From: Edaphobacter aggregans
GTDB taxonomy: Bacteria > Acidobacteriota > Terriglobia > Terriglobales > Acidobacteriaceae
Assembly (NCBI RefSeq): GCF_003945235.1
Contig: NZ_RSDW01000001.1
Coordinates: 4,950,001 to 4,982,000, forward strand
Reading direction: 5' to 3'
DNA: 32,000 nucleotides
The notes under the pieces: model-generated
Databases searched by the model: none
Seen by the model: the letters and a program-made list of their open reading frames with translations, nothing else
Told to the model about the DNA's origin: nothing
Translations under genes and position numbers: made by a program
Shown here: positions 1 through 32,000 of the stretch, piece after piece
Layout: each line of letters begins with the position of its first letter
How positions within the stretch are numbered: position 1 is the first letter of the stretch

Positions 1-2
1 CC

Positions 3-260
3 CGCTCACCTGCCAGCCCACAGACGGCCGCGAACAATCAGAACCGCAGCAACTCGAGGGATGACGAAGCCAGCGCGCAGCTCAAACCCGAGCCACCGCG
101 CGACAATCCTCCCGAGCAGCCGCGCGCCCAGTCGGCTCAAAATCCCTTCGCTAATGGCGAACCGGCGCCCGACCCGCTGCAGTTCATGCAGGAGATCCTG
201 CAACGTCAGCAGAAGATCGACCAGCAACAGCAGGACCAGCAGAATAATCCGAAGCCATGA
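3..260 (+). CDS. 3' end of a CDS entering from the left edge; Q/P/N-rich low-complexity C-terminal tail (...PDPLQFMQEILQRQQKIDQQQQDQQNNPKP*)
   Basis: Frame 3 is open from the window edge to TGA at 258-260 (86 codons). It is absent from the ORF track because it has no in-window start. No domain recognised. Confidence 0.4.
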   Translation, partial: RSPASPQTAANNQNRSNSRDDEASAQLKPEPPRDNPPEQPRAQSAQNPFANGEPAPDPLQFMQEILQRQQKIDQQQQDQQNNPKP

Positions 261-390
261 TAGGCAGGAGCTTCATTGCCGCTTTGCTATCTCTCCACCG
301 ACGACTCATACGTTTGGGATCGCTTATTCGGTTTCGAGTCACGGAGCGCGCCAGTTGTGCCGAGTCAGTCCGTTTGCTAGTTTGACATGC

Positions 391-1638
391 ATGCCGCCGA
401 ATGCGCCCGAAGATGTGAGCAGGACCATCGAGACTCTTTACCGGTCTGAATCGGGCAGAATTCTGGCTACGCTGGTGCGCCTGCTCGGCGATCTTGATCT
501 CGCCGAAGAGTCGATGCATGAGGCCTTTGCAGCAGCTTTGGACAGCTGGCCTCAGGCCGGCATACCGGAAAAACCGCGCCCCTGGCTGATTTCAACCGCA
601 CGCTTCAAGGCTGTTGACGGGATACGCCGGCGGGCGCGCTTCGACGGAGTAGAGAGAGATCTTGCGCTGCACCTTGAAGCGCAAAGCAACGAAGCGCGCA
701 TCAACGAAGCGCTTCAGGAAGAGGAGATCGAGGACGATCGCCTTCGTCTCATCTTCACCTGCTGCCATCCCGCTTTGCCATCGGAGGGACAGGTTGCGCT
801 CACACTGCGTGAGGTCTGCGGCCTGACAACAGAAGAGATTGCCCGCGCATTTCTCGTTACGCCGGCGACGCTTGCGCAACGCATCGTTCGCGCAAAAGCC
901 GTCATCCGCGATAAGGCGATTCCTTACCAGGTGCCCTTGTCGCCGGAATTATCGGCAAGGTTAGGAGCCGTGCTTCAGGTTGTGTACCTGGTCTTCAACG
1001 AGGGTTATTCAGCGGAGACAACAGGAGCCGAACTGAGCCGCGAAGCGATCCGTCTGGGTAGACTGCTCCTCGACCTTCTTCCCGAACCCGAGGTGATGGG
1101 CTTGGTGGGGCTCATGCTGCTGCAGGAATCGCGCCGTGCTGCCCGAAGCTCTGCGGAGGGAGATCTGATTCTGCTGGACCAGCAGGATCGCTTGTTGTGG
1201 AACAGGGATCACATCGCCGAAGGCATCGCTCTCACCGAGAGGGCTCTTGCGTCACGCCGTTTCGGTGCCTACACCCTGCAGGCGGCCATTGCGGCAGTTC
1301 ATGCGGAGGCCTCCTCGACAGCGTCCACGGACTGGCGCCAGATCACGCTTCTCTACGACCGGCTGATTCGTATTCAGCCATCGCCGGTCGTCGAACTCAA
1401 TCGCGCAGTTGCTGTCGCCATGTACGAAGGTCCGGAGCATGGTCTTCGTCTCATCGATGACCTGTTGGCGCGCGAGGAACTCGCCAGGTATCACCTCGCG
1501 CACTCCGCCCGTGCGGATTTGTGCCGCAGGCTGGAACAGCTTCCGGAGGCCCGTGCTTCGTATGAGAAGGCGCTTGCTCTGGCTCGTCAGGAGCCGGAGC
1601 GCCGTTTTCTCGCCGGGCGGTTGCGAGAGTTGCAATAA
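391..1638 (+). CDS. ECF-family RNA polymerase sigma factor with long C-terminal TPR-like extension (COG4941 / ECF42-like)
   Basis: Sigma region 2 and 4 like sequence (RILATLVRLLGDLDLAEESMHEAFAAAL...WLISTARFKAVDGIRRR; LTLREVCGLTTEEIARAFLVTPATLAQRIVRAK) plus a ~220-aa extension. ATG at 391 chosen because residues 1-110 of the 525-aa ORF are Arg/Ser-rich junk that overlaps the upstream CDS tail. Confidence 0.85.
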   Translation: MPPNAPEDVSRTIETLYRSESGRILATLVRLLGDLDLAEESMHEAFAAALDSWPQAGIPEKPRPWLISTARFKAVDGIRRRARFDGVERDLALHLEAQSNEARINEALQEEEIEDDRLRLIFTCCHPALPSEGQVALTLREVCGLTTEEIARAFLVTPATLAQRIVRAKAVIRDKAIPYQVPLSPELSARLGAVLQVVYLVFNEGYSAETTGAELSREAIRLGRLLLDLLPEPEVMGLVGLMLLQESRRAARSSAEGDLILLDQQDRLLWNRDHIAEGIALTERALASRRFGAYTLQAAIAAVHAEASSTASTDWRQITLLYDRLIRIQPSPVVELNRAVAVAMYEGPEHGLRLIDDLLAREELARYHLAHSARADLCRRLEQLPEARASYEKALALARQEPERRFLAGRLRELQ

Positions 1639-1669
1639 AAGGGAATTGAATAAAAAAGTTTGTCTCTGC

Positions 1670-1695
1670 TGTCGATTTTCCCTGCGTCCGGCGAC
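1670..1695 (+). promoter_or_regulatory. Candidate ECF-type promoter TGTCGA-N16-CGAC upstream of the DHFR-family and YCII genes
   Basis: TGTCGA at 1670-1675 and CGAC at 1692-1695, about 110 nt upstream of ATG 1807. As I recall it, this matches the proposed ECF42 target motif (-35 TGTCGA, -10 CGA/TC). Confidence 0.4.
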
Positions 1696-1806
1696 TATAG
1701 GGTGAAGCACCCGGAGACGAAGACCTGTCCCCAGGAGCCCCGCAACGAGCCAGCGTGCGACGTCGGCTCAAGCTATTCTGAAGAACCTCTGAAGGAGATT
1801 TGCAGC

Positions 1807-2340
1807 ATGGCGAAACTTGTCTACGAATTGAACCAGTCTCTGGATGGCTACGTCGACCACCGGAAGTTGGGACCCCCTGTGCCCGAGGCCTTTCGTCACT
1901 TCGTCGAGCGTGTGCGTGGCCTGACGGGCTTGATATACGGTCGCCACATGTACGAAATCATGCGTTATTGGGACGACGACCTTCCCGACTGGGGCGCGGA
2001 GGAGCGCGACTTCGCGGTGGCGTGGCGGAGCCAGCCAAAATGGGTCGTGTCGCGTTCGCTCAAGTCAGTTGGCCCCAACGCCACGCTTGTCGCGGATGAC
2101 TTTGAGACGGCGATACGCAAGCTGAGGGCTGAACTGACGGGCGAGATTGGAGTTGGCGGACCACACCTGGCGCAAAGCCTGACCGAGGCCGGCCTTATCG
2201 ATGAGTATCGACTCTACCTCCACCCCGTCGTGCTTGGGAGCGGCACGCCATTCTTCGCCGGCCCCCGACCGCCGCTCCACCTGGTGGGCAGCGATCGAAT
2301 CGCCGAGGACCTGATTCGGTTGACGTACGTTCCTGCCTAA
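1807..2340 (+). CDS. Dihydrofolate reductase family protein (RibD C-terminal domain-like)
   Basis: MAKLVYELNQSLDGYVDH...LIYGRHMYEIM...GGPHLAQSLTEAGLIDEYRLYLHPVVLGSGTPFF is typical of this family. GGAG lies upstream of ATG 1807. The longer ORF from 1660 has an implausible N-terminus. Confidence 0.8.
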   Translation: MAKLVYELNQSLDGYVDHRKLGPPVPEAFRHFVERVRGLTGLIYGRHMYEIMRYWDDDLPDWGAEERDFAVAWRSQPKWVVSRSLKSVGPNATLVADDFETAIRKLRAELTGEIGVGGPHLAQSLTEAGLIDEYRLYLHPVVLGSGTPFFAGPRPPLHLVGSDRIAEDLIRLTYVPA

Positions 2341-2373
2341 CCCGCTGCTAGACAACAACGAGAGGAGAGACAT

Positions 2374-2778
2374 ATGAAATACATCTGTTTGGGATACTAC
2401 GAGCCTGCAAAACACGCAGCCATGACCGAGGACGAGCGCAACGCAATGTTCGACGAATGCTTTGAGTATGACGACCATCTGCGCGCCAATGGGCACTTTG
2501 CTGGTGGCGAAGCGCTTCAGCCTCCTGAAACCTCGTTGACCGTGTATTGGAAGAACGGCAAAGTTGCGACCACCGATGGTCCCTATGCGGAGACCAAGGA
2601 AACGCTCGGCGGCATTCTTGTGCTCGAGGCACGGGACATGAATCATGCCATTCAGCTGATGTCGCAGCATCCGTCCTTGAAGTATGGGTCGTTCTTCGAC
2701 ATACGTCCAATTTTCGATATGAATGACATGATTCAGGAGAGCGAGCAGCGACGGCGAAAGGTCGCCGCGCGAGCCTGA
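2374..2778 (+). CDS. YCII-related / DGPF-domain protein
   Basis: MKYICLGYYEP... and TDGPYAETKETLGGILVLEA (a DGPF-type motif). RBS GAGAGGAGAG lies before the ATG. This is the usual genomic partner of ECF42-type sigma factors. Confidence 0.8.
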   Translation: MKYICLGYYEPAKHAAMTEDERNAMFDECFEYDDHLRANGHFAGGEALQPPETSLTVYWKNGKVATTDGPYAETKETLGGILVLEARDMNHAIQLMSQHPSLKYGSFFDIRPIFDMNDMIQESEQRRRKVAARA

Positions 2779-2823
2779 TTCAGAGCCACGAAGTCTGACT
2801 GCAGCTGCGAATTGATACTTGCG

Positions 2824-3273
2824 TTAACCGTACTTAAACTCCGGCTTGCTCTGTCCGACCTCGATAATGTAACCATCAGGGTCGCGGATGTAGCAGCGCG
2901 TCTCGCCGTACTTGTCCAGCGGCTCCGTGATGAACTCGGCTCCTCGACTTTTCCATAATTCATAGCACGCTTGAATATCCGCAACACGGAAATTCATAAA
3001 GCTGTTGATGTGATTCGGGTCGGGGACGCTGAGCGTTACCGTCGGCTTGTCCGGGGTCGGGCCGCCACCGACGTTCAAAATCATCCAGATATTCGCCAGC
3101 TGAAGGTACCCAGGCGCGTTGCCGTCGCCTCTGCTCAGAATGTGCGCGCCGAAGACCTTCTCGTAGTAATCGAGCGATCGATTGATGTCGCCCACGGTTA
3201 GAAAATGCGCGATGCTCATCCCTTCCTTCGGGGGCATCTCATAACTCTTCTGATCGATTTGTACGCTGTTCAT
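2824..3273 (-). CDS. VOC family protein (glyoxalase / bleomycin-resistance / dioxygenase fold)
   Basis: HFLTVGDINRSLDYYEKVFGA...FRVADIQACYELWKSRGAEFITEPLDKYGETRCYIRDPDGYIIEVGQ. Start set at the internal ATG 3273, which is preceded by GGAG. The ORF is open up to 3360. Confidence 0.75.
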   Translation of the reverse strand: MNSVQIDQKSYEMPPKEGMSIAHFLTVGDINRSLDYYEKVFGAHILSRGDGNAPGYLQLANIWMILNVGGGPTPDKPTVTLSVPDPNHINSFMNFRVADIQACYELWKSRGAEFITEPLDKYGETRCYIRDPDGYIIEVGQSKPEFKYG

Positions 3274-3531
3274 TGACGACTCCAATTCCGATATGGTCAT
3301 TCGGTGATTTGAATACCCCAAATGCGTCGTATAACCCCATCTCCGCGTGGCCCGCGACAACGTGAAGCAACGAAACCTCGGCTTAGCCGAAGCTAATTAA
3401 TACCACTGAGATGCCTAAATCCGTCAGATAAGGAGTCGTTTTATGTTTTGAGTTGTCCTCTGATACCGTGCGAGGCAGCAGGGCCGACCATCAAGCGGAG
3501 CGGGGTCGGCGAAATATTCGTTCTCGGCGAA

Positions 3532-5994
3532 CTATTCCGAACGCAGTGCTTCCACCGCGTTCACCCGTGCCGCGCGCGCTGCCGGCACGGCCGAAGCGAT
3601 CACCGCTGCGGCCAGAATGACGAAGGCCGACGCAATAAAAGCCAGCATTCCCGGCAGATGCGCTTCTGCCACGTACCTGCTGATGCCGCGCGCGAAGGCA
3701 ATGCCGAACGCCACGCCCGCGCCCACGCCGATCGCGGCAATCGTCAGGCCCTGCAACAGCACATCGGTCAGAATGTTCCGCGGCTGCGCGCCAAGTGCCA
3801 TTCGAATCCCGAACTCGCGCGTGCGACCGCTCACGGAAAACGCAAGCACACCTGCTACACCGACCACGGAGATCAGGAGTGCCACCGCTGCGAACCCTCC
3901 AAACACAACCGCGTTCAGCCGGTCCGGTGTCAGCACCTCGGCGCGAATGTCCTTCAGCGTGCTCGCCCGTTCCACCGGTTGTTCCGCAGAGATCTGATGG
4001 ATTGTGCGCGTAATGGCGGGAGCCAGCGTGTATGGATCCTGCTCCGCGCGCACAAAGAGCCGCCCCTGCCATCCCTCCTGATCGGTCGGCTGGTACACCG
4101 TCATGGCCGGTGACGGAATGATGTTTTCATCATCCAGATCGGGCACTACCCCGACGATCCGCCGCGGCTCCAGGCTGATGCCGACAAACTTCATCACTCC
4201 GTCGGTCCACCGTAACTCTCGATTCAACGCATCCTGGCCTGGGAACAGTGTCTTTGCCAGGCTCTCGCTCACAATCACCACCCGCTCCGAGCCGTTCTTG
4301 TCCGCGTCCCTGAAATCGCGTCCCTCCAAGAGGGGCAGGCCGAGCGTTTCAAAGTAGCCAGGCGATACCGACCGGAATTTCGCACGCCAATCGTCGAGCG
4401 CGTTCTTTCGCGCCGCTCCCTGAGCCGCAAAAGCGAAGCTGATATCCAATCCCTGATCGTCGCGCCACGGAACGCTGAAGCCCGTCGATACGTGAGCCAC
4501 TCCTGGCAGTGCGCCTACTCGGCGCTGCACCTCGTGGTAGAAATCCTGCACCTGCTCCGGTGTCCGTCCATACGACATCACGGGCAGATTCACGGCCAGC
4601 ACACGCGCGGTGTCGAACGGAGGCTGCGTTTTCTCGAGCACATACAGAGTCCGCATCAGGACGGTTGCTCCGGTGAGCAACAGGAACGATGCCGCGATCT
4701 GCATGATGGCGAAGATGCGCAGTCGCCTGTTGCTGCTACCTGTCATCCTTGTGCCGCCGCTGGTGAGCGCTGCGGTCAACGACGCGCTCCCCGAGGGCAA
4801 CCGCGGAATCAGCGCCAGAAACACCGCTGCCGTCAGCGCCAGCGCAATGCCAAACCACACCAGGCTGAAGTCGAGCTTTAGCCCTTCAGCGCGCACCGAG
4901 AACCGCGCAGCATACCGCCCCAACACCGCCACCATCGGCCACGCGAGGATCAGTGCCGCCAGCACCCCGCTTCCGCACAGCACCAGACTCTCCGCCAGCA
5001 GGGAACGCCGCAATGCCGCTGCATTGGCTCCAAGCGCCGATCGCACCGCCAGCTCCGATTCGCGGCGAACCGTTCGGGCGAGCACCAGATTGGCCACATT
5101 TGAGCATGCGATCACAAACAGCAGCCCCGAGGCTGCAAAGAGCACCCACAAAACCGTATTGGCACGCGAATTGATCTGGTCGTGCATCCGCGTCACATCG
5201 ATCCTGTAGTGGTCGGCTGACTTATAGACCTCCGGATGCGTGGTTAGTATCGCTGCGTGCCGCGTGCTCAGCTCGGATCGTGCTGCCTCGAGAGTGGCTC
5301 CCGGTGCAAGACGCGCGAAGACCTCCGTCATCCGGTGCTCACGGCCGGTCACCATGGTGGCTGACAAATGGTGCGGGCTGGTCACAATGTTGGCGATAAC
5401 CTCTGTTGCCACCGGATACGGCACCGACGGTTCCAGAACCCCCACGATCGTCGCCGAACGCGCCCCCATGACGCTCTCCAGCCGAACCGTCTTTCCGATT
5501 ACGCTCGGATCTGAGTGCAGCGTCTCTTTCCAGAATCGATAGGTCAACACGATCGCGCCCGCCGCATTGGGCCCGTCGTCGGTGGTCGTCAGCAGTCGCC
5601 CCAGCACCGGGCGCAGCCCCATCACTTCAAAATAATGGCCGTCCACGACACCTGCGGGAATCTCGCGCGGCGTGCCGAGCCCCACGACGGTAAAGTCGAT
5701 CGATGAAAACGTCCCCAGATCCGTGATCGTCTTCAGACCTTTGCCAAGGTCATCTATCTCAGGTACTGAGAAGGTCGTGTTCACGACGCCCAGACCTGGA
5801 GCGCTTTGTCGCAGATACAGCAAGCGGTCTTCGTCCCGGTTCGCAAGCGGGCGCAGCAGCACCGCGCGTATCACGCTGAAGAGGGCGGCGTTGGCGCCGA
5901 TGCCCAGAGCCAGTGTCAGAGCGACGGTGATCCACAGCGCACGAACGCGCCAGAGAGAGCGGACTGCAATCTTTAAATCACGAAAGAACGACAT
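3532..5994 (-). CDS. ABC transporter permease, duplicated MacB/FtsX-type (acidobacterial duplicated orphan permease, ADOP-like)
   Basis: 820 aa with two MacB-periplasmic-domain plus FtsX four-helix modules (RTREFGIRMALGAQPRNIL near the C-terminus; ESELAVRSALGANAAALRRSLL mid-protein). GGAGG RBS present. No adjacent ATPase gene. Confidence 0.85.
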   Translation of the reverse strand: MSFFRDLKIAVRSLWRVRALWITVALTLALGIGANAALFSVIRAVLLRPLANRDEDRLLYLRQSAPGLGVVNTTFSVPEIDDLGKGLKTITDLGTFSSIDFTVVGLGTPREIPAGVVDGHYFEVMGLRPVLGRLLTTTDDGPNAAGAIVLTYRFWKETLHSDPSVIGKTVRLESVMGARSATIVGVLEPSVPYPVATEVIANIVTSPHHLSATMVTGREHRMTEVFARLAPGATLEAARSELSTRHAAILTTHPEVYKSADHYRIDVTRMHDQINSRANTVLWVLFAASGLLFVIACSNVANLVLARTVRRESELAVRSALGANAAALRRSLLAESLVLCGSGVLAALILAWPMVAVLGRYAARFSVRAEGLKLDFSLVWFGIALALTAAVFLALIPRLPSGSASLTAALTSGGTRMTGSSNRRLRIFAIMQIAASFLLLTGATVLMRTLYVLEKTQPPFDTARVLAVNLPVMSYGRTPEQVQDFYHEVQRRVGALPGVAHVSTGFSVPWRDDQGLDISFAFAAQGAARKNALDDWRAKFRSVSPGYFETLGLPLLEGRDFRDADKNGSERVVIVSESLAKTLFPGQDALNRELRWTDGVMKFVGISLEPRRIVGVVPDLDDENIIPSPAMTVYQPTDQEGWQGRLFVRAEQDPYTLAPAITRTIHQISAEQPVERASTLKDIRAEVLTPDRLNAVVFGGFAAVALLISVVGVAGVLAFSVSGRTREFGIRMALGAQPRNILTDVLLQGLTIAAIGVGAGVAFGIAFARGISRYVAEAHLPGMLAFIASAFVILAAAVIASAVPAARAARVNAVEALRSE

Positions 5995-6201
5995 AGCGGT
6001 CCTCCACTGGCTGCCCGGTGATCTCTCCAGTCAATTGCGTCATTGTCTTCCCCTGGGACGGTCTTCGGGCGAGCCGGTTGTCCTGCCTTCACTATAACGA
6101 CGAACGACCGGACCGCAATTCGACAAATCGTCCAGGAAATATTGGTTCTTCGCGCACGTTACCTTAGGTATTCTCGTTGCCGACCGATTCAGATCAATCC
6201 A

Positions 6202-7458
6202 TTAGCGTCGGCTTGAACTCGTCAAGCCAAATTCTGCATCCTTTAGTCCGGTCGACCGCGTCAGGACATACACAGCAACGAGAGCAGCGGCAAAGCCCGA
6301 TGCTGCACCCACCCCAAGCGCCCAACGCGGGCCGAAACGGTTTGCCACCCAACCCACAATGGGCGCTCCTATCGGAGTGCCTCCGAGTGCAACGGCGAGG
6401 CGAAGCGCCATGACTCGGCCTCGCATGGCAGGCTCAGTCGAGAGTTGCATCATGCTGTTGGTCGTGTTGGTGAACGTCAGAGCTGCCACACCAATGATCA
6501 CGAGAGCAGCGGCAAACCACCAATAACCGGGAGCCAGCGCAGCGAGAGTACATCCGATCCCGAAGACCGCGGAGCCCACCAACAAGGAGCCAAACTTCGG
6601 CTTGTCACGACCAGCAGCGATCAGCGCCCCGGAGATCGTGCCAACCGCCATGATGGAGGACAACAACCCGAAGCCGCACGCATCGGTATGGAAGACCTTG
6701 ACCGCCATCGTCGAAGTAAAAATTGGGAAGTTGAGGCCGAACGTTCCAATCAAAAACAGCATGACCAGGACCGCTCGAAGATCCTGGCGGTTCCAGACAT
6801 AGCGGAACCCTTCCAGAAATCCTCCCTCGGTGCGTCGAGCCCTCGTGTTTGGATACAGTTCGGCTACGCGGAACAGCGACATGGAGATCAGAACCGCGGC
6901 GAACGACAGACCGTTGATCACAAATGCCCAACCAGTTCCGACCTTTGCAATGACGAGGCCGGCGACCGCGGGACCAACCATACGGCCAGCATTAAAGGAT
7001 GTTGAGTTGAGGGCGACTGCATTTGGCAGGTGTTCATCTCCTACCAGTTCTGCGACAAAAGTCTGGCGTACGGGAGCATCCAGTGCCGCAGCAGACCCGA
7101 ACAAGAACGCAAACACATAAACGTGCCAAAGGCGGACGTTACCTGCGATCGTCAGAACTCCCAACGCCAATGCCAGCGCGCCCATCAGCGCCTGGGTGAA
7201 CATCAGGAGCTTGCGTTGGTTGAAGTGATCCGCGGCAAATCCGGTCCAGGGCATCAGAAGAAGCTGAGGTCCAAATTGGAGCGCCATGACGATGCCCACA
7301 GCGGAAGCATCATGGTGCGTCAGTTGCGTCAGTACGAGCCAATCCTGAGCGACACGCTGCATCCACGTGCCGATGTTGGAAACCAGAGCGCCAGCTGTCC
7401 ACACTCGATAGTTGAAGATGCTCAACGCGCGGAAAGTGCCGGCTGCTCGATTCTTCAC
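6202..7458 (-). CDS. MFS transporter (DHA3 / EntS-like)
   Basis: 418 aa with about 12 hydrophobic segments. N-terminus FRALSIFNYRVWTAGALVSNIGTWMQRVAQDWLVL is typical of this MFS subfamily. GTG start overlaps the upstream stop (GTGA). Confidence 0.8.
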   Translation of the reverse strand: MKNRAAGTFRALSIFNYRVWTAGALVSNIGTWMQRVAQDWLVLTQLTHHDASAVGIVMALQFGPQLLLMPWTGFAADHFNQRKLLMFTQALMGALALALGVLTIAGNVRLWHVYVFAFLFGSAAALDAPVRQTFVAELVGDEHLPNAVALNSTSFNAGRMVGPAVAGLVIAKVGTGWAFVINGLSFAAVLISMSLFRVAELYPNTRARRTEGGFLEGFRYVWNRQDLRAVLVMLFLIGTFGLNFPIFTSTMAVKVFHTDACGFGLLSSIMAVGTISGALIAAGRDKPKFGSLLVGSAVFGIGCTLAALAPGYWWFAAALVIIGVAALTFTNTTNSMMQLSTEPAMRGRVMALRLAVALGGTPIGAPIVGWVANRFGPRWALGVGAASGFAAALVAVYVLTRSTGLKDAEFGLTSSSRR

Positions 7459-7784
7459 GAATGCTCCGGCGCGTTGCCGCCATTGAACTTGCCGAAGTGC
7501 CAGGCCAGCTGGAGACTGATCAGCAGTACACCAACCCCGAGGGCGAGGACGTTGGTTGTCGACCTCAGCTCAAAGCTGCCTACGCGCACTACGAGAAGGT
7601 ATCCGACGACGAGGTTGAAGAAGCCCCACAACACATTTACCGTCGATGAGGAAAAACCCTGGCCGGGAGGCTTTGCGAAGGGACTCTGGAAAGGTCGTCC
7701 CATCATTCCACTGACAAGATGCGGGACAGCGTTGGCCAGGAATATGCCTCCGAAGAAGTACGACACGAGGGGAAGCCAGTTCAT
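7455..7784 (-). CDS. Small integral membrane protein, function unknown
   Basis: 109 aa with 3-4 hydrophobic helices. AAGGAG RBS present. Lies 2 nt after the isochorismatase stop and overlaps the MFS start. Confidence 0.6.
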   Translation of the reverse strand: MNWLPLVSYFFGGIFLANAVPHLVSGMMGRPFQSPFAKPPGQGFSSSTVNVLWGFFNLVVGYLLVVRVGSFELRSTTNVLALGVGVLLISLQLAWHFGKFNGGNAPEHS

Positions 7785-7786
7785 AT

Positions 7787-8350
7787 TCAGATGCTCCTTG
7801 TACTAAGCAAGTTAATGATTTCCTGTGTTGTGCCCGTCTCGCCAAGGCGGGGAAAGACATGTGCGAGGCTGTACGCGTGGGCCTCCGGTCTCCCGTCAGT
7901 CATGGCATCCGTGGCCAGCGTAACGTTGAATCCCGCCTCATACGCCTGACGCGCTGTCGACTCCACGCCTGTGCCGGTGGCGACTCCAGTAATGACAACC
8001 TGCGTTACACCGTGCGCCTTGAGCTGGGCTTCAAGATCGGTACTGGCAAAGGCGCCCCAGGTCAGCTTTGTCACCGTGATGTCGCTGGGCCGCTGATCTA
8101 ACTCTGGAATCAAATCGGCAAATCCTTCGGGGAACGTCGCGAAACGGCGTTGCTGCTCCGTCCGTCCTGGTGCGCCACCGGCCACATTGACCAGGACCAC
8201 GGGCAGGTGAAGCTCGCGAAATGCTGTGAGTAAGGCTTGCGTGCGTTCAATGACGTCGGCGATCGGATGAAGGAACGGTGAGCCAACGATACCTTTCTGA
8301 AGATCAACGACAATCAGGGCGGTTTTAGGATCTAGCGTCGTAACAGGCAC
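7787..8350 (-). CDS. Isochorismatase-family cysteine hydrolase
   Basis: TALIVVDLQKGI...VVLVNV...VTKLTWGAFASTDLEAQLKAHGVTQVVITGVATGTGVESTARQAYEAGFNVTLATDAM. Start placed at GTG 8350, preceded by AAGGAG at 9 nt. The track's longer ORF starts at a TTG (8422) inside the marR 3' end. Confidence 0.8.
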   Translation of the reverse strand: MPVTTLDPKTALIVVDLQKGIVGSPFLHPIADVIERTQALLTAFRELHLPVVLVNVAGGAPGRTEQQRRFATFPEGFADLIPELDQRPSDITVTKLTWGAFASTDLEAQLKAHGVTQVVITGVATGTGVESTARQAYEAGFNVTLATDAMTDGRPEAHAYSLAHVFPRLGETGTTQEIINLLSTRSI

Positions 8351-8411
8351 AAGTGTCTTCTCCTTTGGAAGCGATTTCTGTAAAGGTGGTGAGGATGCGC
8401 AAAGGAAAACC

Positions 8412-8873
8412 TCAGTCTTCAACGAGCCGTGCGAGTAATTCGAGAACAGCCGCGAGCTTCTCCTGATCTTGAACGGAGAGCTTCTCCTGGATTGTGGTTG
8501 TAAGCCAGTCCTGCCTCGCAGCGCGGCCTTCCTTAAGAAACTTCTGGCATTCTCGCGAGAGTGACATCAAGGTCTGTCGTCCGTCGTTCGGATCCGGAGA
8601 GCCACTCACCAATCCGGATTCCAGTAATGAGGTGATGATGGCGCTCATGGACTGAGGGCGCATACCTTCCGCTCGAGCCAGGCTCGATACCGCCGCAGGA
8701 CCGTCTTTCTCAAGACGAAGCAGGACAGAAACTTGCGAAGGCGCCAAATCGCTCCGTCCACCGTGTTCGCGCAACTTCCGCTTGAGTTTGCCAAGGATCG
8801 CCCGAAGTTCCGCTGCAAGTGCAGAGGCCCGCTCTATTCGTGGACGATTTGCCTCATCATTCATAGAGTCCAT
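8412..8873 (-). CDS. MarR family transcriptional regulator
   Basis: Winged-HTH region LAPSQVSVLLRLEKDGPAAVSSLARAEGMRPQSMSAIITSLLESGLVSGSPDPNDGRQTLMSLS. Start at ATG 8873 (MDSMNDE...). The upstream ORF extension runs through the operator/promoter. Confidence 0.85.
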   Translation of the reverse strand: MDSMNDEANRPRIERASALAAELRAILGKLKRKLREHGGRSDLAPSQVSVLLRLEKDGPAAVSSLARAEGMRPQSMSAIITSLLESGLVSGSPDPNDGRQTLMSLSRECQKFLKEGRAARQDWLTTTIQEKLSVQDQEKLAAVLELLARLVED

Positions 8874-8882
8874 TATGGCATA

Positions 8883-8914
8883 TATACAGTTAATCTGTAC
8901 AGATAAACTGTATA
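8883..8914. promoter_or_regulatory. Nested palindromic operator candidate for the MarR regulator
   Basis: TATACAGTT-N14-AACTGTATA (perfect 9-bp inverted arms) with a central CTGTACAG palindrome. It starts 10 nt upstream of the marR start codon. Confidence 0.55.
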
Positions 8915-9405
8915 GTCTGAGCGCTCCTGGAGCCTTCGAAGTTGGGGCATTCGCGCAAAGCGCGAACCGTTTTCTCCTTCCCCCGTGCAATAGCCCCCCA
9001 CAACGACTCGTTACAGCCCAAAAATCGCGCCCCTTAGATTTCCACAGAAAATCTCAAAATGGTGGCATGTTTTTCGAACCCCGAAAACAGCCGTCCAGTT
9101 ACCACGCTAGCCACACTTTTCACCACTAGCCAACCACAAACCACCACGTTTTGCGCACACCCTTCCACAAAACCCCAGCAAAAACGGTCTTTCTTCCACC
9201 CCCACCACACCCAAAAAAAAATCACACAAACGCAACCTCCAGAGCTGCGTCATACTGGTCACGAGGAGCTCCTTGGATGTCTCTGACTCTGCCGCTTTGG
9301 CTGAGTCCCACAGAGATCCCGAATCAAGAGATTTGCCAAGCCGTCTCAGATACATAATTCTGTTCTAGGCAACGCATGGATTCCAGACTCAGTCGTTGGA
9401 CTTAA

Positions 9406-11691
<2,286 letters not shown>

Positions 11692-11900
11692 TCTTGGAAG
11701 GTAGGCCTAGCGGCCATACACTGCTCAACCTCGACCTGGCCCCCCGGCTCATCCCGGACTAGGTTGAGGTTTGAGTGGCTCCGAACCACTGCCTCTGATC
11801 AAATTTGGGCTTCATCGGAGTTGGGCGGAGAACCCGCCAGGTGTCAGGAAATAAGTTGCATGGAATAAATAATTTGAAAGGCGGTGGATTGGGTTGTACA

Positions 11901-11931
11901 AAGGGAAAAGCTCACTCTCAAAAGAGAGAGC
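11901..11931 (-). terminator. Rho-independent terminator downstream of the tRNA/tmRNA-like 3' end (minus strand)
   Basis: Minus strand reads GCTCTCTC-TTTT-GAGAGTGAGC (bulged stem) followed by TTTTCCCTTT. It lies 34 nt after the CCA end. Confidence 0.5.
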
Positions 11932-11964
11932 AAGCATAAGTTATTGATAGTAAATATCTAATGA

Positions 11965-11992
11965 TGGTGGAGGCGGCGGGAGTCGAACCCGC
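11965..11992 (-). other. 3' fragment of a tRNA- or tmRNA-like gene (T-arm, acceptor 3' strand, ACCA); putative att core at the island border
   Basis: Minus strand reads GCGGG-TTCGACT-CCCGC-CGCCTCC-A-CCA. The ...CUCCACCA end (U70, A73) is the Ala-type identity shared by tRNA-Ala and tmRNA. No anticodon or D arm can be folded from the sequence upstream of it. Confidence 0.6.
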
Positions 11993-12029
11993 ACAGGGTA
12001 TTGAGAATAGGTAAGTTACTGAATTCAGG

Positions 12030-12064
12030 AAAGGCCAAAAGGACAAGAAAGGCCAGAAAGGCAA
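12030..12064. repeat. Four helically phased direct repeats AAAGGnCA (candidate recombinase/RDF arm-type sites)
   Basis: AAAGGCCA 12030, AAAGGACA 12038, AAAGGCCA 12048, AAAGGCAA 12057 (spacing 8-10 bp), about 40 nt inside the putative att core. Confidence 0.35.
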
Positions 12065-12070
12065 ATCGAC

Positions 12071-12087
12071 TGTACAAACGTTGTACA
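12071..12087. promoter_or_regulatory. Inverted repeat TGTACAA-ACG-TTGTACA next to the direct repeats
   Basis: Perfect 7-bp arms with a 3-nt spacer. Candidate protein binding site at the island end. Confidence 0.3.
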
Positions 12088-12360
12088 AAATCGGGCTCCT
12101 TCCACGCCTGTCCGTGGCTGCTTACCTTGCGCCAATCCGATTCTAAATGCACCTCCTGGCTACGAAACTAGATTTTCTTCGCTCCGGTGGCGGTTAAGAA
12201 CTGAGTCTAAGCTGAGCTTGAGGCGTCTGTGTTCCGAGTCAGTCCATCCGCCGGAAACGCATTTGTAGATGGGAGGTCGGAAAAGCACCTTGGACTCCAC
12301 CAAATCATCATCCTCAATCCGAACCGATCCAACACCGCAACTGCTTTCGAAGCCGATACG

Positions 12361-12645
12361 TCAAGCAATACCCTGAAGGCGACGGTGAACCCGCTGGACG
12401 ACGCTCTCCGGGACCCGGAGAGTTGAATATCCTCTCTTGAATCTGGACTCTTCGTGAATCAGCTGTAGCACTCCGGGTTCGCGGGTGAATATTCGCCGGA
12501 TCGTTCTTTCGCTTAGTTCCCAGAGCTTCGCCAGCTCAGGTACGGAATAGTGCTTTTCCAAAGCCACTCCGGACCGCGGCCTGCGTATTCCGTCGTGGTT
12601 ACTCGAGTCAAGTGAGACTGTTGTCGGAGTGTTTTGAGGTTCCAT
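12361..12645 (-). CDS. Excisionase/AlpA-type helix-turn-helix DNA-binding protein
   Basis: HYSVPELAKLWELSERTIRRIFTREPGVLQL is a MerR-superfamily/excisionase-like HTH. Start taken at the internal ATG 12645 (MEPQNTP...), which follows GAGAG. Confidence 0.55.
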   Translation of the reverse strand: MEPQNTPTTVSLDSSNHDGIRRPRSGVALEKHYSVPELAKLWELSERTIRRIFTREPGVLQLIHEESRFKRGYSTLRVPESVVQRVHRRLQGIA

Positions 12646-12883
12646 TGTCATCTCTCGTTGCCAAATTTGAAAGCGCAGCAGCGAATCCCAAGTCATCTGA
12701 GAAGTACAGGCTGGTGCCGTCACCTGTTTTCCGACAGGGGAAAACGTGCACCATGTGTGTAAAACAGGTTCGAAATTCGGTCAAATGGCTCTGACGGAGC
12801 CGCCAGGGTCGACGGTGAGGTGGGCTAGCGCCATCACTAGGGTAAGCGGGACAATGATGCTCTTGACCAATCCGGTGCTTTCG

Positions 12884-13160
12884 GAATAGGGAAAACGCCG
12901 TCCGATTCTTAAGGATCACCATCTTATCTAATTCAATTTCCGAAGCCAGATTCAGGCTGTGCGTAGACACGATGAGCTGAATATCTTGTCCGTCCGGGCG
13001 CTTCTTGCGCACTTGATCCTGTAGAAAGCGCATCAGCCTGACACTGAGAGTGCCGGTGTGCTTCGTGTTTCCTCGATGATGAGCAGAGGAAACCCGTCGT
13101 TTTCGGAAGCTAGCAGCAATAGCTCACATGCCATGAAGATGAGGCTGAGCGGTGAACATC
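12884..13160 (-). pseudogene. Decayed C-terminal remnant of an ABC/SMC-type AAA ATPase (AAA_15/OLD-like)
   Basis: Three frames together give LSLIFMACELLLLASENDGFPLLIIEE (Walker B), then HEAH.H (PEAHLHP-like), then RLMRFLQDQV...QLIVSTHSLNLASEIELDKMVILKN (H-loop). At least two frameshifts, and no N-terminal Walker A part is present. Confidence 0.55.
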
Positions 13161-13357
13161 TTGGTCGTTATGTGTAAAACGAGTCCGGGTTTCAGTCAAA
13201 TTGCTGACTACAAGCTGGGAGGAGGGGCAGTTAAATTATTGAAAAAGTGAGCCTTACCCAATCGACAGGTTCGCGTCGCTGGCGAAGAACTGATTTCAAA
13301 ATTTAGGTCCTCTTACCGTTTTAAATTTGGGGAGCATAGCTGTAACCTTGCTCAGCA

Positions 13358-13849
13358 ATGAATGCTCTTCAGAAATCGGCCGATGAAATCGCAGCTTTGC
13401 TGCGCAGTGATTCAGCTTCGGAAGAACTCAAGCAGGCTGTCCGTCTGTTCTCTGAGGTCAATGTTGGACAGGCAATGAGCGACGCAGAAATGCTCGATCA
13501 GTTGTTTACTCGTCGTTTCGAAGCATGTCATGAAGAGTTTTTGGTTCACTCCGCCTGTAATTATCCCCATAATCAGGTGGCGATCGAACGGGTGATCAGA
13601 GAAATATCGAATAGCCGTTGCGACGCCGCGACCACACGCCTGATGAAAGCTATAGACAAGCTCAGAATTGAAAATGTCCAGCCTCGTGTACAGGGGCTCG
13701 AACTCTTCGCGATAGCCCGCGCGCTGATCTGCGTAAGTGTGAAGATGACGGGGGTTGACCAAGGGCTGAAAGATGCCCAATATGTTTTCGAGGCGGTATT
13801 GGACGACCTCACTCCCATGTTGAGGGAGATGCCAAATTCAGGGAGTTAA
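13358..13849 (+). CDS. Hypothetical protein (163 aa), no recognisable domain
   Basis: Intact ORF in the AT-richer island segment. Predicted helical and soluble. Confidence 0.5.
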   Translation: MNALQKSADEIAALLRSDSASEELKQAVRLFSEVNVGQAMSDAEMLDQLFTRRFEACHEEFLVHSACNYPHNQVAIERVIREISNSRCDAATTRLMKAIDKLRIENVQPRVQGLELFAIARALICVSVKMTGVDQGLKDAQYVFEAVLDDLTPMLREMPNSGS

Positions 13850-13854
13850 AAGTG

Positions 13855-14208
13855 ATGGGACGGAGACAATTGATTCTGACGGCGGCCCTTCTTATTTCAT
13901 CCATAGGGTGCAAAGTGGATCCGAAGCCTCCAACCGAGGCGGATGGGAGGCAGGTCTGGAAGAACCTCAACACGAGGTCTGGTCTTGATGGTGATCTTCA
14001 ACTTGCCGACTTCAAGAAGACTGACGGCCAGATGGCGGAGGTCAATGGTGTCAAGGTATACACGCTCTTCTACGAATTACACGAAAAACACCTGACCAAG
14101 CTGGGCCAATGGAAGCCGGGCGATATCGAGACTATCCGGTCGAACTATGGTTTTCAGAGGACAGAAAACGGGTGGCAGGGCCCTGAAGGGACTCATTTTC
14201 CCGATTGA
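13855..14208 (+). CDS. Putative lipoprotein
   Basis: Signal peptide with lipobox (LILTAALLISSIG-C). GGGAG lies 9 nt upstream of ATG 13855; GTG 13852 is an alternative start. Confidence 0.55.
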   Translation: MGRRQLILTAALLISSIGCKVDPKPPTEADGRQVWKNLNTRSGLDGDLQLADFKKTDGQMAEVNGVKVYTLFYELHEKHLTKLGQWKPGDIETIRSNYGFQRTENGWQGPEGTHFPD

Positions 14209-14243
14209 ACGGGTTTTTTGACCTAATTTCCAATCCGTCCTAA

Positions 14244-14276
14244 TCTCCCCCGGCTGATCAATTCAACCGGGGGAGA
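14244..14276 (+). promoter_or_regulatory. Perfect 10-bp stem hairpin whose 3' arm is the Shine-Dalgarno sequence of the MoxR-like gene
   Basis: TCTCCCCCGG-N13-CCGGGGGAGA. The 3' arm ends 4 nt before ATG 14281. No U-tract follows. Confidence 0.45.
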
Positions 14277-14280
14277 CGGG

Positions 14281-15231
14281 ATGTTCGAATCGCCGGAGCA
14301 AACCCTTTCAGCACTAAACAGGGTCGGGTATTTCACCGACTGCAAGACCGCGACGACGGTTTACCTCGCCGGAAACATCAACAAGCCCATCATGCTGGAG
14401 GGTCCTGCCGGCGCAGGTAAAACGGAGCTGGCCCAGTCGGTGGCACGCGCGGCCGGAGCAGACCTTATCCGGCTGCAGTGCTATCAGGGCATCAACGAAG
14501 AAAAGGCCATCGGCCACTTCGACAAAAGTCTGCAAGAGCTGTTTGTCCTGCTCAAGACAAAATCAGAGGAAACCTGCGACTGGGCACAAATCCGCCAGGA
14601 TGTGACCAGCCGTGCGTTTTTCCTTGCCGGCCCTTTGCTGACGGCAATCGAGAGGGAAAAGCGCTGTGTTCTGCTGATCGACGAGATCGATAAGGTTGAT
14701 TACGCATTTGAGGCACTTTTGCTTGAGGTGCTTTCGGACTGGACTATTTCGATTCCGAAGATGGGTACCGTCAAAGCGACAACGGTTCCGTTTGTCTTTA
14801 TGACATCCAACCAGGAACGACGGCTCGGGGACCCTCTTCGGCGGCGCAGCTTTTACCTGATCGTTGAGCACCCGACGGCCGAGAGGGAAGCGGCGATCGT
14901 CAAAAGCAAGACCCCAACGGCTACTGCCGCAACCCATCGTTTCATCGCTGGCCTCGCGAAAGCGCTTCGCTCCTTCAATCTCGAAAAGCCACCGAGTATC
15001 TCGGAGATGAATGACGTGGCCCAGGCCATGCAGTTGCTCAGCATGGAAGAGATCCTGGCCGTTCACAAAGACATCATGCTTCCGTTGATCGTGAAGACCG
15101 AAGGCGATCGCAAGCGAATGCTTATGAAGCAGGCATTTGAGGTGATTATCTACACGGCCCAGAGGAACGCCGAAGCGATGGAGGCCCAGGAGGTTGCGGC
15201 GACAATCGCAAGGTTGGAGGCAAGTGCATGA
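14281..15231 (+). CDS. MoxR-like AAA+ ATPase (AAA_5/CbbQ-NorQ-type)
   Basis: Walker A GPAGAGKTELA, LIRLQCYQGINEEKAIGHFD, Walker B VLLIDEIDKV, and sensor region TSNQERRLGDPLRRRS. Its stop overlaps the next start (ATGA). Confidence 0.8.
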   Translation: MFESPEQTLSALNRVGYFTDCKTATTVYLAGNINKPIMLEGPAGAGKTELAQSVARAAGADLIRLQCYQGINEEKAIGHFDKSLQELFVLLKTKSEETCDWAQIRQDVTSRAFFLAGPLLTAIEREKRCVLLIDEIDKVDYAFEALLLEVLSDWTISIPKMGTVKATTVPFVFMTSNQERRLGDPLRRRSFYLIVEHPTAEREAAIVKSKTPTATAATHRFIAGLAKALRSFNLEKPPSISEMNDVAQAMQLLSMEEILAVHKDIMLPLIVKTEGDRKRMLMKQAFEVIIYTAQRNAEAMEAQEVAATIARLEASA

Positions 15232-15734
15232 GAGGGAAGCTAGTCGTGGCATTTTTCGCCGCTATGTCACTGAGTGCGGCGGCGCAAAGCTCACGCTCTT
15301 CCGAATTTACTGCTCCGGAGTCCGTGTACTACGCCAACGCATACGCTGACCACTACGGCGTTCCCCGCGAGCTGGTCCACGCAGTCATCGCGCAGGAATC
15401 TGGCTGGAATCAGCGTGCTCTCTCCGGAAAGGGCGCTATCGGACTCATGCAGTTGATGCCCGACACCGCAATCCGCTTCTCGGTGCAGAACCCCACCTCT
15501 ATTCAGGACAACATCGGCGGGGGCGTTCGCTACCTTGCCAAGCTCAGCGAACTCTTTCATGGCGATCTGCGCATGGTGGTTGCGGCCTACTACTGTGGCG
15601 AACACCACATTCTTACAAGTGGCCTGCGCTACCACAACGCCGAAGTGATCGCGTATGTCGGCTCGGTCGAGAAGAGGTACGAACGTGAGTTGGCGCTTCA
15701 TCATCCCGGCAACCTGAAAGGAACAGGACAATGA
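15228..15734 (+). CDS. Lytic transglycosylase (SLT domain), VirB1-like
   Basis: Signal peptide, then catalytic-Glu motif AVIAQESGWNQRALSGKGAIGLMQLMPDTA...VVAAYYCG. Confidence 0.8.
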   Translation: MRGKLVVAFFAAMSLSAAAQSSRSSEFTAPESVYYANAYADHYGVPRELVHAVIAQESGWNQRALSGKGAIGLMQLMPDTAIRFSVQNPTSIQDNIGGGVRYLAKLSELFHGDLRMVVAAYYCGEHHILTSGLRYHNAEVIAYVGSVEKRYERELALHHPGNLKGTGQ

Positions 15735-16708
15735 GAACTGTCTGCAATTGCATTTATGTCGCTATTACACTCGCATTCACAGCAGGCGGCTTGTGCCAGC
15801 AAGTGAAGGTGCAAGCGGTGACTGCGCCGCTCGCGGACCGCAAGTCTGAGCCAGTCGTGAGCGATGTCACGGTCTCGAAGGCAGCCGTCACCGATGTGCA
15901 TCTGCGGCCGCTCTTCACGACGACCATCCGTTTGCCTGATGCGGTCTCCTCCGTCGCTGTCGGTGCGCCGACTCTGTTTGAAGCCGAACATGCAGACCAG
16001 GAACCGCGGCTGGTCTACATCAAGCCCGCGACGAAGCAGCCCGCGGAGAGCAACCTCGTGATCACCATGCGGTCCGGTGAGACGATCAGCATGCGATTGA
16101 TTTCGGACGGGAACTCCGCCCTGAACGAACCGGTGGACTACATCGTCGATTACAAGCCGCAGGAGAGCTTCTTCATCGGATCATCCGATCCGATCACGCA
16201 GAAATCTCAGGCCCAGCGCACGGAAGAGAAGCATGACCCGCTCGATCTAGCTCTTCAGGGGCAGGCGCGAGTGTCCACGCCAGCCTGGCAGTCGAGCACC
16301 GCGCTCGATGAGAAGACGAGCAAGATAAGTTCTCCCTCCATCGTCGGGGCTCTGGGCGAAATCCGGGAGATCAACGGAAGGATGTTGGTGGCCTACTCCG
16401 TACGAAATCAGAGCAATCACTGGATTGAGGTGCTTCCGCCGCAGATCGAGGTAAGCAGCCCGGGCGACAAGAGCGAAATTAAGAAAAAAGACAGGAAGCA
16501 CATCGTCGAGGCGGAACAAGTCCCGGTAAACAGCTTCAAGGTCAATGGCCGCCGCCTAGCTCCTGGCGAAAGAGTGGATGGAGTCGTGACCTTCGATCGT
16601 CCCGGATTCAAGCAGAGCCAGGAAAGACTGCTTCTCGAGCTGGCCTCGGCCAACTCGGTTGATAAGCCCCTGTTGCTTCCAGTTCCGTTCGTCGCGCCCG
16701 GTAACTAA
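15731..16708 (+). CDS. VirB9/TrbG-like outer-membrane-complex protein (paralog 1)
   Basis: Signal peptide. The N-domain pattern VHLRPLFTTTIRLPDAVSSVAVGAPTLFEAEH...LVYIKPATKQPAESNLVITMRSGETISMRL matches the VirB9/CagX/TrbG fold signature. The C-terminal beta-domain is shared with the ORF at 30528. Confidence 0.55.
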   Translation: MRTVCNCIYVAITLAFTAGGLCQQVKVQAVTAPLADRKSEPVVSDVTVSKAAVTDVHLRPLFTTTIRLPDAVSSVAVGAPTLFEAEHADQEPRLVYIKPATKQPAESNLVITMRSGETISMRLISDGNSALNEPVDYIVDYKPQESFFIGSSDPITQKSQAQRTEEKHDPLDLALQGQARVSTPAWQSSTALDEKTSKISSPSIVGALGEIREINGRMLVAYSVRNQSNHWIEVLPPQIEVSSPGDKSEIKKKDRKHIVEAEQVPVNSFKVNGRRLAPGERVDGVVTFDRPGFKQSQERLLLELASANSVDKPLLLPVPFVAPGN

Positions 16709-16735
16709 TTCAGCTCTATTCCAAGGAGAATCCAT

Positions 16736-18013
16736 ATGCCGATGCCCAACCCACTTCCTGAAAGGGAAGAAGCGAATGTTCCTAGAGAGGAGGGGCACGT
16801 GGTTCCTCTCGATTCCTCTTCTGCCGAGCTCAAACCCTTCGTTTTGCCGAATCGGACCGGAGGCAAAGGAGGAAAAGACAAGACCGCCAAGATGCTGCTG
16901 ATTATGATCGGTGCCGTGATTCTTTTCGTAACCTTCTTTGGGTTTATTTCAACCAAGGGGTTGCACAAGAAAAAGGCCAGTGCTGATGAGGCAGCAAAGC
17001 CAAACCTAGGGAGAGTAGTCACGCCCAGCGCCCCTGGAGCACTCATACCAAGTGACAAGATGGCGGTGCCTCCCGCTGCGGGAAAGAGCGGTACACTCGA
17101 CGCGAGCGACATTGAAAAGACGAAGGCCCCTGTTACTGGCAGTGCCGCGGCAACTGCCGGCGCCAGTTCGGCGGCGCAAAAGGGCAGCGTTTCGGCTAAC
17201 AAGACGCTGGGAGATGTGGCTCAATTCCAGCAGCCGAATACCGATCCGGAACACCTGAAGAACTGGAAGCCGGAACCGTATTCAGGCACAAACCAGGGAA
17301 ACAACGCTTCGCAGTCCCAGGAGATCCAGAAAGAACAAGATGAGTTTTCAAAGCCCTCTGTGGTCTTCGTCGCCCACGAAACAACAGGGTCGCAGCGGGG
17401 TGGCATCCAGATGCAGCCGGAACCCGACAACTTCGGTTTAGAATCCGGCTACCATGTCGCAGCAAGACTGGAAGCAATGGCGAGTACCGCATTGCACGCG
17501 CCGGTGACCGCGGTGATCGAATACAACTACGATCGCAATGGAAAAATTCTTATACCGGCAGGTGCTCGCGCAGTCGGCAAAATCGCGCAGGCAGACGCCA
17601 CGGGGATTTTAGATATCCAGTTCAGTTCGATTGAGCTGCAGGATGGTCAATCCATTCCCATCTCAGCGATTGCAGCCACTACATCCCTGCAGGCATTGAA
17701 GGGACAGGTAACAGGAAAGAATGCTGGTCGCAGTTTCGCCATCCGCTCCCTGGCAGGTCTGGGACAAGCTGGAGCAATGCTCATCGGACAGGGAAATATC
17801 AATAGTGCAATCAGCGAGTCGGACATGATTCGCGAGCGAGCGGCGGAAAACATCGGCAACAGCGCGGACGCTCAGGTGATGAATCTAATGACGACGCAGC
17901 ACATTGTTGTCAGCGTTCCCGCTGGCACAGAGATCTACCTGATCTTCACCAAGCCTCAAAAGGTCAATCCAACTGCGGCCCAGACCATATCCGTTGCAAC
18001 CAACACTCAATAG
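16736..18013 (+). CDS. VirB10/TrbI-like protein
   Basis: N-terminal tail, one TM (LLIMIGAVILFVTFFGFI), an Ala/Pro-rich linker, and a C-terminal TrbI domain (ARLEAMASTALHAPVTAVIEYNY...ILIPAGARAVGKI...SVPAGTEIYLIF). AAGGAG RBS present. Confidence 0.8.
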   Translation: MPMPNPLPEREEANVPREEGHVVPLDSSSAELKPFVLPNRTGGKGGKDKTAKMLLIMIGAVILFVTFFGFISTKGLHKKKASADEAAKPNLGRVVTPSAPGALIPSDKMAVPPAAGKSGTLDASDIEKTKAPVTGSAAATAGASSAAQKGSVSANKTLGDVAQFQQPNTDPEHLKNWKPEPYSGTNQGNNASQSQEIQKEQDEFSKPSVVFVAHETTGSQRGGIQMQPEPDNFGLESGYHVAARLEAMASTALHAPVTAVIEYNYDRNGKILIPAGARAVGKIAQADATGILDIQFSSIELQDGQSIPISAIAATTSLQALKGQVTGKNAGRSFAIRSLAGLGQAGAMLIGQGNINSAISESDMIRERAAENIGNSADAQVMNLMTTQHIVVSVPAGTEIYLIFTKPQKVNPTAAQTISVATNTQ

Positions 18014-18034
18014 CGGACCCTCTCTTCGAGAGGA

Positions 18035-18066
18035 ACGGGCGGCCGAGCGCCGCCCGTTTTGTTTTT
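18035..18066 (+). terminator. Rho-independent terminator after the virB10-like gene
   Basis: ACGGGCGGC-CGAGC-GCCGCCCGT followed by TTTTGTTTTT. Confidence 0.8.
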
Positions 18067-18451
18067 GCTCTTCTTCGCAAACGAGTAAAAGTACACACGA
18101 TGCTCTTCTTCGCAAACGAGTAAAAGTACACACGATGCTCTTCTTCGCAAACGAGTAAAAGTACACACGATGCTCTTCTTCGCAAACGAGTAAAAGTACA
18201 CACGATGCTCTTCTTCGCAAACGAGTAAAAGTACACACGATGCTCTTCTTCGCAAACGAGTAAAAGTACACACGATGCTCTTCTTCGCAAACGAGTAAAA
18301 GTACACACGATGCTCTTCTTCGCAAACGAGTAAAAGTACACACGATGCTCTTCTTCGCAAACGAGTAAAAGTACACACGATGCTCTTCTTCGCAAACGAG
18401 TAAAAGTACACACGATGCTCTTCTTCGCAAACGAGTAAAAGTACACACGAT
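18067..18451. repeat. Eleven perfect head-to-tail copies of a 35-bp unit (GCTCTTCTTCGCAAACGAGTAAAAGTACACACGAT)
   Basis: 385 bp = 11 x 35 with no mismatch seen and no spacers. It starts on the first base after the terminator T-tract. Confidence 0.97.
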
Positions 18452-18603
18452 GGCAGGAATGTGGAGCTATTTCCCGTAGTTCTGGGTGTGCGACGGCAAG
18501 ATTGGTTGGAACGAAGCGTTCCCCGGACAGATTTATCGGGCTGCTGCCGAATTTCTAAGTGGTGAAGATATCCCGTTGGCCCACTTCTGTGGAATTGCGG
18601 CAT

Positions 18604-18632
18604 TTGATCGAATGCGGAGATCGCCTTATGTT
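18604..18632 (+). promoter_or_regulatory. Candidate sigma70-type promoter of the pilin operon
   Basis: TTGATC-N17-TATGTT, 38 nt upstream of ATG 18671. Confidence 0.25.
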
Positions 18633-18670
18633 TCCTTCGCGGCGGCAACCCCGCCGAGGAGAAAACACGA

Positions 18671-19072
18671 ATGCTCATTCTCTTCCGTCAGTCCCGAGCC
18701 GCAATCGCTCGCCGGCTCGGCCGCTTCTCGCAGCAGTTGATGTTTCTGCTCACCATTTCTTTCGTTGGGGCGGCGTGCCTTGCTCCAGCGGGAGTAATGG
18801 CGCAGAACCTTGGCACCACTCCCGCAGTTGGTCAGGCAGTACAGGGCCAGACGGCATCCCAGCCGGAAGGCGCTTTTCTCAACGTAGTCAACTGGATCGG
18901 CAATGTCATCTGCCCGGTAGGTGCCGGTCTGGCAGTGGTGGGCACGATCATCATGTGGCGCAGTGGACGGAGCTGGCTTCCGGCTGCCGCGACCGCCGGT
19001 GGTCTGCTCGCGGTCTCGGGCATTACCCGCTTGATCGAGTACTTCATCCAGAACGGTCAGGCGGTGGGATAA
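18671..19072 (+). CDS. VirB2/TrbC-like pilin precursor
   Basis: Long leader ending ...PAGVMAQ, then two hydrophobic helices (FLNVVNWIGNVICPVGAGLAVVGTIIMW ... AAATAGGLLAVSGITRLIEYF). AGGAGAA RBS present. Confidence 0.65.
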   Translation: MLILFRQSRAAIARRLGRFSQQLMFLLTISFVGAACLAPAGVMAQNLGTTPAVGQAVQGQTASQPEGAFLNVVNWIGNVICPVGAGLAVVGTIIMWRSGRSWLPAAATAGGLLAVSGITRLIEYFIQNGQAVG

Positions 19073-19075
19073 ACC

Positions 19076-19759
19076 ATGACGCCGCCGCTGATCTTCCGAG
19101 CTCTCCTTGGACTCCTCATGACTGTAGCCGTGCCGGCTTCATTGGCAGCCTTTGTATTGGCTGGCATGAAGCTACGGAATGAGGGCGGGGTGAACTACCA
19201 GGCCAGTGGCGGCTTCCTTAAGTGGCTGTTCTGGGGAGCGCTCCTGCTTACACTACCCGGAGTAAGCACGTGGCTGGTACAGGAGTCTGTGCCAGGAGCT
19301 GGCCAGCTGGCGCTAGGTGGACCGTCTACTCCCTATACCAACGGCCTCAACCACGTCGTCAACGACTTCGTAGACGACGTCCTCGTCTCGCACATTGTTC
19401 CCGTCCTCGCGGCGGCGCTGGTCTTTAAGGCTTTGCTTGATCTCTCGCAGGGAGTCAACCCTCTCGCGTCGATCGTGACTGCGATGTTTCTGCTCGGGAT
19501 CCAGGGAATTTACAAGGTCGCGACCGGCAGTTGGCTGACGAGCGGGGCCTACAGTACGACCGACTTCCTTATGGGCGCATTCAATTATGTTGCTGGCACC
19601 ATCAGCCCGATGGTGGGCGGCCTTGCAATCTCAGCAGGAATCCTCGCCTTTGTTCAGCACAAGCAATGGAAGGTCTTTGTTGCAAGCGGCATTGGATTTC
19701 TAAGTGTGAGCGGCCTATGGGCGCTGGTGAAGAGCTGGACAGGAGTGACACTGACATGA
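19076..19759 (+). CDS. Polytopic membrane protein containing two pilin-like modules
   Basis: LNHVVNDFVDDVLVSHIVPVLAAALVF...ASIVTAMFLLGIQGIYKV and FLMGAFNYVAGTISPMVGGLAISAGILAF...ASGIGFLSVSGLWALVKSW both repeat the pattern of the 18671 pilin. Confidence 0.55.
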   Translation: MTPPLIFRALLGLLMTVAVPASLAAFVLAGMKLRNEGGVNYQASGGFLKWLFWGALLLTLPGVSTWLVQESVPGAGQLALGGPSTPYTNGLNHVVNDFVDDVLVSHIVPVLAAALVFKALLDLSQGVNPLASIVTAMFLLGIQGIYKVATGSWLTSGAYSTTDFLMGAFNYVAGTISPMVGGLAISAGILAFVQHKQWKVFVASGIGFLSVSGLWALVKSWTGVTLT

Positions 19760-19974
19760 ATCGTTTCCTCAATTTCGTCGCACGGTCCTCGCAAGCCCTC
19801 GCCATTGTGGACGTAGCGTTGATGTTTGCGCTGGTGGTCCAGGTCGGATTCAGATCCGTAACTATGGAGAGGACCGGCTCCTGGAAGAGCAGTGAGCCGG
19901 GTATCCACCCCGACTGGAAAATCGACTTCCGCAATCCGTTTGAAACCATCTCCTCGATAGAGGACAGCATATGA
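19756..19974 (+). CDS. Small membrane protein (72 aa)
   Basis: One TM (ALAIVDVALMFALVVQVGF). ATGA overlap with both neighbouring genes. Confidence 0.45.
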   Translation: MNRFLNFVARSSQALAIVDVALMFALVVQVGFRSVTMERTGSWKSSEPGIHPDWKIDFRNPFETISSIEDSI

Positions 19975-20261
19975 GCAATAGCAGAATTTCCGTGTTAGTA
20001 CCGCAGATCGTGCTCTTTGCCGTGAGTGTTCTGATGCTGCTACAGGGAGTGGGGTTTGTGTTGCATCACCAGTTGAGCCGAGCGCTTCTGGGAGCCGGCC
20101 TGTTCCTGCTCCTGCCATGTCTCCTTGTCGCAGGATGCGCATGGGGACTGCGCAAATTGTGGCTGTTGATAGGGAGAGCATGCATGTTCCTGATCGCGAC
20201 TGGTGCTCCGCTCAGATCGATACGGGCCTTGCTTCGCCATAAAAGGCAGGTTCAGCCATGA
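19971..20261 (+). CDS. Small polytopic membrane protein (96 aa)
   Basis: Three hydrophobic helices. ATGA overlaps on both sides. Confidence 0.45.
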   Translation: MSNSRISVLVPQIVLFAVSVLMLLQGVGFVLHHQLSRALLGAGLFLLLPCLLVAGCAWGLRKLWLLIGRACMFLIATGAPLRSIRALLRHKRQVQP

Positions 20262-20716
20262 ACTCAGGCTCTTTCGATCAGGGAATCCTCAACATGACCA
20301 ACTGGCTCGGGAATGGCATTATGCCTGTGCTGGCTGCGCTCATGATCGCGATGGGAATTTATTGCTTTTCACGTGGGAGAGACTTCGAACGATGGATCTG
20401 GGGAGCGCTGGGCTCCTTGTCGGTGTCAGGTTTGCTCCGTCTCGCAGAGGCCTTTGCGAGGCAGGGTTCCGGTTCCGGGCAACTCTTTCAGGCGCTGCTG
20501 ACGCTCACCGACTGGATCTGCAATGTAATCCTTCCCGTTTACGCAGGCCTGGAAGTTGTGCGTGCGGTTCTTGGCGTGAGCGGCGTCGGCTCGCGCCTCA
20601 ACATTGGCGACGACTGGCTGCGGCATGTGGTCGTAGCCTTTGCGGCGTTGTCCTGCTCAGGCTTGATTCGACTGCTAGAGCACTTCGTGTCCGCTGGGAC
20701 AGGAGGGGTGGCGTGA
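20258..20716 (+). CDS. Tandem double VirB2-pilin-like protein, no obvious signal peptide
   Basis: ILNMTNWLGNGIMPVLAALMIAMGIY...GALGSLSVSGLLRLAEAF and LLTLTDWICNVILPVYAGLEVV...VVAFAALSCSGLIRLLEHF are two copies of the pilin module within one chain. Confidence 0.55.
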   Translation: MNSGSFDQGILNMTNWLGNGIMPVLAALMIAMGIYCFSRGRDFERWIWGALGSLSVSGLLRLAEAFARQGSGSGQLFQALLTLTDWICNVILPVYAGLEVVRAVLGVSGVGSRLNIGDDWLRHVVVAFAALSCSGLIRLLEHFVSAGTGGVA

Positions 20717-21057
20717 TGGCATTGCGTGTGAGTCCGGTTTCGCGAAATCTTGCCTTGAAGGTGACGATCATGTTTCTCGAGATCGAGGACCTACTGGCGC
20801 TTGGGTTTGCCTGCGCGGTTGCGATGATCGCAGGGCAGTTTGTCTTCTCCGATCGCTATGTGTTCTCGATCCCGATGAACTGGTTTTTGGTGCTTGTGGT
20901 TGTCGGGCTTGGTGTGCCGGGCCTAATGCTCTTCAAGTATGGCAAACCGAGAAAGTACATTGCGGACCTTCTGGGGTGCCACAGCCAACCGCACAGCTAC
21001 TGCGCGCTCGCCCGAGACACCCAGTTGAAAACTCACTATTTGGAAGAGAGGAACTGA
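20716..21057 (+). CDS. VirB3/TrbD/TraL-like protein
   Basis: 113 aa with two TMs (LLALGFACAVAMIAGQFVF; FLVLVVVGLGVPGLMLF) followed by KYGKPRKYIADLL, directly upstream of virB4. GTG 20713 is an alternative start. Confidence 0.5.
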   Translation: MALRVSPVSRNLALKVTIMFLEIEDLLALGFACAVAMIAGQFVFSDRYVFSIPMNWFLVLVVVGLGVPGLMLFKYGKPRKYIADLLGCHSQPHSYCALARDTQLKTHYLEERN

Positions 21058-23781
21058 ATGCCCAAGACTCGTGAAGCACACAAGCGTTCTTTGGAGGATC
21101 CCGCCTTCTGCGAGCTACTTCCCATGAGGGACCTACTGGACAACGTGATGGTCCGAACCGACGGCAGCTACGTCGCGGGATTTCGCCTGTCCGGTGCGCT
21201 AACTTACTTCGGTGATGACGACAGCCGCAATGAAACCAAAGAGCTGGTGGAATCGCTTCTGCGTACAGTACCGGAGCAGAGTATGCGGCTCCAATTCCGT
21301 TATGAAGTGGTGGAAGGCCTCACGGGCCTGCTGGCGCGTTACGAAGACCATCGGCGTACCGACAATCCCGAAGCGCTAATACTGGACCGCTATCGCGTGA
21401 AGCAGTGGAGCACGAAGGAAGCGCAAGGCGAATATCTCACCCGACTCGCTGCCGTCTACCTGATCTGGGACCCGGAGAGGCATCGGCGGTTGATGGCAGC
21501 CGCGGGCGGTCAGATGAAACGAAGTGGAGACAAAAACAGTAAACATCCGTTCTCTCTGTCACTCCACAAGTGCATTGAACGATCGAAAAAAGAACATACG
21601 GACGCTCTAGCCGAGTTTGAATCCATCGTCAGCGGCGTGCAGTCGTCCCTGAATCGAGCGGCGATGGGTCCAGAGCGGATGAACCATGAAGAGCTTTTCC
21701 TCGAGATTAAGAGGGCGCTCAATCCGACGCTGCCGGATACGGCGGAGCTTAGGGACTTCGATCTCTCTCCGCGATATGTGTCGGCGCGAGAACAGGCCGC
21801 GATCGTCTCCATCCTTGGAGATGCGGAGAACTACCTCAATATCGATGGCCTGCTCTGGAGCATCATCACGTTGAAGGTGCCTCCGGATGGCACGTACCCG
21901 GGCATTCTGCGGTCGTTGTTGACGGTCGGTTTTCCGCTTGTGATTTCCACCCAGGTCACAGTACCGGACCAGCGTGCAGTCCTCGACAAGTACAAGAAGC
22001 GCCTGAAGAAGATGCAGGCAGCGCAGATCGATTCAAAAGGGAATCGAAGGGTCGATATTGAAGCGCAGGTTGCAACGCAGGAACTTATCGATATTCAGGC
22101 CGAGATCCTGGCGAGTTCGGTGAAGACGACCAAGGTAAGCCTGACGATCGCTGTCCGCACTTCGCTGCCGGCGTTCAGCAGTCACGAGTATGAGGCTGCG
22201 GAGCGCGAACTATCGAACCGGCGCCAGCAGGTCCTCCACATCGTCTCGCAGCTCAACGGGGCACGTGCCTACGGTGAATCCCTGGCGCAGAGGAGATTGC
22301 TGATCTCCACCATGCCGGGAATGGCGTCCGAGGATAGCCGGGACCATGACCTGCTCACTACCCACGCGGCGGATCTCCTCCCGGTAGAGATGCCGTGGGC
22401 CGGGACACCTAGAACGCCGCTGATGCTCTTTGAAACGCCATACCGGCAACTGATTCCGTTCTCTCCGTTCGATGCCGGACTGGAGAACGCGAACGCCATC
22501 GTTGCCGCCGCCTCCGGAGCAGGCAAAAGCGTAGTCGTCGGGCGAATGCTGTTGACCTGCAGCCGGCAGGATGTGCAGATCTCGATCATCGAGCGTGGAG
22601 ATTCCTACTTCCCGGCCGTGACATATATGGGCGGCCAGATGATCTCTATGTCGCTCGATAGCCTGCAGACGATCAACCCGTTCGATCTTGAGGTTGATGA
22701 GCATGGCCCGTCGAACGACCATCTTGCTTTTTTGAAGAACCTCACGCGCTTCATGATCGGCGACAGTGGAGGAGCCGACGCTGACCTGTTGGACAATCTT
22801 CTGCTCACGGCCATTGAGAAGACCTATAACCGGGCTGCCATGCGGTCGGGCAGCAGGATCCCGACTTATAGCGACCTGAAAGATGAGCTCGAAAATTACC
22901 ATGACGAGGACAAGAACGAGATCATAAATCAGGAAGCAAGACTCGCCGCCACGAAGTTGCGCGCATGGGTGGAGAACGGAATGTATGCGAACCTGTTCGA
23001 CCGTCCCACCACGGTTGATATGTCGGCGCCCTGGCTCTACTTCAATATCGAACAGCTCAAGGACGACCCAAAGCTGGAGACTGCGATGAGTCTGCTGATC
23101 GCGTATGCGACCAATAAGCGGGCTATGGGCAAGGGAAACAAGCGATGCGTCACGGTTCTCGATGAGTGCTGGTCCCTGCTGCAATCGCCAAGTCTAGGGC
23201 CCGTCGTCGTGCAGTTATTCAGGACAGCACGCAAACGGAACGCCTGCGTATGGGGACTTTCGCAGGCGGTAGAAGACTTCACCGGCACACCGGACAAGCC
23301 AAACGAATTTGGCGGCGCAATCCTTACCACCACGGCAACGAAGCTGATTGGCCGGCAGAAGGGGAATATTGATGTGCTTCGCCAATTCGTCCACCTGAAT
23401 GAGACGGCCATTCATCGCGTCAAGAACCTGGGCATGACGGAGAAGGGCAAAAAGAGCGAATTCCTTCTAGTAATCGGCGAGAAGTCAGAGACGACGCACA
23501 GCTTGTATATCGTGACGACGCCGCTCGAGTACTGGCTGTTGACCACTTTTCCGCGGGAGAAGTGGTACAGGCAGTACTGGCTTAAGAAGCATTCCCACCT
23601 CACACCAACGGAAGCCTATGAGCGACTCGCCGCGGCATTTCCGCGCGGCCTGTCGACGCTGGATGAATTGCCGGAAGAAAAATCCGGCGAGGTTATGACG
23701 GTTGCACTCGGACGATCGAGTTCCGTGGCCATGGCAAAAACCATCATTCAAATTGAAGAAGACGCATTACAGGAGGTATAG
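21058..23781 (+). CDS. VirB4/TrbE/TraC-type conjugation ATPase
   Basis: 907 aa. Walker A AAASGAGKSVVVG, Walker B CVTVLDECWSLL, and a C-terminal motif region (GLSQAVEDF). Confidence 0.9.
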   Translation: MPKTREAHKRSLEDPAFCELLPMRDLLDNVMVRTDGSYVAGFRLSGALTYFGDDDSRNETKELVESLLRTVPEQSMRLQFRYEVVEGLTGLLARYEDHRRTDNPEALILDRYRVKQWSTKEAQGEYLTRLAAVYLIWDPERHRRLMAAAGGQMKRSGDKNSKHPFSLSLHKCIERSKKEHTDALAEFESIVSGVQSSLNRAAMGPERMNHEELFLEIKRALNPTLPDTAELRDFDLSPRYVSAREQAAIVSILGDAENYLNIDGLLWSIITLKVPPDGTYPGILRSLLTVGFPLVISTQVTVPDQRAVLDKYKKRLKKMQAAQIDSKGNRRVDIEAQVATQELIDIQAEILASSVKTTKVSLTIAVRTSLPAFSSHEYEAAERELSNRRQQVLHIVSQLNGARAYGESLAQRRLLISTMPGMASEDSRDHDLLTTHAADLLPVEMPWAGTPRTPLMLFETPYRQLIPFSPFDAGLENANAIVAAASGAGKSVVVGRMLLTCSRQDVQISIIERGDSYFPAVTYMGGQMISMSLDSLQTINPFDLEVDEHGPSNDHLAFLKNLTRFMIGDSGGADADLLDNLLLTAIEKTYNRAAMRSGSRIPTYSDLKDELENYHDEDKNEIINQEARLAATKLRAWVENGMYANLFDRPTTVDMSAPWLYFNIEQLKDDPKLETAMSLLIAYATNKRAMGKGNKRCVTVLDECWSLLQSPSLGPVVVQLFRTARKRNACVWGLSQAVEDFTGTPDKPNEFGGAILTTTATKLIGRQKGNIDVLRQFVHLNETAIHRVKNLGMTEKGKKSEFLLVIGEKSETTHSLYIVTTPLEYWLLTTFPREKWYRQYWLKKHSHLTPTEAYERLAAAFPRGLSTLDELPEEKSGEVMTVALGRSSSVAMAKTIIQIEEDALQEV

Positions 23782-23783
23782 CA

Positions 23784-24551
23784 ATGCGCGTTGACAACGT
23801 TTCCCGGAGAGCGATGAAGGTGTCCACCATTGGAGTGGCAGTACTCCTGGTGGTTCCGACGGCCGCAAAAGCGCTGAGCTGGGACATCTTCAGCGTGATC
23901 GACTCAACGATCAGCAAGGATATAGGCGGTGCGCTCCAGTCGGTGAACAGCATCCAGAACTCCCTGCGACAGGACGAGCAGCAACTGCTGTTTCCCGTGG
24001 CCCTGATCAACCAGTCCCACAATTACATCCACACCATCGTAACGAGCTATCGCTCGTGGATGACGGGCGTATTCGCGCTTCCGATCAACAGTGCCCAGCT
24101 GCCAGGCAGTCAGGCATTGGAAAGTGTGTTTCTCAGCGGTTCCTCGTCTTCGATTGGCAACCTGGACAGCGTTTACAACGCTTCTTACGGCGGCGTGCCG
24201 CCGGCAACGGCCGCGCCGCAGGCCCACCGGCACATGATGGACATGGATGACGCGCTCGCCAAGGACTCGCTCGCCCAATCGGTCGCCGCAGACCAGGTGA
24301 GCGGCAATCTTCTCCAGATTGCAAACCACATCGAATCGGAAGCCTCCACCACCGCCCCTGGCACCGCCGACATTTTGTCAGCCACAGCCCGGGCGGCGGA
24401 ACTGGAAGGTCTGGCGAGTCAACACAAGCTTCTCGCAGCCATGCTGCGGGAGGAGGCGGCCAATCTCGCCCATCATAACGGGGTGCTCAAACAGAGCGTG
24501 GGACAGGCACAGCAGTTGAACAACAACTTGCAGGGAACGCTTGGCCAATAA
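23784..24551 (+). CDS. VirB5/TrbJ-like secreted coiled-coil protein (paralog 1)
   Basis: Signal peptide (VAVLLVVPTAAKA), helical Q/A/L-rich body, and position after virB4. AGGAGG RBS present. Confidence 0.45.
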   Translation: MRVDNVSRRAMKVSTIGVAVLLVVPTAAKALSWDIFSVIDSTISKDIGGALQSVNSIQNSLRQDEQQLLFPVALINQSHNYIHTIVTSYRSWMTGVFALPINSAQLPGSQALESVFLSGSSSSIGNLDSVYNASYGGVPPATAAPQAHRHMMDMDDALAKDSLAQSVAADQVSGNLLQIANHIESEASTTAPGTADILSATARAAELEGLASQHKLLAAMLREEAANLAHHNGVLKQSVGQAQQLNNNLQGTLGQ

Positions 24552-24570
24552 CAGATGAAGGAGTGGCGTC

Positions 24571-25374
24571 ATGAGTGAACGTGAATCGATGTGGAAGAAG
24601 GTGGTCCCCCGCGCAGGATGGACGTGCGCCGGCCTGTTGTTCGTCGGAATTGCAGTTCCGAGACAGGCCCATGCTCAATTCGGAATCGATCTGGGCGTTA
24701 TCCTGGCCGGTCTGCAGAAGATCTCGGGTCTTCTAACAAGCAGCGTGGCCTCTCCGCTCAGTCAGATTCAAAAAGTAGAGCAGGACGAACAGCAGTTCCA
24801 ACAGTCCGTGATGTACCCACAACAGGCGATCAACAGTGCAAGGTCTCTTGCCGCCAGCTTCACGGCTCCGATGCAGAGTATGAAGTCACTGCTTAACCTG
24901 AATTTTTCGAGCGCAACGCTTCCGATGCCGCAACAGCTCGAACAACAGATGCTCTCGGGGAATCCCAACACCATCGCGGGCTTTGGCGCGATGTATTCGC
25001 AGGTGTACGGGACGCTGCCCACCCAGGTGGCCGCACCGGCAAATGTCAGGGCCGTCATTGATATGACGGACGCACAGGCCCAGGATGCCATGAAGAAGGC
25101 CATCGAGCTCGATGCGCTCGCGGCACGTGAGCTGGAGGTCGCGCAGTCGCTCAATCAACAGATACAGACGAGCGCTCCAGGAACCGCACCGATCCTCGAG
25201 GCGGAGGGCTCTGCGTGGGTGCTGCAAGGCAACGCGTACACCCAGTCCGCCATGGCGGAGCTCCTGCGGGTGCGGACCGCTGCGTTGTCGAATGCAGGGA
25301 GCACGGTAAAGAATGCGACCACCCAGACGCAGCAGTTCAACCAGAACGTTCTCGGCACTCTTATGCCGCACTGA
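24571..25374 (+). CDS. VirB5/TrbJ-like secreted coiled-coil protein (paralog 2)
   Basis: Signal peptide (...AVPRQAHAQ). Shares blocks with the preceding ORF (SAPGTAPILEAE vs TAPGTADILSAT; Q..N.N..GTL C-terminus). Confidence 0.45.
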   Translation: MSERESMWKKVVPRAGWTCAGLLFVGIAVPRQAHAQFGIDLGVILAGLQKISGLLTSSVASPLSQIQKVEQDEQQFQQSVMYPQQAINSARSLAASFTAPMQSMKSLLNLNFSSATLPMPQQLEQQMLSGNPNTIAGFGAMYSQVYGTLPTQVAAPANVRAVIDMTDAQAQDAMKKAIELDALAARELEVAQSLNQQIQTSAPGTAPILEAEGSAWVLQGNAYTQSAMAELLRVRTAALSNAGSTVKNATTQTQQFNQNVLGTLMPH

Positions 25375-25383
25375 GAGACAAAC

Positions 25384-26364
25384 ATGAATATTGTCGTCTT
25401 CAACTTTCAGCAGATGATGCAAACGGTCTTGAATGCGATGGCGGGGAACGTCATACCGAGCGTGCAGACCGTGGCTTACGTCCTGATGGTCATCTGTCTG
25501 ATGATCGGCATCTACGAGGCGTTCGCCAACGGGGGGGACACGCGGCAGCTCGCAGCGACCGTGTTTAAGTACGTCGTAGTCGCGTTCATCGTGGGTAATT
25601 GGCTCACGTTCTTCGAGGACGTGATGAGCGGATTCAACGGAATCGCCCAGTTCATCGGCAACTCCTTCGGAGGCCAAGACCTGATCCTCGTGTGGCAAAA
25701 GCAACTCTCCAGCAATTGGAATACTAGTGGATACACCTCCGTCTGGAACATGATTGTGAACGGAGGAGCGGCGATCGTTAATTCGCTGGAGATTGCGTTT
25801 GCATACATCATCTTTCCGCTGTCGGCGCAGATCTTCAGCCTCATCTATGTCTTCTGGGGCGCGGTCGTCTTTGCCATTGGTCCCCTTGTGCTCGCTCTCG
25901 CCCCAAGCAGGATGGTAAATTCCGTTGCAAAGTTTTACACCCAAAACCTCATCGTCTGGAACTGCTGGACTATCGTGTATGCCGTCTTCGCGTGTCTGGT
26001 CACGGCGATAGATGGCATGAATACATCCTCCAGCCCTTTCTTCGCGCAGAGTGTCGCAGGAGCGCAGCCGCAAATATGGATTGGTCTGACGAGCATTCTT
26101 TACGGAATCTGTCTTCTGCTGATTCCGGTGATCTCGTTCTTTGTTCTCAGGGCGGACTTCGTCGCGGTTGGAAGCGCCCTGTTCGGTGTTTTGGCGACGG
26201 CTGCAACGCAAGGATCACGGCTCATGGCGCTTTCCACCAGCAAGCAGGTTAGCTCTGGGTATGGACGGCAACAGTCGAGTATGCAAGGAGGCACTGGCGG
26301 AGCGACCTACCGCAATCTCAGTCGGCCTCCGGATGAGACGCCGCCGCGCTCATCGGTGGCCTGA
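25384..26364 (+). CDS. VirB6/TrbL-like polytopic inner-membrane protein
   Basis: 326 aa with at least 5 TMs and a hydrophilic Gly/Ser/Arg-rich C-terminal tail. Positioned between the virB5-like and virB8-like genes. Confidence 0.6.
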   Translation: MNIVVFNFQQMMQTVLNAMAGNVIPSVQTVAYVLMVICLMIGIYEAFANGGDTRQLAATVFKYVVVAFIVGNWLTFFEDVMSGFNGIAQFIGNSFGGQDLILVWQKQLSSNWNTSGYTSVWNMIVNGGAAIVNSLEIAFAYIIFPLSAQIFSLIYVFWGAVVFAIGPLVLALAPSRMVNSVAKFYTQNLIVWNCWTIVYAVFACLVTAIDGMNTSSSPFFAQSVAGAQPQIWIGLTSILYGICLLLIPVISFFVLRADFVAVGSALFGVLATAATQGSRLMALSTSKQVSSGYGRQQSSMQGGTGGATYRNLSRPPDETPPRSSVA

Positions 26365-26410
26365 AAGTGGGAGAAGGAATCGACAACTGAGAACAGCACA
26401 CGGAGGAACC

Positions 26411-27154
26411 ATGGAAGAGAGGAATAAGCAACGAGAGCCAAAGTTCTATGAGATGGATGGCGCTCTGCGCGCCTATTCAAACCGCAGTATTGCAATCGCC
26501 GGGGTGATGGGCCTTACCGCACTGATCGCGGTAATGGGGTTCTTCTTTGTCAGGATGCAACCGCCAACCGTCATCAAGGTGGATAGTGCAGGACAGGCGC
26601 AGGTCGTCAGCCCATACGGGGCCAGCGCGCATCGTGGGTTGTTGCCGTCGGTTCTTGCATCAGCCAGGACCGTGGGGCCGGACGAGTATGAGAAGCAGGC
26701 TTTCATCAAGCAGTTTCTTGGCCACTATCTCTCCTATGACCCGCACACCCTGGGCCAGAACTGGGCAGACGCCATGAACATGATGACGAGCAATCTGCGC
26801 CACACAGCTATTCAGCAGCTCCAAAAGGACAACGCCGTCGGCAAACTCGAGAACGAGCAGGCAATGTCGACTCTTAAGCTGGGCAGCCTTGAACCCAACA
26901 AGGAGAACCCTCTGACCTACGAGGCCTTTGGCGTACGCACGGTTCATCGAATGGTCAACGAGCACGAAATTACCGACAAGCTGGTGGAGCAATATCACCT
27001 GCGGTTGGTGAGCATGGAGCGTTCGGCCGACAATCCTGATGGCTTGTTAGTAGGTGAGTACTGGTCCAGGCAGATCGAGGGTGAAAAGCGCGATGCCGTG
27101 CTCGGAGCTATACCTGGTGTCGAATCGGAAAATACAGGAGGTGAAAACAACTGA
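26411..27154 (+). CDS. VirB8/TrbF-like protein
   Basis: Short cytoplasmic N-terminus, one TM (IAIAGVMGLTALIAVMGFFFV), and a periplasmic domain of about 190 aa. GGAGG lies before ATG 26411. The longer track ORF overlaps the virB6 3' end. Confidence 0.6.
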   Translation: MEERNKQREPKFYEMDGALRAYSNRSIAIAGVMGLTALIAVMGFFFVRMQPPTVIKVDSAGQAQVVSPYGASAHRGLLPSVLASARTVGPDEYEKQAFIKQFLGHYLSYDPHTLGQNWADAMNMMTSNLRHTAIQQLQKDNAVGKLENEQAMSTLKLGSLEPNKENPLTYEAFGVRTVHRMVNEHEITDKLVEQYHLRLVSMERSADNPDGLLVGEYWSRQIEGEKRDAVLGAIPGVESENTGGENN

Positions 27155-27444
27155 TGAGTACAGCCACGGTCAATACACTTGCGGAGCTCGTGCGCAATGA
27201 TAAGCCGCGCCGAACCCGGAGAACCCAGGAGAAGCCCGACACTGTTACCACGCGCTTCTTCATGGGGGATTCAGGAGAGGGTTCAATATCGCTGACGCAG
27301 GAGTTCGCAAGCGAAGTCGAAGCACAACTAGAGTCGTTGAAGCTCAACCGGCCCTACTACACGCTTGAATCCTGGAGAGCGGTAGCGGATCTGAGTAATG
27401 GAAGTATCGCTGTGCAGAAGCGCGCTGCTAGTAGCAGGACCTAG
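27154..27444 (+). CDS. Hypothetical protein (96 aa), coupled to virB8-like gene
   Basis: TGATG overlap with the upstream stop. Basic N-terminus (KPRRTRRTQEKP). No domain recognised. Confidence 0.4.
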   Translation: MSTATVNTLAELVRNDKPRRTRRTQEKPDTVTTRFFMGDSGEGSISLTQEFASEVEAQLESLKLNRPYYTLESWRAVADLSNGSIAVQKRAASSRT

Positions 27445-27516
27445 ACGCGGCCGGCGGACAAGATCAGAAAAATCGTCACGTTAGCCAATGCTACCGTTTC
27501 GGTTTTCTCTGAGCCA

Positions 27517-27539
27517 CCTTGCGGGCTTTACTCGCAAGG
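27517..27539 (+). terminator. Hairpin CCTTGCG-N9-CGCAAGG after the virB2-virB8 block (weak terminator candidate)
   Basis: 7-bp perfect stem followed by ATTTGT. Lies 73 nt after the stop at 27444. Confidence 0.3.
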
Positions 27540-27682
27540 ATTTGTCCCGCTGACCCGGCTGCTTCAAGCCTGGTTAGTCCCTTCAACAGGGCATGAAAGA
27601 CCAGGCAAAGCCGGAGATGCGGTCCTCTCTACGGTATTGCCGGTCTCTTCGTGTCGCAACCACCAGCACAAGGAGACTCGCT

Positions 27683-30103
27683 ATGCACACGATGGAAGGA
27701 AACCGAATCGTGATGTTGGACATACAAAAAAACGGCAGCATCGTCGAGCGTATCCCCGGCGTAGGCCAGGATTCGACGACAGCGAACACGCTGCTCGGAG
27801 CTATGTATCCCGACGTCAAGGTCGCAATCGTAAGCGTCCCGACCGAGGTTCTCGAAGACTTCGAGGAAGCGGCGGTAGCGCGCACACTCACCGGCATTCG
27901 TCACAGCGGAGTGCACCTCAAGATGGTCGGAGCCTCCGGTTCGGCCAAAAACGGCAAATACTACTTCTGCGACGCTGCCCACGAGTCCCTGCTCGCGAGA
28001 CGCTTCGAGATGTGGCCTGAAGCCGCTATCACCTACTTCGGCATCCTTGTATCCAACCTCAAAGTGGTTCGCAAGGAAGCTGATCAGGTTGTCCTCGTCG
28101 TTCCCGACCTGAAGCTTGGTACCAACGATTGCAGAGGTTGGATCAGAAGAAGTCTCTTTCTGAAGCTACGGCTTCCGGAGGGGTACTTCTATCAGTTCCG
28201 TCTTGCATTCGAGAATACCCAGGCTAAGGGCAGCTTCAAGATCATGGAGGATGATGTTGCCGATGCACTTGGCTGCGACATCATTCTTCCGGAAAGCTCG
28301 GTCAAACCCGGATTGAGGAAGCAGTCTGTTCTCAGTACTGTTCTCGGTTCGGATGTACGCACGTTTCGTGGCCCGATCGTCTTAGGCATCCGGGAGATCT
28401 CTCGGCCGCTGACATTCGAATCGAGTTACACCGTGCTGCAGCACGCCCCGGTCGACGCAATTGCCACTGAGATTGTGCCGCAGGCGCGTGAAAAGATCGA
28501 CATCCTGAAAGCTGCATGGCGGGAGCGTAATCACGAAGTGATCGTCGAGATGATTGGTTCCGCGATCCGTTCCGATGATGAATCCGGGGAAGAAGAGTTC
28601 CAGAGAATCATCGAAGCGACCCTGCTTGCCGATGGAAGTGGGGAGCTTACACGGCATCCTTACATTCATCGCCAGTTGGACCGCCTTCTCGCACGCTGGG
28701 CTTACAAACTCATGACCGGCGGAGGCCTTGATCTACCGGCGTTCGCGCTGGCCGATGATGGCATCCTCTACCTTCATAACGGCAAAGTGATGTCGGCAGC
28801 CGATTGGATGCCGCGTGACTCGGCCATCAGCTCCAGCACTTCGGATCGGAGTCTTTGCGTTCGATATCCGGTTCGAATGAAGGAAGATCTGCTGCCCATG
28901 ATCCACCTTACTGCTGGTGAAACGGCCAATCTGCTTGCCGATCTCCAGGGCCTCTCGTTGGAATTTGCGCTGAGAATTACCACCGAGCAATTGACGCTGA
29001 AAGGCACGTATACCCTCCACTCCGAGACCGCCAAGCTGAATGGTGGCGACTTCGATTTTGACTGGGTATGCATCCTCGAGAGCGAACGCTTTCCGTTGTT
29101 CGTTGCGGACCGCTTCGCCCTGGTGGACGAACACAAGGTCACGAAGACCAAGCACGAGCGTGTGAAGTCTCCGTGGTTCAATCTTGAGTTCGTTGCCTTG
29201 AAGTCACGGGGCAATCAGATTGGTGTGATTACGGACCTGATGAGTTCCTGCGTCGCTGCCGATCGTCACGACTTGCTCTATGAGCTCGTCGCCGAACTGC
29301 AGAAAGAGATCGATTCGCTCAAGCACAATATCCGTGCAGATCGAAGCAAGCTGCACTCGATTAGAACCGAGGTTGGAAACGCGGCTTGGCTCTCTCTCAA
29401 GAATGCCAAGACCGTGTCTGAACTTCCGATATGTCTCGAGGTTTCGAAGACGGACCGGATAGGCAACCTGTACAACGTGCTCCGCAAAGACATCGCGGAC
29501 CTGTTGGAAAGGCCGTTTCCGATCGAGCAGTTTCGAGGCCTGATCACTGGCGGAGATATCTCGAGAGAGATATTTCAGGAAGTGCGCCTGGTGAATACCG
29601 TCTATGCAGCAGGGCACGGTGTCATTCAGAAAGCGTTTCTTGAAGCCAAGGACGTCTATGAAAAGGCACAGGAACGGGTAACGGCCGCCGTTCAATCCGG
29701 TGACCAGAACTCGATCAAGCACATGAAGAGGGAACTCGCGAAAGCGAGTGCCAACTTCCGTCGTGTTGAAGAGTCCACACGCGATCAGTCTCGCTCGCTC
29801 CAGGCCATCATGTCGTTCTGGGGGCAGGGCAAGCATGAGAACCGTGAGGGCTGGTGCTCTGCTCTCCACACCATCGTTTCGCGTGGAAAGGGAATGGGGT
29901 CAATTCTGTTCCATGCGTTTCCTCAGGAGGTAGTTAACGCAATTGCAGAACGGACCGGGGGCAAGAAAACCATGCTTCAGATGAAAGATAAAGAGGGCTC
30001 CGTCGTTATCGAAGGAGGCTCCTTCTTTTTCGTTCGCGGTACGCAAAAGAGCCTTATTTTCCGGTTGGATTGGGAGAAAGGATCGCTTGTGTACCGACAA
30101 TGA
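27683..30103 (+). CDS. Single-chain two-barrel (double-psi beta-barrel) RNA polymerase-like protein, YonO / cellular RdRP-like
   Basis: Barrel 1: YQFRLAFENTQAKGSFKIMEDDVADALGCDIILPESSVKP (compare beta-subunit GDK..RHGNKGV.S....EDMP...G..DI.LNP.G..SR and RdRP Q.R.gG.KG). Barrel 2: CVRYPVRMKEDLLPM...LHSETAKLNGGDFDFDWVCI (compare beta' NR.PTLH...NADFDGD and RdRP DxDGD). AAGGAGA RBS lies 6 nt before ATG 27683. Confidence 0.55.
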   Translation: MHTMEGNRIVMLDIQKNGSIVERIPGVGQDSTTANTLLGAMYPDVKVAIVSVPTEVLEDFEEAAVARTLTGIRHSGVHLKMVGASGSAKNGKYYFCDAAHESLLARRFEMWPEAAITYFGILVSNLKVVRKEADQVVLVVPDLKLGTNDCRGWIRRSLFLKLRLPEGYFYQFRLAFENTQAKGSFKIMEDDVADALGCDIILPESSVKPGLRKQSVLSTVLGSDVRTFRGPIVLGIREISRPLTFESSYTVLQHAPVDAIATEIVPQAREKIDILKAAWRERNHEVIVEMIGSAIRSDDESGEEEFQRIIEATLLADGSGELTRHPYIHRQLDRLLARWAYKLMTGGGLDLPAFALADDGILYLHNGKVMSAADWMPRDSAISSSTSDRSLCVRYPVRMKEDLLPMIHLTAGETANLLADLQGLSLEFALRITTEQLTLKGTYTLHSETAKLNGGDFDFDWVCILESERFPLFVADRFALVDEHKVTKTKHERVKSPWFNLEFVALKSRGNQIGVITDLMSSCVAADRHDLLYELVAELQKEIDSLKHNIRADRSKLHSIRTEVGNAAWLSLKNAKTVSELPICLEVSKTDRIGNLYNVLRKDIADLLERPFPIEQFRGLITGGDISREIFQEVRLVNTVYAAGHGVIQKAFLEAKDVYEKAQERVTAAVQSGDQNSIKHMKRELAKASANFRRVEESTRDQSRSLQAIMSFWGQGKHENREGWCSALHTIVSRGKGMGSILFHAFPQEVVNAIAERTGGKKTMLQMKDKEGSVVIEGGSFFFVRGTQKSLIFRLDWEKGSLVYRQ

Positions 30104-30221
30104 CGTCGACTATCCGCTTGACCACGGATATAACCACAACCCTCCAGATGGAGGAGATCAACCACCGTCGTGGTGGCCTCCTTCAAAAGGAGGCTATCAA
30201 GCGCAGGAAAGGGAGACAACA

Positions 30222-30461
30222 ATGCAGATTCTTTTCTGGCGTGTGGAACGGTCCACCAAGTCAAGCCTAACCGCGGTACGCATCAACGTGCAGCGCAATT
30301 CTGAAGGCTACGTTTACCAATGGAAAGTGGCCGACAGAAAGCGGCGACTCAGTAAGCGAGAGCTGCACGAACTAGATATGAGGGTAGCCAAGTATGTGGC
30401 CACTCGAAACGACAACCCTCCGGCGCGACCGGAGCACAAAACATACTTTGCACATCTTTAG
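30222..30461 (+). CDS. Hypothetical basic protein (79 aa)
   Basis: GGGAGA RBS before ATG 30222. The N-terminal part of the 124-aa track ORF overlaps the polymerase 3' end and is low-complexity. Confidence 0.4.
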   Translation: MQILFWRVERSTKSSLTAVRINVQRNSEGYVYQWKVADRKRRLSKRELHELDMRVAKYVATRNDNPPARPEHKTYFAHL

Positions 30462-30527
30462 AACCTGCAAAGTTTCACCAGGGAGAGGTCCTCATGACTC
30501 TCCTTCGGTGATGGAAAGGGACGATTT

Positions 30528-31379
30528 ATGAGGTCTAGGGTAGCAGCTCTAATCCTGGCCGTCGGGAGCGTTGCCTCGGCTCAGACCATCACACACCAAC
30601 AGGTTAACTCCAATATTGTTACTCCGGTTGCGACAGCGTTGAACCACCTCAGCCTGATCGAGCTTCCGGAACCGATCACCCGGGCAGCGGTGGGCAGCGA
30701 CGACATCCGCATCGAATGGCACGGCAATACTGTTGCTCTCAAGCCCATCCGGCAGGGCCAGTCCACAAATCTCTTTGTATGGACCGAACATACCCAGTCT
30801 ACTTACGAGATTCTTCCTCCAGGCGATGTGAAGGGCGCGTCTTTTGTCATCGACGAATCGAACGGGTTTGGGTCTGCGCCGACCGAATCCCAGGTGAAGG
30901 TCAGCGAGACGGACATCCAGAAGGCCGCCGATACGCTCATCGCCCAGGCGATGTTGCAAAGCTCGCTTGTCGACAGCCGCGAGATCAAGGACGCAAAAAA
31001 ACATATCAATGTGCGCATCACGGAGGTTGTGCGCGACAAGGATACCCTTTATGTCCGCTATACCCTCTCCAATCCGAGCCGGCACGCGTACCGGGTGAGC
31101 GATCCAGCGGTATTCACCTTCAGTCCAAACGATGTCAGGGACGTGGTGGGCTCGCTCAAGGGGATACAGATTCCGCAACAAAAGATGGATGCGCTGGGTT
31201 CGGGTACAACGTCCACTGTCATCGTTCGGGAGGCGCATATCGCGAGCCGTGATCTGAATCCGGGCCAGACGGTCGATGGCGTGGTGTGCTTCAAAGAGGC
31301 AGACGCGAAACCGATCGTCTATCGCTTCGTGTTTGGAAACGACGAGTCGCATCCGGTCAGCGCGGCGGCGGTGCTGTGA
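30528..31379 (+). CDS. VirB9/TrbG-like protein (paralog 2)
   Basis: Signal peptide (ALILAVGSVASAQ). The N-domain has LSLIELPEPITRAAVGSDDIRIEWHGNTVALKPIRQGQSTNLFVWTEHTQSTYEIL. The C-domain has LYVRYTLSNPSRHAYRVSDP...GQTVDGVVCF, which parallels 15731's LVAYSVRNQSNHWIEVLPP...GERVDGVVTF. Confidence 0.55.
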   Translation: MRSRVAALILAVGSVASAQTITHQQVNSNIVTPVATALNHLSLIELPEPITRAAVGSDDIRIEWHGNTVALKPIRQGQSTNLFVWTEHTQSTYEILPPGDVKGASFVIDESNGFGSAPTESQVKVSETDIQKAADTLIAQAMLQSSLVDSREIKDAKKHINVRITEVVRDKDTLYVRYTLSNPSRHAYRVSDPAVFTFSPNDVRDVVGSLKGIQIPQQKMDALGSGTTSTVIVREAHIASRDLNPGQTVDGVVCFKEADAKPIVYRFVFGNDESHPVSAAAVL

Positions 31380-31603
31380 TGGCTTTGACGGAGTGCCTCA
31401 CATCGAAGGAGGCGCAGGAGCTCCTCCTTCTCGCATATAGAGATGGAGGAGCTGATCCCCTTCGAGCATACGCGGTGCGGCCGTTCCTCAATCCCATCGA
31501 ACAACGCAACGAAAAGAACAAGCGGAAGGCCCATCCCATGTTTGTGGTTGCGCTCCTGCTTCTGGCAGCGGCGATCCTGGCAGCATGGTTCTTTTCTCGT
31601 TGA
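31379..31603 (+). CDS. Small protein with C-terminal TM anchor (74 aa)
   Basis: ATGA overlap with the upstream stop. The C-terminus PMFVVALLLLAAAILAAWFF is hydrophobic. Confidence 0.4.
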   Translation: MALTECLTSKEAQELLLLAYRDGGADPLRAYAVRPFLNPIEQRNEKNKRKAHPMFVVALLLLAAAILAAWFFSR

Positions 31604-31610
31604 GGTCATC

Positions 31611-32000
31611 ATGCCACCTGTCCAGCAGAACCGCGCCCGCCGGCGAAATGATGCAGAAGATCTCATGCTCATCGTGTGGTTGGCTTTATTTCTAGTGGTC
31701 GGCGCCCTCTACTATCTTGCTTATAGTCGCTTCCATATCCGCGTGAACCAGCTGGTTGAGTTGTCGTTTTACCTGCTGCTCGCCGCCGTATTTCTCTACG
31801 AGTGGCTCCGTTACGCCATGACACGAGAGGAAAAGATGGAGGAAGTGTGGCCGCGGCCGGTGCCGTATATCTCCCCAGGTGAGGACCGGCGACAGGTCGA
31901 GCTGGCGCGGGCGAAGCAATCCGTTCTGTTGGGCTACGACATCTTTGGCAAGCCGGTCACCTGGTTAAATGAGACCCGCACCTATCAGGCGAATTGCTTC
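31611..32000 (+). CDS. N-terminal part of a probable type IV coupling protein (VirD4/TraD/TraG-like); truncated by the window edge
   Basis: Frame open from ATG 31611 to the window end (130 codons; not in the track because there is no stop). Two N-terminal TMs, then SVLLGYDIFGKPVTWLNETRTYQANCF, which resembles the segment just before the Walker A motif in T4CPs. Confidence 0.4.
   Translation, partial: MPPVQQNRARRRNDAEDLMLIVWLALFLVVGALYYLAYSRFHIRVNQLVELSFYLLLAAVFLYEWLRYAMTREEKMEEVWPRPVPYISPGEDRRQVELARAKQSVLLGYDIFGKPVTWLNETRTYQANCF

Follow-up and report, generated by a model that had tools for sequence, protein, structure and literature searches.

The window, that is, the whole 32,000-nucleotide stretch of DNA analysed here, contains parts of a T4SS gene cluster in which an upstream operon ends with a TrbI/VirB10-family gene and a downstream cluster begins with a gene for a small membrane protein. 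An intrinsic terminator, an array of tandem repeats, a spacer and a putative promoter lie between the two genes (Table 1). The downstream cluster has the same orientation as its first gene, extends to at least position 31379 and comprises the pilin-like gene, VirB4, a VirB8-like gene and the element's own RNA polymerase.

Table 1. Features of the array, of a single unit and of the flanking region
Feature	Position	Strand	Sequence or basis
TrbI/VirB10-family gene, 425 aa, last in upstream T4SS operon	16736..18013	+	homologs with PF03743, named TrbI/VirB10
Intrinsic terminator: 12-bp stem, 8 G-C pairs, 5-nt loop, T-run	18032..18066	+	hairpin scan
Head-to-tail array of 11 identical 35-bp units	18067..18451	+	TRF and exact search
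One unit, L arm	pos 1-10 of 18067..18101	+	GCTCTTCTTC
One unit, R arm	pos 11-20 of 18067..18101	+	GCAAACGAGT
One unit, tail	pos 21-35 of 18067..18101	+	AAAAGTACACACGAT
Array-promoter spacer, 152 bp	18452..18603	+	between clades, length kept, sequence not
Palindrome GGAACG-AAG-CGTTCC in spacer	18508-18522		sequence
Putative sigma-70-type promoter TTGATC-17-TATGTT	18604..18632	+	invariant columns, alignment A2
5′-UTR hairpin CGGCGG/CCGCCG, then GAGGAG ribosome-binding site	18640..18661	+	invariant columns, alignment A2
133-aa small membrane protein, putative pilin-like	18671..19072	+	first gene of downstream cluster
Predicted two-barrel (QDE-1/phage gp64-like) RNA polymerase, 806 aa	27683..30103	+	fold, invariant D456, D458, D460

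The array and its surroundings in the window

TRF reported a single array (18066-18452, period 35, 11.1 copies, 100% matches, no indels), and exact search placed 11 head-to-tail copies of the unit GCTCTTCTTCGCAAACGAGTAAAAGTACACACGAT at 18067-18451. No copy of GCTCTTCTTCGCAAACGAGTAAAAGTACACACGAT with three or fewer mismatches was found outside the array across the 32-kb window, and there was none in 100 shuffles. A PWM scan of the window gave 11 hits, all within the array, compared with 0-1 in shuffles. In related loci the same scan gave one motif cluster each, always between virB10 and the pilin-like gene, and a metagenome scan revealed real motif copies in no context besides this interval. 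An interspersed repeat of the REP/BIME or MIRU type was rejected on these grounds, as there is one cluster per locus and no dispersed copy in the window, the related loci or the metagenome scan.

The array starts one base past the T-tract of the terminator, whose hairpin (18032-18060) with its T-run is the strongest terminator-like hairpin within 11600-31500, and it ends 152 bp before the promoter-like site. In related loci, a GC-rich hairpin visible in the sequences likewise follows the virB10 stop. An earlier analysis made from the letters alone (the sequence-only reading) had described 11 perfect 35-bp repeats that begin right after the T-tract and end about 150 nt from a candidate promoter, and these results bear out that description; the promoter-like site is kept in all relatives, which also have the homologous motif at the same site only. 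An assembly artefact, considered in the same reading, appears unlikely because arrays also occur in other assemblies (10 units in the related locus L011 and 7.5 diverged units in L079). The contig names of L011 and L079 suggest long-read assemblers, and short-read contigs end within the array.

The gene labels given in the sequence-only reading stood in part. Relatives of the product of 16736..18013 carry the PF03743 TrbI domain, in keeping with the name virB10, but the window protein itself gave no Pfam match above threshold. The label pilin/virB2 is plausible from the protein architecture of the 133-aa product, but its fold model was of low confidence (pLDDT 64.5) and had no PDB match. The polymerase noted at 27683 agrees with a predicted two-barrel RNA polymerase fold: the model (pLDDT 82) matched the structures 5fsw_A (E = 1.9e-13) and 8f72_A (E = 8.9e-8). 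This gene lies 9 kb downstream of the array in the same orientation, and no other conserved nucleic-acid enzyme was identified in the cluster. The putative promoter TTGATC-17-TATGTT, with 8 of 12 consensus matches, falls under the threshold of the consensus scanner, which called no promoter-like site in 17500-19200; it is located 42-45 nt from the ATG in all 18 of 18 loci.

Several known classes were compared with the unit. The units abut with a start-to-start distance of exactly 35 bp and no spacers, so a CRISPR array was rejected, as was a coding repeat, since 35 is not a multiple of 3 and any change in copy number shifts the frame; both exclusions had been anticipated from the letters alone. 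Three minus-strand ORFs do exist over the array (17885-18448, 17964-18446 and 18007-18678), and they were rightly taken as periodic artefacts, because the 35-nt period is stop-free and one unit more or fewer shifts the frame. Likewise, the mini-ORF MLFFANE-stop, present here in 10 copies and regarded as incidental, is not conserved, as units of L012 and class C differ. By reading, a sigma-70 promoter in each unit was rejected (poor hexamers; the conserved C30 and C32 misfit a -10 element), as were a sigma-54 promoter (wrong GG/GC spacing) and a DnaA box (only T-N3-CACA in common with the consensus TTATNCACA). An intrinsic terminator in each unit was also rejected, as inspection found weak stems or large loops and the scanner reported none. 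No Rfam match was obtained at gathering thresholds in the whole window or at E ≤ 1 in 17950-18720, and no tRNA or tmRNA was found.

Conservation, turnover and cargo in related loci

A motif homologous to the unit was found between virB10 and the next gene, in the same orientation, in more than 40 loci, and it was present and co-oriented with virB10 in every related locus covering the interval (VirB10 identity from 96% to about 45%). As judged by this comparison, an uncharacterised T4SS/ICE family of Acidobacteriaceae carries the array as a constant feature. Searches of PLSDB with proteins and DNA gave no plasmid relatives. Copy numbers of 1-11 and a period of 35 or 36 bp are seen in near relatives, and distant relatives have periods of 74-103 bp, values of 74, 80-86, 91 and 102 bp among them. 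The units were grouped into classes A, B and C and a distant class. An element of the distant clade (P0089) occurs in Edaphobacter aggregans. The register was exactly 35 bp in 17 of 17 near-clade loci, diverged arrays included.

The number of copies per locus was 1 in L002, at least 4 in L001 and L081, 6 in L012, 10 in L011 and 11 in the window as assembled, and L050 contains single motif copies. Contigs encoding an identical 133-aa downstream protein nevertheless differed in their arrays and copy numbers. In descriptive terms, the array fits the class of VNTRs. Each near-clade lineage has a private homogenised unit variant, indicating concerted evolution, and the diverged multi-copy arrays of L013, L079 and L015 imply that the multi-copy state has persisted. 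The sequence-only reading had taken perfect identity as a sign of recent expansion or homogenisation and possibly variable copy number, and had proposed a comparison across strains. The lineage-specific variants and the differing copy numbers among near relatives agree with it. These data indicate that the array turns over quickly between strains and that its position and core sequence are kept across deep divergence.

The variation from 1 to 11 copies among strains with an identical downstream protein, the perfect homogenisation of the longest arrays and the single-copy allele of L002 are compatible with a neutral minisatellite, in which at most one ancestral site would be functional, and expansion and contraction by slippage would have no effect. 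This explanation is distinctly improbable in our view, given that multi-copy arrays persist through deep divergence with their diverged units keeping the same positions, that the 35-bp register is exact and free of indels, and that the unit core stays conserved amid intergenic DNA that becomes unalignable with divergence.

Between virB10 and the pilin-like gene, distant relatives contain gene-sized modules flanked on both sides by motif copies in + orientation, which lie, for example, at 7324, 8418, 9827 and 11405 in L041 and at 7342, 8066, 10673 and 11701 in L043; the motif, confined to a single site in the window, recurs between cargo modules in these loci. The modules carry cargo of unrelated kinds (Fic, IS, methyltransferase, RT, ResIII, MacB, GH16, nitroreductase/TetR, SpoIIE and IS91 with integrase). 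The modules lie within the linker between two cores, and their left and right boundary sequences are conserved, this conservation being limited to one sub-clade. In the near clade, a phage-like gene directly follows unit 2 in L028, and nearly all loci of this clade have the array without cargo. In L055-type loci a cargo gene is located between the promoter and most of the array. One motif copy is always kept just upstream of the downstream operon even after cargo insertion, and the final copy in distant loci lies 250-300 nt from the ATG without exception, including where cargo has been inserted upstream. The array locus is the cargo hotspot of the element family.

The bracketed modules, their unrelated contents with shared boundary sequences, the insertion after unit 2 in L028 and the hypervariable copy number raise the alternative that cargo docks or recombines at the array, with the units serving as sites or portable homology and the cargo-free array representing the empty state. 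We regard this as unlikely. No dedicated recombinase adjoins the array, a tyrosine recombinase being found only inside one cargo (L050), and the near-clade arrays are almost free of cargo. Several inserts are self-mobile and bring their own targeting, the conserved boundaries belong to one sub-clade only, and direct repeats 35 bp apart were judged too close for synapsis. Furthermore, the array fills much of the only large non-coding gap between operons, and insertion there might be passive.

Anatomy of the unit

To define the anatomy of the unit, 42 unique units were aligned and analysed for column composition, within-array constraint and arm covariation. The positions C2, C4, T8, C10, G11, C12, G17, G19, A21, A23, A24, C30, A31 and C32 are conserved family-wide. 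The unit has a partly palindromic centre (family consensus TTTGCGCAAA), whose outer arms covary, and a conserved asymmetric tail with an A-tract/CAC box. Among 12 arrays whose units have diverged, the same columns are spared from change (variance test, 0/5000). Retained positions group near 10-12, 17-24 and 30-32, a spacing of roughly one helical turn. Analysis of the arms showed that 81-82% of cells pair compared with 30-47% when the arms are slid, and the covariation score was 0.267 versus 0.183 ± 0.017 in shuffles, none of 500 reaching it. Two overlapping dyad registers gave identical pairing statistics and are not separable, because they share arms. The weak dyad described in the sequence-only reading is indeed weak in the window unit, but it is a degenerate form of a clear, covarying, family-wide dyad.

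Covariation of the arms might also arise if the array worked as single-stranded hairpins in RNA or transferred ssDNA, for example as a single-strand origin or priming site. On the + strand, G.T mismatches exceed A.C mismatches (70:34 and 52:18 for unique units; 19:3 and 22:4 for locus consensus units), which agrees with such hairpins; the excess of 19:3 counts against recognition of double-stranded DNA, which does not predict it. We nevertheless consider hairpins of this kind very improbable, and a conserved RNA or ssDNA hairpin was rejected as a class, as the strand preference in folding was inconsistent across loci. The window + strand folded worse than shuffled sequence (z +2.8), and the fold stability of its minus strand may derive from GU-repeat pairing. 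Rfam gave no match even at the relaxed threshold, the array is placed after a strong terminator and before a promoter-like site, and the outer arms in L073 are non-complementary. The absence of a consistent single-strand fold favours recognition of double-stranded DNA.

Possible function of the array

The distance from the start of the last unit to the -10 hexamer was 209-213 bp in 12 of 18 loci, which belong to two clades with non-aligning spacers, and 212 bp in L081; other clades show 219-301 bp, and the spacing shared by only two clades could be coincidental, because the loci within each clade are related. We tentatively favour, as possible rather than probable, the reading that the array works in cis as a series of protein-binding sites coupled to the promoter of the downstream operon. 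A sequence-specific DNA-binding protein, which the element itself probably encodes, would recognise the units in double-stranded DNA, with each 35-bp unit forming one site from its partly palindromic centre and asymmetric A-tract/CAC box. The promoter-proximal unit sits about 210 bp from the -10 element of the sigma-70-like promoter, a roughly fixed distance equal to some 20 helical turns, and protein bound at the array would control this promoter from upstream, in the manner of an operator or enhancer. The copy number would shift, and the units become homogenised, through replication slippage or unequal recombination, and copy number may tune the amount of protein held at the array. In favour of this reading are the conserved site and orientation of the motif, its restriction to this locus, the constraint on each unit, the covarying arms, the exact register, the near-constant distance to the promoter and the persistence of multi-copy arrays. 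The single unit of L002 and the single copies of L050 imply that multiple copies are not essential, and the clade-dependent period (35, 36, 74, 80-86, 91 or 102 bp) implies that helical phasing between sites is not conserved.

Two further observations count against this reading. Cargo separates most of the array from the promoter in L055-type loci, and no binding protein was found. The 120-aa excisionase-like HTH protein encoded at 12361-12723 is the only HTH protein near the cluster, and it was rejected as a universal ligand of the array, being near the T4SS in only 5 loci; no recognisable DNA-binding domain was found in the other cluster proteins. The general idea of a cis-acting protein-binding array, put forward in the sequence-only reading, is still the best-supported one, but the membership in sopC-type or iteron arrays suggested there is unsupported.

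The conserved QDE-1/phage-gp64-like polymerase encoded in the cluster offers another candidate ligand. The units may be promoters or loading sites private to this enzyme, heading the operon that encodes it, either for a self-amplifying feedback switch of the downstream operon or for priming of the complementary strand on transferred ssDNA. Phage two-barrel RNA polymerases related to it recognise promoter motifs of their own (PMC10770324). The asymmetry of the motif, its constant orientation along the downstream genes and the retention of one copy upstream of the operon after cargo insertion would suit such a role. We nevertheless judge a polymerase array improbable: over 19 kb of the element no further gene group is preceded by the motif, which is absent before the first T4SS operon and before the polymerase gene, some of the modules that it brackets carry genes on the opposite strand, and a conserved sigma-70-like promoter already follows the array. 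Array and polymerase are linked by co-occurrence only, and literature searches on two-barrel RNA polymerases in conjugative elements found nothing relevant. If this explanation were true, the conjugation genes would have a host-independent switch, with a copy re-established downstream of each cargo insertion.

A centromere-like or relaxosome-accessory site of the sopC, stbS or TraM sbm kind, which would segregate or present the excised element, appears quite unlikely. Tandem direct repeats that each contain a dyad, the tolerance of one to many copies and the position next to the transfer genes of a conjugative element are in its favour, and the contig name of one relative (ERZ26858887 ctg239409) suggests a 112-kb circular molecule at 479x coverage. 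Against this, the window and the related loci examined yielded no gene for ParA, ParB, StbA, an RHH protein or a relaxase, and Pfam and NCBIfam revealed no partition operon either in the window or among the genes called in L011, L012, L079 and L080. A roughly constant distance to a promoter would be needless for a centromere, and a tandem array of nic sites should, by reasoning only, collapse on transfer.

Whether the array is read as promoter-coupled protein-binding sites, as we prefer, or otherwise, it marks the junction of the two main transfer operons of a widespread T4SS/ICE family with hundreds to thousands of metagenome homologs. Acidobacteria are among the most abundant soil bacteria and, to our knowledge, their mobile elements have hardly been studied experimentally; literature searches, including those for tandem repeats of Acidobacteria ICEs and for the MadB AAA ATPase, found no description of the array or the element family. 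If the array serves the transfer operon as a control or loading site, it would give a direct handle on how the element is switched on, and the region may explain both regulation and cargo acquisition of these elements. The array can also be used as a VNTR marker at the level of strains, and short-read assemblies systematically break at it.

Comparison with known systems

Plasmid iterons are Rep-binding direct repeats of 17-22 bp with a period of about 22 bp. The array resembles them as a set of direct repeats in one orientation on a mobile element. It differs in its period (35/36 or 74-103 bp) and in being embedded in a T4SS cluster; Pfam searches of the window and the related loci revealed no Rep-family gene, and reading of the unit and flanks gave no convincing DnaA box or AT-rich unwinding region. 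Iteron membership, which had been suggested from the architecture, is not supported.

In the sopC centromere of the F plasmid, a 43-bp unit is repeated 12 times in tandem, and SopB binds a short inverted repeat within each unit. Like sopC, the array is made of head-to-tail repeats of tens of bp with a dyad in each, lies downstream of a gene on a conjugative element and is carried in many copies where one may suffice. Unlike sopC, it has a period of 35 rather than 43 bp, lies between two T4SS operons at a near-fixed distance from a promoter and has a conserved asymmetric unit tail, and no sopA/sopB or ParA/ParB homolog was found nearby. Dyad-bearing repeats like those of a sopC/parS-type centromere are present, but no adjacent partition operon was found in the window or in the related loci examined.

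The distant-relative loci are reminiscent of integron attC/cassette arrays in that co-oriented dyad motifs part diverse modules in one hotspot. An integron cassette array was rejected, as no IntI or attI adjoins the array and its flanks are virB10 and the pilin-like gene. Unlike integron cassettes, the modules can be multi-gene, with genes on either strand, and include self-mobile elements, and the cargo-free tandem state is common.

Arrays of binding sites are also known from transfer regions, such as the stbDR repeats bound by StbA in R388 and the TraM sites sbmA-C upstream of the tra genes in F, and the excision proteins of CTnDOT act upstream of its tra operon. No homolog of StbA or TraM, nor a universally present Xis homolog, was detected for the array. 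The likeness lies in repeated protein-binding sites, putative in the array, ahead of pilus/Mpf genes. The known sites are short clusters of 9-12-bp repeats, whereas the array family has strictly tandem, hypervariable units of 35-103 bp in up to 11 copies.

Finally, promoter VNTRs or contingency repeats, such as the 7-bp repeats upstream of H. influenzae hmw, tune gene expression. The hmw repeats and the array have in common that intergenic tandem repeats of strain-variable copy number precede a surface-structure operon. The hmw repeats lie within the promoter, whereas the array is located 150-600 bp upstream of it, and the array is further set apart by its far longer unit, its internal conserved motif and dyad, and its family-wide conservation.

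Repeat array and its genetic context

TRF analysis of the window yielded one outstanding tandem repeat (18066-18452, period 35, 11.1 copies, 100% matches), and an exact search found GCTCTTCTTCGCAAACGAGTAAAAGTACACACGAT in 11 head-to-tail copies, bearing out the eleven perfect 35-bp repeats described in the sequence-only reading. No extra copy was found in the window at up to three mismatches, and none in shuffled sequences. The array starts one base past the T-run of a terminator; the promoter-like site downstream is followed by a short leader with a conserved hairpin, a GAGGAG site and an ATG at 18671. The array region matched no Rfam family, and no tRNA was detected in the window. The array was rejected as a CRISPR array, and the three minus-strand ORFs across it were rejected as coding since a stop-free 35-nt period produces such ORFs, in agreement with the earlier view of them as artefacts. 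The mini-ORF at the unit junctions, also regarded earlier as incidental, is not conserved in relatives.

Window positions 1-11700 appear chromosomal (ECF sigma factor with DUF6596, MacB/FtsX, MFS, MarR and KatG), and a divergent type IV secretion cluster on the + strand starts at about 13.3 kb. Its first gene group encodes a 163-aa protein, a 118-aa protein with an N-terminus resembling, by eye, a lipoprotein signal, an AAA ATPase, an SLT transglycosylase, a VirB9-like protein and a 425-aa protein. The terminator, the array and the second gene group follow in that order, the latter encoding a 133-aa membrane protein, several small proteins, a VirB4/TraC ATPase, a VirB8-like protein, an 806-aa protein and a second VirB9/TraN-like protein. 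PF03743 (TrbI/VirB10) is present in homologs of the 425-aa protein, the named ones coming from Edaphobacter and other Acidobacteriaceae. In the close relative L012 a tyrosine integrase and an HTH_17 gene immediately precede the cluster; another relative, L080, has coupling-protein fragments downstream. The cluster is thus an ICE-type conjugation module. No relative was found among PLSDB plasmids.

In the 133-aa protein a long leader ends in AxA|QN and a basic loop links two hydrophobic helices, an architecture that matches VirB2/TrbC pilins; pilin identity was confirmed neither by Pfam or NCBIfam nor by a fold search. It and its 152-aa paralog form a pair conserved in most loci. For the AAA+ ATPase, the closest NCBIfam model was 'MadB family AAA-type ATPase' (E=1.2e-65, under the cut-off) and the PDB matches were midasin/MoxR-like; we know of no ATPase of this type among classical T4SS components.

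Features of the window and of related loci
Feature	Sequence	Positions	Strand	Remarks
Probable left end of element	Window	11700-13350		GC content falls
Direct repeats GGGCGGAGAACCCGC and GGGAGTCGAACCCGC	Window	11823 and 11978		By eye resemble tRNA T-arm remnants; no tRNA there by ARAGORN
18-bp tandem repeat	Window	12026-12061		
Excisionase-like HTH gene	Window	12361-12723	-	
ORF	Window	12608-13033	-	Looks by eye like an ATPase-gene fragment; no Pfam hit
AAA+ ATPase	Window	14281-15231	+	Best-conserved cluster protein, 69-96% identity across loci
Terminator	Window	18032-18060, then T-run	+	12-bp stem; strongest terminator-like site of the 20-kb gene cluster
Array	Window	18067-18451		
Palindrome GGAACG-AAG-CGTTCC	Window	18508-18522		In array-promoter spacer; window clade only, with small changes
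Promoter-like site TTGATC-17-TATGTT	Window	18604-18632	+	Begins 152 bp beyond array end
Promoter-like site, hairpin CGGCGG-caacc-CCGCCG and GAGGAG	Window	18604-18670		Invariant down to ~50% VirB10 identity
152-aa paralog of pilin-like protein	Window	20258-20716	+	~37% identity over 81 residues
806-aa RNA polymerase (predicted)	Window	27683-30103	+	Between VirB8-like and second VirB9/TraN-like genes, within T4SS operon
Chromosomal element copy	L080	4168-16606		Contig shared with L018; VirB4 and coupling-protein genes split into fragments
Run of N within array	L016	7412-7525		Repeat left unresolved by MAG assembly
Unrelated DNA after two units	L028	7324-8002		Siphovirus Gp157-family protein on minus strand; pilin-like gene absent
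Cargo-hotspot loci	L040, L041, L043, L044, L045, L046, L050, L051, L055, L058, L059, L070			

Distribution and turnover of the array

Scanning genomes with a VirB10 profile gave 60 loci, and almost all bear the label of Acidobacteriaceae MAGs. For L019, L069 and L072 the bin label is Acetobacteraceae, Alphaproteobacteria or Solirubrobacterales and not Acidobacteriota; misbinning or transfer beyond the phylum could explain this. In the near clade (50-96% VirB10 identity), TRF and a consensus scan detected a 35-bp-period array in 17/17 loci, in each case following the virB10 terminator, preceding the pilin-like gene and comprising 2-7 units spaced exactly 35 bp start to start, even at 20-40% unit divergence. 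A metagenome motif scan added L073 (5 units, 36-bp period) and L075. The relative L079 has 7.5 diverged units on a contig that, to judge by its name, may be a 112-kb circular molecule; this contig (ENA ERZ26858887, ctg239409_478.99x_c, 112142 bp, ~479x coverage) carries a relative of the whole cluster and could represent either a plasmid or the element excised and amplified. L080 appears to be decaying and still has a 3-unit array. Distant loci (44-57% VirB10 identity) have tandem arrays with periods of 74, 80-86, 91, 102-103 or 162 bp; in a hand alignment of the L050 sequence with the window unit, their core GAAAGAAGAAAAGCTGCRTACCAGGCTTTTGTTGAA agreed at 20/31 positions with the near-clade R arm, tail and following L arm.

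In the window the near-clade PWM scored 11 hits of at least 8 bits, all in the array (0-1 in shuffles), and in each related locus it hit one cluster, oriented as virB10; a metagenome scan gave four other matches, isolated and in T4SS-unrelated DNA. Across the window, the related loci and the metagenomes scanned, the motif is thus locus-specific, and an interspersed repeat was rejected; within the window, the search for the 35-mer elsewhere proposed in the sequence-only reading returned only the array. Taken together, the array is real and not peculiar to one genome, a family-specific cis-element where two transfer operons meet.

An identical 133-aa protein is present on 18 metagenome contigs, most of which break off within the repeat, as short-read assemblers are expected to do. 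The contigs spanning the array have 1 unit (L002) and 4 units (L001), the latter probably a lower bound, 140 nt being about the assembler word size. L011 (VirB10 94%; contig name suggesting a long-read assembler) has 10 units, L012 has 6 non-identical units, and L081 has 4 on a 938-kb contig. Copy number thus ranges from 1 to 11 in the window and its close relatives, a variability that the sequence-only reading had listed among the possible implications of perfect identity. Each lineage has a private unit variant; the variants diverge at positions 5-7, 18 and 32-34, and each is homogenised along its array, in line with the recent expansion or concerted maintenance also listed there. On some contigs the promoter-proximal and the distal units are of different types. 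These patterns indicate concerted evolution with fast copy-number turnover, and the 11 perfect copies of the window are the extreme case.

Constraint on the unit

The consensus from 42 unique aligned units was GCTCnTTTGCGCAAACGGGTAAAAGTACACACATT, with G11, G19 and A24 invariant and C2, C4, T8, C10, C12, G17, A21, A23, C30, A31 and C32 at least 90% conserved. In the 12 arrays with non-identical units, within-array differences were very uneven over the 35 columns (0/5000 permutations matched the observed variance). The same columns are fixed array after array and cluster near 10-12, 17-24 and 30-32, about one helical turn apart, a spacing that we infer would be expected from contacts on one side of the double helix. 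The array is conserved in place, orientation and core, and its units are individually constrained, with copy number turning over rapidly; a neutral VNTR is considered improbable.

The L arm (1-10) and R arm (11-20) form an imperfect palindrome centred on GCGC and, because the units are tandem, the R arm also lies opposite the next unit's L arm across the 15-nt tail. In both registers the arms pair in 81-82% of cells vs 30-47% with slid partners; double-sided changes numbered 29 vs 10.6 and 25 vs 10.7 in shuffles (0/500 reached the observed values), and the covariation score was 0.267 vs 0.183. Lineage arm pairs are GCCC/GGGC, GCTC/GAGC, TCTT/AGAG and CTTC/GAAG. With related rows, these statistics are supportive, not decisive. 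The weak dyad reported earlier holds for the window unit with its degenerate palindrome (by eye, 6 of 9-10 symmetric positions), but not for the family.

Pairing arms might form single-strand hairpins. Mismatches on the + strand showed more G.T than A.C (70:34 and 52:18 in unique units; 19:3 and 22:4 in locus consensus units), which hints at + strand pairing. However, predicted folding gave no consistent strand preference, some loci favouring + and others -. The + strand of the window array folded worse than shuffles (-54.1 vs -70.4+/-5.9 kcal/mol), and its minus strand had a more stable predicted fold, possibly from GU repeats pairing with each other. The outer arms of L073 have no complementarity at all, and the array lies past a strong terminator and ahead of a promoter-like site. 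We therefore favour double-stranded DNA recognition, which does not predict the G.T excess, and regard hairpins as very improbable.

Promoter, polymerase and cargo

In alignment A2, TTGATC-17-TATGTT with the leader hairpin and ribosome-binding site is the best-conserved non-coding sequence of the region. In 18/18 loci the -10 and the ATG are 42-45 nt apart, and the distance from last-unit start to -10 hexamer is 209-213 bp in 12/18 and 212 bp in L081. The latter loci belong to the window clade and the 'class C' clade, whose spacers do not align with each other; other clades have 219-225, 248, 285 or 301 bp, and the ATG of distant loci invariably lies 250-300 nt from their last motif copy. About 210 bp corresponds to 20 helical turns and to 6 unit lengths; common to two clades only, this constancy is suggestive and no proof. 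Our leading reading of the array is as predicted protein-binding sites coupled to the downstream promoter, which is plausible but short of probable.

Of the more than 1500 homologs of the 806-aa protein, none is named or has a Pfam domain; the protein has an invariant GGDFDFD motif. Its AlphaFold model (pLDDT 82, pTM 0.75) matched the QDE-1 RdRP (E=1.9e-13), phage P32 gp64 RNA polymerase (E=8.9e-8) and P74 gp62 (E=6.1e-7 and 7.0e-7, two chains). The protein is thus predicted to be a two-barrel single-subunit RNA polymerase, which upholds the polymerase proposed at this locus earlier. To our knowledge, such an enzyme has not been described as a conjugative-element core gene. The array could be a promoter array for this polymerase, an idea kept alive because the related two-barrel polymerases gp64 and gp96 of Thermus phage P23-45 use private promoter motifs (PMC10770324). 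However, the PWM found the motif upstream of no other gene group in the window and the link is one of co-occurrence only; this role has a low probability.

The array region is the distant clade's cargo hotspot: about a dozen of its loci carry 2-5 kb of accessory DNA in the interval from the virB10 end to the pilin-like gene. Motif copies, all in + orientation, flank this cargo on both sides and separate its modules, whose genes lie on either strand. The cargo is unrelated between loci: Fic/DOC, DDE transposase, methyltransferase, reverse transcriptase, ResIII helicase, PMT_2 glycosyltransferase, MacB/FtsX permeases, a lectin-GH16 protein, an IS91-type transposase with tyrosine recombinase, nitroreductase with TetR, SpoIIE and short-chain dehydrogenase. 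One sub-clade has conserved module boundaries (left …GAAGACTCTTCAAAGGTCAGC…, right …AAGCGATATCAATTAAGCAAAG…), the insertion point falling within the linker between two cores. In near-clade L028 (78% VirB10), a Sipho_Gp157 phage-like gene directly follows unit 2; a prophage, some other insertion at the array or a chimeric contig may explain this. On one reading the array is a permissive gap where insertions survive; on the other, units take part in cargo capture. The co-oriented copies bracketing unrelated modules fit a cargo-docking or recombination platform, but the gap reading would also account for them, and the platform is doubtful.

A centromere or relaxosome site is improbable. The array did not qualify as a sopC-type centromere, as an iteron array or as integron cassettes, so the resemblance to sopC and iterons drawn earlier did not hold as membership. 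Its likeness to known tandem binding-site arrays of mobile elements would lie in its proposed way of working.

Follow-up and report, generated by a model that had tools for sequence, protein, structure and literature searches.

A polymerase gene lies at 27683..30103 on the + strand of the 32,000-nucleotide stretch of the Edaphobacter aggregans genome analyzed here (the window). Its product, of 806 aa and 90 kDa, is soluble and consists of a single chain built around two double-psi beta-barrels (DPBBs). The protein belongs to the branch of the RNA polymerase (RNAP) superfamily that holds the RdRPs, QDE-1, and the "YonO-like" proteins, and its gene belongs to the core of the transfer module in a large group of putative integrated conjugative elements of the Acidobacteriota (Terriglobia). 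We consider it very probable that this is an active two-barrel polymerase serving the element. The explanation that best accounts for the data as a whole, held here with moderate confidence, is that a competent two-barrel polymerase, encoded by a core transfer gene, makes RNA for the element on a DNA template.

The polymerase gene and its product

The open reading frame is intact, and its longest reading, counted from the first ATG, spans 27593..30103 (+) and 836 aa. The start was placed at 27683 rather than at 27593, because an AAGGAG Shine-Dalgarno sequence (27670..27675, +), part of a block conserved in the aligned upstream regions, lies 7 nt before this ATG, and because homologs of 806–815 aa share the same N-terminus. 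This agrees with the gene boundaries and length given in an earlier reading of the DNA (the original prediction). No TM-like segments were found by sequence analysis, and the pI is 6.7.

An AlphaFold model of the protein (pLDDT 83.4, pTM 0.77) contains beta-rich modules at residues ~128–246 and ~350–466, with a helical connector between them. When the model was searched against the PDB with Foldseek, all seven chains found at E ≤ 1e-3 were single-chain two-barrel RNAPs, as expected from the two-barrel identity that had been proposed. The top match was QDE-1 (5fsw; E 8.8e-14, TMq 0.50), with most of both proteins aligned at an identity of ~13%. Further matches, at E 7e-8 to 2e-6, were P32 gp64 (8f72), P74 gp62 (8f5m), and crAss-like phi14:2 gp66 (6vr4). 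Isolated DPBB domains ranked lower in the list, Rpb1-type chains appeared only at E 0.05–0.5, and a structure search of BFVD agreed with the PDB result in returning two-barrel RNAPs. The arrangement of a barrel with the basic residues, a connector, and a barrel with the Asp triad is the order found in single-chain enzymes (bioRxiv 10.1101/2022.12.01.518664).

Direct searches with the target gave no meaningful match in Pfam, NCBIfam, or PDB sequences (phmmer), and a profile of A1, an alignment of 25 homologs at 48–85% identity, gave nothing meaningful against PDB sequences. The identification is therefore carried by structure and by transitive homology. The latter runs through a set of distant relatives (A7), whose profile matched that of A1 with an hhalign probability of 100% (E 6.4e-83). 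One member, P0258, scores 31.5 bits on the Pfam RdRP family (PF05183), above its gathering threshold of 23.8 bits, and has a DYDGD loop identical to that of QDE-1; another, P0249, scores 23.6 bits. Searched against the PDB, the A7 profile found RNA-dependent RNA polymerases as its best matches, with the signature motifs aligned. A comparison with the RdRP profile, proposed along with the original prediction, was thus passed by distant relatives, but the target alone had no match to PF05183 even at E ≤ 1.

For the ~500-residue core conserved in the multi-subunit RNAP beta and beta' subunits (SBHM flap insert, funnel, and switch-2 residues), no Pfam RNA_pol_Rpb1 or Rpb2 match to the target was obtained. 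A Toprim or AEP domain was likewise not found in it (Pfam, NCBIfam), and its fold in the Foldseek search was unrelated to conjugative primases. Searches of PHROG and PADLOC gave no match, and tblastn across 50,697 phage records found no homologs. A phage origin was therefore unsupported, as was assignment to a known defense system. Membership of the YonO family by sequence was also rejected: hhalign gave an E of 0.49, BLASTP found nothing meaningful, and phrog_8308, on which YonO itself scores 1220 bits, was not matched. The YonO label attached to the protein earlier has to be given up at the level of sequence; the bridge through the relatives leads to RdRP PF05183.

Eight residues define the two-barrel RNAPs (PMC2919709), and candidates for all of them are present: D149, R173, and K182, and R394, P396, D456, D458, and D460. 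All eight, together with G183, are invariant in A1. The motifs keep their register, with occasional substitutions, in relatives at ~22–25% identity, where their counterparts read TGDxxG, QxR...KG, RYPxR, and GD(F/Y)DGD. By itself, a DxDxD string is weak evidence, with ~0.2 expected per 800-aa protein (estimated from amino-acid frequencies); since the signature positions are conserved across homologs, the DFDFD of the target is more than a chance occurrence.

The first barrel (DPBB-B, beta-subunit-like; residues ~128–246, 28064..28420, +), delimited by the beta-strand pattern of the model and by invariant columns, contains D149 in "LGTNDCRGW" (28127–28129, +), R173 (28199–28201, +), and K182-G183 (28226–28231, +) within "QFRLAFENTQAKGSFK", followed by "DIILPESSVKP". 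These motifs are in register with the TGDxxG and QxR...KG motifs of the distant relatives and of a plant RDR in the PDB. The second barrel (DPBB-A, beta'-like and metal-binding; residues ~350–466, 28730..29080, +), delimited by model secondary structure and invariant columns, contains R394-Y-P396 (28862–28870, +) within "CVRYPVRMKEDLLP" and the Asp triad D456-F-D458-F-D460 (29048–29062, +) in "NGGDFDFD". The two are separated by a variable two-helix insert (residues 411–437), and they align to tRYPiR and GDfDGD of the relatives. Judged from these alignments, D149/R173/K182 are the equivalents of D709/R738/K743 in one barrel of QDE-1, and R394/P396/D456/D458/D460 those of R962/P964/D1007/D1009/D1011 in the other (QDE-1 residues from PMC2919709). 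The equivalent residues are R446/P448 and the Asp triad in Rpb1, and D837/K979/K987 in Rpb2 (PMC2919709). The original prediction had picked out the KG-barrel peptide (QFRLAF...SSVKP; residues 171–209, nt 28193–28309) and the DFDFD (residues 456–460), both correctly placed, and had asked whether the KG and DxDxD positions are conserved, which they are in all 25 homologs; the full set, however, also needs D149 and R173, which it did not name.

The remaining C-terminal part (29177..30100, +), delimited from the model and A1, consists of a helical region (residues ~499–760) and a small terminal beta domain (773–803). Residues 628–715 of the helical region form a long helical hairpin, and the motifs "GNQIGVITD", "LQKEIDSLKH", and "FHAFPQE" in this region are invariant. 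Going by the domain order in bioRxiv 10.1101/2022.12.01.518664, the C-terminal part presumably corresponds to the elements of bridge-helix/clamp type in other two-barrel RNAPs of a single chain.

A fixed position in a conjugation operon

The gene is surrounded by genes of a conjugative type IV secretion system (T4SS). The start of the transfer module spans 14281..18013 (+) and comprises genes for an AAA+ ATPase (14281–15231), an SLT lytic transglycosylase (15228–15734), a first CagX/VirB9-like protein (15731–16708), and a TrbI/VirB10-like protein (16736–18013). All are on the + strand; the last was assigned by the TrbI annotation of its orthologue in the related locus L001. A VirB4/TraC-like T4SS ATPase follows at 21058..23781 (+; Pfam P-loop_TraG, 5.6e-17). 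The upstream neighbor of the polymerase gene is a VirB8-like gene (26411..27154, +), with a Pfam VirB8 match at threshold (5e-5) and annotation as VirB8 in L001. The downstream neighbor is a second CagX/VirB9-like gene (30528..31379, +), with a weak Pfam CagX match that rises above threshold in L002 and L087. The context given in the original prediction was thus recovered in the window, and the coupling protein (T4CP) it had placed downstream lies beyond the window's end, as found in 57 of 57 related loci.

Two small genes flank the polymerase gene more closely. Directly upstream is a 96-aa ORF (27154..27444, +), which is present in 63 of the 83 loci at a fixed distance, has 52 homolog clusters, and encodes a basic disordered N-terminus and a small alpha/beta core. 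Examined as a possible accessory factor, it gave no lead: its homologs are all hypothetical, its low-confidence model has a pLDDT of 63.6, and its best Foldseek match has an E of 1.6. Between the polymerase and VirB9-like genes lies a small basic ORF (30222..30461, +; 79 aa, pI ~10.5), with tblastn matches in 31 of 83 loci; its conservation is limited to the closer clades, and in L001 it is annotated as an 81-aa gene. A dip in GC content at 12–14 kb suggests the left junction of the element, whose right end is outside the window. A tRNA scan of the window found none.

The polymerase family contains more than 1,500 homolog clusters (776 representatives at 50% identity) and was found at 507 loci in species-representative genomes, nearly all of them Terriglobia. 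Synteny was counted in 83 loci, and features far downstream in the 57 loci that extend far enough on that side. The polymerase gene is placed between VirB8 and the VirB9-like gene, with the coupling protein downstream, in the 80 best loci. The spacing is just as rigid: VirB8 lies ~1.25 kb upstream of the polymerase gene in 76 of the 83 loci, VirB4 ~6.7–7 kb upstream in 70, and the VirB9-like gene 2.5–3.3 kb downstream of the polymerase start in 78. Whether homologs are also linked to a T4SS, a question raised with the original prediction, can therefore be answered affirmatively, and the linkage extends to a relative matched at a profile E of 1e-167. The polymerase gene has the same orientation as the genes for type IV secretion and is therefore probably co-expressed with them. 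At L007 and L033, two divergent polymerase copies occur on one 4.8-Mb contig, which fits a mobile element.

The original prediction had remarked on the absence of a primase or relaxase. This is true for the window, but the related elements have a Replic_Relax-like gene (a weak match) a few kb downstream in all 57 loci, and an AEP-TOTE primase-like gene, also a few kb downstream, in 42 of the 57. The latter weakens the version of the hypothesis in which the polymerase itself is the primase of the element.

A conserved structured element upstream of the gene

The ~240-bp spacer before the polymerase gene contains a conserved structured non-coding element (27515..27630, +), identified by covariation and a covariance model (CM), with blocks conserved across clades. 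It forms a hairpin P1 (27518–27540) and a long multi-helix hairpin P2, the basal 5' arm of which carries a near-invariant "GCTGACC". A clade-specific alignment and CM were used, as an all-clade MAFFT/RNAalifold analysis misaligned P1 and recovered only part of P2. RNAalifold assigned 28 pairs to the element. Pairing was 94%, compared with 24–44% when slid, with 33 double-change cells vs. 8.9, and the 76 G.U pairs against 13 A.C pairs place the fold on the sense strand. Folded singly, the window copy does only slightly better than shuffled sequences (z −1.9 for the + strand, −1.3 for the − strand), so that the case for structure is a comparative one. A CM search of 1.29 Mb found a single copy in each locus, in every case on the + strand and preceding the gene, with no further copies; the window copy was found at E 0.003. 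An Rfam scan of the window gave no match.

Scanning the spacer for sigma-70 promoters and intrinsic terminators found none. A reading of the hairpins as a terminator plus promoter was rejected on this basis, and no T-run follows P1. The idea that the element is a dispersed promoter for the polymerase was rejected because of the single copy per locus, with no others in 1.29 Mb. Candidate roles for the structured element are those of a site for recognition or initiation and of a leader RNA. If the sense strand were the transferred one, it could template a primer, though not sense transcripts of the operon, and an mRNA leader fits equally well.

Relatives and proposed role of the polymerase

The closest characterized likeness is to QDE-1 (Neurospora/Thielavia) and the eukaryotic RdRPs of PF05183, which have the barrel order and the eight-residue signature in common with the target. 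They differ in the R-to-K spacing of the first barrel (9 residues in the target, 5 in QDE-1) and in the metal loop (DFDFD vs. DYDGD). Unlike QDE-1 and the cellular RdRPs, the target is bacterial, is encoded amid T4SS genes, and is not linked to partners in RNA silencing. YonO, the sole biochemically characterized bacterial member of its branch (PMC5467207), is likewise encoded by a mobile element, shares the motif grammar (D249...R266...K271 / R492-x-P494...D535-x-D537-x-D539), and is similar in length, as originally pointed out (839 vs. 806 aa). It is, however, a phage-encoded transcriber of late genes, whereas the target gene has its constant place in an operon for conjugation. The two-barrel RNAPs of phages (gp66, gp96, and gp64/gp62) are fused to or packaged with virion parts and have no sequence relation to the target at the level of HMMER; among the enzymes of the Thermus phage P23-45 type, gp96 is a virion and gp64/gp62 a non-virion enzyme.

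Sequence relatives with the same signature are found in Pseudanabaena (WP_126390519.1; pairwise E 2e-33, ~24% identity over 570 aa) and on other cyanobacterial plasmids. These "YonO-like" genes, a group already listed under that name in 2010 (PMC2919709), are annotated as hypothetical and lie on conjugative or mobilizable plasmids, but outside T4SS operons, with a methylase, a large helicase, and defense-type genes as neighbors. The wider family is thus not intrinsically tied to secretion. "Transposon relatives" are mentioned in PMC7824862, and a survey of Toprim and PrimPol primases and of an N4-like virion RNAP module confined to phages does not mention a DPBB or RdRP-type domain (PMC5512222). 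Our literature search turned up no two-barrel polymerase encoded within a conjugation operon. Given the cyanobacterial relatives, this enzyme class is no novelty in bacterial mobile DNA; its fixed place in a T4SS operon is one.

We propose that the polymerase would serve its own element by DNA-templated RNA synthesis, most likely on the transferred single strand. There, it might make the first primer or primers, the first transcripts, or both on the incoming ssDNA in the recipient. Its counterparts would then be the primases that plasmids co-transfer (RP4 TraC1, R64 Sog) and, on the phage side, the RNAPs delivered from virions. The proposed role resembles that of the conjugative primases (Toprim TraC1/Sog; AEP/PrimPol), which also provide RNA on transferred ssDNA, but the fold is completely different. 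Several precedents frame this scheme: primases are co-transferred by conjugative elements, just as RNAPs are injected by phages (PMC5512222), the two-barrel RNAPs crAss-like gp66 and P23-45 gp96 are delivered with phage DNA (bioRxiv 10.1101/2022.12.01.518664 for the Thermus phage enzymes), YonO is a processive DNA-dependent RNAP with an essential Asp triad (PMC5467207), and QDE-1 has DNA-dependent activity (PMC9508822). Action on transferred ssDNA, either on the recipient side or on the displaced strand of the donor, is nevertheless a tentative proposal. The AEP-TOTE primase-like gene in 42 of 57 elements speaks against it, as a separate primase may already exist. A stricter form, modeled by analogy on gp66 and gp96, which enter the cell with the DNA through a translocation machine, is rather unlikely: the enzyme would be made with the T4SS, be delivered with or loaded on the transferred strand, and start RNA at the conserved structured site, independently of the recipient's RNAP and primase.

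The main rival is a dedicated transcriptase in the donor, reading element genes (e.g., the transfer or maintenance modules) from element-specific promoters without host RNAP or sigma factors, a possibility that we regard as somewhat doubtful. YonO does this for the late genes of the prophage SPbeta (PMC5467207), P23-45 gp64 is a stand-alone promoter-specific RNAP (bioRxiv 10.1101/2022.12.01.518664), the polymerase gene shares its strand with the operon that its product might transcribe, and no sigma-70-like promoter was detectable in the upstream spacer. However, the gene is not part of a regulatory module but lies amid the genes for mating-pair formation, and no repeated promoter-like element was found, the sole conserved non-coding motif detected being single-copy in the 22-kb loci searched for it.

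An RNA-templated or RNA-processing role appears improbable. The enzyme would act like an RdRP on, for instance, the upstream leader, yielding dsRNA, antisense, or extended RNA for regulation, element conflict, or anti-defense. Such a role would suit the best Foldseek match and the one curated family to which a connection was made, both RNA-dependent RNA polymerases, the covarying, RNA-compatible sense-strand structure directly upstream in every locus, and the defense-type neighbors of the cyanobacterial relatives. The crAss-like gp66, however, is DNA-dependent. So are YonO, P23-45 gp64, and gp96, as described (PMC5467207; bioRxiv 10.1101/2022.12.01.518664), the PADLOC search was empty, and the fixed place in a DNA-transfer operon points to a DNA-linked role. 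Least credible by far is that the fold serves structurally, or as a nucleic-acid-binding adaptor of secretion or DNA processing, with polymerization lost or irrelevant: the gene does sit between the structural genes VirB8 and VirB9, but the protein is soluble and without a membrane segment, its motifs recur at ~22–25% identity, and the invariance of the eight catalytic-site residues in A1 leads us to expect an active enzyme rather than a scaffold.

Single-chain two-barrel RNAPs are rare, and they count as either relics or models of the ancestor shared by all cellular RNAPs. Those characterized in the literature consulted are one bacterial-side enzyme, the prophage-encoded YonO (PMC5467207), and a few phage enzymes. 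To these, the present finding adds a very large and strongly conserved clade that is core to a T4SS operon in an abundant soil phylum. Genera carrying the family include cultured representatives, and with a soluble 90-kDa protein and an adjacent conserved structured element, the question of its role is directly testable. The operon position, conserved in hundreds of genomes, suggests that these elements bring along a polymerase for a conjugation step that has not been described before. Action of the enzyme on transferred DNA would represent a third solution to the problem of starting on incoming ssDNA, beside co-transferred primases and ssDNA promoters for the host RNAP, and a mechanistic link between conjugation and phage virion RNAPs. 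If it is a dedicated transcriptase, these would be the first conjugative elements known to have their own RNAP of this class. Should the polymerase be delivered in the manner of virion RNAPs, no earlier conjugation system would have had an RNA polymerase of its own, and the enzyme would be the counterpart of gp66 and gp96 in the cellular world.

The polymerase gene and the predicted fold of its product

The open reading frame spanning the polymerase gene covers 27593-30103 on the + strand. Within it, the ATG at 27683, from which the original prediction read an 806-aa protein, is the functional start: it follows an AAGGAG Shine-Dalgarno sequence at a distance of 7 nt, and it also fits the homologs, which are 806-815 aa long and share the N-terminal start. 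The two segments proposed as hallmarks of a two-barrel polymerase were placed correctly as well. The peptide QFRLAF...SSVKP of the first barrel corresponds to residues 171-209 (28193-28309), and the Asp triad of the second, D456-F-D-F-D460, to 29048-29062. The product is a soluble protein of 90 kDa with no TM-like segment.

Direct searches with this protein against Pfam, NCBIfam, and PDB sequences gave no meaningful match, nor did a search of PDB sequences with the profile of a 25-sequence homolog alignment (A1; 48-85% identity). As the direct searches were empty, the proposed polymerase identity was beyond the reach of annotation lookup. An AlphaFold2 model built on the A1 alignment was confident (pLDDT 83.4, pTM 0.77), and contained beta-rich modules at residues ~128-246 and ~350-466, a helical connector between them, and a long helical region after the second. 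The proposed kinship to two-barrel RNA polymerases (RNAPs) was borne out by Foldseek: the PDB matches with E<=1e-3 were seven chains, all from single-chain two-barrel RNAPs. These were QDE-1 (5fsw, chains A and B; E 8.8e-14, with a TMq of 0.50, and 1.6e-12), Thermus phage P32 gp64 (8f72, chains A and B; E about 1e-7), Thermus phage P74 gp62 (8f5m, chains A and B; E 2e-7 to 2e-6), and the virion RNAP gp66 of crAss-like phage phi14:2 (6vr4; E 2e-6). Weaker matches were to Rpb1 chains of Pol IV and Pol II (E 0.05-0.5) and to isolated double-psi beta-barrel (DPBB) domains. In a library of viral structures, the top match was a phage protein annotated as "RNA dependent RNA polymerase" (8e-14), and P23-45 gp64 and crAss-like phage proteins were among the other top matches. 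The modeled structure shows the product to have the two-barrel polymerase fold.

Signature residues and relationships of the family

Conservation of the KG and DxDxD positions, on which the prediction had been based, was complete: K182-G183 and D456/D458/D460 are invariant among the 25 sequences of A1. In the first barrel, D149 (LGTNDCRGW) and R173 are invariant along with K182-G183 (QFR...AKGSFK); in the second, R394-Y-P396 (VRYPVRM.EDLLP) and N453-G-G-D456-x-D458-x-D460 are. The signature residues of QDE-1 are D709, R738, and K743 in the first barrel and R962, P964, D1007, D1009, and D1011 in the second (PMC2919709). Invariant candidates for all eight positions are present in our protein (D149, R173, and K182; R394, P396, D456, D458, and D460), showing a complete candidate catalytic signature of a two-barrel polymerase that is under strong purifying selection.

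A search with the A1 profile retrieved distant full-length relatives at E 1e-41 to 1e-48. One of these, P0258, carries the motifs TGDGEG ... QVRLHGESWLGKG ... TRYPIRD ... DGDYDGD, with the same spacing of 9 residues from R to K as in our protein and a catalytic loop, DYDGD, identical to that of QDE-1. P0258 scored 31.5 bits against the Pfam RdRP family (PF05183; cutoff 23.8) and a second relative, P0249, 23.6 bits; further distant relatives scored weaker, and the Edaphobacter protein itself fell below the threshold. An alignment of nine distant full-length relatives (A7) matched A1 in hhalign with a probability of 100% (E 6.4e-83) over 627 columns, with all motifs in register. The best PDB sequence matches of the A7 profile, 7w82 and 7w84, both "RNA-dependent RNA polymerase", were of marginal significance (E 0.046 and 0.11); their alignment paired TGDchgkis with FSDGIGKIS, QvRl...KGT with QIRYGGYKGV, and GDfDGD with GDLDGD.

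YonO, from the SPbeta record, is similar to our protein in motif grammar (D249, R266, and K271; R492, P494, D535, D537, and D539). The kinship to YonO that had been suggested did not hold at the sequence level: hhalign gave an E of 0.49, and no match to YonO's phrog_8308 was found. As this comparison was not significant, membership of the YonO family was rejected. No homologs were found in phage records. We conclude that the protein represents a new branch, at the level of a family, within the RdRP/QDE-1/"YonO-like" clade of two-barrel polymerases.

The family comprises >1,537 clusters at 90% identity, all labeled "hypothetical" and all lacking Pfam domains; at 50% identity, an exhaustive profile search yielded 776 representatives. 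In species-representative genomes, 507 loci were found, nearly all in Terriglobia, including Edaphobacter, Granulicella, Terracidiphilus, Ca. Angelobacter, and Ca. Sulfotelmatobacter. The loci are situated on chromosomal contigs of up to 7 Mb, and the majority of the related loci come from metagenome-assembled genomes (MAGs). A few of these MAG loci (L012, L080, and L005/L018) are labeled Acetobacteraceae, Ca. Dormiibacterota, or Bryobacteraceae; a binning error or cross-phylum transfer may explain these labels. One Terriglobales contig of 4.8 Mb (CAVPBA010000002.1) carries two copies of the whole module, L007 and L033, 3.6 Mb apart, whose polymerases have 81% and 63% identity to ours. Two divergent copies on one chromosome are as expected for mobile elements.

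The polymerase gene as a fixed part of a T4SS locus

The window carries a divergent type IV secretion system (T4SS). Genes for an AAA+ ATPase, an SLT transglycosylase, a first VirB9/CagX-like protein, and a TrbI/VirB10-like protein are located at 14.3-18.0 kb, followed by genes for a VirB4/TraC-like ATPase (21058-23781) and VirB8 (26411-27154). Directly before the polymerase gene in gene order is a 96-aa ORF (27154-27444, + strand), whose product has a basic disordered N-terminus and an invariant core (EAQLESLK...W.AVADLS.G.IA), and matched no family and no fold. Downstream, an ORF encoding a basic protein of 79 aa (30222-30461, + strand; pI ~10.5), which might bind nucleic acid, precedes a second VirB9/CagX-like gene (30528-31379, + strand). 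The CagX/VirB9-like assignments at 15731-16708 and 30528-31379 (both + strand) are weak matches that also touch DUF2381. Duplicate outer-membrane-complex components are unusual in a minimal T4SS.

The first 11.7 kb of the window contain ordinary chromosomal genes, encoding an ECF sigma factor, MacB/FtsX, an MFS transporter, an isochorismatase, MarR, and KatG. A drop in GC content, to 0.50-0.52 at 12-14 kb, falls in the stretch that separates katG (end 11691) from the transfer genes; this stretch (~11700-14280) is probably the left junction or the regulatory end of the element. Small ORFs are found in this stretch, including one for an HTH_23 protein (12361-12723, minus strand). No tRNA was found in the window.

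The arrangement around the polymerase gene is rigid across 83 related loci, answering the question of whether the homologs are also linked to a T4SS. VirB8 is encoded ~1.25 kb upstream in 76 of these loci, VirB4 about 6.7-7 kb upstream in 70, and a VirB9-like protein 2.5-3.3 kb downstream in 78; this arrangement persists down to 45% polymerase identity. The 96-aa ORF is kept at a fixed distance upstream in 63/83 loci, and the 79-aa ORF is restricted to closer clades (31/83). In related loci that extend past the position of the window's end, genes for a coupling protein (T4CP) and a Replic_Relax-like protein were present in 57/57, and an AEP-TOTE primase-like gene within 10 kb in 42/57. The original observation that no primase or relaxase is visible holds only for the window. 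Both genes lie downstream of that for the T4CP (for example, at 16936-17709 and 19341-20315 in locus L002, at 17011-17880 and ~21490 in L004, and at 6132-7247 in L087); no canonical MOB relaxase was recognized in the related elements. Even a more divergent polymerase, P0145 (profile E 1e-167), is still linked to genes for a VirB9-like protein, a T4CP, and an AEP-TOTE protein. These data show that the polymerase gene has a fixed place in a T4SS locus of the conjugation type.

The linkage dissolves in more distant relatives. On short metagenomic contigs, the P0258 gene immediately follows that of a serine recombinase (resolvase; L085/L086, 138-686 and 1130-3490), and may exemplify the "transposon relatives" of the enzyme class mentioned in the literature (PMC7824862). 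Another relative, P0242, is located in a different gene cluster. Distant homologs with an intact catalytic signature, each annotated "hypothetical protein", were found on plasmids of Pseudanabaena (ABRG53a, 7858-10224; locus L090) and Nostoc (pn3, 11782-15153; locus L091), and Pseudanabaena WP_126390519.1 matched our protein in pairwise BLASTP at E 2e-33. Unlike in our locus, T4SS genes are not among their neighbors, which include genes for a Rho-N-domain protein, an N6 methylase, and a 1,400-aa DEAD/DEAH helicase, as well as genes of the defense type (a TIR protein and Hachiman HamA).

Genes of the operon are closely spaced save for a gap of ~240 bp (27445-27682) upstream of the polymerase gene, which contains sequence blocks conserved in all clades. 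A structured non-coding element at 27515-27630 (+ strand) is made up of 2 hairpins. In P1 (27518-27540), the stem sequence varies while pairing is kept (CCTTGCG/CGCAAGG, CCCTACA/TGTAGGG, and CTTCGTGG/CCACGAAG); P2, which follows, is a long multi-helix hairpin whose basal 5' arm is a near-invariant GCTGACC. A covariance model built from one clade (RNAalifold consensus, 28 pairs) also detected a clade outside its training set (E 3e-8 to 6e-4), and the copy in the window at E 0.003. In the clades detected, each locus has exactly one copy, which without exception is on the + strand immediately before the polymerase gene; no second copy was found by the model in 1.29 Mb. On the alignment derived from the model, whose fit to it favors structure in both counts, 94% of cells are paired, versus 24-44% with partners slid, and stems contain 33 double changes versus 8.9 expected (0/500 shuffles). 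Wobble pairs are asymmetric (76 G.U versus 13 A.C), indicating that folding takes place on the sense strand. No match in Rfam was found, nor any sigma-70-like promoter or intrinsic terminator in the element. Candidate functions are those of a leader or regulatory RNA, of an oriT-type hairpin carrying a nick region, or of an initiation site on single-stranded DNA.

Possible roles of the polymerase

YonO is a processive DNA-dependent RNAP for which the Asp triad is essential (PMC5467207), and QDE-1 has both DNA- and RNA-dependent activity (PMC9508822). By analogy with these 2 enzymes, the polymerase would synthesize RNA on a nucleic-acid template. Conjugative elements deliver Toprim and PrimPol primases along with their DNA, and phages deliver virion RNAPs, as "early life-cycle" enzymes (PMC5512222); two-barrel RNAPs are among the delivered phage enzymes (crAss-like gp66 and P23-45 gp96). 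Because the gene is co-oriented with those of the mating apparatus, and given this logic of enzyme delivery, we tentatively favor a polymerase that would act on the transferred single strand, in priming and/or first transcription. A role purely as a primase is weakened by the separate AEP-TOTE gene that most elements hold.

The main alternative, a dedicated YonO-like transcriptase acting on the donor side, is only slightly less likely; a transcriptase serving multiple promoters would sit poorly with the only conserved motif being single-copy. An RNA-templated role tied to the upstream structure is improbable, and a non-catalytic role highly so.

Full-text literature searches found no description of a two-barrel or RdRP-type enzyme in a conjugation system. 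A survey of conjugatively co-transferred proteins covers Toprim/PrimPol primases and an N4-like virion RNAP module, the latter in phages only, and is silent on DPBB and RdRP-type domains (PMC5512222). The two-barrel enzyme class was already known, as was its scattered occurrence in the mobile DNA of bacteria, and a cyanobacterial "YonO-like" group is on record (PMC2919709). What is new here is a very large clade of these polymerases with a new, fixed genomic role.
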